Position numbers and translations under genes: made by a program. The notes beneath the pieces were generated by a model. That model was not told the origin of the DNA, did no database searches, and saw only the letters and a program-made list of their open reading frames with translations. A stretch of DNA of 64,000 nucleotides. Origin: Planctomycetota bacterium (GTDB lineage: Bacteria; Planctomycetota; SZUA-567; H5-PLA8). Position 1 is the stretch's first letter, and each line of letters starts with the position of its first letter. The stretch covers positions 128,001 through 192,000 of the forward strand of contig JBBRPR010000005.1 of the NCBI GenBank assembly GCA_038227875.1, written 5' to 3'. Shown here one piece after another: positions 1-64,000 of the stretch.

Positions 1-2
1 TC

Positions 3-473
3 GGTCCGGTCGATCAGAACGTCGACCTTGCGCCGCTGCAGAAAATATCGGCAGCCGACGCAACACTGGACGATCTGGCCGCGACACCGGACAAGAAATG
101 GTTCGCCAATTCCGCCGACGATCACCTCAAGCTGGACAGCGAATGCGCGTCGCTCTACCGCACGGACAAGTCCTGGCGCGATGCGATCGCGCCGTTCGCC
201 GTGAAGCCCAAATGGCGCTTCGCGGTCACAGCCGATTTCACGCTCGCGCAAGCCACGGCGTTGAAGCTGACCGTCGATCCGCGCGCGAAGGCGCAGTCCA
301 TTTATCTCAACGGTCACCTTATGGCCGCCGCCGAAAAAATCGAGGGCGCGACCGCCGGCGCGAACCGGATCATCGTCGTCATCGAAACGGCCGATGGCCG
401 GGGCGCAACGCCGCTGCGCGTACGCGTGGAACCCGCTGCCGGCACGCTGGAGTACAAAACGCTTCGGCCATAG
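3..473 (+). CDS. 3' part of a hypothetical protein, truncated by the window start
   Basis: Frame of ORF 201..473 is open back to position 3 with high-GC codon usage; ends at TAG 471-473. Confidence 0.75.
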   Translation, partial: GPVDQNVDLAPLQKISAADATLDDLAATPDKKWFANSADDHLKLDSECASLYRTDKSWRDAIAPFAVKPKWRFAVTADFTLAQATALKLTVDPRAKAQSIYLNGHLMAAAEKIEGATAGANRIIVVIETADGRGATPLRVRVEPAAGTLEYKTLRP

Positions 474-658
474 CGCGACGGTCCATCGACTTTGTGCATT
501 TCACGAATGTCAATTGTGGGAAATTCCCGCGATCCGATTCCTGTTTTTAAGAAAGCATGTTTGAATCACTAAAAAATTGGATACTTGTTCCAAGCGAAGT
601 TAATCTGGTCCCACAAAATTTGTGGCAATCAATACGCTGACACCTTGGGCCAGCATCC

Positions 659-2740
659 GTGTTGAACAATTCTCAATCCGTTGAACAACTGACCGCGGAA
701 AACACTGAACTGCGCCGCCGCATCGCGGAACTGGAACGCGCAGCCGGGGCGTGCAGCCGAGTCGATGCCGAACTGCAGAACGCGGCGTTCCTGCAGAATA
801 TCATCGACTCGTCGATCGATCACATCTTCGTCAAAGACCTGACGCTCCGCACCATTCTCTGCAACGCCGCTTTTTCCAGGTCGCTGGGGAAAAGCTGCGC
901 GGAGATCTACGGCAAGACCGATATTGAAGTCGGCTGGGATCCCGAACTGGTCAAGGGCAACCCGGAGAAGGGCATCCGCGGATTTGAGGCCGATGACCGC
1001 GAGGTCTTGAGCGGCAAAGTCTTGCGGATCGCCAGCGAACCGGTCAATGTCCTCGGCGAAATCCGCTATTTCAACACAACCAAAATTCCCCTGCGAAACG
1101 TTCAGAACGAGATCATCGGCGTGCTGGGCATCGCGCGGGACATCACCGAACGCAAACGGGTCGAAGAAGCGCTGTACAGCAGCGAGGAACGGCTCAGCCA
1201 CGCGGTGAAACTCGCCGGGCTGGGCATCTGGGATTGGGATGTCGCGACGGACAAAACCGTCTGGAACGACGAGATGCTGCGTATCTATGGCATCACCGCC
1301 GAACAATTCACCGGCAAAGGCACCGACTACATCAATTTCACGCGGGCCGACTACCTTGAAAAGCAGCACGCCAATATCCGCGCCGTTTTCGAGAACGGCG
1401 TGACCGAAGCCGAGCTGCTCGCCGGCAAGCGCACTCGTTTCGAGCCGAAGGAACTCTGCATCGTTCGCCCGGATGGAACCGAGTGCTTCACCTTCGGTGA
1501 TGCCGTGGCGATCGTGGACGAGCACCGCAAACCCGTCCGCCTGCTGGGCGTCACGATCGACATGACCGAGCGCAAACTTCTGGAGGAGGAGCTGCGGCAG
1601 GCCCATAAAATGGATGCCATCGGCCAGCTGGCCAGCGGCATCGCCCACGATTTCAACAATCAGCTCAACGTGATCCTCGGATTCAGTGAACTCCTGCTGA
1701 ACAAGTCGAATGATTCGGAAGTCCGGAATTGCGCCTCTCAGATCGTGGCCAGCGCCACCTGTTCGGCCGATCTGGTGCGACAGCTGCTCGCGTTTTCGCG
1801 CAAGGGCCCGTATCTCACCCGGCTCGTTGAACTCGATGCACTGATCCAGGAAACCCTGACCGTGCTCAGCCGCACGCTGGACCGGAAAATTGCGCTCTCC
1901 TGCAAACTGTGCAGCCACGCCAGGCTGCTCGCCGATTCCAGTCTCCTCACCAACGCCTTTCTCAACGTCGCCCTGAACGCACGCGACGCCATGCCGCACG
2001 GCGGCACGCTCCACTTCGCGACGCAATCCGTGACATTGGGAGAATCCGAACTGCGTCAGCTCGGCGCCGACGCCAAGCCCGGTCCCTACGCGCTGATCAC
2101 CATCGCCGATACCGGGCAGGGCATGTCCGCGGAAATTCAACGCCACATTTTCGAGCCGTTCTTCACCACCAAGCAGGCGAACCATGGCACTGGACTGGGA
2201 CTGGCCGCGGTCTACGGCACAGTCAAACGCCACGGCGGCGCCATCCGCGTGGAAAGCAGCGTTGGGAACGGAACGACGTTCTCGCTCTATTTCCCACAGG
2301 CGCCGCAATCGGCATCGGAAGCGCTCAGGCCCGCGCTCGAATCCACTCCGCCCCGCGCCGATACCAATAGAGCCGCCAATCGAATCCTCGTCGTCGAAGA
2401 TGAACGTTCAATCCGACAATTGCTCTCCGATTCGCTGAGCGAACTGGGATACACCATTGTATGCCGGGAGAACGGCGCGGCCGCCGCGGAGTACTACCGC
2501 GAACAGTGGCACGCCGTCGATCTGGTGATCATGGATATGAACATGCCCGTCATGGATGGCGCGCAGGCGCTCAGTCATATGCGCCAAATCAACCCCGAAG
2601 TTTGCGCGCTCATCATCTCCGGCTACGGCGATGAAGAACGCATCAAGGCCCTTCTCCGGCCCGGCCGCGTCAACTTCCAGGCCAAACCTTTCCGCATGGA
2701 AAATCTGAACGCGCACATCAACCAGTTACTGCGGGTGTGA
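659..2740 (+). CDS. Hybrid sensor histidine kinase (2 PAS/PAC + HisKA + HATPase + receiver), cytoplasmic
   Basis: PAC ends RDITERK and IDMTERK; H-box GIAHDFNN; N-box [21 protein letters not shown]; receiver ILVVEDE...[10 protein letters not shown]...KPF. Confidence 0.95.
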
Positions 2741-2762
2741 CCGCGCATCGAGAAAAGACTCG

Positions 2763-2799
2763 AAAAATAATCAGCGCGGCCGTCTTCGGCCGCGCTGAT
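2763..2799 (-). terminator. Rho-independent terminator between the convergent kinase and MCP genes
   Basis: 13-bp perfect stem ATCAGCGCGGCCG/CGGCCGCGCTGAT with a 4-nt loop; followed by TATTTTT on the minus strand. Confidence 0.8.
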
Positions 2800-2834
2800 C
2801 TTCTCCATCTGATTCTTGGCTTACGCGATCATGA

Positions 2835-4943
2835 TTAGAAACTCTTCAGGTCCTCATCGCTGAGCATCACGACGCTCTGCGCTTTGGCGTGCGTTCCGTT
2901 TCGGCCATTCGAAACGTGTTTTGCGTTGGCGCCCTTTGTTCCATTCGTGTTGGAGCGTTTCTGAAGCCCCTGCACGCGGTTGATTCCCTGGACGACGCGC
3001 GTGTCCACCGTGGCGATGCGGATTTCGTGCCGCGACGGAACGATTTCGACTTGCCGCACCGCCTGCGTGCCGCTGGTGCGAACCAGAGCCACGAGGTCGT
3101 TGACCATGTCCTGCAGCACCCGCGCCTGCGACGACAGCTCTTCGCTGGCGGCCGCGGATTCCTCCGCGACGGCGGCGTTGGACTGTGTCACCTTGTCCAT
3201 TTCGTTGACCGCAATGTTGATCTGCTCCACACCCTTGGACTGTTCGGCGTTCGCCAAAGCGACTTCGACGATCAGCTGCTTTACGTTTTTCGTCGCCTCC
3301 ACTGTCGTCTCAAAAGTCTTTGCGATCTCCGTCTCGATGGCGTGCTTCAGCGTCGCGGCCACTTCTGCTGAGACCTTTACTCCGTGCTCCGCGTTGCGCT
3401 GCGATTCTTCGATCAGCGCGGCGGTATTGCGTGCGGCCTCGGCCGAACGCTGGGCCAGCGTGCGCACCTCTTCGGCGACGACTGCGAAGCCCTTGCCCGA
3501 TTCCCCGGCCCGCGCGGCCTCGACGGCCGCATTCAGCGCCAGCAAGTTGGTCTGGAAGGCAATCTCATCGATGGTCTTGACGATCTTTGCCGTCTGATCG
3601 GTGGAATTCTTGATCTGCTGGATCGCGGCAGTCATGCCGGCGATCTGCTTGCTGATATCCGCGCCCATTCGTTGCGTATTGCTCTGCCCGGCTTCCGCCG
3701 CGCTGCTGGCCTGATCGGAAAGTATGCGCGCCTGCTCGGCGCTGGCGGCGTTCTGCCGCGTGGCCGACGACATTTCCACCATCGACGCCGAGGTTTCTTC
3801 CAGGCTCGACGCCTGCTCGCTGGAACCGGAGGCCAGTGTCTGGCTGGCCTGCGACACTTCCGTCGATGCCGAGGCGACCTGCCGGGACGTCTCGGTCAGG
3901 TTCTCGATGATCTTTTCCAACGCGCGGTTGATGCGGCGGGTGATGAACACCGCCAGCACCGTGCCGATCAGGATCGACAAGGCCGTGCCGCCAATCGTCA
4001 GCGACGACGACCCCTGCAGGCTGTCGCGGGAGGTTCCGCTGTCGGCGTCGGCCATGGCGGTGAAGTCGTTCGAGACGGCGTCGGCAAGCGCCAGCACCTT
4101 GTCGCCGCTCTCGTTGCGAATTTTGCTCGCTTCTACCAGGCCCTCCAGGGATTTTTTCATGGCCGTCATTTCATTTTTGGAAGTGGCCGCGAGTTCCAGC
4201 ATCGACTCGCAGCGCTTCTTGTCGTCAGGGACGTTAGAGATGTCGCGTGCGCGCGTCAGTTTCGCCAGCAGTTCCTCGTGATCCTTCATCGCGCTTTCCA
4301 GCGGCGGCAGCTTGCGGGTCTGCTTGGCCTGGGAGAGCGCCGCGATGTTCCGGAACTGCAGCGCGACGATGGAGTTCATCAGGTCCGACTTTTCAAAATG
4401 TTGCAGGATGCGCGCCTCCTCCGCCTTCTGCTGAATTTCAGAAATCGCGTTTTCTTTCTGGGAGGTGAAATACGCTGCTGCCAGTTTCAAAAACTGATCG
4501 GAATTCTTATTCATTCCGGCCAATTGCGCATCCAGCTCCTGCACGCGCTCCTGGGTCTTCGCCACGCCATTCTGCCATGTCGTCAGCGGCTCATGGACGG
4601 TCGTAATGAACTCTTTGAGCCTGACCAGTTCCGGATATTTCACCGTCAGCGCCTCAATCGCATCGAGTGTTCTTTGCTGCTTTTCCCGGGCGGCCCGGAT
4701 CGCGTCGAGGAACTTCGGATCGCCGCTCAAACCATACGCGCGGGTTTCCAGTCTGCAGCGGAGTACATTGCCCATCATGTCGGTGAGCAGATCGAGCGCG
4801 GGCATGGTTTTGTCCGCCATGATCTTGGCACGATCGGAGGCCGAACGCATCGACGTCACCGCGATGATCCCGATGATCAGGCTGAGTAACAGGGTCATTG
4901 CGAACCCTGTCGTGATCTGCCGTTTGATTGTCCAATTTTTCAT
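2835..4943 (-). CDS. Methyl-accepting chemotaxis protein
   Basis: Two TM helices around a helical periplasmic sensor; hairpin tip [40 protein letters not shown] 4943 preceded by GGAG. Confidence 0.95.
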
Positions 4944-4994
4944 CGCCATCTCCATTTTCAATAATCGGGTTCCCATCTCGCGAGGGATGGAGTG

Positions 4995-5010
4995 GCATTA
5001 TCCGTGCCAG
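4995..5010 (-). promoter_or_regulatory. Sigma54-type -24/-12 promoter of the MCP gene
   Basis: Minus strand CTGGCACGGATAATGC, GG-N10-GC spacing, about 50 bp upstream of the start. Confidence 0.6.
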
Positions 5011-5153
5011 AATTGAATCGGGAAAATTCGGCAATCCGGCCGGGTATTTCGGAAATGGATACCGGAAAAGTGCTCCAGAAACGTACAAAATACATGTTGA
5101 ATCAACGCGCGTTCTGACTTTCGTTCAGACGGCAAAAGTTGCCGTTTATCGCA

Positions 5154-6014
5154 TTATTTCAAAACCGGCGCCGATTCTCGAAATTGAGAAGGCGTTTTAC
5201 CCATCTGCTTGCGGAAGATGCGGCAGAAGTGATTGGGACAGACAAATCCGCACGCGTACGCAATCTCCTTTACCGTCAACGCGCTGGCCGTAAGCAACCG
5301 CGTCGCGCGTTCCACGCGCAGTTGCTGAAAGCGCTCCGCCGGCCCGATCTTGCGGTGTCGCATGTAAAGCCGCGTCAGCTGGCTGCGCGACAAGCCGACG
5401 TGCTCCGCCACCGCCGCGACATCGATGCCCGGCGCCAGCGAATCGCGCATGAAACCATCGGCCAGTTCCAGGCGGCTTTCGCCGGACACTTCTTTTTCGC
5501 CGACCGAAACGCGTTCCGTTTGTGAGAGTGCGGCGAGCATCGACCACAGTTCCGCCAGCAATCGCGCACCTTTTTGCGGACCGCGCTCCGCTTGGATGCG
5601 CCGCAGCGCCAGCGCGTGCGCCCGCATCGCCGCGGGCGGCAGGCTGAACGCCAGCTGTCCGCCGAAGGACTCCAGGTAATGCTCCAACGCGCTGTTGCGC
5701 TTGAAACGCATGTCCACGAAGTCCACGCGCGGCGCATCCGGATCCTGCGAGACGCGGTGCTTCAAGTTCGCCGCCAGCGCGCAGACACCTCCCGCCTTCA
5801 ACTCAAACGAACGCGATTGCAGATGCACGCCCATCGATCCCTGCACGATCCAGATCATCTGCATCTCGGGGTGGGAGTGCGACTGGTTCGGGCGAACCGT
5901 GTTCCATTCTGCTTCTGTCACAAACGTGACCGAAAGTTCCGGCACCGCAATGGAGTAGAGCGCAAAGCGCCCATGAGGCCCAACCGCCTGCATTGTCATC
6001 GTCTTGCACCCCAT
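5154..6014 (-). CDS. AraC family transcriptional regulator
   Basis: Cupin HSHPEMQ; C-terminal double HTH VKEIAYACGF...FCRIFRKQMGKTPSQFR. Confidence 0.93.
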   Translation of the reverse strand: MGCKTMTMQAVGPHGRFALYSIAVPELSVTFVTEAEWNTVRPNQSHSHPEMQMIWIVQGSMGVHLQSRSFELKAGGVCALAANLKHRVSQDPDAPRVDFVDMRFKRNSALEHYLESFGGQLAFSLPPAAMRAHALALRRIQAERGPQKGARLLAELWSMLAALSQTERVSVGEKEVSGESRLELADGFMRDSLAPGIDVAAVAEHVGLSRSQLTRLYMRHRKIGPAERFQQLRVERATRLLTASALTVKEIAYACGFVCPNHFCRIFRKQMGKTPSQFRESAPVLK

Positions 6015-6128
6015 GCGTCATATGGATAGTAAATGCGACACCTGTCGCGTTGCGCGGATACCATTCTATATGGGATACTGCTCTCCGAACAGAAGAGATT
6101 ATCACTCCCACAGATAGCGAGGAATACC

Positions 6129-7217
6129 ATGCAGACGACGCTCAATCCCGCATCGCAATCCGCACCGAAGCCGGCGCAGGCCGTCCGCGTGGTCGACTGC
6201 GACGTGCACTGCCACATCGGCGTCAACGCCATCCGCGAGTATCTCCCCGAGCCCTGGCGTTCGCTGGGCGTCAGCACTCCCGGCCACATGGGCTACCAGA
6301 ATCCCGTCGGCGTCACGCGCCGCGACACCATCGAAGCCGATGGTATCTGCGCCGCTGCCAAGCCCGCTGGTATCGGCCGCATGCTGCTCGATCCCTATGG
6401 CATTGACATCGCCATCCTCACCGGCGACATGTATTCCGTCTGCATCCATCCCGACCCCGACGTCGCCTGCGCCCTCAGCACTGCCTACAACGACTACATG
6501 ATCGCAAACTGGCTGAATAAGGATCCGCGCTTCCGTTTGGCGATGGTCGTGCCGACGCAGGATCCGCTCTACGCCGCGCGCGAAATCGAACGCATCGGCG
6601 CGCATCCCGGCATCGTGGAAGTCATCGTCGCCTCCGCCTCCCCCGCCCCGTTCGGCCAGCGCCAGTTCCATCCCATCTATGCCGCCTGCGAGAAGATGGG
6701 TCTCCCCCTGGCCATGCACCCCGGGTTCGAAGGCTGCGGCACCTCCGCCGGCCCCACTGCTGCCGGACATCCGACGCGCTACATCGAATGGCACTCCGGT
6801 CTGCCGGCCACCTTTCAGGCCCACGTCATCAGCATGGTCACCGAAGGCGTCTTCCAGAAATTTCCGAAGCTCAAAGTCGTCCTGGTGGAAGGCGGCGTCT
6901 CGTGGCTCGTGCCCTTGATGTGGCGACTCGACAAAAACTGGAAGGCCCTGCGCCTCACCGTGCCGTGGCTCGATCGCCTGCCCAGCGAAGTGATCCAGGA
7001 ACACTTCCTGATTACGACGCAGCCGATCGAAGAGCCGCAGAACCAGGCGCACTTGAAGCAACTCTTCTCCATGTTCGACGCCGAACGAATGCTGCTGTTC
7101 TCGTCCGACTTTCCGCATTGGGACGGCGACACGCCGGATTTCGCGCTGCGCGGGTTCTCGGAGTCGTTCAAGCAGCGCGTCTGGTCGGGAAATGCCGTGG
7201 AGCTTTTCGGACTTTAA
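6129..7217 (+). CDS. Amidohydrolase_2-fold metalloprotein, probable dinuclear oxygenase type
   Basis: DCDVH, MHPG, EGGVSW, TTQPIEEP, FSSDFPHWD; GAGG RBS before ATG 6129. Confidence 0.85.
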   Translation: MQTTLNPASQSAPKPAQAVRVVDCDVHCHIGVNAIREYLPEPWRSLGVSTPGHMGYQNPVGVTRRDTIEADGICAAAKPAGIGRMLLDPYGIDIAILTGDMYSVCIHPDPDVACALSTAYNDYMIANWLNKDPRFRLAMVVPTQDPLYAAREIERIGAHPGIVEVIVASASPAPFGQRQFHPIYAACEKMGLPLAMHPGFEGCGTSAGPTAAGHPTRYIEWHSGLPATFQAHVISMVTEGVFQKFPKLKVVLVEGGVSWLVPLMWRLDKNWKALRLTVPWLDRLPSEVIQEHFLITTQPIEEPQNQAHLKQLFSMFDAERMLLFSSDFPHWDGDTPDFALRGFSESFKQRVWSGNAVELFGL

Positions 7218-7258
7218 GAATCTTCTGACTCGCTTTCATTTCTGCCTGGAGATCGCTC

Positions 7259-7633
7259 ATGACCACCGCACTGCAAAGTCGCACCACCCGCCACCGCGTT
7301 GCCGCGGTCACCGAACTCCCACCCGGTTCGCGCAAGGTCATCAAGATCGGCGAGCGCGAAGTCGGCGTCTTCAACGTGAACGGCGCGTACAAGGCCGTGC
7401 TCAACCTCTGTCCCCACGCCCTCGCGCCCATTTGCAGCGGCGCGGTGCGCGGCACGGTCCTGCCTTCCAAGCCCGGTGAGTTTTCATGGGGCCGCAGCGG
7501 CGAAATCATCTCCTGCCCCTGGCACGGCTGGGAATTCAGCCTGCTCGACGGCAAAAGCCTCCACGACGAGCGCTGCCATCTCAAGACGTTCAACGTGGTC
7601 GTGGAAGAGGGGGTCGTGTTTCTGGAATGCTGA
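7259..7633 (+). CDS. Rieske [2Fe-2S] ferredoxin
   Basis: CPH...CPWHGWEF Rieske ligand boxes; GGAG RBS. Confidence 0.93.
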   Translation: MTTALQSRTTRHRVAAVTELPPGSRKVIKIGEREVGVFNVNGAYKAVLNLCPHALAPICSGAVRGTVLPSKPGEFSWGRSGEIISCPWHGWEFSLLDGKSLHDERCHLKTFNVVVEEGVVFLEC

Positions 7634-7662
7634 GGAGTTAAGGAAGTCTGAGGACTGAGCAA

Positions 7663-7689
7663 AAATCCCCCGCGTACCGCGGTGGATTT
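7663..7689. terminator. Hairpin between convergent genes, possible terminator
   Basis: AAATCCCCCGCG-TAC-CGCGGTGGATTT, one mismatch. Confidence 0.5.
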
Positions 7690-7704
7690 CCCTGCCGCGA
7701 AGCG

Positions 7705-7736
7705 AATTCAAAATTAATCATTCAAAATTAAAAATT
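7705..7736. repeat. Period-7 AT-rich tandem repeat
   Basis: ttcaaaa ttaatca ttcaaaa ttaaaaa tt. Confidence 0.65.
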
Positions 7737-7744
7737 GCCGTGGA

Positions 7745-9520
7745 TCACGACGCCTTGCTGACCTGCGCCGCCGGCCTTGACGAGAGCAGCTCATGCAGCT
7801 TCTGCTGCAGCGCTTCCGGCGCAAACGGTTTCTGGATGAACGCCGTGCCCGGCCGCAAGACTTCACGCCGCATCGATTCGTCCGGCATGTGCCCCGAAAT
7901 GTAGAGCACCTTCGTGGCAGGCGAGACGGAGAGCATCCGCTCCGACAGTTCCAGCCCATTCATCTTGCCCATGATCATATCCGTGATCAGCACGTCGATG
8001 CCGCGGGTGTAATTGGTAATGAGCCGGTCGGCCTCTTCACCCGAGGCGGCGTCCAGCACCGTGTAGCCCTGGCTCTGCAGCAAGCGCACGTACACTGACC
8101 GCAGCGCCACATCGTCTTCCACCAGCAGCACCGTTTCGCCCCGGCCCCCGGCGGAAAGCGTCGGCGCCTTGAGGATGATCTCGGCCGCTTCGCTGACCCG
8201 CGGCAGCTGCACGAAAAACGACGTGCCTGCATTCACTTCGGACTTGAACGTCACCACACCACCACTCTGGTTGACAATACCGTAGACCGTCGCCAGCCCC
8301 AGCCCGGTCCCCCGCCCCAGCGGCTTGGTGGTGAAGAACGGCTCGAAAATGTGCCGCTGCGTTTCCGCGCTCATTCCCACACCGTTGTCGCTGATCGTCA
8401 AGCGCACGAACGGCCCCGTCACCTTTGCCATCCCGGCCGGTTCCCCGCCCGCCGCCGGAAGGTCGTTCTCGCCGACTTCCGTCTTGATCGTAATCAGACC
8501 GCCATTGGGCAGCGCGTCGCGCGCATTCAGACACAGGTTCAACAGCACCTGTTCGATCTGGCGTTCGTCGGCACGCACGCGCACGGTTTCACCGCAGAGC
8601 GCCAACTGCAGCGTCATCCGCTCGTTGATCAGCCCGCGCAGCAACGGCTCCAGGCTCCGGATCACCGCATTCAAGTCGAGCACCTTCGGGTCGAGCATCT
8701 GGCGGCGGCTGAAGGCCAGCATCTGCCGCGTCAGCGCCGAACCCCGTTCCACCGCGTCCTGAATCACCTTCACGTCCGCCAGCAGTTCGCGGTGCGCGCC
8801 CAGCCGCAGTTTCAGCAGATCTGAACAGCCCTGGATCACGCAGAGCAGATTGTTGAAATCATGCGCCACGCCGCCGGCCAGCTGCCCCACGGCTTCCATG
8901 CGCTGGGCGTGCTGCAGGCGTTCTTCCAGCAGCTTGCGTTCGGTGATGTCCTGCGACAACACAATCACGCCGGCGATGTTTCCATTGGCGTCGCGGAACG
9001 GCACTTTGTCCGTGCGCACCCAGCGCTTTTCGTTCAGCGACTGAACCGGCTCGGTGATGCCCAGCTTGGGCCGCTCACTGCGAATCACCTCGAGATCATC
9101 GTTGTGGTACTTCTCAGCTTCGTCTGGATAAATTTCAACCGTCGGCCGGCCTTCGATTTCATCCACGCGCCTGCCGATGGAATCGGCCACCGCCTGGTTG
9201 ACACGCAGAATGCGATTTTCTTTGTCCTTGATCCAGATCAGGGACGGCACGGAGTTGAAGACGATGCGGAATTCTTCGGTGCTTCGTTTCAGCCGCAATT
9301 CCGCGCGCTGAACTTCGGCCGCCACATCACGGAGCTGCGCGTTCAGCACGGCCATCTCGCGCGCGTGAGCTTCAGTGTCGCGCACCTGCTGGGCCCGCAG
9401 TGCATCGAGTTGCTCTGCAAGCAGGCGCCTGGCCGCTCGGATTTGGACCAGCCCAATCATCAGCCCCGTGAGGATCAGGAGCGAGGCAGCGCTCAACACC
9501 CAATAGACAACCATGGCCAC
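7745..9520 (-). CDS. Membrane-anchored hybrid histidine kinase (TM + coiled coil + PAS + HisKA/HATPase + receiver)
   Basis: N-terminal [32 protein letters not shown]; receiver VLLVEDD...LITDM...KPF. Confidence 0.95.
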   Translation of the reverse strand: MAMVVYWVLSAASLLILTGLMIGLVQIRAARRLLAEQLDALRAQQVRDTEAHAREMAVLNAQLRDVAAEVQRAELRLKRSTEEFRIVFNSVPSLIWIKDKENRILRVNQAVADSIGRRVDEIEGRPTVEIYPDEAEKYHNDDLEVIRSERPKLGITEPVQSLNEKRWVRTDKVPFRDANGNIAGVIVLSQDITERKLLEERLQHAQRMEAVGQLAGGVAHDFNNLLCVIQGCSDLLKLRLGAHRELLADVKVIQDAVERGSALTRQMLAFSRRQMLDPKVLDLNAVIRSLEPLLRGLINERMTLQLALCGETVRVRADERQIEQVLLNLCLNARDALPNGGLITIKTEVGENDLPAAGGEPAGMAKVTGPFVRLTISDNGVGMSAETQRHIFEPFFTTKPLGRGTGLGLATVYGIVNQSGGVVTFKSEVNAGTSFFVQLPRVSEAAEIILKAPTLSAGGRGETVLLVEDDVALRSVYVRLLQSQGYTVLDAASGEEADRLITNYTRGIDVLITDMIMGKMNGLELSERMLSVSPATKVLYISGHMPDESMRREVLRPGTAFIQKPFAPEALQQKLHELLSSRPAAQVSKAS

Positions 9521-9741
9521 AGAGTACTCCGCAATAGGTAGGGATCAACGAGTTGCTAAATAAGAACCGCATCGCGATCGAACTTGTATTTTCCCTCTAT
9601 CAAGTTTAAGAATAACACACATTGTGCGCAAGACCAATCCTGGATTTGTATATTCTTATTAAAATAAGATAGCATTTATACAAGGGTTTGGTGTATTTAT
9701 CACTGTGTTGAAATTCAGACTCATAAAGGGGGTCCTCTACC

Positions 9742-12700
9742 GTGAAAACCATGCTCGCCGTCCTCTCCTTGGTCCTTTCCATCGGCGCAGCCCATGCCGC
9801 TCAGTTGGAGATTGATCTGCCGCTGGCGCGCCACGCCTACCAGACCAATGAACAGATTTACCTGGCGGTTGTCCGCTCCGATGCCAACGCGCTCAGCGCC
9901 GGCAATCTCACGCTGACGATCACCACCACCGACGGCAGCAAGATGCTCTTCGACTTCCCCGTCAAAGCCGCTCCGGTCGCCGGAAAAGACGCGCGCTGCG
10001 TCGAACACGTGCTGCTCAACGGCTGGCTGCTGCGTCCCGGAAATTACAAAGTCGAAGCCGCCTGCGACGGCACCACCGCGGTGGCGGGCTTTGAAGTCTT
10101 CAGCCACATTCGCAAGAGCAGCTTTATCCTGGCCGATTGGGGCAATCACGCGGCGAAAAACCAGCAGGTGCTGTTGGGTGAAGACAGCGTCGGCTTCAAT
10201 CTCAATCTCGCCGGTTACGGCGGCATCATCCCCGATGAAATGATCCAGGCCGGCACCGATTTCATGCGCTGCTGTACGATGGGCGGCGCGCATCAGATGG
10301 ACATGCGCCATGAATGCGACTGGTCCGATCCGTACGTGCTCCACGGCAGCGAAGCCCGCGTCGTCCGTGAGGCGATGCAGGACCGCACTTCCGGCAACTG
10401 CATGGGCGTCCACTTCTACGACGAACCCGGCCTGACCTGGTGGAAGAATCCGAAGACCGACACCTTTGTACCCGACAACATTCCCGCGCAGGACCGCTCG
10501 TTCTTCAATGCGTTCGGCAAACCGTGCATTCAGTATCAGGATGTCAAACCCAACGACCCGGCCAGCGTTGCCCAGTGGAAGTTCCTCGGCAACTGGAAGC
10601 TCTCCTTCATGGATGCCGCGTGGAAGTACAGCGCCTTCGGCGTCAGCGACGTGAAGTCCGACTTCCTCTCCGTCACGCAAAGCGTCTACGGCTGGAGTTC
10701 CTACTGCGACGGCTATTACTTTCCGATCACGCGCTCGCTGCCGGTGATCAGCGGCCACGGCGGCTACGACGACCTGGGCTCCGGCTACATGTTTCCGTCG
10801 TTCACTTTCGAATTCGGCCGCATGCGCGAACTCAACAAGCCCAACTGGTACCTGCCGGTCTGGTACCTGGGCACCAACAGCGACCATTTCCGCTGTGAGC
10901 AGTACCTCTCCTTCATGAACAATCTTCAAGGCATGATGACCCCGCCGGATCACCGCGTCCATACGCCGTCAGCCGACCCCAATGGCATTGACGGCATCGT
11001 TGAGTCGAACAAGCTTTTCGCGCGGCTGGGCACGATCTTCACCACCATGCCCGTGACGCGCCCGCCGGCGGCCGTGCTCTACTCGATGTCGCACAATCTT
11101 CACGCGCAGTCGCAGGACCTGATCAAGAATCCCGCCAACAACTTCGGCAACCACATGAACGCACTGCAATCCATCTACCTGGCCAGCAAGCTCAACCAGA
11201 CGCCGGTCTTCCCCATCGTCGATGAGGACATCCTCGACGGCACGCTCGCCGCGAACCACAAAGCCGTGATCCTCGGCGGCATCGACTTTCTCGACCCGAA
11301 GGTCATCGCGACGCTGGAGACCTATGCGGCCGACGGCGGACTGGTGCTGCTCACCGACGATTGCAAGGTGACCATCAAGGGCAGCACCAAGCTGGGCATC
11401 CCTGTCGACTACGCCCTCTACGACGCAATCAACAAGGCGTACACCGAAAAGAATATGCCCGAAGTCTGGCGCTTGGACGTCGTGCCCAACTACTTCAAGA
11501 GCTGCGCCGGGCTGGCGACGGCGTTGAAGGCCAAGCTGGGAGCCGCCGGCATTCAGCCGGTCTTCGAAACCGAAAGCGCCACGCTCGCGGCCTCGCGCCA
11601 GGCGCTGGGCGATGTGGAGTACGACTTCGCCGTCAACATCACGCCCGATCCGACCCGCCTTGGCAAGAACAACCTCAAGCCGCTGACCGCCAGCATCGGA
11701 CTGCCCGGCGACGACCGCCCGATCTACGACGCGATCACGGGCGGACCCGCCACACAGTTCGCCAAAAAGGGCGCGACGCTCTCAGCCGACTTCCGATTCG
11801 GCCCCGGCGAGATGCGCGTCTTCGCGCGCACCGCGCGGCCCATCGGCAGCGTGCAAGTCATGCCGCCGGTCGTCTACAAGGACTACACGCTCCAGAAGAA
11901 TCCCATTCGCCTCGACCTGACCGCGATGGTCGCCGACACCAAGGGGCGCATCCTTTCCGGCTCAATTCCCCTGCAGATTCGCGTCACCGATCCGCTCGGC
12001 GCCGTGCGCTTCGAACTCTTCCGTGCCACCGATAGGGGCACCTGCCACGTCGAACTGCCGCTGGCCGTGAACGACGCCAACGGTCAGTGGACGGTGACCG
12101 TGCGCGAGCTGCTGGCCAACACCGAAGACACGGCGACCTTCGCCTACGGCACGCCCAAGAGCTGCGGCGCATTGGCCGGCGCAATTCCGCGCGCCACCTA
12201 CTTCAGCGACGACCGTTCGCACATCTTCAAGTTCTTCCGCACACACCGAATGGTCACCATTGTCGCCGGCTCGAGTTCCTACGACCGAGCCGCGGCCGAA
12301 CGGATCAGCGCCAGCCTCAAGCCCTGGGACGTGACGTCGACCATCGTCGACGCGGCGGACGTCAGCAAGCCCCGCACGCTCACGGAAGAGGAAGCGAAAT
12401 CCTGGACCGGCATGATGGGCGGCACGAAAAAGCCCGCGGACGCCAATCTCCGCAACGTCGGCTTCGCGCTGCAGGGACCGGCGATCCTGGTCGGCACACC
12501 GGATGACAATCCGATGATCAAGTTCGCGCAGGACGAACATTTTCTGCCGTACGTGGCTGACAAAGTGAACTTCCCCGGCGCCGGCCGCGGTTACCTGGCC
12601 TGGCAGCGCGACGCCATCGGCTATGGGCAGGAATCGCTGACCGTCATCGCCTTCGATGCAGAGGGCATGGACGAAGCCGCCGGCACGCTCTACGAAGCGG

Positions 12701-14154
12701 CGGCCGGCATCGATCCGGTAATGGCGCTTAACATTCCGTTGACCAGCACCGTCTCACCGGCATCGCAGTACGAAAAAATTCCCGCGCTGAAAGCCGCCTG
12801 GCGCACCGCGCTGCCCGACAACGCGGCCAGTCACAAGCTGCTGGCCGACGGCAGCCTGTTGGTGCTCACCAAGGACGGCTCGCTGACGAAACTGGACGCC
12901 GCCGGAAAGTCTGCGTGGTCCAAGGGCTTCGACGGCGCTGAAAAGTGGACGCTCGATGCCGCCGCCGATGGCAGCCTGATCGTCGTCGGCGCGTCACAGC
13001 ATCTGCTGGGCTTTGATGCCAGCGGCAAGCAACTCTTTGACACGCCCTTCACGTTCCACGAACCCGGTCGCGAGGGAACTCCCGTCTCGCCGTGCGTGTT
13101 CGTGGCCATCTCTCCCGACAAGAGCCAGATTGCCGCATCCGCCCTGAACGGCCATCTGATGATGTTCGACACGCAAGGCAAACAGAAGTGGACCGTCGGC
13201 GGCGTGACCGACGAGGAGTTCGCCAAGTGGCAAGCCGACACGAAGGAATGGGAATCCGGCATCGACAAGCGCGCCAAGGAGCAGGCTGAATTCAAGCCTA
13301 TCAACGATGCGTTCAAGCTCACGCAGAAAGCCTGGGACGATGGCGCGAAGGAACGCGAAGCGAAGACCAACGAGTTCAAAAAAGCGCATGATAAATGGGC
13401 CCGCGACGTGAAGGCATGGGAGAAGACCAAGGATGGCGAGAAGCCGGTTGAACCGGCCGCGCCCGTGCTGCCGCCCAAGCCGGAAGCGCCGAAGGGTCCG
13501 CCCAATCCGCCGCGCCCCCAGCAGCCCAAGCCGATGCCGTTCAATTCGGGTTTCTTCACCACCGACGGCAAGGCGCTGATCTGCGTCGTCGACAACGGTT
13601 TCGTCGCCGTCGATACGGAAAAAGGAACTGTTGGCGCCAAGCAGGGTGGATTTAAAGTCGGCACGCCGTTCTTCAAACATGGCGACGACATCGTGATGAC
13701 CGACGGCCAGTCGAAAGTCTCGCTCTTCTCTCTCGCCGCGAATAAAGTCACCAAGCAACTGGCGCTGACGTGGGCCGACATCGACCCGAAGACCAACAAG
13801 CCGCGCCAGAATCCCATCGGCGTCTATTCCATGGTTCCCAACGGAGATGGCCTATTGATCGCCGGTGAAGTCGATTCCACCGTCTACGCCGTAAAGTCGC
13901 TGGAAGGCGAGCAAGCGCAGGCCGTGACGTGGCAGTACAAGGACCCGCGCCGCCTGGTGAAGTACATCACCGTCGCCAACAACCTCGCCGCCGTCGTTTA
14001 CTTCGGCGGCTGGATGACGGTGCTTGACGCGACGACCGGCGCGCCGAAGTACGCCCAGAATCTCGGCCAGGACGCCACCTTCGCCGAGTGGAGCGGCGCG
14101 GCCCTGCTGGTCGGCACCGCCGACGGACGTATCACCGCACTATCGGAGAAGTGA
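9742..14154 (+). CDS. Large secreted multidomain protein (putative glycoside-hydrolase-like barrel, trimerisation-like domain, Ig-like domain, C-terminal beta-propeller)
   Basis: Signal peptide ending AAHA-A; FYDEPG motif; AVLYS...HKAVILGG segment; C-terminal WD/PQQ-like repeats; strongly coding codon usage. Confidence 0.75.
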   Translation: MKTMLAVLSLVLSIGAAHAAQLEIDLPLARHAYQTNEQIYLAVVRSDANALSAGNLTLTITTTDGSKMLFDFPVKAAPVAGKDARCVEHVLLNGWLLRPGNYKVEAACDGTTAVAGFEVFSHIRKSSFILADWGNHAAKNQQVLLGEDSVGFNLNLAGYGGIIPDEMIQAGTDFMRCCTMGGAHQMDMRHECDWSDPYVLHGSEARVVREAMQDRTSGNCMGVHFYDEPGLTWWKNPKTDTFVPDNIPAQDRSFFNAFGKPCIQYQDVKPNDPASVAQWKFLGNWKLSFMDAAWKYSAFGVSDVKSDFLSVTQSVYGWSSYCDGYYFPITRSLPVISGHGGYDDLGSGYMFPSFTFEFGRMRELNKPNWYLPVWYLGTNSDHFRCEQYLSFMNNLQGMMTPPDHRVHTPSADPNGIDGIVESNKLFARLGTIFTTMPVTRPPAAVLYSMSHNLHAQSQDLIKNPANNFGNHMNALQSIYLASKLNQTPVFPIVDEDILDGTLAANHKAVILGGIDFLDPKVIATLETYAADGGLVLLTDDCKVTIKGSTKLGIPVDYALYDAINKAYTEKNMPEVWRLDVVPNYFKSCAGLATALKAKLGAAGIQPVFETESATLAASRQALGDVEYDFAVNITPDPTRLGKNNLKPLTASIGLPGDDRPIYDAITGGPATQFAKKGATLSADFRFGPGEMRVFARTARPIGSVQVMPPVVYKDYTLQKNPIRLDLTAMVADTKGRILSGSIPLQIRVTDPLGAVRFELFRATDRGTCHVELPLAVNDANGQWTVTVRELLANTEDTATFAYGTPKSCGALAGAIPRATYFSDDRSHIFKFFRTHRMVTIVAGSSSYDRAAAERISASLKPWDVTSTIVDAADVSKPRTLTEEEAKSWTGMMGGTKKPADANLRNVGFALQGPAILVGTPDDNPMIKFAQDEHFLPYVADKVNFPGAGRGYLAWQRDAIGYGQESLTVIAFDAEGMDEAAGTLYEAAAGIDPVMALNIPLTSTVSPASQYEKIPALKAAWRTALPDNAASHKLLADGSLLVLTKDGSLTKLDAAGKSAWSKGFDGAEKWTLDAAADGSLIVVGASQHLLGFDASGKQLFDTPFTFHEPGREGTPVSPCVFVAISPDKSQIAASALNGHLMMFDTQGKQKWTVGGVTDEEFAKWQADTKEWESGIDKRAKEQAEFKPINDAFKLTQKAWDDGAKEREAKTNEFKKAHDKWARDVKAWEKTKDGEKPVEPAAPVLPPKPEAPKGPPNPPRPQQPKPMPFNSGFFTTDGKALICVVDNGFVAVDTEKGTVGAKQGGFKVGTPFFKHGDDIVMTDGQSKVSLFSLAANKVTKQLALTWADIDPKTNKPRQNPIGVYSMVPNGDGLLIAGEVDSTVYAVKSLEGEQAQAVTWQYKDPRRLVKYITVANNLAAVVYFGGWMTVLDATTGAPKYAQNLGQDATFAEWSGAALLVGTADGRITALSEK

Positions 14155-14175
14155 AGGGCTGAGGACTGAGGACTG

Positions 14176-14210
14176 AAAAAAACGAGCCGCTTTAAGCGGC
14201 TCGCTTTATT
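14176..14210. terminator. Bidirectional Rho-independent terminator
   Basis: A-tract, CGAGCCGCT/AGCGGCTCG stem, T-rich tail; lies between convergent genes. Confidence 0.8.
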
Positions 14211-14233
14211 GCAGGCGCAAAGCGCCGCCGCCG

Positions 14234-14261
14234 TTCTCCCCCCCTTGAAAAGGGGGGAGAA
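14234..14261. repeat. C/G-run hairpin (REP-like or second terminator)
   Basis: TTCTCCCCCCCTTGAAAAGGGGGGAGAA. Confidence 0.5.
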
Positions 14262-14267
14262 TGGTGC

Positions 14268-14912
14268 TCACGCTTCTTCCCCATGTAACCGGTGGACCGA
14301 GTCGATCTGATCAGGGCTCGAGATCACGCAGTTGAGGTGGCGCAGGCGGCCGTCGGTCAGTTCGTAGATCCAGCCATGCACGCAGAGCTCCTGGCCACGC
14401 TTCCATGCGTTCTGGATGATCGTGGTGTGGCAGACGTTCAGCGCCTGGCGGATCACGTTCAATTCGGCCAGGCGGTTGTAGCGCAGCCGCTCGTCAGCGA
14501 TGGCATTGAGCTCCGTCTTGTGATGCGCGTAGATGTCACGGATGTTGCGCAGCCAGTTGTCGGCCAGCCCCATCTGCGATTGGCGCATCGCCGCTAAAAC
14601 GCCGCTGCAGCCGTAATGGCCGCAGACAATCACGTGCTTGACCTTCAACACTTCGACCGCGAACTGGATCACCGACAAGCAATTGAAGTCGGTGTTCAAC
14701 GCGAGGTTCGCGACGTTGCGGTGGACGAAGACTTCGCCCGGCTCCAGGCCAATCACCTGATTGGCCGGAATGCGGCTATCGGAGCAACCGATCCAGAGGT
14801 ACTCCGGCGACTGCTGCAGCGAAAGCCGCTTGAAGAAATTCGGATCGGTCGCGATTCGCGACTCCGACCACTGGCGGTTCTTCTCGAACAGGTGTTCCAA
14901 TTCTTCTTTCAC
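14268..14912 (-). CDS. can: Beta-class carbonic anhydrase
   Basis: WIGCSDSR, FVHRNVAN, VCGHYGC Zn ligands; GTG 14912 after GGAGG. Confidence 0.95.
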   Translation of the reverse strand: MKEELEHLFEKNRQWSESRIATDPNFFKRLSLQQSPEYLWIGCSDSRIPANQVIGLEPGEVFVHRNVANLALNTDFNCLSVIQFAVEVLKVKHVIVCGHYGCSGVLAAMRQSQMGLADNWLRNIRDIYAHHKTELNAIADERLRYNRLAELNVIRQALNVCHTTIIQNAWKRGQELCVHGWIYELTDGRLRHLNCVISSPDQIDSVHRLHGEEA

Positions 14913-14995
14913 ACGTCCCTCCAACAAAATTGTGGTGAGGGCGCAGAATACCGGAAGACCCGCCGCTTGACGAGTGAACCTCGCAATTCAAATTT

Positions 14996-15018
14996 TGCAG
15001 GCGGGACGCCTGCACCAC
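14996..15018. repeat. REP-like palindrome
   Basis: TGCAGGCG-GGA-CGCCTGCA-CCAC; similar architecture to 56308-56328. Confidence 0.6.
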
Positions 15019-15025
15019 AAACGGG

Positions 15026-15808
<783 letters not shown>

Positions 15809-15844
15809 CTTCAAATCCTCCCGCGCGTGATCACAGAGGTAAGA

Positions 15845-16921
15845 CTACTCCACTAATTTAACCGTGCGCTTCTCTTTTGCGCTGAGCACCGCCGAATCCA
15901 CGATCTGCTGGCCGATGCGGCAGATCTGCGGCGAGAGCGGACCTTCGACCGGCTTGTGGTGCTCAATGCAGTCGAGAAAGTATTCGATCGGGTTGCGGTA
16001 CGGCGCGGCGAGCACATCGACGGGAAGGTCGTAGCCTTCCGGCCGCGCGTTGGTCTGGATGCGGATGGTTTGCGCATAGTCGTAGCTGGCGATCGTGCCC
16101 TGCGTGCCGACGATGACGAAACCGCACTTGGGCTGCGGCTGGAGCGTCCATGGATCGGAGAAGGTGCCCCAGCGCGTCTCGAATTTTGAGAGCCCCGACG
16201 CATAGCGCGCGATAGTGATGCTGTGTTCGTCGACGGACAAGCCCAGCGGCTCGTCGACCACAGCCGTGACTTCCAGCGGCGACTTACCGCCGTGAAACCA
16301 CGTGCCCAGGGTCGTGCCATAACCGAGATAGTCGAGCAGCGAGCCGCCGCCGGATTCCTTCTGGTAGAACCAGCTCTTCGATTTTTCGCGCGCGGCGGTG
16401 AGCGGATCGATCTCCACCTTGTCGGCGACGTGGCGCATCGGGCCGCGGTTGCCGTCGTAGTAGTGAACTTCGATCACCACGCCGATCAGCTTCTCGTCGA
16501 TCAGCCGCTTGGTCGTCACGTGCGGCGGATACCAGCGCAGCGGCCAGTTGATCGCCAGTTGCTTGCCGGTCTTCTTCAACGCGGCGACCATCGCATCGGC
16601 TTCGGCCAGCGTCGCGGCGAAGGGCTTCTCGACCAGCACGTGAGCTCCGAACGGCGCGACCTTCTCCGTCCATTTTCCGTGCTGCGCAGTGGCGGGGCAG
16701 AGCAGCACAACGTCAGGTGCGGTCTGGTCGAGGCACTTGGCGTAATCAGTGAAAACGCGCTCGGGCGGAATCTTGAAATTCTTGATCGCTGCGCGCATGC
16801 GGTCGGGCGTTTCGTCAGCGATGCCCACGATCTCCGCGTTGGGATGTTCGTGCGCCATGCGCAGCAGGTCGCCCATATGCATGTGGTCGAAGTTGATGCC
16901 GGCGATCTTCCATTTTTTCAT
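15845..16921 (-). CDS. Gfo/Idh/MocA family oxidoreductase
   Basis: HVLVEKP, GGGSLLDYLGY, N-terminal Rossmann-like fold. Confidence 0.9.
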   Translation of the reverse strand: MKKWKIAGINFDHMHMGDLLRMAHEHPNAEIVGIADETPDRMRAAIKNFKIPPERVFTDYAKCLDQTAPDVVLLCPATAQHGKWTEKVAPFGAHVLVEKPFAATLAEADAMVAALKKTGKQLAINWPLRWYPPHVTTKRLIDEKLIGVVIEVHYYDGNRGPMRHVADKVEIDPLTAAREKSKSWFYQKESGGGSLLDYLGYGTTLGTWFHGGKSPLEVTAVVDEPLGLSVDEHSITIARYASGLSKFETRWGTFSDPWTLQPQPKCGFVIVGTQGTIASYDYAQTIRIQTNARPEGYDLPVDVLAAPYRNPIEYFLDCIEHHKPVEGPLSPQICRIGQQIVDSAVLSAKEKRTVKLVE

Positions 16922-17095
16922 AACGACGCTCCCGAGCAATGCTCATGGCAGCTTGAAAGTGCAGTAAGAGAATGATGCAACGATTGGGCGTTTTCGAACA
17001 GCCAGAAAGTGGAAAAATGCTCAACTCAGCCGGGCACCAATTGGTGCCCGGCCGAGTTGAGCGCGATTCAAGCCATTGTTGCCGGACGAGTAGAC

Positions 17096-18103
17096 TTACA
17101 CCGGCAGGAATTGGTCGGCGAGCATCTCGGCGTAGCGCTGGTTGGCTTCGCGGGTGCGGCCAGCGTTGTGCGGGGTGTGGACGACATTGTCGCGGCCGAG
17201 CAGCGGGTCGTTGAGCGGCAGCGGTTCGATGTCGAAAACATCGGCGGCCAACGCGAGTTCGTTGGCCATCACGCGCCGGCGCACGGCGGCCATGTCGCAG
17301 ATGCCCGCGCGGGTCACCATCACGACGAGACAGCCTTTGGGCAGCGCGTTGATGTGGCGCTCGGTGACGATGCCTTTGGTCGAATCCATCAGCGGAACCA
17401 TCGGCACGAAAATCTCAGCGTCCTGGACGAGGCGGTCGAGATGGTGCTCACGCCGCGAGGACGCGCGGTGGAAGCACGGTTCGCTGGCGAACGGATCCCA
17501 CGCCGCGACATCCGCGCCGAAGAAACTGGCGAAGCTGGCGTAACGGCTGGCAATGTTCCCCGCGCCGACAATGCGCACGCGCTTGCCTTCCAGCGTGCCG
17601 TTGGTGAAGCGGCTGTCGTCGCCGTACTGGCCGGCGCGCGCGCCGGGGCGGCCGACGCCGCCGGGCGGAGAATAATCCCACGGCTTCAGGTCGGAGAGAA
17701 TCTGATGGTGCGTCTGCGGAATCCGGCGCAGCGCGCTGAGCGTCAGCGCGAAGCCGAACTCAGAGACCGACTGCCCCCAGAAGCCTTCGGAGGTGTGCTT
17801 GATCAGGCGCACGCCGGCGCTTTTGAAACGCGCCGCCAAGTCTTCATCGACGCGGCCAGCGCAGGCGATTTCTTTCAGCGCCGGCATTTTCGCGAGGCAC
17901 TCTTTGGTGAACGGAACGCCCAGCGACACCAGGCGCGTAAGCGAGGCCGGATCGCGCAGGACTTCGCTGGCGCGGCGCTTGTCACCGGGCTCGACGCGGT
18001 GGAACTCCACTGCGCCCTGCTTCTTCCACAGCTCGTGAAAATGATCGGCTGCGAACGACCAGCTGCTTTCAAATCCACTGTCGACCAGAATGGCGCTCTG
18101 CAT
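17096..18103 (-). CDS. D-isomer-specific 2-hydroxyacid dehydrogenase family protein
   Basis: IVGAGNIA, VTRAG, AADVFDIEPL, HTPHNAG. Confidence 0.9.
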   Translation of the reverse strand: MQSAILVDSGFESSWSFAADHFHELWKKQGAVEFHRVEPGDKRRASEVLRDPASLTRLVSLGVPFTKECLAKMPALKEIACAGRVDEDLAARFKSAGVRLIKHTSEGFWGQSVSEFGFALTLSALRRIPQTHHQILSDLKPWDYSPPGGVGRPGARAGQYGDDSRFTNGTLEGKRVRIVGAGNIASRYASFASFFGADVAAWDPFASEPCFHRASSRREHHLDRLVQDAEIFVPMVPLMDSTKGIVTERHINALPKGCLVVMVTRAGICDMAAVRRRVMANELALAADVFDIEPLPLNDPLLGRDNVVHTPHNAGRTREANQRYAEMLADQFLPV

Positions 18104-18109
18104 GGTGTT

Positions 18110-18985
18110 TTAACTCCTGCTGAAGTCGAGCCAGTTGGCGTCGAGGACTGGGGCTGAGGCTGTTCCACAGAAAACGTAAGCACGGTGCTTGTAGACGGCC
18201 TTCTCGCCGGCGCGGATCGTCCAGGCTCCCGCAATGCAGCGGCTGGGCGCGATGCCGAGTTGGCCATCGACGCGCCACGGCACGGGATGCTCGGCGTTGG
18301 CCGGATGATCGAAAATGGCGATGCCCGCTTCCCGGCCGGCGGCGCTGCGGCCTTCGATCGGCATATGGACGGCGACCCACTTGGCGCGCTGCGCTTCCGC
18401 CGCGCCGTTGAGCTGGCCGGCGCTGTTGAGCGCCGTGCCGCCGCGCTCCGGGTGGTACGGCATGCGCAGAAAGAGACCGCCGTAGGAATGCTTGCCGAAG
18501 GTCAGATCGACTTTCGCGGCGAGCGTCCACGTGAGGTCGAGCCAGTAATCGGCGACGTTGTCAGTGAGTTCCCAGCTCTGCGTTTCGACAATCATGTCGT
18601 CGTGCTTCGGGCTACGCCAGAATGTCTCGACGTTCCACGCCGCACGATTGGCGCGCAGCGTCGGCGACTTCAAGGGTTGCGGATGGAATGTGCCGTCGGT
18701 CTTGCTTCCGGTCAGGCCTTCGGTCCAGAAGCCGACGCCGTTGACGTCGTTGAGTCCGACGTAAAGACCGTGCTGCCATTTGTGGTGCGGCGGCGCGTTC
18801 TCGGTGAGCACACCGAGGCCGTCGGGCGCGAAGAGCGGATGGATGTACGGACGTTGATCCTCGGCTGCGTTCTGAATCACCAGCGGTTGTCCGTTGCCGC
18901 GTTGGATGCTGATGCAATCGTGCGTGTGGCGGGCGCTGAGCGCGAAAGCGGGAGTCGTGTGCGGGGTCTGATTCATGTGCTTCAT
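18110..18985 (-). CDS. DUF6807 ('PmoA-like') family protein
   Basis: RPYIHPL, HHKWQHGL, YGGLFLRM, DHPAN..HP.PW motifs. Confidence 0.75.
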   Translation of the reverse strand: MKHMNQTPHTTPAFALSARHTHDCISIQRGNGQPLVIQNAAEDQRPYIHPLFAPDGLGVLTENAPPHHKWQHGLYVGLNDVNGVGFWTEGLTGSKTDGTFHPQPLKSPTLRANRAAWNVETFWRSPKHDDMIVETQSWELTDNVADYWLDLTWTLAAKVDLTFGKHSYGGLFLRMPYHPERGGTALNSAGQLNGAAEAQRAKWVAVHMPIEGRSAAGREAGIAIFDHPANAEHPVPWRVDGQLGIAPSRCIAGAWTIRAGEKAVYKHRAYVFCGTASAPVLDANWLDFSRS

Positions 18986-19021
18986 TCAAACATGTCCGGT
19001 GGGATTCCGCCATTTCAATGC

Positions 19022-19157
19022 GTTGTACGATTACGCTCTATCTGTTGTACGATATTGACTCTAAGAATCGAACTGTGCGCTGATTCTATGGACAAAAATG
19101 AGAAGTCGCCGTGAATTCGTTGTACGAAATGGACTCTGCATTGTACTATTTTTGTCG
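19022..19157. promoter_or_regulatory. Two pairs of direct repeats, probable AraC-family operator sites
   Basis: TTGTAC(G/T)A at 19023, 19045, 19120 and 19141 (22 and 21 bp spacing) in the divergent intergenic region. Confidence 0.6.
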
Positions 19158-19171
19158 ACTAATGGAGAGCC

Positions 19172-20128
19172 GTGATGCGCTCGTCGCCTGAAACCGTGGT
19201 CTGTTACGACGTGAATTCCAGTGCGCCGCTGCGCTGTACGTCCTGCGGCGTGCGCGATCCGCAGGGACCGTTCGCGCAGCCGCGGCGCATCCTTCCCGAC
19301 TTCGTCGCATTCCTGGTGGTGCGTGGCGAGATTTTTCTGACCGATTTCATGCCCAACGGCGACGAATCGGTGCGCGTGGGGCCCGGCGAAATTCACATCA
19401 TCGCGCCGGGACTGCCTCAGGCCAGCACCGTGCCCTTCGCCGCGGGGATCAAATTTCTCTGGTTCCATTTCAACTTCAACACCGAGTACCGGCTCTGCGT
19501 GCGCCACGAGGCCGCCGCGATCGTCAATTCTTTCCACGCGCCGAATTCCGAAGCCAAGTCCGCGCCCACTTCCGCACGCCGGCCGCAGCGGAGCTGGCTG
19601 ATTCCCCGCCACTTGGCGCTGGGGCAGGATCTCCACGCGCTGACGGCGATGCACTCCGAACTCGACGACAACATCAAGCTCTGGGGCGTCGACGATCCCG
19701 GCAGCCGCGACATCTGCGCACACATGGTCTATGCGCTGCACCGCTGTTTCGCGCAGGAGATCCTGCGCAGCAACAGCCTTGGCCGCACCGCGCCGGAGCT
19801 CGCGCACGTCGGCCGGGCGCGCAACTTTATCCGCCTGAATTTCGCGAAGCAGATTTCGCTGGCCGAAGTCGCCGACGCGCTTTCGCTCAATCCGTCCTAC
19901 CTGAGCCGCTGTTTCAAGCGCGTGACCGGCGAGACGGTCGTGGAATTTCTGATGAAGACGCGCATCGACGCCGCGAAGTCGCTGCTGACCACGGGCGACC
20001 ACGTCCCGCCGATCAAGGAAGTCGCGTACACAAGCGGGTTCAACTCCGCCGCGTACTTTTGCCGCGTCTTCCGGCGCTGCGAACGGACGACGCCGCTGGA
20101 TTTTGCGAAAGCCGTGCGGCCGGACTGA
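19172..20128 (+). CDS. AraC family transcriptional regulator
   Basis: Cupin N-terminus ending WFHF; HTH SYLSRCFKRVTG...IKEVAYTSGFNSAAYFCRVF. Confidence 0.93.
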   Translation: MMRSSPETVVCYDVNSSAPLRCTSCGVRDPQGPFAQPRRILPDFVAFLVVRGEIFLTDFMPNGDESVRVGPGEIHIIAPGLPQASTVPFAAGIKFLWFHFNFNTEYRLCVRHEAAAIVNSFHAPNSEAKSAPTSARRPQRSWLIPRHLALGQDLHALTAMHSELDDNIKLWGVDDPGSRDICAHMVYALHRCFAQEILRSNSLGRTAPELAHVGRARNFIRLNFAKQISLAEVADALSLNPSYLSRCFKRVTGETVVEFLMKTRIDAAKSLLTTGDHVPPIKEVAYTSGFNSAAYFCRVFRRCERTTPLDFAKAVRPD

Positions 20129-20200
20129 CATGCGAATCCCGTCGCATCGCGCGACTCGTATCCATCCGTTCACAGTCGAATATTAACCGCCGGTGCCGAG

Positions 20201-20216
20201 TGGCCCCGACTTTGCA
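20201..20216 (+). promoter_or_regulatory. Sigma54-type -24/-12 promoter upstream of the giant glycosyltransferase gene
   Basis: TGGCCCCGACTTTGCA, GG-N10-GC with canonical TTGCA. Confidence 0.6.
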
Positions 20217-20295
20217 ACTCTGCCATCCTAAAGTTCCAAGCTGTAAATTTTGCCGATGGCAGTGCACGCAAAATCGATGGGGGAGACTACTGGTT

Positions 20296-23200
20296 ATGGA
20301 CACGAACACCGTTGGCTATTGGCTGCACGAACCGGGTAAGTTAAGCCGGGGCGCAGTGTTAGACGTCGGGCTGAAGTGCATGCATTCGTGCAAATTCTGT
20401 TACTACAGCTACCTCGACAAGTCCGCCGACCAGTTCGGCGGGATGCGCAAGGCCGACTTCCGGACCGTCGACCAGTGTAAGCAGATTTTGCAGTCGCTGA
20501 AGGCACAAGGCTTTAAAAATTTCGACTACACCGGCGGCGAGCCGGCGCTCCATCCGGACATCATTGAGTTGACCCGCTTTGCTCATAACGACCTCGGGTT
20601 GGTCGGACGCATGATCACGCTCGGGCAGTACCTGATGCGCAAGATGCCCAACTGCCAGTCGCCACGGCTGATCGATGATTTGCTGGGCGCGGGCATCGTC
20701 AATTTCCTCTTTTCGCTGCATGCCGTGGAGGAGGAGTTGTTTCACCGCATCAGCGGCGAGTCGTTCGAAAAATTGCGCTCCGCCATGGAGTATCTCGACA
20801 GCAAAAACTTTCAGTACACGACAAATACGACGGTTTTTGAATGGAATTACCGCCACCTGCCCGACATCGCGCGGGAAGTGGTGAAGCACAACATTTACTT
20901 CCACAATTTCATCATCATGAATGCCTACCATGAATGGAACAAGGACGGCCGCGCGTACGGCGTGCGCGCGAAGTACGCGGACATTCATCCGTACCTGCAG
21001 GAAGCGGTGAACATTCTGGAGAGCGCGAAAGTCGGCGTGAACATTCGCTACGCGCCGCTGTGCGCGGTGAAGGGCATGGAGCGGAATCTCGTCGGCGTCG
21101 TGGGCGTGCGTTACGATCCGTATGAATGGATGAACGTCGGCGGGCACACGGGCGGACCGCCGGAACTGTGCGCCTCGCAGATTCCGATTCAGCAGGGCGG
21201 CGTGGAAGCGTACGTGGCGTACCGGCCAGAGACGGCGAAGCTGCCGAACGGATTGCAACTGTCCGGCGTGCGCGGGAATTTCTTCAAGTGCTTTCCCGAG
21301 AACTGCAAGAGCTGCGCGTCGCGGGATGCGTGCGACGGCATCGATCATCAGTACCTGGGCGCGATGGATCCGGCGGAGTTCAAACCGTACCGCACCGGCG
21401 GCGGCTTTCCGCTGCACCCGGCGCGGCTGGCGTACAAGCCGGCGTACGTTGTGAAGTCGGCGCAATTCACGGATATGAAAACGCTGATCGCCGACGCGTT
21501 CGAGCAGATGAACAACCCGGCGCTGGCGAAGACGGCTGCGAGCGCGACGGAGCTGGTGCGTTGGAAGGAAGGCGACATCACGTTGTTGCGTACGCCGGAG
21601 TTTGCCAATCGCGAGCGCGTGAAAGTGTCGGTGATCATTCCCTGCTACAACTACGCGCGATTTCTGCCCGACGCAGTGGGCAGCGTGCTGCGGCAGACGT
21701 TCGACGATTACGAGATCATCATCGTCAACGATGGGAGCACGGATCATTCGAAGGAACTCGCGGTGAAATTGCTGAGCGAGAATCCGGCGCGGCCGATGCT
21801 GCTGATCGACCAGCCCAACGCGGGGCAGCCGGCGATTTCGCGCAACAACGGCATCCGCCGCGCGCGCGGTGAATACATTTTGTGCCTCGACGCCGACGAC
21901 CTGATCGAACCGACGATGCTTTCGGAATGTGCGGCGGCACTGGACGCGAATAAGAATGTGGGCGTCGCGTACACGGACCGCTGCGATTTCAACAACGACA
22001 ACCCGTCGGATCAGAAAATCTACAAGGCCGAGCCCTATAACCTGCACCGGCTGCGGACGGCGTGCCACATCTGGTGCTGTTCGATGTTCCGCAAGACGGC
22101 GTGGGAGAAAGTCGGCGGCTACCGCACGAATGTGCGAGGGATGGAGGACTGGGATTTCTGGATCGCCTGCGGCGCGAAGGGTGTTTACGGGCACTACATT
22201 CCAAAACCGCTCTTCGATTACCGTCTGCACGGCGAGAGCCTGTTCACGGAAGTGAAGAAGAATTTCCAGGCGAAGATGGCGCAGGTGTTCCTGAACAATG
22301 CGGAACTGTACACGCCGGAAGAACTGGCCTGGGCGCGCGGTCTGCTGGGGCAGGCGGCGCCGGCTCCCTCGACGTCGCCGAGCTTCGATCCGAAGACGTC
22401 GACGGTGCTGCTCTTCACCGACGATCCGACGACGTACGGCACGGCGCAGTACAACCACATGCTGCTGTGCGAACTGCACAAGCATTGGGGAAAAGTGGTC
22501 TGCGTGCAGAGCCGCGCGGAAAATACAATGGTGAAAGAGCGCGTGGCGCTGGGGATTGAACATCAATTCCTGGAGTACGACACGGTCAACAATTTCTCGA
22601 AGACGGTGACCGATACCGAGACGGCACAGCGCATTTTCTCAGCGGTGAAGCCGGCGTTGATCATCTTCAGCGACTGCTGTCCGTTCTCGAGCTTCGCCGG
22701 AAAGCACACGGCGATGGCGATGAAGATTCCGATCGTCACCGTTGTGCACTGCACCGCGCCGTACCTCGCCAAGAATCTGCCGCAGCTGCTGGAGCCGCTG
22801 AAAGTTCAGTATGCGTATGCGCGGAGCGTGATCACGGTTTCCAACGCGAGCTTGAAACTGCTGCATCAGCATTACGGATTGGCGGCGAACAAAGGTGTCG
22901 CGATTTACAACGGGCGTCCGCATCGCTACTTTGCGGCGATTGATCTGGCGGCGCGCGAGAATCTGCGGAAGGCGCATGGGATTCCCGATCAGGCGGTCGT
23001 CTGCCTGACCACGGCGCGGCTGGAAAAAGCGAAGGGTTATCAACATCTGCTGCCGGTGATGGAGCGACTGAAGACGGAGAAGGACTGGTCGAAGCTCTAC
23101 TTCGTCTGGGCCGGCAAGGGGCCGCTGGAGGAGATTCTGCGGCGCGAATTGAAGGCGCGCGGCGTGCTCGACCATGTGCGCATGATCGGTGAGTGCGAGA

Positions 23201-25479
23201 ACGTGCCGGAATGGCTGTCGGCGTCGGACATCTTGATTCATCCGTCGCATTTCGAGACGATTTCGCTATCGGTGCTGGAAGCGATGGCGCGCGGACTGGC
23301 GGTGGCGGCATCGAGCGTCGGGGGAGTGCCGGAGGCGCTGGGCAGCACGGGCAAGTTGCTGGCGGACCCCACGCAGGACGAAGGCAAATTCACGCTCGAA
23401 CTGACCGAGACGCTGCTGAGCTGGACGCGTGACGCGAAGCTGCGCATGGAGACGGGCGCGCAGAGCCGCAAGCGCGCGGTCGAGATGTTTACCGAGCAGC
23501 GGATGCTGCGCGACACGCTGGCGGTGCTGGACGCGGCGCTGAAAAATCCCGCAGCGAAGGCACCTGACACGGCGAAGCCGACGGGGATGAGCGACGCGAC
23601 GGCGAAAGCGACCAGTGAGATTGAACAGGCGCGGAGCACGTGGCAGTCGTGCCGCAACTTTGCGAAGATGTGGGAGACGGCCCCGCCGGAAAAACTGCAG
23701 GAGATGTTCCAGGGCAACCACGGCGACATCTTCCGGCGCATCCAGGGGTCGGGTATCAAGAACATGCCGCTGGACGCAACCGACCGCATGACGCTGACGC
23801 GGCTGTCGGCGGAGATCGCAACCAACCCGCGCCATCCGACGGTGATCGGAAAATTGATCGCGTGCATGCTGCTGGGCCAGCCTCATCACATGAATGTGCC
23901 GTGCGAGATCTTCCCGATTCCCGACTGGCTGATCGACGATTTCACGCGCCATCTGTTTCCGCGCGATTATCCGTTCTACGACGTGGGCGAGGCGGATGCG
24001 TACCGAAATTGCATCACGCGCTGGGTGGATTATTTCCACGAGAAGATCAACGCCGAATCGAGCCTCTATTGGCGGAAAGTCGCGCTGCATTTCAAATTCA
24101 TCAACTCGTTCATGCGGCTGTATTTCACGGCGGCGAACCTGAAGTCGCTGTCGGTCAAGATGGCGGCGATCTGCGAACAGGCGATGCGCTACGAAGGCTG
24201 CGCCATTGACTGGACGCCGCCGAAGCCTGAACCCGGTGCGCGATTGCGGCTGGGTATCGTCTGCCAGGACTTCGGGCCGCGCACGGAGACGTTCACGACG
24301 CTGCCGTGCTTCGAGCACCTCGATCGCTCGAAATTCGAGATCTTCGCGTACGCCGTCGGCACCGGCGAGTGGGAGACGGAGAAGCGGGTCAGATCCCTAG
24401 TCGACCATTTCACCGTGCTGCCAAAAGTCGAACGCGAGCAGGTCAGCTCGATCCGCAACGACAATCTCGATTGCCTGATCATCGGCACGAATTGTTCGGC
24501 AGTGCTGAACACGCCGCGATTCCTGGCGTTCCATCGGCTGGCGCGCGTGCAGGTCGTGAATAACTCGACGCCGGTGAGCACGGGCATCCGCAACGTGGAC
24601 TATTATCTGTCCGGCACGCTGAACGAACCGGAAAAGGGCGCGGACGATCATTACAGCGAGAAGTTGCTGAAGCTTGAAGGCCCCGTCCACTGCTTCAATT
24701 ACACGGCCGATACGGGCGCGCCGACCGTGGCGTTGACGCGCGCGATGCTGGGCGGCGGCAACGGGGAAACGCTGTTTGTCTCGGGCGCGAACTTCTACAA
24801 GATCGTGCCGGAGATCCGCCACACGTGGGCGCGGATCCTGGCGGCGGTGCCGAATTCGAAGCTGGTGCTCTATCCGTTTAATCTGAATTGGGCGAATGCG
24901 TACCCAACGTCGGTATTCGTCGACGCGGTGCGCGCGGTCTTCGCGAAGTACGGCGTCGACGGCGGGAGGAGGCTAACGATCTGCAACACGCTGCCGGCGC
25001 GCGCGGACATTCACAGTCTGCTGAAGAATTGCGACGTGTACCTGGATTCGTATCCGTTCACGGGCGTTAATTCGACGTTCGACCCGCTGAGCGTCAACGT
25101 GCCGCCGGTGGTGCGGCGCGGCGAAAATTTCCGCTCGATGATGGCCTCGTCGCTGTTGCGCGACCTGAATCTGCCGGAACTGGTCGCGGACACGGAAGAG
25201 GACTACATCCGCCTGGCCGTCGAGTTGGGCTCGCAGCCGGAGCGTCGCGAAATGCTGCGCACCAGGATCCAAGCCAGCTTCTCAGCTTCGCCGCGTTTCC
25301 TCGATACGGTGCAATACGGCCAGCAGATGAACGAGCTGCTGCAGCGAATCTGCACGGAAACGGGAGCTCCTCCGGGGATCGCGGTGACGCCGGGCAGTTA
25401 CAAAGTCATTGGACCGAATGCCCCCTGCCCGTGTTCCAGCGGCCGGAAGTATAAACGCTGTTGCGGCGCATCGGTTTGA
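20296..25479 (+). CDS. Multidomain fusion: radical SAM + GT2 + GT4 + GT41-like glycosyltransferase + SEC-C motif
   Basis: CMHSCKFC and GGEP; CKSCASRDACDG; VSVIIPCYN...NDGSTD...LDADD...EDWD; ETISLSVLEAMARG; RLARVQV...SGANFYKI...DVYLDSYPF; PNAPCPCSSGRKYKRCCG; GGGAG RBS before ATG 20296. Confidence 0.9.
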   Translation: MDTNTVGYWLHEPGKLSRGAVLDVGLKCMHSCKFCYYSYLDKSADQFGGMRKADFRTVDQCKQILQSLKAQGFKNFDYTGGEPALHPDIIELTRFAHNDLGLVGRMITLGQYLMRKMPNCQSPRLIDDLLGAGIVNFLFSLHAVEEELFHRISGESFEKLRSAMEYLDSKNFQYTTNTTVFEWNYRHLPDIAREVVKHNIYFHNFIIMNAYHEWNKDGRAYGVRAKYADIHPYLQEAVNILESAKVGVNIRYAPLCAVKGMERNLVGVVGVRYDPYEWMNVGGHTGGPPELCASQIPIQQGGVEAYVAYRPETAKLPNGLQLSGVRGNFFKCFPENCKSCASRDACDGIDHQYLGAMDPAEFKPYRTGGGFPLHPARLAYKPAYVVKSAQFTDMKTLIADAFEQMNNPALAKTAASATELVRWKEGDITLLRTPEFANRERVKVSVIIPCYNYARFLPDAVGSVLRQTFDDYEIIIVNDGSTDHSKELAVKLLSENPARPMLLIDQPNAGQPAISRNNGIRRARGEYILCLDADDLIEPTMLSECAAALDANKNVGVAYTDRCDFNNDNPSDQKIYKAEPYNLHRLRTACHIWCCSMFRKTAWEKVGGYRTNVRGMEDWDFWIACGAKGVYGHYIPKPLFDYRLHGESLFTEVKKNFQAKMAQVFLNNAELYTPEELAWARGLLGQAAPAPSTSPSFDPKTSTVLLFTDDPTTYGTAQYNHMLLCELHKHWGKVVCVQSRAENTMVKERVALGIEHQFLEYDTVNNFSKTVTDTETAQRIFSAVKPALIIFSDCCPFSSFAGKHTAMAMKIPIVTVVHCTAPYLAKNLPQLLEPLKVQYAYARSVITVSNASLKLLHQHYGLAANKGVAIYNGRPHRYFAAIDLAARENLRKAHGIPDQAVVCLTTARLEKAKGYQHLLPVMERLKTEKDWSKLYFVWAGKGPLEEILRRELKARGVLDHVRMIGECENVPEWLSASDILIHPSHFETISLSVLEAMARGLAVAASSVGGVPEALGSTGKLLADPTQDEGKFTLELTETLLSWTRDAKLRMETGAQSRKRAVEMFTEQRMLRDTLAVLDAALKNPAAKAPDTAKPTGMSDATAKATSEIEQARSTWQSCRNFAKMWETAPPEKLQEMFQGNHGDIFRRIQGSGIKNMPLDATDRMTLTRLSAEIATNPRHPTVIGKLIACMLLGQPHHMNVPCEIFPIPDWLIDDFTRHLFPRDYPFYDVGEADAYRNCITRWVDYFHEKINAESSLYWRKVALHFKFINSFMRLYFTAANLKSLSVKMAAICEQAMRYEGCAIDWTPPKPEPGARLRLGIVCQDFGPRTETFTTLPCFEHLDRSKFEIFAYAVGTGEWETEKRVRSLVDHFTVLPKVEREQVSSIRNDNLDCLIIGTNCSAVLNTPRFLAFHRLARVQVVNNSTPVSTGIRNVDYYLSGTLNEPEKGADDHYSEKLLKLEGPVHCFNYTADTGAPTVALTRAMLGGGNGETLFVSGANFYKIVPEIRHTWARILAAVPNSKLVLYPFNLNWANAYPTSVFVDAVRAVFAKYGVDGGRRLTICNTLPARADIHSLLKNCDVYLDSYPFTGVNSTFDPLSVNVPPVVRRGENFRSMMASSLLRDLNLPELVADTEEDYIRLAVELGSQPERREMLRTRIQASFSASPRFLDTVQYGQQMNELLQRICTETGAPPGIAVTPGSYKVIGPNAPCPCSSGRKYKRCCGASV

Positions 25480-25508
25480 CCGGGCCATTCAAGATTCAAA
25501 AAGGCACG

Positions 25509-25530
25509 CGGTAGAGGGACCTCTCTACCG
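25509..25530. repeat. GTAG...CTAC hairpin (REP-like or terminator)
   Basis: CGGTAGAGG-GACC-TCTCTACCG between convergent genes. Confidence 0.45.
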
Positions 25531-25660
25531 TGTTGCGTAATTGGCGAGTTCTGCGTATTGTCCGTTTGTATTATTTTGGTTGGAAGTTTCAGCGCAGGTA
25601 TACGAATTATCAACTTTGGGAATATTATCAATATTGAGAATAATAAATTCGGGAGACCAA

Positions 25661-26098
25661 TTAATGCCAATATATTGTTTCGTCGCGCTCTTTAAAGTGG
25701 AGCAGTGAGTGCAGGATACGATTGAGTACTTCACAAATAATTAAGCCTAAAACCAGAGCGCTCGCCAGTGCTGCGCCGTTGAGCAGGGCGTGATGCGCGT
25801 CGAAGTTGAGCGGGACTGAGGTCTCTTCGACGACTTCGGTGTCCGAATGTCCGATGTTCTTTCCGCGGCTGTCGAAGAAGCCTTCGCCAGGCTCGTACCG
25901 GAATTTGGTCGCACCGGTCATCATGGCGTAGGGCCAGCCACGCTCGGATTTGACGTCGCCGACGCCGCTATTGCCGCGCATTACGATGAACGTATATTGT
26001 TGGCAATTTGCGACAATAAAGCAGAGCGACAGGACGCCGAGAATTATCCCGGTTGAGGTGTGGAGTTGATACCAGCGGTCTTTTCTCTCGTCGCCCAT
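25661..26098 (-). CDS. Small membrane protein with 'QLhxST...N...GWP' module
   Basis: Two hydrophobic helices; motif shared with 31247..31780; lies in an AT-richer segment. Confidence 0.65.
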   Translation of the reverse strand: MGDERKDRWYQLHTSTGIILGVLSLCFIVANCQQYTFIVMRGNSGVGDVKSERGWPYAMMTGATKFRYEPGEGFFDSRGKNIGHSDTEVVEETSVPLNFDAHHALLNGAALASALVLGLIICEVLNRILHSLLHFKERDETIYWH

Positions 26099-26322
26099 AG
26101 CGAAATATCTATTCGCAATTAACAAACCAATTTACGAAGAAACAAAATGCAACAAATTTCCGAATCGGAAGGTTATTTCCGAGACTCAGATTGCAGTTTG
26201 CAACCCCGCAGTTTCGTCTGGCAGTTTCGGCCAAATAAAAGGGACTGCTGGATAGTCGCTCGATTTTGAGATATAAAGAGTAGTGACGGTGGCAGGTTGC
26301 AATTAACTCCTGAGGGAGCGCG

Positions 26323-27531
26323 ATGCTCTCCGCGCGGGCATATTCACTTCGCATGCAGGTCATGCTCGCCATCTCACTGTCGTGGGTTGGCGGCTTTACC
26401 AACGTCCTGACCTTTTTGTGCTGCGACAAGGCATTCACCTCCCACATGACAGGTAATTCGACGAACTTCGGCCGCGCGCTGGCGGAAGGCTCGTGGTCTG
26501 AATTTGGATTTTACGGCGCGATTCTCATGTCCTTCTTTTTTGGCGCTGCCATCTCCGCGGCCTTGACCGAAGGCGGCCGGCAGCTGGGCCATCGTTCGAA
26601 TTACATTCTGCCGCTGGGCGTCGAAGCGTTGCTGCTGATCGGCATGATGGCGATCCACCAGTTTCTGCGCAGCAATACGTTTGCGATCGACTTCGGCATG
26701 CCGCTGATCGGCGCGTTTGCGATGGGAATCCAGAACGCGACGATCACCAAGATTTCCGGCAGCGTCGTGCGCACCACGCACGTCACCGGCGTGATGACCG
26801 ACCTGGGCCTGGAAGGCATGCAGTACGTGCTGTGGTGCTGGCGGCAGGCGCGCGGATTTCAGATCAACCGCACGCGCCGAATCTTGCGCGTATCGCAACG
26901 CCATCCGACCGCGCAGCGCCTGATGGTGCTGTACGCAATCTACCTGTCGTTCGTTGGCGGCGTGATCGGCGCGACGCTCGCGTTTCCGCGCACCAGTTCG
27001 TGGGCGCTGATCGTTCCGGTGTTGTTCCTCTGCTACCTGATCCGGGTCGATTGGCGCCGGCCGATCGCGGACATCCGCGAACTGGATCCGATGAGCGACC
27101 CGGAGCTGCGCATGCACGGGCTGCTGCACTCCCTGCTGCCGCGGGAGCTGGCGCTCTTCCGGCTTTCGCATCTTCACGACGATCCGAATCATCCGACGCC
27201 GAATTACCATTTGTGGATCGAACGCATCCCCGCGGAAAAAACCGTGGTAATCCTGGCCTTTTCGCCGCTGATGAAAATCAAATCGCGCTCGATCGAGGAC
27301 CTTGAGCTGGTCGCCAAACGCCTGCGCGATACGGGCCGGTCGCTGATCGTGGCGGGCCTGACGCCGATTCAATACCGCATTCTCGACCGGCGCGGTTTCA
27401 TTCAGACGATCGGCATCGAGTCGGTGCATCCCGACCTGGAATTTGCGATCGCGCATGCGTCGGCGCTGATCCGCGAGCGGAGCGTCGAACGCGTGCGCGC
27501 GGACGCGGCGCCGGAACTGGCGCGGTCATAA
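26323..27531 (+). CDS. YoaK/DUF1275 family membrane protein with C-terminal STAS-like domain
   Basis: FTSHMTGN, MGIQNA, VRTTHVTGVMTDLG; C-terminal VVILAFS...LIVAGL...ILDRRGF...DLEFAI. Confidence 0.85.
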   Translation: MLSARAYSLRMQVMLAISLSWVGGFTNVLTFLCCDKAFTSHMTGNSTNFGRALAEGSWSEFGFYGAILMSFFFGAAISAALTEGGRQLGHRSNYILPLGVEALLLIGMMAIHQFLRSNTFAIDFGMPLIGAFAMGIQNATITKISGSVVRTTHVTGVMTDLGLEGMQYVLWCWRQARGFQINRTRRILRVSQRHPTAQRLMVLYAIYLSFVGGVIGATLAFPRTSSWALIVPVLFLCYLIRVDWRRPIADIRELDPMSDPELRMHGLLHSLLPRELALFRLSHLHDDPNHPTPNYHLWIERIPAEKTVVILAFSPLMKIKSRSIEDLELVAKRLRDTGRSLIVAGLTPIQYRILDRRGFIQTIGIESVHPDLEFAIAHASALIRERSVERVRADAAPELARS

Positions 27532-27537
27532 AAATCG

Positions 27538-27568
27538 TCCGGGGAGAAAGCAGGGCTTCCTCCCCGGA
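27538..27568. terminator. Hairpin between convergent genes
   Basis: TCCGGGGAG-AAAGC-AGG-GCTTC-CTCCCCGGA. Confidence 0.6.
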
Positions 27569-27571
27569 GTG

Positions 27572-28333
27572 TTAGTTCGCGCTGATGCGCTTCTGCACGT
27601 ATTCGGAATACTCTTCGCGCATGGGCAGTTCCTGGTCGCGCTTGATGCGGCGGCGCGTCGTGGTAACGGCTGCGCCGGTTTGCGGATTTAACGAGTCCTT
27701 CTGGTACTCTTCCCAATACAGCCCAATGCCGCGCTTCTGCCAGTTGGGGACGTCATTGAAGTTGAGCCCGTATTGAAAGAGCAGCTCGTTCTTCTCAGCG
27801 ACGGACATGCCATTGAGTTTCTCCGTCGCCGCGCGGACGCTCAGATTTTCCCTGCGCAGACGCCAGTAGCAGTGGGCGCTCAGCGCGTTGCGGTGCGCGT
27901 CTTCGTTGCGCCAGCGAAAGTAGTCCACGACCAGCGCTTCATTCGGGAACTGAGCGATGCGGCAGTCGAAGCACGCGTGGGCGCCAAGCAACAACGAAAA
28001 CGCGGCGCTGGCTTCACCGGCAAGAATGGAATCGTACTTCCGCAACTTGCGGCCGAAGCCCTCCTCCGCGGGGTGGAAGAGCAGCGAGATTTCGTCGCTC
28101 TGCGTGTAACCATAGATCACGCGAAAGCCGCAGTTCATCAAGTGCTCGGTGGTCTGCGCCATCATATCGCGCATACGCGCGTCGAAGGGGCTTTCGAACT
28201 GGTGGACTTCCTTGGTCAGCCGCGTGAAGCTGCGTCCGTCTATGCGCGCGACCATGTACATGCCGGGCAGGACGCAGACGTCGCCAGCCGTCTCATAGAC
28301 GCGCATTTTTGAATCCAGATCGTCAAATTTCAT
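27572..28333 (-). CDS. tRNA(His) guanylyltransferase Thg1-like protein (3'-5' RNA polymerase family)
   Basis: ARIDGRSFTRLT, YTQSDEISL, FDCR, DYFRWR; ATG 28333 after GGAGG. Confidence 0.93.
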   Translation of the reverse strand: MKFDDLDSKMRVYETAGDVCVLPGMYMVARIDGRSFTRLTKEVHQFESPFDARMRDMMAQTTEHLMNCGFRVIYGYTQSDEISLLFHPAEEGFGRKLRKYDSILAGEASAAFSLLLGAHACFDCRIAQFPNEALVVDYFRWRNEDAHRNALSAHCYWRLRRENLSVRAATEKLNGMSVAEKNELLFQYGLNFNDVPNWQKRGIGLYWEEYQKDSLNPQTGAAVTTTRRRIKRDQELPMREEYSEYVQKRISAN

Positions 28334-28784
28334 GCCTCCACTCCTCAACGATAAACGTGTGTTCGTTTCCTTTTTGCCGTTCCATTCGGACGTAGTACAG
28401 CGTGTCGAAACCTTCACTCAGCGCCGGACGCGTCAGGCGGCCGTATACGCCAAGCACGCCTTTCTCGGGTACCTGCTGCTCCGGCGGGCGCATTGCGTTG
28501 CGCGCCAGACTCTCGTGAATTTTGGACTCGAAGTAATAGCCCACAACGCGAAAACCCGCCGGACGAGCCAGTGCGATGTACTTGGCGCGCTGCTCGGAAC
28601 TGACATTGGTGTTATCGATGACGAATGGTTGCTTAGCGCTGATGCAGGCGGCCAGCAACAGGTCCTCGCGATGCCGTGTGCGCAGCATGTCGAGGTTGAT
28701 GCGGATGTGCGTGTTGAAAAACCGCTCGGCAAAGAACGTGGACTTGCCCGTGGCTTGAATGCCAACGAAGAGGATTGCTTCCAT
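28323..28784 (-). CDS. P-loop kinase (AAA_33 / polynucleotide-kinase-like)
   Basis: GIQATGKST, INLD, VIDNTN...R, RNAMR lid; stop overlaps the Thg1-like start. Confidence 0.85.
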   Translation of the reverse strand: MEAILFVGIQATGKSTFFAERFFNTHIRINLDMLRTRHREDLLLAACISAKQPFVIDNTNVSSEQRAKYIALARPAGFRVVGYYFESKIHESLARNAMRPPEQQVPEKGVLGVYGRLTRPALSEGFDTLYYVRMERQKGNEHTFIVEEWRHEI

Positions 28785-28924
28785 GATAGTCGATCGCTTT
28801 ACTATTCATCGCGGTTCCATCCGTTCTCGGCACTAAACCACGCGAAAGTGCATTCGTCAATATCTGCAAACGAAAACAGCGCGCAGATGCGCGCTGTTTT
28901 CTAAAGAACATGTCGAGTCCTTTG

Positions 28925-29755
28925 CTACACGCGGGCCAATTCGGCAATGCGCTCGGGTTTGTTTTCCACGCGCGTCCACCAGTTGATGAGGTCGAACTTC
29001 GAGTCGCCGATCAGGGAGCGCCAGAGCTTGATGCGGTTCATGATCTCGCGGCGGGTTTCGTGGCCGTGCCAGGGGATATCTTCCTGGAGAATCCGGGCGA
29101 CGTCGGGGTGCTGCACGTCATCGGTGTTGAACAGGCGTTCCTGCTTGACTGACGCATTGAGGCGCAGCTTGAACATATAACGCATGCGATCGGTGAAATT
29201 CGAACGCGCGGCGTGCCAGATGTTGTGGTGCCAGAAGACCAGTGAGCCGGCGGGGCAGACGGTCTGGATCTGGCCGACGATATTCTGGTAGCGCATCAGT
29301 TTGAAAACGTGCGCGCGGCGGAAGTGGCTGCCGGGGACGAAGAGCGTGCCGCCCATGTCCGGGGTGACGGCGTGCGGGAAGAACGAGAGCTGGATGTCGA
29401 AGTGTTCAAAGCGGACATCGTACTCCGCGTCCTGATGGACGTTCTCTTCGCGCTGCGTGTGCGCCGGGACGGTGTGGATGGCGTGGTGATCGTAAAGCGG
29501 ATTCGGGCCGACGAGGCTTTCGATGATCCCTTGCACGCGCGGCAGCGTCAGCACTTTACTGATCGCCGACTGCGGAGCCCAGACGTCGCTCAGCGGGCGC
29601 ATGCGGTACTCGGAATGGCGCAGCGCTTCGGTGTTGAAATCGTTCATCACCGCTGCGCAGAGGTCCGGCGGCACGATGCTGTCGAAGCGCAGGTAACCGT
29701 CCGTGACGAAGCGGGCCATTTCGCGCGAATTCAACCTCAGGTCGTTAGTGGACAT
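28925..29755 (-). CDS. PhyH family Fe(II)/2OG dioxygenase
   Basis: HQD, GGTLFVPGSH, IWHAARSN...R; GGAGG RBS. Confidence 0.88.
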   Translation of the reverse strand: MSTNDLRLNSREMARFVTDGYLRFDSIVPPDLCAAVMNDFNTEALRHSEYRMRPLSDVWAPQSAISKVLTLPRVQGIIESLVGPNPLYDHHAIHTVPAHTQREENVHQDAEYDVRFEHFDIQLSFFPHAVTPDMGGTLFVPGSHFRRAHVFKLMRYQNIVGQIQTVCPAGSLVFWHHNIWHAARSNFTDRMRYMFKLRLNASVKQERLFNTDDVQHPDVARILQEDIPWHGHETRREIMNRIKLWRSLIGDSKFDLINWWTRVENKPERIAELARV

Positions 29756-30068
29756 CGATCTCCTCCAGTTTTTCGAAGACGAATTCAAAGGGAAGGTACG
29801 AGAGTTCGTACTCCTGGCCGGGGTACGGCGGGCGCAGCGGTGGGTAGACGATCACGCGCCATCCGTCGAGCAACGCCGCCAGGCCATTGGGATAGGGCGG
29901 AACGGCGTTGCCGGACGCGGTGTACTTTTCCTTGCCGGTGCCGTCGTAAAAAGACCAGCCGGTGACGGCGGATTCCAGATTGGAATTGCCCAGGTAAAGC
30001 ACGAGCAGTTTCTGGCGGAGCGCACGGCGCGCCGGCTTGACTGGGGATTCGAGCGTGGATTGGGTCAT
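29745..30068 (-). CDS. Small hypothetical protein translationally coupled to the PhyH gene
   Basis: AGGAG RBS; WSFYDGTG...PPY...DGWRVI...EFVFEK; stop overlaps the PhyH start. Confidence 0.75.
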   Translation of the reverse strand: MTQSTLESPVKPARRALRQKLLVLYLGNSNLESAVTGWSFYDGTGKEKYTASGNAVPPYPNGLAALLDGWRVIVYPPLRPPYPGQEYELSYLPFEFVFEKLEEIDVH

Positions 30069-30099
30069 GTCGTTTTGTCTCCTGGGGGACTTCAAAGAT

Positions 30100-30243
30100 A
30101 ACAGATGGGATCGGGGATGGGGCATTGGGTATCTGCTTTTTGGAAGGCGCGTCAGTGACGCTCACTTGAAGTGAGAAGACGTTCAAAGTCGGCTGCACAC
30201 GAACTGACCCATGCCCAATGCCTGATCCCCGATCCCATCTGTT
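30100..30243. mobile_element. MITE-like element with heptamer-built terminal inverted repeats (family A, copy 1)
   Basis: 30-bp IR with 2 mismatches (30100-30129 / 30214-30243); arms match 49789-49941. Confidence 0.6.
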
Positions 30244-30334
30244 TGGAATGCAACCTAACTGACACAGGTCCCATTTCCTCTCCTCACTCTATTTCACGTT
30301 GCCAAAACCGTCCATATCGGGGAGAGTCCAGTTT

Positions 30335-31237
30335 ATGTCTAATCGGCTCATTCACGCACCGCACGCCTTTCGCCCCACGGAACAGATTTCGGCGCACATT
30401 GATTTTCTGCGCATGCGGTTGCTGGGGTTTGCACAGATGCGGCTGGCGTCGTGGGATGTCCGGCCGATGCTCAGTCCATTCTGGCGGTTGTATTGCAATC
30501 TCGACGATGGCGCAGTGGTGACATCCGACGCGCGGCGCATTCCATTGCGGGCGCGGCGCGTGTACCTGGTTCCGGCGTGGGTGTGGTGGAGCGGACAGTC
30601 GCGGCCGGGTGTGCGGCATATTTTTGCGCATTTTGATCTGCCGGGGATGACCTGTTCGCTCAGCCGCGCGGCGTTTCCGCTGCCGCTGCAGATCTATCCG
30701 CGACCTTCGGAACGGCGTGAACGCGCGGCGATCGATCTTGTCGCGCAATTTGAAGCGCTGGGCGCGGAGTTTCTGAAATCGGGGGTATTCGATCCGCATT
30801 TTATTTCATGGGCAAAGGGATTGATTTACTTTGCGCTGCGTGATGCGTTCGCGCAGGTCGAGCCGGAGATCCGCGCGCGCTGTTTGCAGCCAGGCACGGG
30901 CACGCATCCGCTGGTGCGCGTGTTGAATTTGATCGATACGAATCTGCATCAGGAATTGCAGAACGATGTGCTGGCCGACGCGGTGCCGTGCAGCCGCGCG
31001 CATCTGGTGCGGCTTTTCCGCGCGCTGCTGGGCGTGGCGCCGGCACGGTACATCACCGAACGTCGTATCAGCCGTGCGGCGGAGTTGCTCGTGTATGGCC
31101 ACGACAGCCTGGAGCAGATCGCCGAGGCGTGCGGCTTCCCCAACCGGCATTATTTTACGCGCGTGTTCACGCAGGTGCTGGGGACGTCGCCGGCGCGGTA
31201 TCGGAAAATCCTGTTGAACGCGGGGCGGACGCGATAG
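30335..31237 (+). CDS. AraC family transcriptional regulator
   Basis: SPFWRLY cupin; SLEQIAEACGFPNRHYFTRVF HTH; GGGAG RBS. Confidence 0.93.
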   Translation: MSNRLIHAPHAFRPTEQISAHIDFLRMRLLGFAQMRLASWDVRPMLSPFWRLYCNLDDGAVVTSDARRIPLRARRVYLVPAWVWWSGQSRPGVRHIFAHFDLPGMTCSLSRAAFPLPLQIYPRPSERRERAAIDLVAQFEALGAEFLKSGVFDPHFISWAKGLIYFALRDAFAQVEPEIRARCLQPGTGTHPLVRVLNLIDTNLHQELQNDVLADAVPCSRAHLVRLFRALLGVAPARYITERRISRAAELLVYGHDSLEQIAEACGFPNRHYFTRVFTQVLGTSPARYRKILLNAGRTR

Positions 31238-31246
31238 TTGGGAAAT

Positions 31247-31780
31247 TCAGTCTGCGGATTTTGCGCGGTGCGTGAGGAGTCGCTGGCAGAACATCGCTGC
31301 CAAGAAGGGCAGCATGAGTGAAAGAGAAATATTGGTGGCGAAGTGGTGCCAATAGCCATTCGAACCCGGAACTGGCTGTTCAGGCCAGCCACTGTAGCGC
31401 CAATCGCTGAAATCGAACGTGTTGCGATAAACATAGTATGCCGCGTAGGTCGAGAAGAGGAGCAAACTGAAAGGATGTACGCGTCGAATCGCAAATCCGA
31501 GCCCACGATATTTGGCACATTGATCACAAATAAATTTCACCAACCAAAGTAGCATGGTCCACGCGATAACGTCAAAAATGAGTGTTTGAGACCAGAAACG
31601 CCAAACTGGCTCTTTCATTCCGGACGCCAGGTAAAACGGCTCAGGCCAGCCGTATGCATCTCCTTCCTGTGATAAAAACAATTCGAATCGTTTTGAACAG
31701 TTCAGGCCCAGTATCGCGCCGACTACCATCATCAGCACAATGGCCGTCGAGAGCCGCAACTGAAAGCGCGGCGCGCTCAC
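31247..31780 (-). CDS. Membrane protein with two tandem 'GWP' modules
   Basis: GTG overlaps the upstream TGA (GTGA); RFQLRLST...YGWP...; second ...SGWP... module; four hydrophobic segments. Confidence 0.7.
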   Translation of the reverse strand: MSAPRFQLRLSTAIVLMMVVGAILGLNCSKRFELFLSQEGDAYGWPEPFYLASGMKEPVWRFWSQTLIFDVIAWTMLLWLVKFICDQCAKYRGLGFAIRRVHPFSLLLFSTYAAYYVYRNTFDFSDWRYSGWPEQPVPGSNGYWHHFATNISLSLMLPFLAAMFCQRLLTHRAKSAD

Positions 31781-32787
31781 GGCCGCACCGCGGCCCAGTC
31801 GCTGCTCTTCAATGCCACCGGCTGCAAGCCCGCGATGCGCTCGAAACTTTCGTGCGCGATTTTTTCCAGCGTCGGCTTGGGCAGGCGGAGCTGATGAATG
31901 AAACGGATGTGCGCGGCCAGTGATTCCCACAAGTACCAGATGCCCGCGTTGCCGCCGAGCACGCAGTCGGTGCCGAACATCAGGCGGTCGGCATACGTGA
32001 TGGCGTAGTCGCGCCAGCGGCGGCGGTCTTCTTCGTACATTTCATCGCCGATGCGGACGATGTTGCCACAGGACAGATCGGTAAAAAGATTGGCGTGCTT
32101 GTCGAAGAGCTTCGCGAAACTTTCCGGGCCGATGTGGCAATGGTGTGCGGCGATGAAGCTCGTTTTCCGGTGGCGCGTCACGCAGTCGAGGAAGACGCCG
32201 AGCAGTTCGGGATTGCCGTACTTCACGCCTTTGGGCCAGCCGTCCTTCCAATAGCTGTTGCGGCCGCCGCCCATATAAGGGGCGTCGGTGAGGCGCTGGG
32301 TGACGTGCCAGAGCACCGGCTTGCCGTGTTCGGCGCAGAAATCGAAGACATCGTCCCATTCGGATGTCTGCCAGCATTCCGGGTGCGCGCCTTCGGTAAT
32401 GACGCTGTAATTGTGGAGCTTCAGGCCGGTGAAGCCGTGGAGCTTCGCGGCCTTCTTCAAGAATTTCAGATCGGGCTTGTTGTGGTGCGGCCAGACCAGC
32501 CAGAGAAAACGGTCATCGCGCGCGCTGACCTTGTCGAACGCCGCGACGCTTGCCGGCTTGCCGTCCAGCGCCACGTGGCGACGCAAGCGCATCGCACCGG
32601 CTCGGGCGTAGAATTCATCGACGGCGCGCTGGACGCCGGGGGCGGTCGTGTTGGCCATGTGGGTGTGACAATCGAGAATGTAACTTTCCGCGGGGAGATG
32701 ATGCAGACCCCAGCCGGCGGAGAAGCCATTGTCACTGGTTTCGCGTTCGAGCACGTCAGGCGCATGGGGGAAGAGGCGCTCGGACAT
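31777..32787 (-). CDS. Amidohydrolase_2 family protein
   Basis: ILDCHTH, GLKLH, PVLWH, IAAH, LMFGTD; start could be 32808. Confidence 0.88.
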   Translation of the reverse strand: MSERLFPHAPDVLERETSDNGFSAGWGLHHLPAESYILDCHTHMANTTAPGVQRAVDEFYARAGAMRLRRHVALDGKPASVAAFDKVSARDDRFLWLVWPHHNKPDLKFLKKAAKLHGFTGLKLHNYSVITEGAHPECWQTSEWDDVFDFCAEHGKPVLWHVTQRLTDAPYMGGGRNSYWKDGWPKGVKYGNPELLGVFLDCVTRHRKTSFIAAHHCHIGPESFAKLFDKHANLFTDLSCGNIVRIGDEMYEEDRRRWRDYAITYADRLMFGTDCVLGGNAGIWYLWESLAAHIRFIHQLRLPKPTLEKIAHESFERIAGLQPVALKSSDWAAVRP

Positions 32788-32823
32788 TTTCGATTTTCCA
32801 TTTTTCATTTTCGATTTTCCATT
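32787..32823. repeat. Period-7 tandem repeat (TTTTCSA)x5
   Basis: ttttcga ttttcca tttttca ttttcga ttttcca. Confidence 0.8.
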
Positions 32824-32953
32824 GAACGGTCACGTAGACGCGGAGTATCTAACAAGTCGGACATGATTTCTTGATTCTGCCGGGTGGGCGACGATTTGCA
32901 ACGGTGGTGTCGACAATAACGAACACGGTGATCTTTTTCTGATGAGGAAAATC

Positions 32954-33604
32954 ATGATGGAGTCGGCGGAGTTTGGGGTATCGGGGACGCTCTCGATTGT
33001 CGCGGTGGATCCCAGGACGGGCATCTGCGGCGCGGCGGTGGCGAGCAAGTATCCGGCGGTCGGCAGAGTGGTGCCGCATGCCCGCGCGGGCGTCGGCGCG
33101 TTCTGCACGCAGCACTGGCATCATCCGAAATTCGGCAAACGCGCGCTCGATCTGCTCGAGAAGGGAAAGAGCTGCGAGGCGGTGCTCGCAGCGCTGTTGA
33201 AAGGCGACAAACACGCGGACAAGCGGCAGCTGGCGATCGTCGACGTCTTCGGCCGCGCGATCAACCGCAATCCACCGCGTCCCGACACGGGCGGCGAGTA
33301 CTGGGGCGGCGCGAGCGGCAAATACTACGCGTGCCAGGGAAACACGCTAACCGGCAACGCGGTGATCTTCGCGATGGCCAACACCTACGAAACCACGCGC
33401 GGCAGTCTGGCGACGCGCTTGATGGCCGCGCTGCTGGCCGGCGACCGCGCCGGCGGCGATCACCGCGGGCGGCTGGCTGCGGGCATCGTTGTGGCGAAGC
33501 CGAAGGTGAAGGGGTATTGGTTGGAGTTGTATGTGGATGAGAGTGATGATGCGGTACGGGAGTTAGCGCAATTGTTTCGAAAGTCGAAACATGCCGCGAA
33601 GTAA
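32954..33604 (+). CDS. DUF1028 family (Ntn-hydrolase-like) protein
   Basis: TLSIVAVDP..G..GAAVAS...AVG, RQLAIVD, CQGNTL, AGGDHRG. Confidence 0.88.
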   Translation: MMESAEFGVSGTLSIVAVDPRTGICGAAVASKYPAVGRVVPHARAGVGAFCTQHWHHPKFGKRALDLLEKGKSCEAVLAALLKGDKHADKRQLAIVDVFGRAINRNPPRPDTGGEYWGGASGKYYACQGNTLTGNAVIFAMANTYETTRGSLATRLMAALLAGDRAGGDHRGRLAAGIVVAKPKVKGYWLELYVDESDDAVRELAQLFRKSKHAAK

Positions 33605-33622
33605 GAGCTAAGCGCCGCGCCC

Positions 33623-34390
33623 TCACTTCTTCTGAGCGAAGAGCCACTCCCAGAATTTCGGGTCGGCGTATGCGGGAACCCAGGAGGCGTGGCCGACGCC
33701 GGGGAATTCGGTGTACTTGGGATCGCCGCCGGCCTTCTTCAGCGCGGCGACCATGTCGCGGGAGCAACTGACTTTGACGGTGGGATCGTCGGCGCCGTGG
33801 AAGACCCAGATCGGGAGTTTGGCGATCAGTGGCGCTTTGGTCACGTCGGCGCCACCACAGACGGGCGCGGCGGCGGCGAACTTCTCCGGGTAGCGGCAGG
33901 CGAGATCCCACGTGCCGAAGCCGCCCATCGATAAGCCGGTGACGTAGAGACGCTTCTCGTCGATGGAGAATTCCTTCTGCAGTGCGGACACGAGTTCCAC
34001 CGTCTGCGCCATCGGTTCGGTGGGCTTCTCTTTCATCGTGTGCGTGGCAGCCTGCCAGTTGGCATCGGACCACTTTTTGTCTTTCGGGCACTGCGGCGCG
34101 ATGGCGAAGGTCGCGAACTTGGCGCGCGTCTCGGCCTTATCCAGTTCGCCGATGCCCCATTTTGTCTGCGTGGAATTGTCGTCGCCACGTTCGCCGGCTC
34201 CGTGGAAGAAGATGACCAGCGGATATTTTTCCTTCGGATCGTACTTGGCGGGTTTGAGCAGGCGGTATTTGAGGACGTGGCCTTCGGCGTCCTTGAATTC
34301 GCGCGCTTCGAAATCGGACTCGGCAGCGGCCGTTGAGGCGAGGACCAGCACCAACAGCGAGAGCGTGGAGACGAACAGTCGGCGTGTCAT
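33623..34390 (-). CDS. Secreted alpha/beta-hydrolase (predicted esterase/peptidase)
   Basis: Signal peptide; FFHGAGERG, GLSMGG nucleophile, HGADD, GH; GAGG RBS. Confidence 0.9.
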   Translation of the reverse strand: MTRRLFVSTLSLLVLVLASTAAAESDFEAREFKDAEGHVLKYRLLKPAKYDPKEKYPLVIFFHGAGERGDDNSTQTKWGIGELDKAETRAKFATFAIAPQCPKDKKWSDANWQAATHTMKEKPTEPMAQTVELVSALQKEFSIDEKRLYVTGLSMGGFGTWDLACRYPEKFAAAAPVCGGADVTKAPLIAKLPIWVFHGADDPTVKVSCSRDMVAALKKAGGDPKYTEFPGVGHASWVPAYADPKFWEWLFAQKK

Positions 34391-34524
34391 GAGCACCTCG
34401 ATTTTGAATAGAGATTCTGCGTTCACGTTAGCCGTTCTGTGCAGATGTTCCAATACCCGAACTTGTGATTCGTTCGCGCTTTCCATACCGTTGGCGCATT
34501 CACCTTTAATAGGAGCTCAACGTC

Positions 34525-34893
34525 ATGGCTCACGCCGCAGATATGAACAGCGCCCGCCTCACCAAGATCGACATCGCCACCGCGAACATGGAGGCGATGG
34601 TCAAGTTCTACACCGAGGTCTTCGGCCTGACGTTCGCCGAAGCAGTGTTCGATCAGCACAAGCATTATCACTGCAAATTGGGCGAACTTGAATTCGGTCT
34701 GGCTCCCAACGAACCGGCACAGGTTTCGGCCAAGGCCGAAGGCGTTCACCAGTTTCACCTGCGCCTCGCCAACCTGGATGCCTTGATTGCTCGTGCAAAG
34801 AAATGGGGTATCGACGCGACGGCCAATCACGGGGAAGTGTTTCTGTGCGATCCCGACGGCCATCCATGGATGATTTCCAGTGATTCCCGGTGA
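34525..34893 (+). CDS. VOC/glyoxalase family protein
   Basis: MEAMVKFYTEVFGL...CDPDGH; AGGAG RBS. Confidence 0.85.
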   Translation: MAHAADMNSARLTKIDIATANMEAMVKFYTEVFGLTFAEAVFDQHKHYHCKLGELEFGLAPNEPAQVSAKAEGVHQFHLRLANLDALIARAKKWGIDATANHGEVFLCDPDGHPWMISSDSR

Positions 34894-35033
34894 GCGATGT
34901 CCTGAAATCGGTAGTCGCCCGGCGGAGCAGTGCTGAGAACACGAACGAAATCACTAAAAAATTACAATCGGCCCCTGAGTTGCACTACAGCATCTGGCTG
35001 TAGTGCCGGTCACTTTCTCAGGGAGCATCTTCC

Positions 35034-35990
35034 ATGAAATTCCTATCGTGTGTGCTGTCGTTGTTTTTCGTTTGTGCGGTTCTCCGCGCCGAAACCACGC
35101 CGCTCCGCCAGCCGCTGCCCACACCTCAAAATACGCCGACCGACGCGCGGCAGTTGATCCTGGACTACGACGGGATTCTGACGCAGGACGGTTTCATCGC
35201 GCAAGATCGCAACGACATGTCCACGGCGCTGACCAGCAATGGAAATCTGCACGACATTGTCATCCAGTTTTTCAAAGATCGCGATCAGGCGGCGAATTTC
35301 AGCGCAAACTTATTCACTGATCGCGTGCGCCTTCGCCGCGACATCGGATACATCCCGACACCGCTGTTCCGTTCGCCGCGAGCTCAAGGCTTGAGCATCG
35401 ACGCGAGCAATTACATCAAAGCGTTTGATGCGCGAAGCGCGGCGGACGCGGCAGTGACCCGTGACATCAACGGCATGCGCAACGCCTTGGCCGTCAACGA
35501 CACGGCGGCGATCACGTCCAATGCGAACGCGTTTTTCGTCGACCGCCACAACCGCGCCCAGGCCCGCGCTGATGAAGCCGGTGCCATCGCCGCGATGAAG
35601 CGGGATCTTCGCTTCCACCTCAAGACGTCCGTTCACAATCCCGGGCGCGCGAGTCTCTCCGATCACGTCAAGCGTTACCTCGACGATCGCGCGCGCTGGT
35701 TAAACGATGGCCAGTTGGTCGCCACCGACCGCAACAACCTGCGCGCGTCGCTGGCCAGTCTGGAATCGGTGGTGCTCGTGTTTTTGACCGACCATCATCA
35801 TGTCTTCGAAGACAGCAGGCAGCTGGGCCTCGACCGCGACGTCCTGCGGCTGGACGTGCGCTACAAACTTCCGCGCCGCGCCAAGAACTTCTTCGGCTCG
35901 CTCGTCGGCCAGGGCAGTTCGAAGGAAGACGCGATTGAAACGGAAGACATCGACCAGGACGTGTCTTCGGACAACATCGGCGAGAAGTAA
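35034..35990 (+). CDS. Secreted hypothetical protein with three internal helical repeats
   Basis: Signal peptide; repeats D..(M/L)...L...F..D...(R/K/L)D(I/L/V).(Y/F); acidic tail; GGGAG RBS. Confidence 0.75.
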   Translation: MKFLSCVLSLFFVCAVLRAETTPLRQPLPTPQNTPTDARQLILDYDGILTQDGFIAQDRNDMSTALTSNGNLHDIVIQFFKDRDQAANFSANLFTDRVRLRRDIGYIPTPLFRSPRAQGLSIDASNYIKAFDARSAADAAVTRDINGMRNALAVNDTAAITSNANAFFVDRHNRAQARADEAGAIAAMKRDLRFHLKTSVHNPGRASLSDHVKRYLDDRARWLNDGQLVATDRNNLRASLASLESVVLVFLTDHHHVFEDSRQLGLDRDVLRLDVRYKLPRRAKNFFGSLVGQGSSKEDAIETEDIDQDVSSDNIGEK

Positions 35991-36020
35991 TGGGAATGTC
36001 GAATGTAGAATGACGAAATG

Positions 36021-36057
36021 ACGAAATCAGCAGGAGCGATCCTGCTGATTTCGTTTT
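36021..36057 (+). terminator. Rho-independent terminator preceded by a heptamer repeat
   Basis: 15-bp perfect stem ACGAAATCAGCAGGA-GCGA-TCCTGCTGATTTCGT then TTT; GAATGTC GAATGTA GAATGAC just upstream. Confidence 0.8.
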
Positions 36058-36058
36058 A

Positions 36059-36535
36059 CTAGAGCAGCACGATCACCAACGCGACGGCGACCAGGATCGT
36101 TTGAAGCAGCGACAAGCCCATGCTCGCGCCGTGCAGCGCGCCGAAGGCTTTGCGTTCGGGGCTGTCGACGTTGGCGGGGGTGAATTGGCCGATCTGTGCG
36201 CGCAGGGCTTCGATCTTGGGGCCGATGTAGGTCATCAGCACCACCATGATCAGCACGGCGGCAACGAGCGACGCGGCAGGGACGATGCGGCGCCAGCCGG
36301 CGGAGTCGGCGTTGAAAAAGAGCGTGCCTTCAGAGAGCAGCGCCACGACGGCCAATGCCATCGTGAAAAACGCAGCGGCGTGGAGAATCGATCCGACGAC
36401 TTCGCCGGCCTTGGTGCGGTCGGGCGCGAGTTTTTCGAAGACAATCGGCGCGGCGATGAAGACCATGATCGAGGCGCCCAGCCAGACGCCCAGCGACAGC
36501 GCGCGAGCGGCGCGCGCGAGATTCAACCAATTCAT
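36059..36535 (-). CDS. DUF4149 family membrane protein
   Basis: WLG...AAPIVF...AG...; FGALHGAS; four TM helices; AAGGAG RBS. Confidence 0.8.
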   Translation of the reverse strand: MNWLNLARAARALSLGVWLGASIMVFIAAPIVFEKLAPDRTKAGEVVGSILHAAAFFTMALAVVALLSEGTLFFNADSAGWRRIVPAASLVAAVLIMVVLMTYIGPKIEALRAQIGQFTPANVDSPERKAFGALHGASMGLSLLQTILVAVALVIVLL

Positions 36536-36598
36536 GCGTGACGTCTCCTTGAAATACGGTCCGACGCGGCAATACTACTCGTGTCGAGGAACCGAGCC

Positions 36599-36895
36599 AT
36601 GTCTGAATCCGTGCCCCTGCCCATTCCCACTCCGCCACCGCCCATCGGGGCCGCGCCCGATAACGAAGATTACTCACACCCGTGGATCATCAGCGCGATT
36701 GTTTCGGCAATCTGCTTCGCGATCGGATTTACGTTGCTCTACACCACGGGCCTCTGGGCGAATTTCTGGCAGTGGGCGGACGCCGCGTTCCTGATCTATG
36801 CCGCGATTTTGACTCCGGTGCTGCTGGGCTTTTACAGCTACGGCATTTACCTGCTGATCTCGAAAATCTTCGGACTGCGCCGCGCTAAAAAATAA
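36599..36895 (+). CDS. Small membrane protein
   Basis: GAGG RBS; Pro-rich N-terminus; two TM helices. Confidence 0.65.
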   Translation: MSESVPLPIPTPPPPIGAAPDNEDYSHPWIISAIVSAICFAIGFTLLYTTGLWANFWQWADAAFLIYAAILTPVLLGFYSYGIYLLISKIFGLRRAKK

Positions 36896-36989
36896 TCCGC
36901 GATCTTTTTGCATTGCGTCGTGACCCAATCACGTCTTAAAAGGTGGGGACGTTACAGCATCACTCCCACTTCATAAAGAGGCGCGCCCT

Positions 36990-38852
36990 GTGGACACGGT
37001 CCAGACCGAACCTGACACCGATGCGCACTTACTACAACACTTCGTCGCTTCGCAGAGCGAAGACGCCTTCCACGCCATCGTCGCCCGCCACGCTAATAAG
37101 GTGTATTCGTGCTGCCTGCGCGTTTTGAACGACGTGCACGCCGCGGAAGACGCGACGCAGGCGGTCTTCCTCCTTTTGGCGCGCAAGGCGGCCAAGCTGC
37201 CGCCGGATACGGTGCTGGCGGGGTGGCTTTACCGCACGGCCAGTTGGACGGCGCTGGAAACGCGCCGCACACTGGCGATTCGCGGCCGGCATGAACATGC
37301 CGCCGCGGCGCAGACCGCGCGCAATCCGAAGTCCGGGCCGGACGACTCGGCCACTGAGAATCTCCGCGTACAACTCAGCGAACTGCTGGCGACCTTGCCG
37401 CCCGTGCAGCGCGACGCGATTGTGCTCCATTTTCTCGACGGGCGCACGGAGGTGGAGATTGCCGCGGAGCTGGGATGTCCAGCGAGCACCGTGGCCACGC
37501 GCATCGCGCGGGGTCTGGCGAAGCTGCGCGATGGTTTGCAGCGTCGCGGCTACACTCTGGCGGCGCCGTTCATTCCGTCGCTGCTGAGCCAACTGGCGAA
37601 AACGGCGGCGCCCGAAAGTCTGCTTAGCGCCATCCGGCTGACCGGGCCCGGGCACACCTCAGCGTCGTTGCGCGCGGTGGAATTCGCTGCGCACTCCACG
37701 CGGGCAGCTTCGCGCGTGACGCTGAAGACGGCTGTCACCGTGACGCTCGGTGCGATCGCATTTTTAGGAACGGCTGGCTACGTCGCGCATCGCGTTGCCA
37801 CGCCAGCGCCGCCATCCGCGTTGACCAGCGCGGCGTACAGCCCGGAGATCCGCGATCCGAAAATTCTGTGGGATGTCACGCTGGAGGGCAACACGCCCTC
37901 GCACCTGATCGCCAACGATCTCGTGCTTCTCTACATTCAAGGACAGGGCCAAGACACTGCGAAACAGTGGATCGAAGCGCGGCAGATCAGCGACGGCGCG
38001 AAAGTCTGGACGTCGTCGGCCGGCGGGACGCTCTGCGCAGTAACCAGCGACATCGTGATCTGCTCGTCCGGAGCGGATATTTTCGCGCTGAAGCTGTCCA
38101 CGGGCATCGAACGCTGGCGCTGGCACGGCAACGATACGCGCCGGCGCTCGCCAGTCGTCTACGACAACGGCGAAGTTTTCACCGTCGCGGCCAAATCCGA
38201 CGACCGCGAATGCAGCATCTGCTGTCTGGAAGCGACGACCGGCCGCACACTCTGGGAAGCGCCGGCGGCGGTGGGTCCGGTCAGCTCCGCACCGAGCGTC
38301 GATGGCGATCACGTCTATGTGGCCGGCGACAATGGTGTCGCGTGCGTCTCGCGCGCAGAGCAGCGCGTGCTCTGGTCGCAGACGGTCGCGGCGAAGATCG
38401 CGCCGTCGGCTTGCGGTGGCCGGGTGATCGTGCCGGGCCGCGAGATCACGTGCCTGAGCGCGGCCAATGGTGCATGGGCGTGGACGGTGCCCGGCCATCT
38501 CGACAACTCTTCACTGACGGCGACTCCGGATGCGCTCTACACCGGCCTGCAGCACAATGCTTCCGCTGAAGCACCGGCCGCGAACGTGTACGCCGCAATT
38601 CAGCCGCTCAGCGGAAAGATCCTGTGGGAGCGGACGTTCGCGGGCGAAGTTCACGCGGGCGCGGCGGTCACCAATCAGAGCGTCTACGTCACGTGCTGGG
38701 ACGACGCGCTGTACGCGCTCAACCGCTCCACCGGCGAGCAGCTCTGGCGCCTGCCCCTGACGCTCAACCGCTGGTCCCCCACCCCGCTAATGGCCGCCGA
38801 CCGGATGCTGGTCTGTTTTCAGAACAAAATCTACTGCATCGGCAATAAATAA
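36990..38852 (+). CDS. ECF sigma-70 factor fused to a TM helix and PQQ-like beta-propeller
   Basis: Region 2 AEDATQAVFLLLARKA...LAGWLY; region 4 EIAAELG...TVATRIARGLAKLR; TM; repeated TG...W blades. Confidence 0.9.
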   Translation: MDTVQTEPDTDAHLLQHFVASQSEDAFHAIVARHANKVYSCCLRVLNDVHAAEDATQAVFLLLARKAAKLPPDTVLAGWLYRTASWTALETRRTLAIRGRHEHAAAAQTARNPKSGPDDSATENLRVQLSELLATLPPVQRDAIVLHFLDGRTEVEIAAELGCPASTVATRIARGLAKLRDGLQRRGYTLAAPFIPSLLSQLAKTAAPESLLSAIRLTGPGHTSASLRAVEFAAHSTRAASRVTLKTAVTVTLGAIAFLGTAGYVAHRVATPAPPSALTSAAYSPEIRDPKILWDVTLEGNTPSHLIANDLVLLYIQGQGQDTAKQWIEARQISDGAKVWTSSAGGTLCAVTSDIVICSSGADIFALKLSTGIERWRWHGNDTRRRSPVVYDNGEVFTVAAKSDDRECSICCLEATTGRTLWEAPAAVGPVSSAPSVDGDHVYVAGDNGVACVSRAEQRVLWSQTVAAKIAPSACGGRVIVPGREITCLSAANGAWAWTVPGHLDNSSLTATPDALYTGLQHNASAEAPAANVYAAIQPLSGKILWERTFAGEVHAGAAVTNQSVYVTCWDDALYALNRSTGEQLWRLPLTLNRWSPTPLMAADRMLVCFQNKIYCIGNK

Positions 38853-38893
38853 CCCGCTGTCCATTCCGCTGGAATACCCGCTGGAATACCCGC
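38853..38893. repeat. 12-bp tandem repeat, about 3.5 copies
   Basis: cccgctgtccat tccgctggaata cccgctggaata cccgc. Confidence 0.65.
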
Positions 38894-39064
38894 ACAATGC
38901 AAGTTGTACTCGAATGACAAAAGCTTAAAAATAATTGTGGAGTGACCGCGCGACAGGAGTCTTGTTCATAGAAACTCGTAACACTCGGCGAACTTAAAAC
39001 GTCATCTATCCACAGCGTCGTTTAAGTAGCGTGCGGCACGGCAAGGAAGGACGGCACTCCCAGG

Positions 39065-42000
39065 ATGCGGCGAGGAGCGTGGATAGCGGGTGCTGTCGCC
39101 ATGGGCCTGTTGGTGCTGGTCCTGCAGGTGCTTCACGCGCGCTCCAACAACACGTCCTCGCAACCGTTCAAAGCCGAACCGATGGTGGAACTCACCGGAA
39201 AAGGATTCGGTGCGGGCGACATGATCTATCTGGCGACCGGCGACAACCGCTGGCCGTTTTCGACGCCAGGATTCAGTGAACGGACACTCACCTTCCCCAA
39301 CGCGGTGGACTTGCGGCCGTTCTCGACGCTGCGGATTCCGCTGCATCTGCTCGGCAGTTCCATCGGGCGCATCCGCGCCAAGCTGCGCTTCGTTCATCAC
39401 AACGGCTGGGTCTATGAGACGTGGCAGGAACTCCCGCTGTACTTCGGCGAGCAGGGCACGCTGAGCGTCGACATCGGGCCGGATTCCTGCGATATGGTGC
39501 CGGTCGGGCACGGCCGGCCGTGGGATGGCGAATCGGCGCGCGCAATCAAGAAGCTGACGCTCTCGGTCCACTCGGAAGGCATCGCGCACGGCTTTCTGGA
39601 AGTGGGCGACCCGAAGCTCGACAACCCGCCCAAGGCCGCGCCGGAGACGGAAAAAAATCCGTTCTCGGTGGTGGCCGGAGCCGTCTGGCCGCCGCTCAAT
39701 TTAAAAATGATGGACTTCGCCGCCGACGTCGCCGACGGCAGCGTCGATGCGCATTTCCGCCTCGACCCCGCGCCGCAGGATCCCTATGACCCGAAGGACT
39801 GCGACCTGCGCGTGCTGTTGATCAAGGCCGCGGATGAAGCGGGCGTCAGCGCCGGTCTTACCAAAGGCGCTGCAGTCGAGGCGTCGATGCTCAGCCAGGC
39901 GCGCGCGGCGTACTTTGATCAGAATTACTACATTTACGAGGGCGCGCGCAATCCGGCGGAGGAACTCAAGCCGCTGGGCGTGCCATTCTTCCGCGCGCGC
40001 ATTCCGTTCGATGCAGCAAACCGCGGCAATGTTGAACAAGGCGTTACCGCCGTATTGATCTTGAACGGGAAAGTGTTGACCAAGTCGCACATCACGCTGA
40101 ATTCCGGCGAACAGACCGTCGCCCGCGTCTGCAAGGATGCGCGCGCGTCAACCGTGACGCCGCCACCGTGGACGGTCTGGGGCAACGACGCGTATTGCGA
40201 GATCTACCGCCCGCGCACGGAATGGACGGGCATGCCGTGGCGCACGGAGTCGGCAACGTACCTCGGCGAACGTGGCGGCGAAACGGGCGAGTTGCCGAAG
40301 CATTCGGCGTGGTCGTTTGCCACGACGCTGGATCACGGTGCGTGCTGGGTTGCGCCGATCGAATGGAATCAGGCGTGGGGCAAGTGGCAGGGGCTGGGGC
40401 GCTACGATCTGGAACTGTGCTGGCGCTTTGAACGGATACTGGAGCACGCGCGCCAGGAAAGCATGGCGCTGCCGCTGTTGCTGACGTCCGACACCATGTT
40501 TTTCAATCAGGGCAAGTACCGCTGGCCGATGAACCCGCTGAACGCGGCTTCCGGCGGACCGGTCTCCGCGGCGGGTCAGTTTTTCTCCGATCCGCAGGCG
40601 CGCGCGAATTTCCGGCGGCGGCTGCGCTACCTGGCGGCGCGCTATGGCACGGCTCCGGCGCTGCAGGGCTGGCTCTTCGGCGCGACGCTGCCGGCCGAAA
40701 ACGTGCCGGGCTGGCACCAGGAGATGGCGTCGCTGCTGAGCGCCATCGACAACGGCCGCGGCTGGTACGACGCGAAGAAGGCGCGGCTTTCTGAAGGCGT
40801 TCCGGAAGCGCGGACGGCCGATGCAGACGCATCTTCGCGCGGCAAGAGCGTACTGGCGCACGATATCGTCAGCCTGCATCCGTGGGCGACGCCGTTCATG
40901 AAAATTTCGCGCAAGAACAGCTTCGAACCCGGCTCGCATGACCTGGAGAATTGGAAGGCCGAGCAGCGCCTCTCGCCGGGCACATCGATGCGCATTTCCA
41001 CGACGCTCGCCAGCGATGGGCAGCAGTCGATCGCGCTACGCGCTCAGAAGATGCCGGGCAATGTCTGCCTGATCCGCGAGCTGCTTTTCTCCTCGGCGGA
41101 AGCCGACAATTTCTACGACTTTCACACGCTGGTCTTTGACGTCTACGTGCCTCCGGATGCGCCGCACGACATGCGCGCGGTGGTCCATCTGCGCGATCGC
41201 GACGAACTCTGGTACGAAGCGCTGCTCGATCCGCTGCTGCGGCCTGGCGAGTGGACCAAGTGCGTGCTCGACATCACCGCCGACAACATTCACAAGCTCA
41301 AACCCGTCAACCACCAGCGCCCATGGGACGACTACTCGCGCACGCGCATCCGCGAAATCGGCTTCCGTATTTTCTGCGGACACGCGTTCACCGGCGAAAT
41401 CAACCTCGACAACATTCACTTCGTCGGCGAACAGGTTGGACGGATCACGCCCAAGGTCACGCCGGTGGTACAGTTGCGCGATGCCGCGCCGCACGAAGTT
41501 CCACGCTACGACAAGTGGGAGATCGACTTCGATCTTAACAAGAGCTACCCCAATCCTTACGATCCCGAAGTCGTCGACGTCTCCGCGCATATCACGCGGC
41601 CTGACGGCAAGGAAGTGGTCGTGCCCGCGTTCTTCTACGAACCCTACGAGCGGCGGCTGGTCAAGCGGCAGGTGACCCCAGGCGAAATGGACGAGGACGT
41701 TGTCCACGAGGCGGAAGTCGAAGAGATCGTGCCGGTCTCTGGCGGAATGAAGGGGTTCTGGAAGCTGCGTTACGCGCCGGAGCTGGAAGGCCCGCACAGC
41801 GTCGTGTTGGAAGTGCGCGAGAACGGAAAGTGGAAGCGCGAAAAAGAAGCGTGGACGCCCGACGACCGCTTCGATCACAACGGTAATTCGCTGCCCAATT
41901 CGCCGCAGTACATGGAAAATCAGTTCACGGAAATTCCCGACCGCCACGAGGACGGGCGCCGCCTGCTCCAGGAACTTTCCTACACCAAGGGCGAAGTTGT

Positions 42001-43552
42001 GGCGCGCAGCGCGCCGATCGTTTTCGTCTCCGGCGCGGCGAAGAACCACGGCTTCGTCAAGCGCTCGAAGGATCCCCGCTACTTTGAACACTCCGACGGC
42101 TCGTTCTTTTATCCCGTCGGCATGAATCTTTCGACGCCCAGCGAAGAGCAGTTGCCGTTCATCGGCGGGCGCTGGCATTCGCCCAAGTCGTACCGCTTCC
42201 TGCGCGACACGGGGCGACGCGGCACGTATCAGTACGACGACTACTTCGCGGAATTCGAAAAGCACCACCTGAATTGGGCGAAGTTCTGGATGGCGACGTG
42301 GTGGACGTCGATGGAATGGCGCCGCGACTGGCCGCCGTACCAGGGCGCGGGGCGCTACAGCCAGCCCAACGCGTGGCGCATGGATTACCTGGTCGAGGCC
42401 GCGCGCTCGAAAAACATTTTCGTGCAGATCATCTTGATGAATCACGGGCAGGTCAGTTCGGGCATCAATCACGATTGGGAGAACAACCCCTACAACGTTG
42501 CGCTCGGCGGACCGGTGAAATCGGCGCGTGAATTTTATTCTGATTACAACGCCAAGCGCTTGTTCAAGAACAAGCTCCGCTACATTGCCGCACGCTGGGG
42601 TTATTCGACGTCGATCCTGGACTGGACCATCTGCGGCGAAATGGATTTCACCGAAGATTACCAGACCAACAGCTTCGACCTGATGACGCCGGCCAACGAC
42701 AAGCCCGCGCCGGAATCGATGACCTCGTGGCTGCAGGAAATGGGTGAGTACATCAAGCAGATCGATCCCGGCCACCACCTGGTCGGCACGCACGTGTCGC
42801 ATCCGCAACGCGGGCAGAATATTCAGCAGACGCCGATTCTCGATTACGTTCAGTCGAATGCGTACTCCGGCTTTCCCTGGCTGGCACAGGGCAGCATGAA
42901 CGCCGTCAAGGCGCTGACGTCCTACTACTATGGGCAGGGCGGACAGAATCATTTCAAAGGCATGCACGCGTTCGACAAACCCGTGCTGATCTGCGAACAG
43001 GGTGGCCACTGGCACGGCATCTCCAAGAAGTACGGCAACTGGACGCGCAACACCCGCGAAAGTCTCGACGCCGATCTCCACTGCGGACTGTGGGCCGGCG
43101 TGCTGACGCCGCTGGCCGGACAGACCGGCTACTGGTGGTGGCTGCACGTTCACTTCGACGGCGGGTACACGGAGTTCGAAGCCGTCCAGAATTTCATGAA
43201 GGGCGAAGACCTGCGCGGGCAGAATTTTCAGCGCAACTCGCCGTACACCGATGCCGATGGCAAGCCGATCGATTCGCTGGCGTTCCAGAACACCAAGCAC
43301 GGCTTCGCCTGGTTCTACGATCGCAACATGCCCTACGCATTGGTCGAGACTCCGTACGGCGGCGTGAAGGCCACGATCAACGACGTCGAGTCGGGAACGT
43401 TCGAAGTCGAATACTGGGATACGCGCAAAGGCACGATCATCGACCGCCAGACGATCACGTCAGTTGAGAACAAGACGAAGGACGGCTTTAATCTGCCCAT
43501 CGCGCTGCCGCTGTTCAAGGGTGACGTCGCGGTGAAGTTCACGAAAAAGTAA
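39065..43552 (+). CDS. Large exported glycoside-hydrolase-like protein (CBM-like + DUF5060-like + GH-A clan barrel, module present twice)
   Basis: NPYDPEVVDV...PAFF; RYFEHSDGSFFYPVG.N; W..NPYN...GGP; LRYIAARWGYS...W...GE; PVLICEQG; a degenerate first copy (RYLAARYG). Confidence 0.75.
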   Translation: MRRGAWIAGAVAMGLLVLVLQVLHARSNNTSSQPFKAEPMVELTGKGFGAGDMIYLATGDNRWPFSTPGFSERTLTFPNAVDLRPFSTLRIPLHLLGSSIGRIRAKLRFVHHNGWVYETWQELPLYFGEQGTLSVDIGPDSCDMVPVGHGRPWDGESARAIKKLTLSVHSEGIAHGFLEVGDPKLDNPPKAAPETEKNPFSVVAGAVWPPLNLKMMDFAADVADGSVDAHFRLDPAPQDPYDPKDCDLRVLLIKAADEAGVSAGLTKGAAVEASMLSQARAAYFDQNYYIYEGARNPAEELKPLGVPFFRARIPFDAANRGNVEQGVTAVLILNGKVLTKSHITLNSGEQTVARVCKDARASTVTPPPWTVWGNDAYCEIYRPRTEWTGMPWRTESATYLGERGGETGELPKHSAWSFATTLDHGACWVAPIEWNQAWGKWQGLGRYDLELCWRFERILEHARQESMALPLLLTSDTMFFNQGKYRWPMNPLNAASGGPVSAAGQFFSDPQARANFRRRLRYLAARYGTAPALQGWLFGATLPAENVPGWHQEMASLLSAIDNGRGWYDAKKARLSEGVPEARTADADASSRGKSVLAHDIVSLHPWATPFMKISRKNSFEPGSHDLENWKAEQRLSPGTSMRISTTLASDGQQSIALRAQKMPGNVCLIRELLFSSAEADNFYDFHTLVFDVYVPPDAPHDMRAVVHLRDRDELWYEALLDPLLRPGEWTKCVLDITADNIHKLKPVNHQRPWDDYSRTRIREIGFRIFCGHAFTGEINLDNIHFVGEQVGRITPKVTPVVQLRDAAPHEVPRYDKWEIDFDLNKSYPNPYDPEVVDVSAHITRPDGKEVVVPAFFYEPYERRLVKRQVTPGEMDEDVVHEAEVEEIVPVSGGMKGFWKLRYAPELEGPHSVVLEVRENGKWKREKEAWTPDDRFDHNGNSLPNSPQYMENQFTEIPDRHEDGRRLLQELSYTKGEVVARSAPIVFVSGAAKNHGFVKRSKDPRYFEHSDGSFFYPVGMNLSTPSEEQLPFIGGRWHSPKSYRFLRDTGRRGTYQYDDYFAEFEKHHLNWAKFWMATWWTSMEWRRDWPPYQGAGRYSQPNAWRMDYLVEAARSKNIFVQIILMNHGQVSSGINHDWENNPYNVALGGPVKSAREFYSDYNAKRLFKNKLRYIAARWGYSTSILDWTICGEMDFTEDYQTNSFDLMTPANDKPAPESMTSWLQEMGEYIKQIDPGHHLVGTHVSHPQRGQNIQQTPILDYVQSNAYSGFPWLAQGSMNAVKALTSYYYGQGGQNHFKGMHAFDKPVLICEQGGHWHGISKKYGNWTRNTRESLDADLHCGLWAGVLTPLAGQTGYWWWLHVHFDGGYTEFEAVQNFMKGEDLRGQNFQRNSPYTDADGKPIDSLAFQNTKHGFAWFYDRNMPYALVETPYGGVKATINDVESGTFEVEYWDTRKGTIIDRQTITSVENKTKDGFNLPIALPLFKGDVAVKFTKK

Positions 43553-43555
43553 CTT

Positions 43556-43693
43556 GGTACCACAGATGCGCGAACCCTTGAGCGTAGCGAAAGGGGTCGT
43601 TCATCCGTGCGGGACGCATGGCTTTGGTGGAGCTTCTCGCACGGATGAACGAATTTCTTCGCTTCGCTCAGAAATTCGCGCATCCGGGGCACC
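43556..43693. repeat. Long imperfect palindrome (REPIN-like)
   Basis: GATGCGCGAA..TGAGCGTAGCGAA..TCGTTCATCCGTGCGGGA paired with TCTCGCACGGATGAACGA..TTCGCTTCGCTCA..TTCGCGCATC. Confidence 0.75.
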
Positions 43694-43837
43694 CTGACTC
43701 AGTCGAAAGATCCTGTACGCAAATCGATCAAACTTGAACGAATGAATTCCGACGGCGGGGTAGGTTCTCTCTCACAACTGCGACGGGCAAGTGCCCGCGC
43801 GGTTTTTCTGGAGAGGCCGATCCGAGGATTCATTCGC

Positions 43838-44671
43838 ATGTCGAACGCAACACTGGAACTCGCTTCAACCGAATTGAGCACCGCCGAGCTGGAGGCGTTC
43901 GATGAACGCGGCTACCACATTCATGGAAAACTCTTCAGCGACGCGGAAGTCGAAGCGCTGCGCGAGGCGTGCGCGAAGATCTGCGTCGGCGAGTACGAAA
44001 CGGGAGCGCCGCCGGATTGCGTGAACTGGCGGCCGGGCGACGACGCGCTGGCGGTCCGCAAGTTCGACAACTGCTGGAAAGCCAACCGCACCATTGCGGC
44101 GGCAGTGCTCAGTAAGAAGCTCGGCCACATCGCCGGGCAGTTGATTCACGCGCCGTCGATTCGCATGTGGCACGACCAGTTTCTCCACAAGCCGCCGCAC
44201 GGCGGAAAAGTGGTGACGTGGCACCAGGACTGGGCCTACTGGCAGATGATCGCCGAATGCAAAACCGTGACGTGCTGGATCGCGCTCGACGACGTCCGCC
44301 CCGATTCCGGACCGATGATTTTCCTGGAAGGCAGCCACAAGCTCGGCCTCTTCCCCCGCCCCGCCGAGATCAGCGGCGAAGACACGCTGATGCCCAACGC
44401 CCCGGAGCTCGAACGCCTGAAAGCCGTGCCCGTGATCATCCCTGCCGGCTGCGTCTCGTTCCATCTCGGCCTGACGATGCACGCCAGCGACCGCAACTTC
44501 AGCCCCGTCCCGCGCCGCGCGATGGTTTCGCACATCATGTCCGGAGAATGCACGTACAAGTCCGGCCAAGGGCACATGAATGAGGTGTTCATGAAACGCC
44601 TGCCGGACTGCCCGCGCGAAGGCGAGCGTTTTGGCGGGCCGCAGTTTCCGCTGATGTGGGAGCGGTTCTAA
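43838..44671 (+). CDS. PhyH family Fe(II)/2OG dioxygenase
   Basis: WHQDWAYW, TCWIALDD...GPM..LEGSH, MHAS..N.S..PRR; GAGG RBS. Confidence 0.9.
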   Translation: MSNATLELASTELSTAELEAFDERGYHIHGKLFSDAEVEALREACAKICVGEYETGAPPDCVNWRPGDDALAVRKFDNCWKANRTIAAAVLSKKLGHIAGQLIHAPSIRMWHDQFLHKPPHGGKVVTWHQDWAYWQMIAECKTVTCWIALDDVRPDSGPMIFLEGSHKLGLFPRPAEISGEDTLMPNAPELERLKAVPVIIPAGCVSFHLGLTMHASDRNFSPVPRRAMVSHIMSGECTYKSGQGHMNEVFMKRLPDCPREGERFGGPQFPLMWERF

Positions 44672-44672
44672 A

Positions 44673-44743
44673 TCTCACGCAAAGCCGCGAATCCCCATTC
44701 CCGGCCGTTGCCGTTCTTTGCGTCTTTGCGGCTTTGCGCGAGA
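44673..44743. repeat. Inverted repeat with CTTTGCGN octamer array
   Basis: TCTCACGCAAAGCCGCGAA / TTTGCGGCTTTGCGCGAGA; ctttgcgt ctttgcgg ctttgcgc. Confidence 0.65.
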
Positions 44744-44756
44744 CAAGCAGTTGCTG

Positions 44757-45695
44757 TTAGCGCGGGACGGGCACCTTCTCCAGCACTTCCTGAATGATAT
44801 TCTGCGGGCGCAGGCCGCCGTACTTGGCTTTCGTGTCGAGCATGATGCGGTGGGCGAGGACGGGGATGGCCAGGGCTCGGACGTCTTCGGGGAGGACGTG
44901 GTCGCGGCCGGACATGCGGGCGCGCGCTTGCGACGTGCGGTAGAGGGCGAGCGATCCGCGTGGCGAAATTCCGAGTCGCAGGCGCGGATCGTTGCGCGTG
45001 GCTTCGACGAGTTTCACCATGTATTCGGCGACGGCGCGGTCGACGCGGACTTCGCGCACGGACTGCAGCATGCCGATCACTTCCTGCGTGGTGATGACCG
45101 GCCCGAGTTTCTCGAATGGATGCGAATCGTTCTGGCTGAAAAGAATCTCGATCTCGTGAGCAAAATCCGGATAGCCCAGGCTGACGCAGAGCGTAAAGCG
45201 GTCCAGCTGCGCTTCGGGGAGCGGGTAGGTGCCGTGGAATTCGATCGAATTCTGCGTCGCGATCACGAAGAACGGTTCGGGTAGTCCGCGCCGTTTGCCT
45301 TCGATCGTCACCTGCCGTTCACTCATGACTTCCAGGAGAGCTGACTGCGTTCGCGGCGAGGTGCGGTTGATTTCGTCGGCCAGCAGCACGTTGGCGAAGA
45401 CCGGCCCTTCGCGGAATTCGAAGGTGCCATCCTTCGGATTGTAGAAGCTGCTGCCGGTGATGTCCGCCGGGAGCAGATCGGGCGTGAACTGTACGCGGCG
45501 GAAGACGCCTTCAATCGATCGCGCCAGCGATTTGGCCAGCGTGGTCTTGCCGGTTCCGGGTACGTCTTCCAGCAGCGTGTGGCCGCCGGCGAGCATCGAC
45601 GTGAGCACCAGCCGGATGCCGTCGCTCTTGCCGCGGATGACGGTGGTGAGATTGTCTTCGATCTTCTTCAACGTCGCGGCAAATTGCGCGCTCAT
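44757..45695 (-). CDS. moxR: MoxR family AAA+ ATPase
   Basis: LLEDVPGTGKT, QFTPDLLPADITG, LADEINR, YPLPEAQLDRF, SPRG. Confidence 0.93.
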   Translation of the reverse strand: MSAQFAATLKKIEDNLTTVIRGKSDGIRLVLTSMLAGGHTLLEDVPGTGKTTLAKSLARSIEGVFRRVQFTPDLLPADITGSSFYNPKDGTFEFREGPVFANVLLADEINRTSPRTQSALLEVMSERQVTIEGKRRGLPEPFFVIATQNSIEFHGTYPLPEAQLDRFTLCVSLGYPDFAHEIEILFSQNDSHPFEKLGPVITTQEVIGMLQSVREVRVDRAVAEYMVKLVEATRNDPRLRLGISPRGSLALYRTSQARARMSGRDHVLPEDVRALAIPVLAHRIMLDTKAKYGGLRPQNIIQEVLEKVPVPR

Positions 45696-45770
45696 CAGTC
45701 GGCCCCTGTGCCCTGCGTGTTATACGGACAAGGTGATGAGAGAGTTCTATCCGGAACGGAAGAATGGACT

Positions 45771-45897
45771 AATGCGGATTTCGGATTGCGGATTGCGGAT
45801 TAGACTGGAAGACGCCAATCGGAATCTATTGCCTGAATTGGAATCGTACGTCGTTCGAATCGCGTCCCGACCTAATCCGCAATCCGAAATCCGCAAT
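45771..45897. mobile_element. MITE-like element with (GGATTGC)n inverted arms (family B)
   Basis: aatgcggatttcggattgcggattgcggattag ... ctaatccgcaatccgaaatccgcaat around a ~68-bp unique core; solo arm at 62695-62712. Confidence 0.55.
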
Positions 45898-45902
45898 GCC
45901 GT

Positions 45903-46838
45903 TTACGCGGTGAGCGTCGAGCTGAATTCGCCGACGAACTTCTGGCGCAGCGGAGCCTTGCCGGCGGCGTATTCGGAGGGGCTGATGCCGGTTTTCTGGC
46001 GGAAGACGCGGCTGAAGTGATGGGAGTCGGCGAAGTTGAGGCGGTTGGCGACGTCCTTGATCGCCAGGCCTTGCACGAGCAGTTTCTGCGCTTCAAACAC
46101 GCGGCGTTCGCGGACGTAGGCCATCGGCGATGTGCCCACGGCGTTGCGGAAAATGTCGACCAGCCGCCGTTCGCTGCAGCGCGCGACGTTGGCCAGATCC
46201 TTGACCGACAGATCGCTCTCGAGATGCGCGACAACGTAATCCAGCACGCACGCAATCTGTTCGGGCAGCCCTTTGCCGTACGGAACTTGAAGTGCGGAGT
46301 GGCCGCCTGGACCGATGGAATTGATGTCGGGAATTTCCTGCGCGGTTTTCAGCGCGAGCATCCGGGCAAAGCTGATGCCCAAGATCGTCAGCTGCGCGCG
46401 CGCCGCTACGATGGCGTCGACGGTTTTGCGGCCCAGTTCATACTGAATGGCGCGGAAGTTCGCCGCCAGTTCCGGGCGGAACGGACCGCTGGCGCAGGGC
46501 GCTGATGCGCTGAGATCCAACTGCGGGCCGAGATTCCACGGCCAGGCCAGTTCACCGGAATTCGCGGGACTCGTTGTACCGAAGAAACAATAGTAGTAGC
46601 CCAGCGGACGCGACGGGTTGAGCTCCGCCGACGCAGTGCGACCCGCGGGTAGCGCAAACAGATCGCCGCGGCGCACGGGAAATTTCCATTCGCCCACCTG
46701 CCACACGCCCTGACCACTGGCCACGTAAATCAACCCCGCGTGCTGTTGAACGTCGCGCGGTGGGCGTTGCGTGGAGAGGTCGCACTGAAAATAACCCGAT
46801 GTCAGTGGTTCAGTCGATTCGAAAAGCATCGTCCCCAT
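45903..46838 (-). CDS. AraC family transcriptional regulator
   Basis: Cupin GLIYVASGQG..VRRGDLF; HTH IKDVANRLNFADSHHFSRVFRQKTGISPSEY. Confidence 0.92.
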   Translation of the reverse strand: MGTMLFESTEPLTSGYFQCDLSTQRPPRDVQQHAGLIYVASGQGVWQVGEWKFPVRRGDLFALPAGRTASAELNPSRPLGYYYCFFGTTSPANSGELAWPWNLGPQLDLSASAPCASGPFRPELAANFRAIQYELGRKTVDAIVAARAQLTILGISFARMLALKTAQEIPDINSIGPGGHSALQVPYGKGLPEQIACVLDYVVAHLESDLSVKDLANVARCSERRLVDIFRNAVGTSPMAYVRERRVFEAQKLLVQGLAIKDVANRLNFADSHHFSRVFRQKTGISPSEYAAGKAPLRQKFVGEFSSTLTA

Positions 46839-47157
46839 CCTTCTTTTTCCGGCCTTCAATTCCGGCCGCAACGATACCGTTTCCGATCTTAATTCCGCTG
46901 TGCTGTGGAGAGGACGGGGACAATCCCGATTTAGTGCAACAATCCGTCAACTCGCATCACATAACTGATTCACCCAATGTGCACGAAGTGAAAATGCGCG
47001 CTGTAGAGGTGTCTTATTGGGCAGCCCGGCAGTTTTTGGCTGAGTTCGAGGACTACTGATCAGTCCACTCCTTGGGGCAAATTTACCCCAAGGTCTGTTC
47101 GCCACCGAGGCTGCGGCGCTTATACTCAAGTGCGTGGTTCACGGAGGCGCCCGGCCG

Positions 47158-48081
47158 ATGCACGTCACGTTTCGCAGTCCGATTGTCATAGTGCTGACCG
47201 CCGCGGTGGCGATTGCCGCGTTTGCGGTCAGCCGGATGAAGCCGGTCACATCGCCAATCGCAACGCCGGTGGGTCCGGAAGCGGAAAGCGCCGACATGAG
47301 TCCCAAGGTTCTCGCCAAGCTGCTGGAGACCGGCGAAAACGCGGAATGGCGTGACGACTGGAATTCGGCGGAGGAACAGTACAAGCAGGCGGTGACGCTT
47401 TTTCCGCGGCACGCCACGGCCTGGGCTCATTATGGCGAATTCCAACGCTTCTACCGACACAACGACGATGAAGCGACGCGCGCTTTTCAACGCACCCTTG
47501 AAGCATCCATCCCCGATCCCACGTCCGCCGCTTACGCGTGGCGGGGACTGGGTGAAATCGCTGCAAAACAAGGCGATACCGACAAAGCGCTCGAGTTGAT
47601 GAACAAAAGCCTGAAGGCCGGAAAACTCTCCGACACGCATCGCTCGCTGTCGCATCTGTATGGCCGCCTGGGCATGAATGACGAAGCCGCGAAGCACGCA
47701 AAGCTCGCAGCGGAAATCGACCCCGACGACCCGATCGCGTTGCTGCTCTATGCCGCGCATCTGGAACGCTCCGGCCATCACGAGGAAGCGCAGCGGACGT
47801 TCAAGAAAGCCATTACGCTCGGCGGCTGCGATGCCGAAGGGCAACACAACAAGCCGGTGCACTGCTGCGTCTTTTACAATTCCGCCGGCTACTACGCCGT
47901 GCGCGGCGATACGCCCGGTGCGCTGAAGATGCTCGAAGCGTTTTTCGAAACGCCCAATCATCGCCACCTGCCGCGCGAGCACATCCTCGACGATCCGGAT
48001 TTCGTGGAGCTCAAGAAGGATCCGGAATTCCTCAAGCTGCTCGACCGCTATCTGCCGTCAGTCCCGGCGGCAACAAAATAG
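47158..48081 (+). CDS. Exported/membrane-anchored tetratricopeptide repeat protein
   Basis: N-terminal hydrophobic helix; TPR units; C-terminal FYNSAGYYA...DPDF..L cap; GGAGG RBS. Confidence 0.85.
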   Translation: MHVTFRSPIVIVLTAAVAIAAFAVSRMKPVTSPIATPVGPEAESADMSPKVLAKLLETGENAEWRDDWNSAEEQYKQAVTLFPRHATAWAHYGEFQRFYRHNDDEATRAFQRTLEASIPDPTSAAYAWRGLGEIAAKQGDTDKALELMNKSLKAGKLSDTHRSLSHLYGRLGMNDEAAKHAKLAAEIDPDDPIALLLYAAHLERSGHHEEAQRTFKKAITLGGCDAEGQHNKPVHCCVFYNSAGYYAVRGDTPGALKMLEAFFETPNHRHLPREHILDDPDFVELKKDPEFLKLLDRYLPSVPAATK

Positions 48082-48091
48082 GTTCAGCGGT

Positions 48092-48631
48092 CTACTCCTT
48101 TTTCTCCCGAATGTGGGCGATGGGCTCGCTGAGGTAAGCCCCGGAGTGCAACTCAGAGGGCGAAAAGGTCTGTTCCTTCACCACGCTGGTAATGCGAATT
48201 CCCTGGGTACCGTCGAGGACAACTCCTTTGAGTTCCACGCGGCCAACATGCGAGCCCGTGCCGACGGAGGCGAGAATTTCTTTCAACCGGGTCGCTACCT
48301 CGCCCTCAGCGATCAATTTTTGGCCGTTGAACGTACCGTGCACAGACCAGTGGAAATGCCCATTTCCATCGTTCACTTTGACCCGACACTTGTCCTGTTC
48401 CCATACAAAATGGCACACATAATTCTTGACGTCTTTGAACTGAGCGTCCCGTTCGCCAATGACGCCCACAAAGGTCTGTTCTTTTCCCTCGCTGGCAGCC
48501 GGGCTCGCTGCCGGCTTGGCGGACTGGGTGGCCGTAAGTGACTCGCTTTTGGTTTTGGAATCGTCGGCCGCCATCACATGGGCCGCGCTCAGCGATAGGC
48601 ACATCAAACAGGCAAGACGGGAATAGATCAT
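48092..48631 (-). CDS. Secreted hypothetical protein
   Basis: GGAGG RBS; signal peptide; low-complexity linker; lower GC. Confidence 0.65.
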   Translation of the reverse strand: MIYSRLACLMCLSLSAAHVMAADDSKTKSESLTATQSAKPAASPAASEGKEQTFVGVIGERDAQFKDVKNYVCHFVWEQDKCRVKVNDGNGHFHWSVHGTFNGQKLIAEGEVATRLKEILASVGTGSHVGRVELKGVVLDGTQGIRITSVVKEQTFSPSELHSGAYLSEPIAHIREKKE

Positions 48632-48812
48632 CGGAACCTCCAGGAGTCGCCTGTGTGACGAAGGAATAGGAATTTCGTTTCAAGATATCCAGAATCAATT
48701 GTGGCGTGAGTGCATTGCACATCGCGGATTAACCGTCCGTTTCAAGCTTTCAGCGCGTCGCGATACGTGGTAGACACAACCACATCCAACATTTGAATCG
48801 GGGGAAAATCTC

Positions 48813-49781
48813 ATGCATTACACGCGTCTGGGCCGCACTGCACTCAAGGTCAGCCGTCTGTGTCTGGGCACCATGAATTTCGGCCCGCAAACCAGCGAGC
48901 CTGATAGCCACGCGATCATGGACCGCGCGCTGGAGCTGGGCATCAACTTCTTCGACACCGCCAATGTCTACGGTGGCAAGAAGGGCGAAGGGATCACCGA
49001 ACAGATTGTCGGAAACTGGTTCGCGAAAGGGGGCGGACGCCGCGAGAAGACCATCCTCGCCACGAAAGTGTACGGCGACATGGGCGACTGGCCGAATTCC
49101 TCGCGCTTGTCGGCGCTGCATATCCGCCGCGCCTGCGAGGACAGCCTGAAGCGATTGAAGACCGACTACATTGACCTCTACCAGATGCATCACATCTGGC
49201 GCGAAGCGCCGTGGGAGGAAGTGTGGCAGGCGATGAACCTGCTCGTTCAGCAGGGCAAGGTGCTCTACGTCGGCTCCTCGAATTTCGCGGGCTGGCACAT
49301 CGCTCAGGCCAACGAGCAGGCCAAGAGCCGCCATTTCCTCGGGCTGGTCTCCGAGCAGAGTCTCTACAATCTGAACGCGCGCACGATTGAACTCGAAGTC
49401 ATCCCCGCCTGCGAAACCTACGGCCTGGGGCTGATCCCGTGGAGCCCGCTGGCCGGCGGCCTGCTCGGCGGCGTCTTGCAGAAGGCGAAGGAAGGCCGCC
49501 GCGCCAATCCGAACATGCAGAACAACGTCGAGAAAAACCGCGTCAAGCTGGAAGCCTGGGAGAAGCTCTGCGCGGACCTCGGCCACCATCCCGCCGACGT
49601 CGGTATCGCATGGCTGCTGCACAACAAGGTCGTGACCGCCCCGATCATCGGACCGCGCACGATGGACCAACTTAACGGCTCGATCAAGGCCGTCGAAATC
49701 AAGCTCACCGAAGAGACGCTGAAGAAGCTCGACGAAATCTTCCCCGGCCACAAACCAGCGCCGGAAGGATACGCGTGGTAA
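48813..49781 (+). CDS. Aldo/keto reductase
   Basis: LCLGTMNFG, FFDTANVYG, LATK, IDLYQMH, WSPLAGG, PIIGPR. Confidence 0.95.
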   Translation: MHYTRLGRTALKVSRLCLGTMNFGPQTSEPDSHAIMDRALELGINFFDTANVYGGKKGEGITEQIVGNWFAKGGGRREKTILATKVYGDMGDWPNSSRLSALHIRRACEDSLKRLKTDYIDLYQMHHIWREAPWEEVWQAMNLLVQQGKVLYVGSSNFAGWHIAQANEQAKSRHFLGLVSEQSLYNLNARTIELEVIPACETYGLGLIPWSPLAGGLLGGVLQKAKEGRRANPNMQNNVEKNRVKLEAWEKLCADLGHHPADVGIAWLLHNKVVTAPIIGPRTMDQLNGSIKAVEIKLTEETLKKLDEIFPGHKPAPEGYAW

Positions 49782-49788
49782 CGGGCGG

Positions 49789-49941
49789 ACAGAGGGCATC
49801 GGGGATCAGGCATCGGGCATCGGTCAGTGGGCATGCCCGGCACCTAACGCCTGTGACCCGCTGCCGTTGCGGAGTTTACTGTATGGCATGGGATCATTCG
49901 CGTCGACCGATGCCTGATGCCCGATTTCCGATCCCATCAGT
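49789..49941. mobile_element. MITE-like element (family A, copy 2)
   Basis: Left arm ACAGAGGGCATCGGGGATCAGGCATCGGGCATCGGTC inverted against GACCGATGCCTGATGCCCGATTTCCGATCCCATCAGT. Confidence 0.6.
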
Positions 49942-49950
49942 TCGGCCTCC

Positions 49951-50829
49951 ATGGATTCCCTGAAACGCGGACGACTGCTCATCCTCGCTGCTGCCGTGTG
50001 CTGGAGCGGTGGCGGGGCGGCGGTGAAACTGGCGGCGCCGCTGGATGCGTGGCAGATCGCCTCGATCCGGTCGCTTTTTGCCGGCCTGTTTCTGGCGGTG
50101 ATTTTCCAGCCGTGGCGCATGCGGGTCTGGCTGCCGGGATGGAAAGTGCTGCTGCTGGCGCTGATCAACGCCGGCATGCTCATTCTGTTCATCACCGCCA
50201 ATACGCACACGACCTCCGCCAATGCCATCTTTCTGCAGGACACCGCGCCGGTGTGGGTCTCACTTTTCTCGCCGTGGCTGCTGAACGAAAAATTCCGCAT
50301 GAAAGACCTGCGCAGCCTGCTGATCTGCGCGGTGGGCATGTCGCTATTTTTTCTCGATCAACTCACGCCCGGCCAATGGATCGGAAACATTCTGGCCCTG
50401 GCTTCCGGCGTATTCTTTGCGCTGGTCCTGATCGGCCTGCGCTGGGGCCGCCGGAAATCCGCGGACGTCCCGGACGGCGATCGGCAACTCAGCGACAGCG
50501 AACAGCTTCTCCTGTGGGGAAATCTGTTCTGCTTTCTCCTCTGCATTCCCATGATGCAAAGCGCGCCGCACGCGCTGGGCACCGTGGGCTTGCAGCCGCT
50601 GCTGATCGTTGCGGGAATGGGCGTATTTCAATTGGGACTCGGCTACCTGTTGATGTCGAAAGGCATCGTCGAAGTTCCCGCGACGGAAGCCGGCTTGCTG
50701 GCGCTGCTGGAACCGGTGCTCAATCCCGTCTGGGCGCTGCTGTTCGCTCACGAAATGCCCGGCCGCTGGGCGCTCATTGGCGGCGCAATTATCCTCGGCG
50801 ATCTCGCCTGGCAGTCGGTGGCGGGGTGA
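49951..50829 (+). CDS. DMT/EamA family transporter
   Basis: About 10 TM helices; ANAIFLQ.TAP; LLEPVLNPVW. Confidence 0.9.
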   Translation: MDSLKRGRLLILAAAVCWSGGGAAVKLAAPLDAWQIASIRSLFAGLFLAVIFQPWRMRVWLPGWKVLLLALINAGMLILFITANTHTTSANAIFLQDTAPVWVSLFSPWLLNEKFRMKDLRSLLICAVGMSLFFLDQLTPGQWIGNILALASGVFFALVLIGLRWGRRKSADVPDGDRQLSDSEQLLLWGNLFCFLLCIPMMQSAPHALGTVGLQPLLIVAGMGVFQLGLGYLLMSKGIVEVPATEAGLLALLEPVLNPVWALLFAHEMPGRWALIGGAIILGDLAWQSVAG

Positions 50830-50845
50830 CGAACGGCCGGCATCG

Positions 50846-52363
50846 TCACTTCTGCCCGGCATCGAAGAGCGCCTTCACCTCTTCGGGCGCGAGCGCGCGG
50901 TTGTAGATGCGGACTTCACCGAGGAGGCCGCGGTACCAGCCGTAAGCCGTGCCACCCAGCGATTGACCGGGATGGGTCGTCTTGCTGCCCGTGACGCCGT
51001 CCTTGGCGAAATTTCCATTAATGTAAAGCGTCGGCTTGTTGTTGTCGTAAGTCAACACGACGAGGACCCAATCCGATATGGCCACGTTGTGGACGAGGAC
51101 CGAAGGCAAATAACCGTCTCCATGCTCCATGACGCTGATGCCGTTGGTGCCAATGGACAATCCCACGCCGGCGTTTTCCGGCCCCCAGTACGTGCCGCCC
51201 TGAGTTGGAAAAATGGCATACCGCTGGGATTGTATGCCTGCCGTGCCCATTGCGGATTCGGGGGTTTGGCCGCGTTCGGCGCTGGGCTTGGCCCAACACG
51301 TAATGGTGAAACTCCGGGTCACCGTGCGAAATGGCTCAGTCGGCACGTTCACGGAATTCCCGTTGCCGTCGAACGACAATACGGACAGCGACTTGTCCGC
51401 CTGGCGTGTTGCGCCGGCGAGCGTGCCGCCGACATTGCGCCCGGAGCGGTCGGTGACGTCGTTTCCAACTTCGTCCCAGTTCCAGCTGGCGACCAATCCT
51501 TCTTTAAGGTTGTCCACCGTAACCGGCGGCGGCGGGGGCAGCGCTTTCAAGCGGGCGTCCGCATCGCGGCCGGCTTTGGTTGAGGCATTGGATGCAATGA
51601 ACTTGCTGTACGCGCTGCGCAACTGGCGCGGCGAAAGCTTGTTTTCCTTTTCCTGCGCGATGAGTTCCTGAAGGTGGCTCTGCGCCAGTTCTTCGCGGAT
51701 GTCGCCCGTATCGCCGGACATGAAACCCATCGGTGTATTGGGCGACGCTGGCGGGGGGGCCGGAGCCGCGGATTTGGTATCCGCCGCAGCACCCGCGGGG
51801 GCCGGCACCGGTTCGGGCGCGCTCACGGGCTTGGGCAGTGGTGCCGGAGCCCGCGGCGAAATGGTGTCGAGACTTGCCATTTTTGTCGCGGTGTTTCGTT
51901 CCACACTGACCGCCGCGGATGTCGACGTCGAACGCATCGCGATCGTTGGCGTTTGAGATTGAGAGTGCGCGGCCGCCGATTCCCTGGTCGTGTCTGGCGC
52001 GCTCGACACTGAGGGTGTCGGTTTTTCTTTGCCTGAGAACAGCGACGCGACGAAGACGAGCAACCCCACGGCGCCGAGTCCCGCGACCACTTTGATCGTC
52101 ATGCCGGGCGGGGCAGCGGCTTCGCCGGGACGCTGGGGGGCTTTCTGCGATTTCATGCGTGTCGCCGACGTGGTCCGCGTCGGGGGCATCAGCGGATTGG
52201 AGCCCACTTTGGCCTCGGGGCTCAGCACCGGTACGTTGAGATTGGAACCTTTCGCGCGATGCTTTGGGCAGAGCTTCAGCCGCTCGTCGCCGGGATCCAG
52301 CCCGCGCGGCAGGTCTCCGTCGGCAATACGCACACCACAGGTTTCACAGTAATAGAGATTCAC
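50846..52363 (-). CDS. Membrane protein: N-terminal zinc-finger-like CxxC...CxxH, TM, Pro/Ser linker, C-terminal LamG domain
   Basis: YYCETCG...LCPKH; GLVASWNWDE...LSFDG...FTITCW...LYING...EVRIYNRAL; GTG start is tentative. Confidence 0.8.
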   Translation of the reverse strand: MNLYYCETCGVRIADGDLPRGLDPGDERLKLCPKHRAKGSNLNVPVLSPEAKVGSNPLMPPTRTTSATRMKSQKAPQRPGEAAAPPGMTIKVVAGLGAVGLLVFVASLFSGKEKPTPSVSSAPDTTRESAAAHSQSQTPTIAMRSTSTSAAVSVERNTATKMASLDTISPRAPAPLPKPVSAPEPVPAPAGAAADTKSAAPAPPPASPNTPMGFMSGDTGDIREELAQSHLQELIAQEKENKLSPRQLRSAYSKFIASNASTKAGRDADARLKALPPPPPVTVDNLKEGLVASWNWDEVGNDVTDRSGRNVGGTLAGATRQADKSLSVLSFDGNGNSVNVPTEPFRTVTRSFTITCWAKPSAERGQTPESAMGTAGIQSQRYAIFPTQGGTYWGPENAGVGLSIGTNGISVMEHGDGYLPSVLVHNVAISDWVLVVLTYDNNKPTLYINGNFAKDGVTGSKTTHPGQSLGGTAYGWYRGLLGEVRIYNRALAPEEVKALFDAGQK

Positions 52364-52455
52364 GAGCGTGATTATAACCCGATTTCGAACCGGAGTGGCA
52401 ATATTCCAACGCCACAACTCAGCAGTTTGCGCAATTCGGCGCAGTGCACATGAGC

Positions 52456-53877
52456 CTACCGCACGGTCGCCAGCAACGCCGTGATGCGGTCGACGGTGGT
52501 CTTCACCCCACCCTGCTGCTTCAGGAATTCATTGCGGCCCCGTTCGGCCATCGCGTTGGCGGACGCACGGTTCTTCACCAGATTTTCCAGTGCCGCGTAA
52601 AGCGTCTCGCGGGTTACCTGCACCGAACCGTTGCAGGCGCGCAGCAGGTCCATCGCTTCGTTGAAGTTGTGCATGTGCGGACCGTGGACGATGGGCAAGC
52701 CCATGCCGCAGGGTTCCATCACGTTCTGGCCGCCGTGCGGTATCAGCGAGCCGCCGACAAAAGCGATGTCGGAGATCGCGTACATGTTGCCCAGCTCGCC
52801 GACCGTATCGATCAGCAGCACCCACGCGTTGCGCTGCGTCTTGTCGAGCTCCGCCAGGCACGCTTCGATGCCGCGTTCACGAATTTGCGAAAAACAGATC
52901 GCGCGCAGACCGGCCGTCTGGATTTCGCCGAGCACTTCCTTCGTCCGCTCCGGATGGCGCGGGACGAGGATCAGTCGCAGATTCGCTTCGCGGCTTTCGC
53001 GCAGGCGCATGTAGGCGCGGATCAATTCGCCTTCTTCCGTACGGTGCGTGCTGCCGCCGATCAGGACCACGGCATCGAGCGGAATGCCGTAGGTGCCGCG
53101 CCGATTTTCGCGCTCATCGCGCTGCGGCATGCGGGTCTTGATCGCGTCGTACTTGATGTTGCCGCAGACTTCGATGCGCTTGGAATCGACGCCCAGTTCT
53201 TTGAGACGTTTGGCGTATTCGTCGCTCTGCGCCAGCCAGCGCCGCACGCGTAAAAACGCGCCGCCCGCCAGGAACCAGAAGCGCCGGTAGCGCCGGGCGG
53301 AGCGTTCCGTGACGCGCGCGTTGGCGACGATGATCGGAATGCCGCGCGCCACGGCCTCGGCGGTCATGTTCGGCCACACTTCCAGTTCCATCAACACGAT
53401 CACGTCGGGATGGATGCGGTCGAGGAAGCGCTTTACCGAGAATGAAAAATCGTGCGGATAGTAGACCACGTTCTCGCCGCCGAACCGTTTGCGCGCGACT
53501 TCCTGGCCGGTGACGGTCGTGGTGCTGACGACGACGTCCAGGTTCGGCTGCGCTTCGCGGAGCTGTTTCACCAGCGGCTCGGCGGCCTGCGCTTCACCGA
53601 CGGAGACGGCGTGAATCCAGACGCGCTGCCGGTTCTGGCTGCGGGTGATGACGTTGCCGAGCTTGGCCGACAATCCTGCGGAGAGTTTGCGCTTGATCAG
53701 CTTGCGGTAGAGAAAGTAAGGAATCAGCGCGAGTGCGGCGGAGAAATACAGCAGGTCCAGCAGGCGCGAAGCCCCGCCCGTGCGCGGAATGCCGCCGGGG
53801 TCGCCCGTGCCACCCCCCGCCGGCTCGGAAATCTCCCCGGTAAGTCGAGCGCTCTGTTTGGACGATGAACTTGGCAC
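52456..53877 (-). CDS. waaA: 3-deoxy-D-manno-octulosonic acid (Kdo) transferase
   Basis: WIHAVSVGE, STTTVTG, ELEVWPN, GNIKYD, GSTH..E, VPRHPER, AFVGGSL..GGQN..EP; start uncertain. Confidence 0.93.
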   Translation of the reverse strand: MPSSSSKQSARLTGEISEPAGGGTGDPGGIPRTGGASRLLDLLYFSAALALIPYFLYRKLIKRKLSAGLSAKLGNVITRSQNRQRVWIHAVSVGEAQAAEPLVKQLREAQPNLDVVVSTTTVTGQEVARKRFGGENVVYYPHDFSFSVKRFLDRIHPDVIVLMELEVWPNMTAEAVARGIPIIVANARVTERSARRYRRFWFLAGGAFLRVRRWLAQSDEYAKRLKELGVDSKRIEVCGNIKYDAIKTRMPQRDERENRRGTYGIPLDAVVLIGGSTHRTEEGELIRAYMRLRESREANLRLILVPRHPERTKEVLGEIQTAGLRAICFSQIRERGIEACLAELDKTQRNAWVLLIDTVGELGNMYAISDIAFVGGSLIPHGGQNVMEPCGMGLPIVHGPHMHNFNEAMDLLRACNGSVQVTRETLYAALENLVKNRASANAMAERGRNEFLKQQGGVKTTVDRITALLATVR

Positions 53878-53945
53878 CGTGCTTGTATTAAAAGGTTGTG
53901 GAGCTTGGCGCAAGTAATTCGTGTAGCAGGCTACCGCCTGTTTGC

Positions 53946-56252
53946 CTAGTCCCACCACAAATACAGCGAGTGGCTCTTCTTCAATTCATCGGCCAGCGCC
54001 TTCACGTCGCCGCAGCCCTGGTCCACCACGTCCGGGCAGAATTCATAGAGTTTCTTCGCTAGTGCAGCGGGTTTCTTGAGTGCTGTCAGAAATCGCCCGG
54101 TGATGAAATCGTTACCCGCACCCAGGAGGATAAATGGCTGTTCGGTTTCGAGTTCCTTCAGGAATTCAATGATGCCTCCGGGGCCCACGTCGTAATTCTG
54201 TCCGTTGGTCTGCAGCGCGGCGATCACGGCGTAGCGATCGGCGGTTGGCGCCAGCATCAGCGCTGTGGCGTCAGTGGCATCGCGCTGAAAGAGATAACAG
54301 CCGTCGCCGATGAATTCGCGGTGAAGCTTTTCCAGTTCGACGGTGCGTGTTGAGCGCACATCGCATCGATAAAGTCCGGGCGCCGCTGCAACTGGGACGC
54401 AAGGATTCCCGCATCGTTCCGCCAGTTTCGCGACGGCCGCGTGAAATTTTGCAGAGCTGCCAGCAGCGGAAAAATCAAGCTTCGGAGTTTCCGGCCCCCA
54501 CTTCTTGTCGTTCTTTGCCAACCGTTTCGCGCGCTCCTCCCCCTCTTTCCGGCGGGCCACCGCCAGACGCGGCGTCTCCTTCACCTCAAGCTTTGCCCCA
54601 TACTTGATCAATATCTCGCGAGCCTGTTTCCATTTCTCTGCTTTCAGCAATGGAGTTTCACCACTGTCATTCGGAATGTTTGGGTCTGCTTTGTGTTGCA
54701 ACAGGAACTCCAGCACGGGAAGTCTCGGTGTTCTTATGGCGGTAAAGAGCGCCGTCTCTCCTGATTTTGCGTGCTGCGCGTTGATGTCAGCCCCATACCG
54801 CAATAACAACTCGGCCAGCGCGATATGTCCTTCTCCTGCACAAATCATCAGCGGAGTACCATCGCGCGGATCCTGCGCGTTGATTTCGGCGCCCGCGTCG
54901 ATCAGCAATTGAGCAAGCACCTGCACTTCCGCATCCGGCAACAATCTGGATTCATGCGTCGTTCCCGTTTGGGAATAAAACGCACGGCCTTTTGCATTCG
55001 GTGCCGGTGGACTGGAGTCATCCACTTGATATTCCCGGGTCGCTTTCGCAACCGTAGCGATAAGCAACCCCAAGGTCTTTCGATCGGTCTTTGTCAATTT
55101 CGGGCGATCAGCCAAAAACTTCCTAAGTAGCGGATTAGTTAGCTCGGAATTTCCCGTTTTTAACGCCGCCTGAAGTGGAAATGATTTGTGCTTATTTTTA
55201 GCATCAGGCTTCGCACCCGCAGCCAACAGCATGGTTACAACTGGAATATGAATCGCATTTGTGGCGAGCAGTAGCGCTGTCGTTCCGTCGAGATCGGATT
55301 TCTCAGTGTCCGCGTGTGCTTCCAACAAATCTTTGACACATTCAAAATGCCCCTTGCGCGCCGCCAACATCAGCGCCGTCAATCCGAGATGATCGGCGGC
55401 GTTGACCTGAGCACCGGCGTACAGCAATAATCGCAGCGCTTCCGGTTGATTGTACTCAGCGGCATTCATCAATGCCGTGCGCGCCAGGCGACAATTGACA
55501 AACCGTTCGCCGCCCAACGAGTAGCTCGAACGGGCGCGAGCCTGATCATTATTGGCCGGGTCCGTGGTCGCATTCACGTTTGCACCCGCGGCGACAAGCA
55601 GTTTGATTGCCTCTGCATGCCCGTGGCGCGCGGCAAACATTAGCGCGGTCATGCCGCTCGGTACGCATTCGCAGTGGTCCGGATTGGAACATTTTTCCAG
55701 CACGGATTTCAAGGCGGCACAGTCGCCGGACTTTGCGGCCGCAATCAATTGCTCTGTCGCGGAAAAGGTCGTCTCTCTTTCCGCTTCGGTCAGAAGCGCC
55801 ACGGCATCCGTGTGCCCACCCTCCTGCGCCCATTCTCGCGCGGTCCGATTGCTCCCGCCGTCGCGCAGGCGGACGTCGGCCCCGGCACCCAAGAGTTCAC
55901 GCACAATCTCCGTATGACCATTCTTCGCGGCTTCCATCAGCGGCGTAATCTTGCTGCGATTGTCAGTGATAAAATTGGCCGTGGCGTTCACGTTCGCGCC
56001 CGCGGCAAGCAGCGCATTCACGAGATTCAACACGCCTTTTTTGCAACAAGCCGTGACCAGCGGGGGGAAACCGGGCGGCTTATTGACGTCAGCGCCGGCC
56101 TTGATCAACAGCAACGCAATTGCTTCATGGCCCATGCCCACGGCGGTATTCAGCGGCAACAGAGGTGAATTGGGATTGACGTCTTCGCCTGCTTCAAGCG
56201 CACGCTTAACCGCGTCCACATCGCCGGCGTATTCCGCACCCGATAAATTCAT
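53946..56252 (-). CDS. Ankyrin repeat protein with C-terminal DUF4253-like domain
   Basis: Many TALM.AA..GH...L...GA.VN repeats; C-terminal YEFCPDVVDQG...LYLWWD. Confidence 0.88.
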   Translation of the reverse strand: MNLSGAEYAGDVDAVKRALEAGEDVNPNSPLLPLNTAVGMGHEAIALLLIKAGADVNKPPGFPPLVTACCKKGVLNLVNALLAAGANVNATANFITDNRSKITPLMEAAKNGHTEIVRELLGAGADVRLRDGGSNRTAREWAQEGGHTDAVALLTEAERETTFSATEQLIAAAKSGDCAALKSVLEKCSNPDHCECVPSGMTALMFAARHGHAEAIKLLVAAGANVNATTDPANNDQARARSSYSLGGERFVNCRLARTALMNAAEYNQPEALRLLLYAGAQVNAADHLGLTALMLAARKGHFECVKDLLEAHADTEKSDLDGTTALLLATNAIHIPVVTMLLAAGAKPDAKNKHKSFPLQAALKTGNSELTNPLLRKFLADRPKLTKTDRKTLGLLIATVAKATREYQVDDSSPPAPNAKGRAFYSQTGTTHESRLLPDAEVQVLAQLLIDAGAEINAQDPRDGTPLMICAGEGHIALAELLLRYGADINAQHAKSGETALFTAIRTPRLPVLEFLLQHKADPNIPNDSGETPLLKAEKWKQAREILIKYGAKLEVKETPRLAVARRKEGEERAKRLAKNDKKWGPETPKLDFSAAGSSAKFHAAVAKLAERCGNPCVPVAAAPGLYRCDVRSTRTVELEKLHREFIGDGCYLFQRDATDATALMLAPTADRYAVIAALQTNGQNYDVGPGGIIEFLKELETEQPFILLGAGNDFITGRFLTALKKPAALAKKLYEFCPDVVDQGCGDVKALADELKKSHSLYLWWD

Positions 56253-56307
56253 GTGTGTTCCCTACTGAATACTGGCTGATATTACAATCAATAGTTTCTC
56301 AGACACC

Positions 56308-56328
56308 CCGGCAGGATGCCGGCGGTAC
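56308..56328. repeat. REP-like palindrome
   Basis: CCGGCA-GGA-TGCCGG-CGGTAC. Confidence 0.55.
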
Positions 56329-56334
56329 GACGAC

Positions 56335-59226
56335 TCAGTTCTTCGCGTTTCCCGACTTCCCCGTGCTCTTGTAGAGCACGTTGAACGTTGCCTGGTAGAT
56401 CGCGTCGGTTGTTTCCACGGTCACCGCGACCTGCCGGGAGCCGGTGCTCGCGGGGTCGCTGGCGGGGATCGCGGGTTTGCCGGTGGCGGGGTCGGCGGGC
56501 TGGTCGAAAATCGCGGCGAGGTTCAGCTTGTTGAAGGTCAGCTGAATCTGGCCGCGCGTAAAATTGTGCTTCACGTTCAGCGACGTGGATTTGTAGCTCG
56601 CTTTGCGGTCCAGAATGATCGCGGGCGCGGGCTGGATGTTAGGCAGGATCACGTTGTTGATCGTGATCCGGACCGTCACGCCTTCGAATTTGCCATCGCG
56701 CAGGGCTTCGCGGGATTGCTGCGGAGTCATCACCAGATTGCGCGCGGTGAGCACCACCGACATGCGATCCTTCGATGCCTGCGGAAACTTCAAGCTCGCC
56801 TGCAGTTTCGTGGCGAAGGTCGACGGGTGCGGTTTGTCGACGATGATCGTCACCGACGCGGTCGCCTGCTTGTTGTTGGTGTCCGTAATCGTGAGCGTCG
56901 CGATGAATGTGCCGATGGTCGTGTACGTGTGGCTCAAGCTGGGCACGTTGCTGGTGTCGGTGTTGCCGTCGCCAAAATTCCAGATGTAACTGGTGATCGC
57001 GCCCGCGCTGCCCTGCGACGTGAAGGCGACGGTCAGCGGCGCAGTGCCTTCCGTCGGCGAGGCCTGGATGAGTGCCACCAGCGGCACGGGCTGGCGCGGC
57101 ACGTTGACGCAGACGGCGAAGGGCTGCGAGCCGGACGGGATGCTCGTGGCTTTGATCACCACCGTCCAGACGCCGTCCATCGGTGAGTCGATAATGGTCT
57201 GCTCGATCGGGTCGACGGTGTTGGGTCCCGTGTTGGTCGCCAGCGCCAGCGGCGCGGCGGGGTTGATTGAGTACGGAAAATGAGTAACGCCGTTGGGATC
57301 GATCAGCGTCAGGTCCAGATCGTTGACCAGCGCTTTGGAAGCGGCGGGCGTTCCGGAAACGTCCATCCAGCAGAGCGTCGCTTTCAGTTGCGGCGTGCCG
57401 GAAAGGCTGAGCGTGAAGCTGGTGCTCTGACCGTTGGTCAGCGTACCTTCGAAGAACGGACTGTTGGCCGCCGACGTCTGCAGCGCGATGGTGTTCACCG
57501 CGGCTTTGGCGTTGACGATGCCGAAGCCGTACATCACATCCGGGCCTTTGTTGCCCAGATCGGTGGCGGAATTGCAGAGCAGCGCTTTCATCAATGCGCC
57601 GCTGGGTTCGGAGCCGACGACGGCCTTGTAGGCCTGATCGACGAGCGCCGCGACACCGGTGACGACCGGCGTGGAGAACGACGTGCCGCTGGCAACTTGT
57701 GTGCTGTTGGTGCCGCTGTCGAGCGTCACGAATTCACCGAAGGCGACGAGGTCGGGTTTGATGCGGCCGTCTTTCATCGGACCGAACTGGCTGAAGCCGG
57801 TGATGCCGTCGGACTGGGCGATCGGCGGGTTGTCGTCGCCGGCGCGCGCGCTGGAGCTGGTGGCGCCGACGCAGATCGTGTTCTTCGCGCCGACAAAAAA
57901 GTCGATGTGAGTGGTCGTCTGGCCGGGTTCTTCGTTGCCGGCAAACATACCCAGCAGGTTGCTGGACCGGATCGCGTTGTCCCAATCGGCGGAAATGGTC
58001 TGGTAGTCGCCGAACGTCGAAAGTCCGGTCGGCCCGTACGAATGGTTGGAGATGCGCGCGCCCTTCGAGCCGGCATCGACCACGTCGGCGCTGGAGAATG
58101 TCGCCGTGCCGGACGTAGGCACCGCGTACCCGAGCATCGTGACCGCGGGCGCAACGCCCTTGGCCGAGGGCTGCGTACTGCCGCTCGAACCAATCTGACC
58201 GGTGACGGCGGTGGCATGACTGACGTCTGCCGCCACCGATGAACCGGCGGTGATAAACGAAAGGCGGGAAATGAAGTCGAGATGCGAGGTCTGCTGCCCC
58301 AGTTCGCGAATCGCCACGCTGACGCCCGAACCGTTGAGACTGGGCGGCTTGTCGCGCACGTCGCTGATGTCCGATTCCAGATCCGTCGTCGCATCGCGCG
58401 AAGCGACCGGCGGCGGCGCGAATTCCACGAACGCGACGGCATCGAGCGCCGCAATGTCCATGGCCGCGTTGCGCGTCGCCACGATTTCAAAGCGCGGCCC
58501 AAGCACACTCGACGTCCACGCGTGAATCTGCGCGTCGGCCAGAGCAGGCGCCTGGCTGGCGGCCTGCTGGAGCGCATCGAGCGTCACGCTGCGATGTGTC
58601 AGCACCATGAAGCGCGTCTGCGTGCCATTCGGTTCTTGGGCGTACGCGGGCGTGTGGCCGGCGTAGATCTCCGGCTGCAGTTTGTCGCGCGGATCGATGC
58701 GGGCGACGGCGCGGACGAAGTCAAAATCCAGCGCGGCCTGGAAATCCGCCGGCGTCCCCCGCGCGTCCCACGCGTAACCGGCGACGTACGACAGCACTTC
58801 GATGCCGTGCGCGCGGAGTGTTTCGCGTTGCTGGGGAGTCGGGTGTTCGTAGAACTGGAGATACGCGGCTCTTGGCTCCTGGCTCTTGGCTTTTGGGAGC
58901 TCCGAGAACACTTGGCTGATCGCGGATCGGTCCGGGAGGAATGCGCGGGAGTTCAGTTCGACGACGTATTTGGAATCCACCTTCTTAATGGAGCTGACAA
59001 AGTCGCGGCGGGAGGCGTCGGAAAAGAATTCCCCATTTTCGCGCACGGAATTCAGCGCGCCGCCCCAAAGCATCGGTTGAGGTGTGATATCTGTCGTTGC
59101 GGAAGTGTTATGCGGCGGGTTGGACGCGACGGTATTCTGGCCTGCAGGGTGTTGCCAAACCCAGAAACCAACAGCGATTAGAAGCAGGACGCCGAGGGAG
59201 ATTCCCGCTTTGACGGTACGCGACAT
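56335..59226 (-). CDS. S8 (subtilisin-like) serine peptidase with PKD domain and unknown C-terminal domain
   Basis: HATAVTG, FAGNE, IKPDLVA.G, SGTSFSTP, YGFG; PKD YIWNFGDG...SHTY; CAGGAG RBS. Confidence 0.92.
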   Translation of the reverse strand: MSRTVKAGISLGVLLLIAVGFWVWQHPAGQNTVASNPPHNTSATTDITPQPMLWGGALNSVRENGEFFSDASRRDFVSSIKKVDSKYVVELNSRAFLPDRSAISQVFSELPKAKSQEPRAAYLQFYEHPTPQQRETLRAHGIEVLSYVAGYAWDARGTPADFQAALDFDFVRAVARIDPRDKLQPEIYAGHTPAYAQEPNGTQTRFMVLTHRSVTLDALQQAASQAPALADAQIHAWTSSVLGPRFEIVATRNAAMDIAALDAVAFVEFAPPPVASRDATTDLESDISDVRDKPPSLNGSGVSVAIRELGQQTSHLDFISRLSFITAGSSVAADVSHATAVTGQIGSSGSTQPSAKGVAPAVTMLGYAVPTSGTATFSSADVVDAGSKGARISNHSYGPTGLSTFGDYQTISADWDNAIRSSNLLGMFAGNEEPGQTTTHIDFFVGAKNTICVGATSSSARAGDDNPPIAQSDGITGFSQFGPMKDGRIKPDLVAFGEFVTLDSGTNSTQVASGTSFSTPVVTGVAALVDQAYKAVVGSEPSGALMKALLCNSATDLGNKGPDVMYGFGIVNAKAAVNTIALQTSAANSPFFEGTLTNGQSTSFTLSLSGTPQLKATLCWMDVSGTPAASKALVNDLDLTLIDPNGVTHFPYSINPAAPLALATNTGPNTVDPIEQTIIDSPMDGVWTVVIKATSIPSGSQPFAVCVNVPRQPVPLVALIQASPTEGTAPLTVAFTSQGSAGAITSYIWNFGDGNTDTSNVPSLSHTYTTIGTFIATLTITDTNNKQATASVTIIVDKPHPSTFATKLQASLKFPQASKDRMSVVLTARNLVMTPQQSREALRDGKFEGVTVRITINNVILPNIQPAPAIILDRKASYKSTSLNVKHNFTRGQIQLTFNKLNLAAIFDQPADPATGKPAIPASDPASTGSRQVAVTVETTDAIYQATFNVLYKSTGKSGNAKN

Positions 59227-59280
59227 GACTACTCCTGAAACTGTTATTTCGCTGGGGGCATGAAGTTATGGAGCGCTCAA

Positions 59281-59308
59281 ACGATAGGGATAGGGGCGCA
59301 GAAGTCAA
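59281..59308 (-). promoter_or_regulatory. Candidate sigma70 promoter of the S8 peptidase gene
   Basis: TTGACT-N16-TATCGT on the minus strand. Confidence 0.45.
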
Positions 59309-59384
59309 GCGACCCGGGTTGAAGCGTTTCCGTAACCTTTGTGTTTGATAACCGTTAAAGGCTTACGAGGGTATCGGGTGAAAT

Positions 59385-59417
59385 AAAAAAAGCCGGGAAC
59401 CTTGCGGTTCCCGGCTT
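59385..59417 (-). terminator. Strong Rho-independent terminator
   Basis: AAGCCGGGAACC-GCAA-GGTTCCCGGCTT followed by a U-tract on the minus strand; GNRA loop. Confidence 0.9.
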
Positions 59418-59525
59418 CTCTAAACGGCGTTGTCCGAACCTGTGGGGGGGAGAAAGTCCGTACGTCCGCCGTCTTCGAGACTTTTATCTGCGCTCTTTTT
59501 CGGGCCACTTGTCTTTCGTATTGAT
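59385..59525 (-). ncRNA. Putative ~140-nt small RNA with C-rich loop
   Basis: Bounded by a near-consensus promoter and a terminator; no convincing ORF; hairpin GACGGCG...CGCCGUU with UCUCCCCCCCAC loop. Confidence 0.6.
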
Positions 59526-59532
59526 GGTTAAA

Positions 59533-59561
59533 CTTATACCACGCCTTTATTTGCGCGTCAA
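59533..59561 (-). promoter_or_regulatory. Sigma70 promoter with extended -10
   Basis: TTGACG-N17-TATAAG with TGn before the -10; AT-rich upstream. Confidence 0.75.
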
Positions 59562-59705
59562 TCCGAAAACACGAATATTTCGCTAAATTATAACTAAATA
59601 ACAGTTCAGTAGTTATATTCGTTTGGAGCACGATTTCGAGAAATAATTTCTGATCTTCTTGAGAACTTTCTCTCCAAAAATCAATTGTTACATGCGCAGC
59701 GGCGA

Positions 59706-59739
59706 GCAGACCTTTGTGCCCAAAGGCACAAAGGTCTGC
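59706..59739. other. Perfect 15-bp hairpin upstream of glnD
   Basis: GCAGACCTTTGTGCC-CAAA-GGCACAAAGGTCTGC. Confidence 0.7.
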
Positions 59740-59879
59740 CTGAGGCTCAGGACTGCTCTCCGCACGGCTCCACGATTGTTTTCAGCGCTTCCGATTATTT
59801 GCCATTTCGTCACTCGACTTTCACTCTGAATCCTTCGACATTCGCTGCTCGAGTTACCAGCCAGGAGCGCCGTGCGACT

Positions 59880-62690
59880 TTGCCAGACTCTGTGAATTCC
59901 ACTCTCTCGCCTGTCGAAGCACTCAACGAGTTCAGCGCGGAGATCAGCACCGCCATCGCGGCCGCCGGCGGTGGTCAGCTGGGCATGCCGTTTTGCAACA
60001 CGCTCAAGACCATCTTCGCCAAGGCGCGCGTGAAGGCCGCGCTGATCAATCGCGCAGTCGGCGGGCGGGCGTCGGGAGAGTTCCTGTCGGAATTCACCGA
60101 CCGCGTCCTGACGCTGATCCTCGCCGCCGCCGCCAGGCGCGCGCAGATTCCGCCCGATGCGTCGGGCCTGGCGCTGCTGGCGATGGGCAGTTACGGGCGC
60201 CGCGAACTGGCGCCGTTCTCCGACATCGATCTCTTGATTCTCCACCGCCCGGAGATGCCCTCCGAGAAGCTCGAGCCGTTTGCCGGCGATCTGCTCCGGC
60301 CGCTGTGGGATTCGGGCCTGAGCATCGGGCACGCCGTCCGCACGCCCGACGAATGTCTGCGCGTGATGGAAGATTCCGCCAGCGGCGCGAATGCCGTGGA
60401 GACCGCGACGTCCGTGCTGGAAGCGCGCTTCGTCGCCGGCGACCGCGAGTTCGGCGATGGGTTTACGCATCAGGATATTCCGGCGTTCTTCAAGCGGCGC
60501 GGTCGGGCGTTTGTCGACGCGAAATTTGAAGAGACGATCAACCGCTGGAAGGACGTCCCCGTTTACCGCACGCAGCCGAATTTGAAGGAGAGCCCCGGCG
60601 CGCTGCGCGACTTTCAGCTCGCCTTGTGGATCGACCGGGCCAGCCAGCTTTCCGGACATCTTCCGCGGCTCGACAACCGGCCGCTGGTCTCCGCGGCGGC
60701 GATCGACGAGGCTCGCGCCGGCTACGAAAAGCTGCTGACGTTCCGCGTCTCCCTCCATTCGATCTGCGGGCGCAAGCAGGACGTGCTCGATTACCAGATG
60801 CAGCAGTCCGTCGCCGAGGACCTTGCTTACGAGGGCGCCGAAGAGTTGCGATCCTCCGAGCGCTTGTTGCGCGACTACTTCAAAGCCGCGACGGCCGTCC
60901 ACCGGCTGGCGCAGACGGTGACGCGCCGTTACCTGGAAGAACGCGCCGTGGCCACACGCGACATCGAACGCCTGCGCCGCCGGCCGATCGACGCCGACTT
61001 CACGCGCGTCGGCAGCTATCTTTACAGCTCGCACGCGGATGTCTTCGCCGGCCCCGGCTGGATCGAAGCGGCAATGCGCGCGTTTCTCCACGTCGCCCGC
61101 AACAATCTCTCGCTCAGCCAGGACGTGCAGGAACAGATCCGCTCGCGGCTGGGTTCGATGACCGACGAGATCCGCTCGTCGCCGCCGGCCGCGCAGCATT
61201 TCATGAACCTGTTGCGGATGCGCGTCTTCGTCGGCCGGACCTTGCGGGCGATGCGCGACACGGGCCTGCTCGCCGCGTACATGCCGGAGTTCGGCGAGAT
61301 CGAAGGCCTGGTGCTCCACGACACGTACCACGATTTCTCCGTCGACGAACACACCATCTGCGTCGTCGAAGCGGCCGATCGGCTCTATCAATCGGTGGAA
61401 CCTGGCGATCAGTTCCGCCGCCGCATTCTTGAAACGCTGGCCCGGCCGCACGTGCTGCGGCTGGCGTGCTTGTTTCACGATCTGGGAAAATCGCGCGGCA
61501 ACGCGGGGCACAGCGAACGCGGCGCGCTGATGGTGCCGCGCATCGGCGAACGGCTCGGCTTGAGCGCCGCGACAATTCGCACGCTCATTTTTCTCGTGCA
61601 GGATCACCTGACGCTTTCGAAGGTCAGCCAGCGCCGCGACCCCGGCGAAGGCGGACTGCTGACCGAACTGGCGAAGAAGATCGAAACGCAGGACCATCTC
61701 GATCTGCTCTTTCTGCTGACGTACTGCGATTCGATTTCCGTCGGCCATGCCTCGTACCCGCACTGGAAGGACGCGCTGCTTTCGGAATTGTACATCGGTG
61801 TGTCGCAGCGCTTGTCCAACAGCGCTGCAAACCCGCTGCCGCTTCCACCTCCTGCACCGGTTGCGGAAACCGCGGAGAACACCACGCCTCCGGCCATCGC
61901 CGACGATCCCGGCGCGCTCGAAGCGAAACTTTTGAAGTGGGCACAGGACGAAGCGACGCGCACGCTGGTGCTCGAACACTGCCACCGCGTGCCGCAGCGA
62001 TACTTGGTGGAAGTCTCGTTCGAAGACGCGGTGTTCCCTCTCGAGACGCTGATGCGCATGCGGGCCGGCAACATGGAGGCCGCCGCCGCCGTGCGCGGGA
62101 CGGGCGAACTGGTCGACATGTGGGTCGTCTCCACCGACCGGCCGAAGCGATTTTCGCAGATCTGCGGCGCGTTCCTGGGCGCCGGCGTGAGCGTCATTTC
62201 CGCTCTGGCGTACACGCGCGATGACGGCGTGATCTTCGATCATTTCCGCGTCGCGCCGGGTTTGGAAGCGCCGTCGAGCCGCAGCGATTTCTGGGGGCGC
62301 GTCGAGCGCTCGGTGGAAGACACACTGCAGGGCAAGGGCGATTTCCTGGCGAAGATCGACGCCGCCCGCCGGCGCATTCCCCGCGCCGCGACAATCACGC
62401 GCCGCGTCGAACCGGAGATCCGCGTCGACAACAAGCTCTCTGAGCGCTTCACGGTCGTGGACGTGATCTGCGGCGATCGCATCGGGCTGCTCTACGGCCT
62501 GAGCCGCGCGCTGGCGGACCTGGGTTGCAGCATCCACTTCGCCAAAATCGCGACGACGCAAGGCCTGGTGACGGACGTGTTTTACATCACCGAGGCCAAC
62601 GGCACACAAGTCACCGACCCCGAGAAGATGCTGAACATCAAGCGGCTGCTGAAGGCCGTCGCGGCGGATTTTCAGGAAGCGCGGCGGTAA
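59880..62690 (+). CDS. glnD: Bifunctional [protein-PII] uridylyltransferase/uridylyl-removing enzyme
   Basis: GSYGRREL.PFSDIDL nucleotidyltransferase; NLKESPGALRD; VDEHT...FHDLGK HD domain; two ACT domains (DRPKRFS, DRIGLLY); start uncertain (59880 or 59892). Confidence 0.93.
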   Translation: MPDSVNSTLSPVEALNEFSAEISTAIAAAGGGQLGMPFCNTLKTIFAKARVKAALINRAVGGRASGEFLSEFTDRVLTLILAAAARRAQIPPDASGLALLAMGSYGRRELAPFSDIDLLILHRPEMPSEKLEPFAGDLLRPLWDSGLSIGHAVRTPDECLRVMEDSASGANAVETATSVLEARFVAGDREFGDGFTHQDIPAFFKRRGRAFVDAKFEETINRWKDVPVYRTQPNLKESPGALRDFQLALWIDRASQLSGHLPRLDNRPLVSAAAIDEARAGYEKLLTFRVSLHSICGRKQDVLDYQMQQSVAEDLAYEGAEELRSSERLLRDYFKAATAVHRLAQTVTRRYLEERAVATRDIERLRRRPIDADFTRVGSYLYSSHADVFAGPGWIEAAMRAFLHVARNNLSLSQDVQEQIRSRLGSMTDEIRSSPPAAQHFMNLLRMRVFVGRTLRAMRDTGLLAAYMPEFGEIEGLVLHDTYHDFSVDEHTICVVEAADRLYQSVEPGDQFRRRILETLARPHVLRLACLFHDLGKSRGNAGHSERGALMVPRIGERLGLSAATIRTLIFLVQDHLTLSKVSQRRDPGEGGLLTELAKKIETQDHLDLLFLLTYCDSISVGHASYPHWKDALLSELYIGVSQRLSNSAANPLPLPPPAPVAETAENTTPPAIADDPGALEAKLLKWAQDEATRTLVLEHCHRVPQRYLVEVSFEDAVFPLETLMRMRAGNMEAAAAVRGTGELVDMWVVSTDRPKRFSQICGAFLGAGVSVISALAYTRDDGVIFDHFRVAPGLEAPSSRSDFWGRVERSVEDTLQGKGDFLAKIDAARRRIPRAATITRRVEPEIRVDNKLSERFTVVDVICGDRIGLLYGLSRALADLGCSIHFAKIATTQGLVTDVFYITEANGTQVTDPEKMLNIKRLLKAVAADFQEARR

Positions 62691-63084
62691 GGGCATTGCG
62701 GATTGCGGATTGGGTGGGCATGGGGTGCTCCCGGTCGGGAATCGGTCTCCGTACGCGATGTTACGAAATGTTACATAATATTACGTGGATTGGGCCTCCT
62801 TATTAGGTGCACCTAGGGCCAGCGAGCCGTGCTCGATCGTTAAATTTCGCTCCGGCTATAAGCGGTCGGTCGGGGGCGTCATGCGTTTGCCAGTCCGGCA
62901 TTGTTGTGCGGTCTCGATTGCGAGTTCTGGCCCTATTCGGCTAAAAGTGGTCGGTACTGTAACTAATGCCCACGCCCTGAGGGTGTTCAATTGGGGATTC
63001 TTTCTCGGACGAATGAGCTCGTGGCACGAAGTTGTTGTCGGGTAGCACGCGGGAGGAAGGTAGGACCGGAGAAGCGTAGGACTG

Positions 63085-63744
63085 TTACGATGGCAGCGCG
63101 ACGGGCATCGCCATCTGTTCACGCAACCGCTCAACCCATTGCGCCGGCCCGTTCGAATGACGCAGCGACCACTTGCGCTCACTGCGGATGTACTTGTAGG
63201 TGTCCTCGATTGGCCACTCATGGAGTACGGACTGATCGTTCCGGAAGATCAGCGTGCCGGTAACACGCATCTCCAGGATTCCGTCGTCGTCCATGCCGGT
63301 AAACTCGTACTTGAGCATCTCGCCATCGAACACGTAAAACTGGTCGTCTTCCACACACGTATCGTAAATCGGAATCGTCAGTGTGGGACGACCTCCCTGC
63401 GTCAGCGTCAGCACGCCGTTTCCATGCGTGGTCACCTCAATGTTCGCGCGCACAACTTCGTCGTCGGAAATCCTGACGACCTGTTCGCCCTCGTACCTGA
63501 CGACGGACTCGGGATTGAAGGTCAGGTCCTCCAGCGATAATCCCTTTACCAGGAGAGGTCTTGAATACGAATATAAGGCGATTGGCGATTCCCGAGTTCG
63601 CGCTGGCGCAGAGCGAGGCTGATCGATCTTGAGAATTACTCTTGAAGAAAAGTATCCACGCGTTGCAGCGAACAACCCAACTGCGAAAAGCGCCAGTCCA
63701 CTGAATATGAGGATCAAGGAGCGTTGCCGCATTCGATCGATCAC
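63085..63744 (-). CDS. Hypothetical membrane-anchored protein
   Basis: N-terminal TM; beta-rich body with a DDDGILE loop. Confidence 0.6.
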   Translation of the reverse strand: MIDRMRQRSLILIFSGLALFAVGLFAATRGYFSSRVILKIDQPRSAPARTRESPIALYSYSRPLLVKGLSLEDLTFNPESVVRYEGEQVVRISDDEVVRANIEVTTHGNGVLTLTQGGRPTLTIPIYDTCVEDDQFYVFDGEMLKYEFTGMDDDGILEMRVTGTLIFRNDQSVLHEWPIEDTYKYIRSERKWSLRHSNGPAQWVERLREQMAMPVALPS

Positions 63745-64000
63745 CTTAAACGGGATTTACTTGCCACTCGGTGTATCGGCAATCCGCGGCGCGTTCTGGA
63801 TCATGCGAGTTCAACGGTCCCGAGCAACTGTCGGAAAGCCGGCTGAAGACCGGCTAACCTTCCTTGCGCTATACACTACGGCCCATGGCACTCGACTTTC
63901 GGTGTTAAAAGTCGGTTAAACTACCCAGGCAACTCATCTGTGCTCAGTTCCCGGCAATCGCATCATTCTTCAACAACCTGCTCCACAACTTCCCAATCTT

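Follow-up and report, generated by a model that had tools for sequence, protein, structure and literature searches.

A planctomycete gene encoding radical SAM, glycosyltransferase and SEC-C domains in one predicted polypeptide

The locus and the continuity of its reading frame

The window analysed here, a 64,000-nucleotide stretch of a Planctomycetota contig, belongs to a draft genome of 176 contigs (88% complete, 4% contamination). On its plus strand, positions 20059-25479 form an uninterrupted open frame of 1806 codons, in which the gene start is likely, to judge from the sequence, the ATG at 20296, with GGGGAGA ending 9 nt before it; homologues align to the resulting 1727-aa protein from residue 4 on (Table 1). 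No transmembrane segment or signal peptide was found in this protein, whose maximum Kyte-Doolittle value over a 19-residue window is 1.39. The hairpin and AT-rich spacer past the stop codon constitute a probable transcription end, so that the gene, hereafter the fusion gene, apparently closes its unit or makes up the whole of it. Pfam identified the neighbours as an AraC-family regulator, which is a possible candidate for control of the fusion gene, together with DUF1275, dehydrogenase and PhyH dioxygenase genes, and among these neighbours revealed no acceptor gene, sugar-nucleotide gene, flagellar gene or further glycosyltransferase.

Table 1. Features of the fusion gene and its flanks, in window coordinates
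Feature	Position	Strand	Basis or description
AraC-family regulator gene	19172..20128	+	Pfam HTH_18 and HTH_AraC; ends 167 nt upstream, same strand
Whole gene	20296..25479	+	1727 aa plus stop; predicted soluble, without TM segment
Radical SAM head, residues 1-410	20296..21525	+	Pfam, alignment A1, structure model
GT2 (GT-A), residues 441-680	21616..22335	+	Pfam; D532-A-D534, E617-D618
Pro/Ser/Ala-rich linker, residues 685-702	22348..22401	+	Sequence; head module to GT4
GT4 (GT-B, retaining type), residues 706-1085	22411..23550	+	Pfam; E987x7E995, GGVPE 1009-1013
Ala/Lys/Thr-rich linker, residues 1084-1108	23545..23619	+	Sequence
Conserved region before GT41, residues about 1117-1300	23644..24195	+	Conservation; without Pfam match
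GT41-like catalytic domain, residues about 1301-1690, both lobes	24196..25365	+	PDB sequence matches, alignment A2, hhalign
SEC-C zinc-finger motif, residues 1708-1724	25417..25467	+	Pfam 29.3 bits vs cut-off 20.4; C1711, C1713, C1722, C1723
Hairpin, 8 pairs	25509..25530	.	30 nt past stop codon; AT-rich spacer after

In a fragmented, metagenome-derived draft with some contamination, mis-assembly or lost stop codons could have merged two or more genes, and the architecture is indeed matched by no other protein among those retrieved. Against such a merger, a contig that another assembler built from run X1 (10,943 bases, even depth of 12.1) matches positions 20000-25700 throughout, without a single difference or gap; X1 is possibly the source sample, and this contig therefore counts as a second assembler rather than a second sample. 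Run X2, from a different study, contains 98-99% identical pieces of the head (20098-20747) and of the tail (22413-22903, 23499-23738 and 25026-25634), whereas the intervening 20748-22412 is bridged by no contig that we found outside run X1, and thus by none of a clearly independent sample. Composition is uniform, with GC3 of 0.81-0.83 in all catalytic domains and a cosine of 0.956 between head and tail codon usage, and the linkers are in frame throughout the open 1806 codons. Both types of junction are frequent in homologues: the radical SAM-GT2 junction is likewise unbroken in P0009, and P0029 and P0003 run without a break from GT2 through GT4 and the helical region to GT41. Since both sets of homologues extend over the GT2 domain, a false join would need to lie within GT2, where the two families share only about 50% identity. 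This contig-level check, made on assemblies rather than raw reads, confirmed 20296-25479 as one real continuous gene, in agreement with the single frame of about 1727 aa originally predicted, and leaves an artefact exceedingly improbable.

Domains of the predicted protein

All five Pfam domains (radical SAM, GT2, GT4, GT41 and SEC-C) scored above their cut-offs in the one chain, as the original prediction had proposed with domain coordinates correct to within a few tens of bases, and the catalytic motifs are intact in every domain. We consider it very probable that the gene encodes four active domains in one real protein. The motifs that the prediction had read as CxxxCxxC, GGEP, CxxCx5C, Ex7E and DFGPRTET were all located, at the residues given below and in Table 1.

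The head belongs to the radical SAM superfamily (PF04055) by its motifs, by its Pfam score (65.5 bits over residues 27-194, gathering cut-off 29.5) and by the partial TIM-barrel fold of its model. C28xxxC32xxC35 and GGEP (80-83) do not vary among the 25 aligned members of the family, and the alignment of these sequences (A1) contains 45 invariant columns, 7 of them cysteines, all of which the fusion head retains. The four additional invariant cysteines, C256 and those of C337xxC340x5C346, would fit one auxiliary Fe-S cluster of Twitch-like type. The structure model of the head (pLDDT 89.8, pTM 0.88) comprises a radical SAM barrel with a SPASM/Twitch-type extension, and its fold matches include viperin (Z 20.4, rmsd 2.9 over 235 residues), SuiB (20.1), BlsE (19.2) and SkfB (18.7), the Twitch enzymes BlsE and SkfB aligning over 15-388 and 3-376, respectively. 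The SPASM subgroup is defined by a seven-cysteine motif with two auxiliary clusters and by Pfam SPASM (PF13186); the head has only four further invariant cysteines, and PF13186 gave no match at E up to 0.1, so that the cysteine pattern resembles that of Twitch enzymes, in which a shortened C-terminal extension carries one auxiliary [4Fe-4S] cluster, rather than that of a full SPASM domain. No NCBIfam model came near its cut-off for the head (N_Twi_rSAM reached 20.7 bits against 170, and matches to PqqE, HxsC and the mycofactocin radical SAM enzyme were weak), and an Atlas search with the head returned generic radical SAM clusters only.

The GT2 domain is assigned to the inverting GT-A family by Glycos_transf_2 (PF00535; residues 445-606, 111.8 bits against 23.3) together with its D-A-D and E-D motifs, characteristic of the family, the former being the DxD metal/nucleotide motif. 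It lies within a stretch (residues 4-690) of 57% identity to P0009, and is 39% identical to P0029 (from residue 442) and 48% identical to the first GT2 of P0003. Its best PDB match by far is the second domain of K4 chondroitin polymerase (K4CP; residues 376-581, 3e-30), heparosan synthase is also matched, and the MftF model matches weakly. A glucuronic-acid donor, suggested by the K4CP match and by a UDP-glucose dehydrogenase gene beside giant relatives, was unsupported, such genes lying near 1 of 54 head-family and 0 of 80 tail-family loci. Homology to P0009 stops at residue 690, within the first linker. The following domain is a member of GT4 by its E-x7-E motif and by Glyco_transf_4 (PF13439, residues 715-873, 40.8 bits) and Glycos_transf_1 (PF00534, residues 887-1059, 95.2 bits), both above cut-off; its best PDB matches are BshA (2jjm/3mbo, 9e-16) and MshA.

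Membership of GT41 is indicated by profile and by both lobes: Glyco_transf_41 (PF13844) scored 85.1 bits against a cut-off of 25, with its best stretch at 1480-1678, and residues 1303-1666 align to 5DJS, 7Y4I and 2VSN. PDB sequence searches matched TtOGT (5djs, 2e-29), SPINDLY (2e-23) and XcOGT, and hhalign against canonical GT41 genes gave a probability of 100% (E 9e-54). The predicted kinship to SPINDLY and OGT thus held, whereas that to HMW1C was rejected, the NCBIfam NGT model (NF049992) reaching 44.6 bits against a cut-off of 1000 and PDB matches to HMW1C/NGT spanning only about 85 residues (1e-6 to 7e-8). In alignment A2, the tail keeps all 24 clade-invariant residues. As the original prediction had suspected, the position of the canonical histidine is unusual: R1329, within DFGPRTET (1325-1332), occupies the column in which SPINDLY and TtOGT have His, and this column varies across the whole tail clade, which keeps a T-E-T motif of its own (T-E1331-T in the query). 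The conserved N-lobe histidine by which GT41 is recognised is that of the OGT D-F-G-N-H stretch. The canonical phosphate-binding G-x-T-T stretch moreover reads G-V-N-S in the query, and with the altered histidine column this means that the domain may not act as OGT or SPINDLY do. K1502, invariant in 21 of 21 sequences, aligns with the lysine of SPINDLY 'LAKITP', and a passage of PMC9306852 describes the equivalent, nucleotide-binding residue of cyanobacterial Ogt (K445 in Synechococcus) as essential.

The region of residues about 1117-1300 always precedes a tail-type GT41 domain, with which it forms a single conserved block (fragment 30-597; top 150 representatives), and is a candidate acceptor-binding domain. 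Pfam hits included no TPR family in the fusion protein, and hhalign found for residues about 1091-1302 no counterpart in the TPR region of the canonical partners. An assignment of this helical region (1110-1305) to HMW1C_N was discarded, its Atlas score of 0.79 lying within the range of chance.

SEC-C (PF02810) is assigned by its score and by the C1711-P-C1713...C1722-C1723 pattern at the C-terminus, which matches the C-terminal peptides of SecA and YchJ. The host genome contains 3 SEC-C motifs; besides that of the fusion, one is carried by a protein of SecA size and one by a small protein. A search of this 88% complete genome for SecB had no match. Among the proteins retrieved, SEC-C occurs on GT41 proteins only in the query and its same-class relatives, where giants with GT41 from two families of the class retain it.

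Two recurrent modules and their genomic context

On sequence comparison, the fusion is made of two recurrent modules, a radical SAM-GT2 head (residues 1-690) and a GT4-helical-GT41 tail (706-1690), rather than of five independent inventions. The head is 57-64% identical to a widespread family, functionally unnamed in every source consulted, and the tail shares 34-41% identity with a GT41 sub-clade that is just as common and likewise unnamed. A head profile matched 120 of 120 listed proteins shorter than 949 aa and 36 of 76 giants, and the family was present at 54 genome loci across many phyla; for the tail sub-clade, 1,442 representative clusters were counted at an E of 1e-30 or better. In the giants of both families, multiple GT2 and GT4 domains are combined with TPRs and methyltransferases; P0348 (3614 aa), for instance, has an N-terminal radical SAM head (profile E 9e-182) together with GT2, GT4, GT9 and TPR. 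By alignment, the GT2 subfamily is the hinge common to head-type and tail-type giants. PF04055 and PF13844 occur together in the query alone among 77 proteins, and the radical SAM head was found in 0 of 149 tail-family representatives, alongside GT41 in 0 of 4 longer proteins and at 0 of 80 metagenome tail-family loci. The architecture that the original prediction did not recognise is thus unmatched as a one-chain combination among the proteins retrieved, while its parts are two common modules whose link is a GT2 subfamily present in both. Literature searches, whose coverage stopped short of subscription journals, turned up no account of the fusion or of its two families, and no characterised member of these.

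The two modules also occur as adjacent genes. At two Nostoc loci (L017 and L018), a head-type radical SAM-GT2-methyltransferase gene (62-63% identity) is followed immediately by a GT2-helical-GT41 gene, which matches the tail profile (E about 1e-251) and is 38% identical to query residues 1117-1691; at L017 the stop of the first overlaps the start of the second at 12478. The query head clusters with these Nostoc-type heads in a clade of 7 (FastTree support 83), and at a further locus, L042, a GT41 gene directly follows a radical SAM-GT2 gene. The Nostoc arrangement suggests that the fusion marks one shared pathway, and we consider it likely that head and tail work in the same one.

Clues to the acceptor are mixed. 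Among the 54 head-family loci, Maf-like genes were present at 11, GT41 genes at 5 and flagellin genes at 8, with at least one of these at 23, and P0350 carries the same GT2 subfamily (47% identity) fused to an MptE-like/Maf domain. A second, canonical-type GT41 gene was present at 16 of the 80 tail-family loci, 7 of which also had a type IV pilin-like gene and are probably related, non-independent cyanobacteria. Flagellin genes lay near tail-family genes at 2 of 80 loci and at 0 of the 32 loci of at least 15 kb, with no Maf gene at any, so any connection to flagellin comes from the head family and from canonical GT41 paralogues (about 29% identity), not from the tail clade itself. The only other GT41 gene of the host genome encodes TPR-GT41-FkbM and lies at the end of a flgF/G-flgA-flgH-flgI-flgK-flgL-fliW cluster, and in 5 of 5 same-class genomes a flagellin gene is about 4.6-4.7 kb from a GT41 paralogue. 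The host flagellin locus itself, on contig C37, showed no glycosylation or glycosyltransferase genes around the flagellin gene. The Maf MptE-like domain (PF01973) is absent from the fusion protein and was not found in the 88% complete host genome; Pilin_GH had no match there, and its control likewise had no match in any genome. Passages of three papers provide precedents: flagellin glycosylation is described as cytoplasmic, sequential and OTase-independent (PMC7591256), GT41 enzymes, nearly all fused to methyltransferases, as common in enterobacterial flagellin glycosylation islands (PMC4875605), and pilin glycosylation as requiring a cyanobacterial GT41 (PMC9306852).

Candidate functions and comparison with known systems

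We give an even chance to the reading that the fusion protein, as one soluble chain in the cytoplasm, assembles an O-glycan on a secreted protein and modifies it by radical chemistry. The GT41-like domain, aided by the domain preceding it, would bind a protein acceptor and set the first sugar on Ser/Thr, or extend a sugar placed by the TPR-GT41-FkbM enzyme of the flagellar operon. The inverting GT2 and retaining GT4 domains would add further sugars from nucleotide-sugar donors. The radical SAM domain, always fused or adjacent to the GT2 subfamily, would tailor a sugar, either while it is still on the donor or within the growing glycan, by epimerisation, oxidation, decarboxylation or dehydration. 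Such steps are in keeping with SPASM/Twitch-type sugar enzymes; BtrN, NeoN and AprD4 are radical SAM enzymes of this type that act on sugars or nucleotides. The original prediction of a glycan attached, extended and tailored on a protein thus gains domains that look catalytically competent, while a protein acceptor, for which the evidence is the mixed gene neighbourhoods of relatives, is in our estimate a toss-up. Among proteins, those secreted to form a filament or to sit at the cell surface are the likeliest acceptors, with flagellin as first candidate in the host genome; that the acceptor is flagellin specifically is rather unlikely.

The main rival, which we rate as unlikely yet worth weighing, is a non-protein glycan such as an exopolysaccharide, an O-antigen-like chain, a glycolipid or a small-molecule glycoside, for which the GT41-like domain would serve as an extending or initiating GT-B enzyme and the radical SAM domain would tailor the sugar. 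The multi-GT2/GT4 giants of both families, with their TPRs and methyltransferases, fit this reading, as do the polysaccharide-synthesis-type features of many tail-family giants (RgpF, several GT2, rhamnose and methyl-sugar genes), one of which combines RgpF, for rhamnan synthesis, with GT2 and GT41, and the RmlC, C-methyltransferase, CmcI, TylF and FkbM genes at tail-family loci. The proximity of GT2 to glycosaminoglycan polymerases and of GT4 to the small-molecule enzymes BshA and MshA, the missing GT41 histidine, and the 78 of 80 tail loci without a flagellin gene point the same way. On the other hand, no genes for export or polymerisation (Wzx/Wzy, Wzm/Wzt, synthase-type transmembrane domains) were found near the fusion gene, and O-antigen-type export beside relatives' giants was rejected: the adjacent ABC ATPase, though Wzt-sized at 432 aa, matches importers (FbpC, LolD, AlgS) and neighbours a BPD_transp_2 permease. 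The Maf, flagellin or GT41 genes near 23 of 54 head-family loci and the canonical protein-type GT41 partners at 16 of 80 tail-family loci also argue against it, and we know of no characterised GT41 member with a non-protein acceptor.

A maturase of the RiPP type, in which the radical SAM domain would modify a small ribosomal peptide that the glycosyltransferases then glycosylate, like glycocins or mycofactocin, is very improbable. The peptide maturases SuiB and SkfB are among the structural neighbours and the PqqE, HxsC, mycofactocin and MftF models match weakly, but the nucleotide and sugar enzymes viperin and BlsE match with scores no lower, no plausible precursor frame was present in the roughly 850 nt after the gene or the 167 nt before it (small frames there have GC3 of 0.33-0.76 and lack peptide-like features), neither the protein nor its neighbours gave a Pfam match to an RRE, a protease or an exporter, and head-family genes are surrounded by sugar-pathway, Maf and flagellar genes rather than peptide clusters.

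The SEC-C tail raises a more specific scheme, to which we give only a slim chance: it may dock the enzyme at the ribosome or the Sec route, where nascent or unfolded secretory proteins would be glycosylated and their attached sugar edited by the radical SAM domain, for example by epimerisation or decarboxylation. To our knowledge, neither a co-translational bacterial O-glycosylation line nor a radical sugar-editing step in one has been described. A passage of bioRxiv 10.1101/613315 reports zinc or iron, SecB and ribosomes as binding partners of the E. coli SEC-C motif, and the presence of SEC-C on a glycosyltransferase poses a testable question of where and when the acceptor is met.

The fusion serves as a Rosetta stone that links a large unnamed radical SAM family to GT41-type glycosylation and to a large unnamed GT41 sub-clade. 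If the protein-glycan reading is true, radical chemistry would be part of bacterial cytoplasmic protein glycosylation, in a compact, soluble, one-gene system for tailored O-glycans; if the glycan is of another kind, the fusion is less surprising and still a useful entry to two uncharacterised enzyme families.

Compared with known systems, the head shares CxxxCxxC, GGEP, a partial TIM barrel and a C-terminal extension with CxxCx5C with viperin and with BlsE (7VOB), a sugar/nucleotide SPASM/Twitch radical SAM enzyme, whereas sequence similarity to BlsE-type enzymes is marginal (E 1e-3 to 1e-4), the C256...C337xxC340x5C346 pattern is the head family's own, and a GT2 domain is fused. Giants of the P0348 type (radical SAM, multiple glycosyltransferases and TPR) have the same head and lack GT41 and SEC-C. 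The bifunctional GT2 polymerases E. coli K4CP (2Z86) and Pasteurella heparosan synthase (8VH7) resemble the fusion in GT2 sequence and in carrying several transferase domains per chain, but the fusion has no second GT2 of K4CP type and partners its GT2 with GT4 and GT41. With the GT41 protein glycosyltransferases of short catalytic domain, namely Thermobaculum TtOGT (5DJS), plant SPINDLY (7Y4I/8DTF), Xanthomonas XcOGT (2VSN) and cyanobacterial Ogt, it has in common two alignable GT-B lobes (2e-29 to 2e-13), the lysine column, and a soluble, cytoplasmic form without an intervening domain; it differs in that another conserved domain, about 190 residues long, takes the place of TPRs ahead of the catalytic part, in Arg for His, T-E-T, and G-V-N-S for G-x-T-T, and in placing GT41 within a multi-enzyme chain that ends in SEC-C. 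The cysteine pattern and Pfam family of that tail are those of the SecA C-terminal metal-binding domain, YecA and YchJ, though here they terminate a glycosyltransferase. Cytoplasmic flagellin O-glycosylation by FlmG of Caulobacter (compared through the paper's description), Maf and the enterobacterial GT41-methyltransferase fusions, as described in passages of PMC7591256 and PMC4875605, likewise uses soluble, sequential nucleotide-sugar enzymes with GT41 fused to tailoring domains, whereas the present gene lies outside a flagellar or sugar locus, has radical SAM instead of a methyltransferase as its tailoring domain and lacks Maf PF01973.

Continuity and layout of the reading frame

The query frame, single and uninterrupted, covers window positions 20059–25479 of the plus strand, and its product is taken to be 1727 aa long because GGGGAGA lies at a suitable distance ahead of the ATG at 20296 and homologue alignments begin at residue 4. 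This agrees with the length of about 1727 residues in the original prediction, and the five domains named there (radical SAM, GT2, GT4, GT41-like and SEC-C) all exceed Pfam gathering cut-offs, with the motifs found where they had been placed. With a maximum of 1.39 for hydrophobicity over 19 residues, the protein has no predicted membrane segment. Below, residues 1–690 (radical SAM and GT2) are termed the head and residues 706–1690 (GT4, a helical region and GT41) the tail.

Positions of features in the query protein, in the window and in the query genome
Feature	Position	Strand	Remark
Radical_SAM	residues 27–194		Pfam
Radical SAM cluster motif	C28xxxC32xxC35
SAM motif GGEP	residues 80–83
Auxiliary Cys motif	C337xxC340x5C346
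Glycos_transf_2	residues 445–606		Pfam
GT2 DxD motif	D532-A-D534
Glyco_transf_4 + Glycos_transf_1	residues 715–873 + 887–1059		Pfam
GT4 motif	E987x7E995
Glyco_transf_41	best 1480–1678		Pfam, two stretches
GT41 N-lobe motif DFGPRTET	residues 1325–1332
SEC-C	residues 1708–1724		Pfam
SEC-C motif CPCSSGRKYKRCC	residues 1711–1723
Giant ORF, 1470 aa	window 9742–14154	+	weak PQQ_2 and MG2 matches only
AraC-type gene upstream of query	ends at window 20128
Hairpin	window 25509–25530		ahead of AT-rich patches
AT-rich patches	window 25500–25800, 26000–26300		GC 0.40–0.43 vs 0.60 in genome; in 843-nt gap 3′ of query gene
154-aa ORF	window 25661–26125	-	GC3 0.63–0.64, no Pfam match
Thg1-like tRNA-His guanylyltransferase gene	window 27572–28417	-	Thg1 + Thg1C domains
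ECF-type sigma factor (regions 2 and 4) fused to PQQ-like beta-propeller, 620 aa	window 36990–38852	+
Giant ORF, 1495 aa	window 39065–43552	+	no Pfam match
TPR-GT41-FkbM methyltransferase gene, 1111 aa	L071:9789–13121 = G000:C22:99789–103121	+	directly after flgK, flgL, fliW; end of flagellar cluster

Continuity of the frame was checked at contig level. Sequencing run X1, possibly the source sample of the genome, provides a 10,943-base contig that was assembled separately and spans window 20000–25700 at a uniform depth of 12.1, free of differences and gaps. A second study's run, X2, contains pieces 98–99% identical to the radical SAM head (window 20098–20747), the GT4 region (22413–22903 and 23112–23303), the GT4/helical junction (23499–23738) and the C-terminus (25026–25634); a bridge across 20748–22412 was absent from all contigs searched except that of X1. 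GC3 is 0.81–0.83 in each catalytic domain, and head and tail have a common codon usage (cosine 0.956). Both junction types are present in other organisms: the homologue P0009 (named Thiobacter aerophilum at NCBI) aligns without a break to residues 4–690 at 57% identity, and two others, P0029 (39% and 34% identity) and P0003, align from residue 442 to about 1694. GT2 lies in both homology sets, and a false join must therefore fall inside a domain in which the two families agree at only about half of the positions. That the gene is an assembly artefact is, in our judgement, extremely improbable.

Two modules and their homologues

When the query head was aligned with 24 stand-alone members, 45 invariant columns emerged; among them are C28, C32, C35, G80-G81-E82-P83 and a further four cysteines, C256, C337, C340 and, directly before D-G, C346. 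Judging from this alignment, the four additional cysteines would be enough for one auxiliary [4Fe-4S] cluster, as opposed to the two of a full SPASM domain; the Pfam SPASM model has no match in the query. The AlphaFold model of the head is confident (pLDDT 89.8, pTM 0.88), and Foldseek together with a wider VIA search identified a generic radical SAM core with a SPASM/Twitch-type extension. The matches, viperin (Z 20.4, 235 residues aligned), SuiB (Z 20.1, 300 residues), BlsE (Z 19.2, 275 residues, model residues 15–388), GDGT-MAS (Z 18.7), SkfB (Z 18.7, 272 residues), MoaA (Z 17.0) and anSME (Z 16.8), are tied within about 2 Z units, and therefore no single functional relative stands out. PDB sequence matches are marginal (viperin-like 2e-4, BlsE 1e-3, MoaA 1e-3), and all NCBIfam models fall far below their cut-offs on the head, the best being NirJ2 with 51.9 bits against 500. 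Sugar-acting radical SAM enzymes of this class include BtrN, NeoN, BlsE and AprD4, and by analogy the head would modify a sugar, through epimerisation, oxidation, decarboxylation or dehydration.

The GT2 domain retains its DxD motif, and its closest PDB match, by a wide margin, is the second GT2 domain of K4 chondroitin polymerase (3e-30), followed by GalT1 (1e-18) and heparosan synthase (1e-14); the GT4 domain retains E-x7-E and is closest to BshA (9e-16) and MshA (2e-13). GT2 enzymes catalyse inverting and GT4 enzymes retaining hexosyl transfer, and the matches would point to these two activities and little more. The lead towards glucuronic acid offered by the K4 chondroitin polymerase match received no support from gene neighbourhoods.

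Across both lobes, residues 1303–1666 of the tail can be aligned with GT41 enzymes of the short form, namely TtOGT (5DJS; 2e-29), SPINDLY (2e-23) and XcOGT (2e-13), and over the C-lobe with human OGT. Profile–profile comparison with five canonical, TPR-bearing GT41 genes gave a probability of 100% and an E-value of 9e-54 over tail-alignment columns 215–602 only; the roughly 210 residues ahead of them had no counterpart in the canonical TPR region in this comparison. K1502, equivalent to the essential GT41 lysine (K445 in Synechococcus Ogt, PMC9306852), is invariant across the tail clade. The original prediction was right about the position that is often histidine: the histidine of SPINDLY and TtOGT aligns with R1329, in a column that varies within the tail clade, where T-E1331-T is conserved instead. 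In addition, G-x-T-T of the canonical enzymes is replaced by G-V-N-S. The HMW1C-like aspect of the original prediction found no support, the model for HMW1C-type N-glycosyltransferases scoring 44.6 bits against a cut-off of 1000. Based on the missing TPR counterpart, the variable histidine column, T-E-T, G-V-N-S and the unsupported HMW1C reading, sequence comparison places the tail in a distinct, very large and unnamed GT41 sub-clade.

A whole-length search of a 5.8-billion-protein collection (lengths 949–3023 aa, 8000 candidates scored after word-based selection) returned 77 proteins, the query included, and the query is the sole one combining PF04055 with PF13844. The head profile matches 36 of the other 76, and in 27 of these 36 the match begins no later than residue 10, at the very N-terminus; GT41 is present in eight others. 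Word-based selection among proteins of 3024–5000 aa gave four relatives, and in this size range P0348 contains the head and lacks GT41, and P0349 (4433 aa; a Methylococcales MAG protein at NCBI) carries six canonical GT41 catalytic modules between TPR blocks and lacks the head. In P0350 (4074 aa), a GT2 domain of the query's subfamily (47% identity) shares the chain with GT4, several methyltransferases and an MptE-like/Maf domain. Shorter head-type proteins numbered 158, with the head profile matching 120/120 among the matches listed; they occur as stand-alone heads of about 400 aa (Desulfobacter, Desulfosarcina and Fundidesulfovibrio records among others), as radical SAM-GT2 proteins of about 660 aa (Telmatospirillum, Magnetospirillum) and as an 823-aa radical SAM-GT2-methyltransferase form (Nostoc). 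The labels they carry in their sources go no further than "radical SAM protein", "glycosyltransferase" or generic COG names.

When residues 1091–1727 were searched against 1.84 billion representatives clustered at 50% identity, 28,976 matches were obtained at E ≤1e-3 and 1,442 at E ≤1e-30. The best 150 cover fragment positions of about 30–597 (residues about 1120–1687), mostly in one stretch, at 28–44% identity and in proteins of 441 to 3855 aa, stand-alone forms being near 600 aa; neither a radical SAM head nor a SEC-C-like C-terminus occurs in the 149 other proteins among them. Since the 77-protein, 149-protein and 3024–5000-aa sets hold no second chain with this head and GT41, the combination is unmatched among the proteins retrieved.

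Origin of the fusion and the SEC-C tag

Head and tail most likely function together. In two Nostoc loci (L017 and L018), a radical SAM-GT2-methyltransferase gene, 62–63% identical to the query head, is followed directly by a GT2-helical-GT41 gene, with stop and start overlapping at 12478 in L017. The second gene matches tail profile positions 11–601 (E about 1e-251) and query residues 1117–1691 (38% identity, E 1e-131), and a canonical GT41 gene comes next. A FastTree phylogeny built from 156 head domains groups the query with precisely these Nostoc-type proteins and a further giant in a seven-member clade (support 83), and in a Sulfotelmatobacter record (L042) a radical SAM-GT2 gene directly precedes a GT41 gene. 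From these adjacencies and the clade, we infer that the query is the fused form of a gene pair that is split elsewhere. The head was probably acquired from outside the lineage, because a search with it at E ≤1e-20 gave no match in 40 genomes, mostly incomplete ones, of the same family, order or class; in codon usage it now conforms to the query genome.

The final 17 residues match Pfam SEC-C and the solved C-terminal peptides of SecA and YchJ. SEC-C motifs number three in the 9.3-Mb query genome, in a SecA-sized frame of 1131 aa, a 172-aa frame and the query; SecB was not found in this genome, which is 88% complete. Same-class relatives (one genus, five complete genomes) encode GT4 + GT41 giants of 1414, 1681 and 1977 aa, of which two additionally carry FkbM and class-I methyltransferase domains, and all three giants inspected end in CxCGSGLKYKKCCGK; a fourth relative's giant (RgpF + GT2 + GT41, 1291 aa) lacks the tag. 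A SEC-C-like tail was found in none of 97 GT41 frames in 80 metagenome loci, and this absence, with that from the 149 representatives, indicates that the tag is lineage-specific. It is kept in the relatives though the adjoining domain is only 31–36% identical. In E. coli, the SEC-C motif binds metal, SecB and ribosomes (bioRxiv 10.1101/613315). Ribosome- or Sec-route-tethered glycosylation with radical editing of a protein-bound sugar by the query is the most daring interpretation that the data permit, and we consider it unlikely.

The acceptor and comparison with known systems

The query's own neighbours, encoding an AraC regulator, DUF1275, a Thg1-like protein (a family uncommon in bacteria), dehydrogenases and PhyH dioxygenases, give no clue to the acceptor, and the evidence from relatives is mixed. 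The 154-aa ORF may not be a gene, given its low GC3 and the lack of a Pfam match. Four AraC-family regulator genes lie within 42 kb (window 5154–6014, 19172–20128, 30299–31237 and 45903–46871), interspersed with PhyH dioxygenase, amidohydrolase and GFO/IDH/MocA oxidoreductase genes.

Pointing to a protein acceptor, and above all to flagellin, 23 of the 54 head-family loci from named genomes (median 19.7 kb) contain at least one gene of the Maf-like (11 loci), GT41 (5) or flagellin (8; seven by profile and L029 by Pfam) type; fliW and motB are also present in L014, and a YcgR-type PilZ gene in L022. The fusion of the query's GT2 subfamily with an MptE-like domain in P0350 was counted toward a protein acceptor. 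The query genome's only other GT41 gene, TPR-GT41-FkbM, sits in a flagellar cluster immediately behind flgL and fliW, and its product likely glycosylates flagellin, with a sugar methylase built into the same chain. Two flagellins of 270 aa are encoded in this genome. In enterobacteria, flagellin islands often contain GT41 enzymes fused to methyltransferases (PMC4875605). A flagellin gene lies about 4.6–4.7 kb from a GT41 paralogue in all five complete relatives (G025, G027, G029, G030 and G038). These genomes (3.4–3.9 Mb) hold 12–14 flagellin-family matches each, many being open frames of about 850–1,500 aa (giant flagellins).

Counting against flagellin, tail-clade metagenome loci contain a flagellin gene in only 2 of 80 cases and in none of the 32 loci of at least 15 kb; a Maf gene was found in none of the 80. 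A second, canonical-type GT41 gene is present in 16 of the 80, and in seven of these 16 loci, probably from related cyanobacteria, it is joined by a type IV pilin-like gene; pilin glycosylation in a cyanobacterium requires a GT41 (PMC9306852). Other neighbours include an RTX-repeat protein (L141), a type I secretion pair (L139) and rhamnose and methyl-sugar genes (L086, L104, L119 and L141). The recurring pair of a canonical TPR GT41 and a tail-type giant would be in keeping with priming and elaboration being shared out between two enzymes, and the query genome holds both partners, unlinked.

At L042:26–1423, just upstream of DXD-sugar-transferase-like, radical SAM-GT2 and GT41 genes, lies a gene for an ALTTAQ-repeat protein (Pfam PF20080, 1e-76), which may be a repeat-protein acceptor. 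In Desulfovibrionales-type loci (L044:9818–16965, also L040, L066, L036 and L060), three to five distinct radical SAM genes follow one another, B12-binding types and TPR fusions among them; alongside are a Maf-like gene and genes for FkbM methyltransferases, epimerases and cytidylyltransferases, and the whole looks like an elaborate, unstudied sugar-tailoring island.

The main rival, which we regard as possible though doubtful, is that the query makes a non-protein glycan: multi-glycosyltransferase giants with methyltransferases resemble polysaccharide synthases, one relative's giant carries RgpF, and the missing GT41 histidine may mean a different acceptor, but export and polymerisation genes were not found, and the sole promising ABC transporter is importer-like. 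A RiPP-type role is very unlikely, as a precursor ORF and peptide-pathway neighbours are absent near the query.

All the domain families in the query have been described before, and genome data contain many glycosyltransferase giants with several domains, though these are almost unstudied. What is new, with no description found in the literature searched, is the union of a radical SAM enzyme and a GT41 module in one chain, the link that this fusion makes between two large unnamed families, and the SEC-C tag that the query carries.
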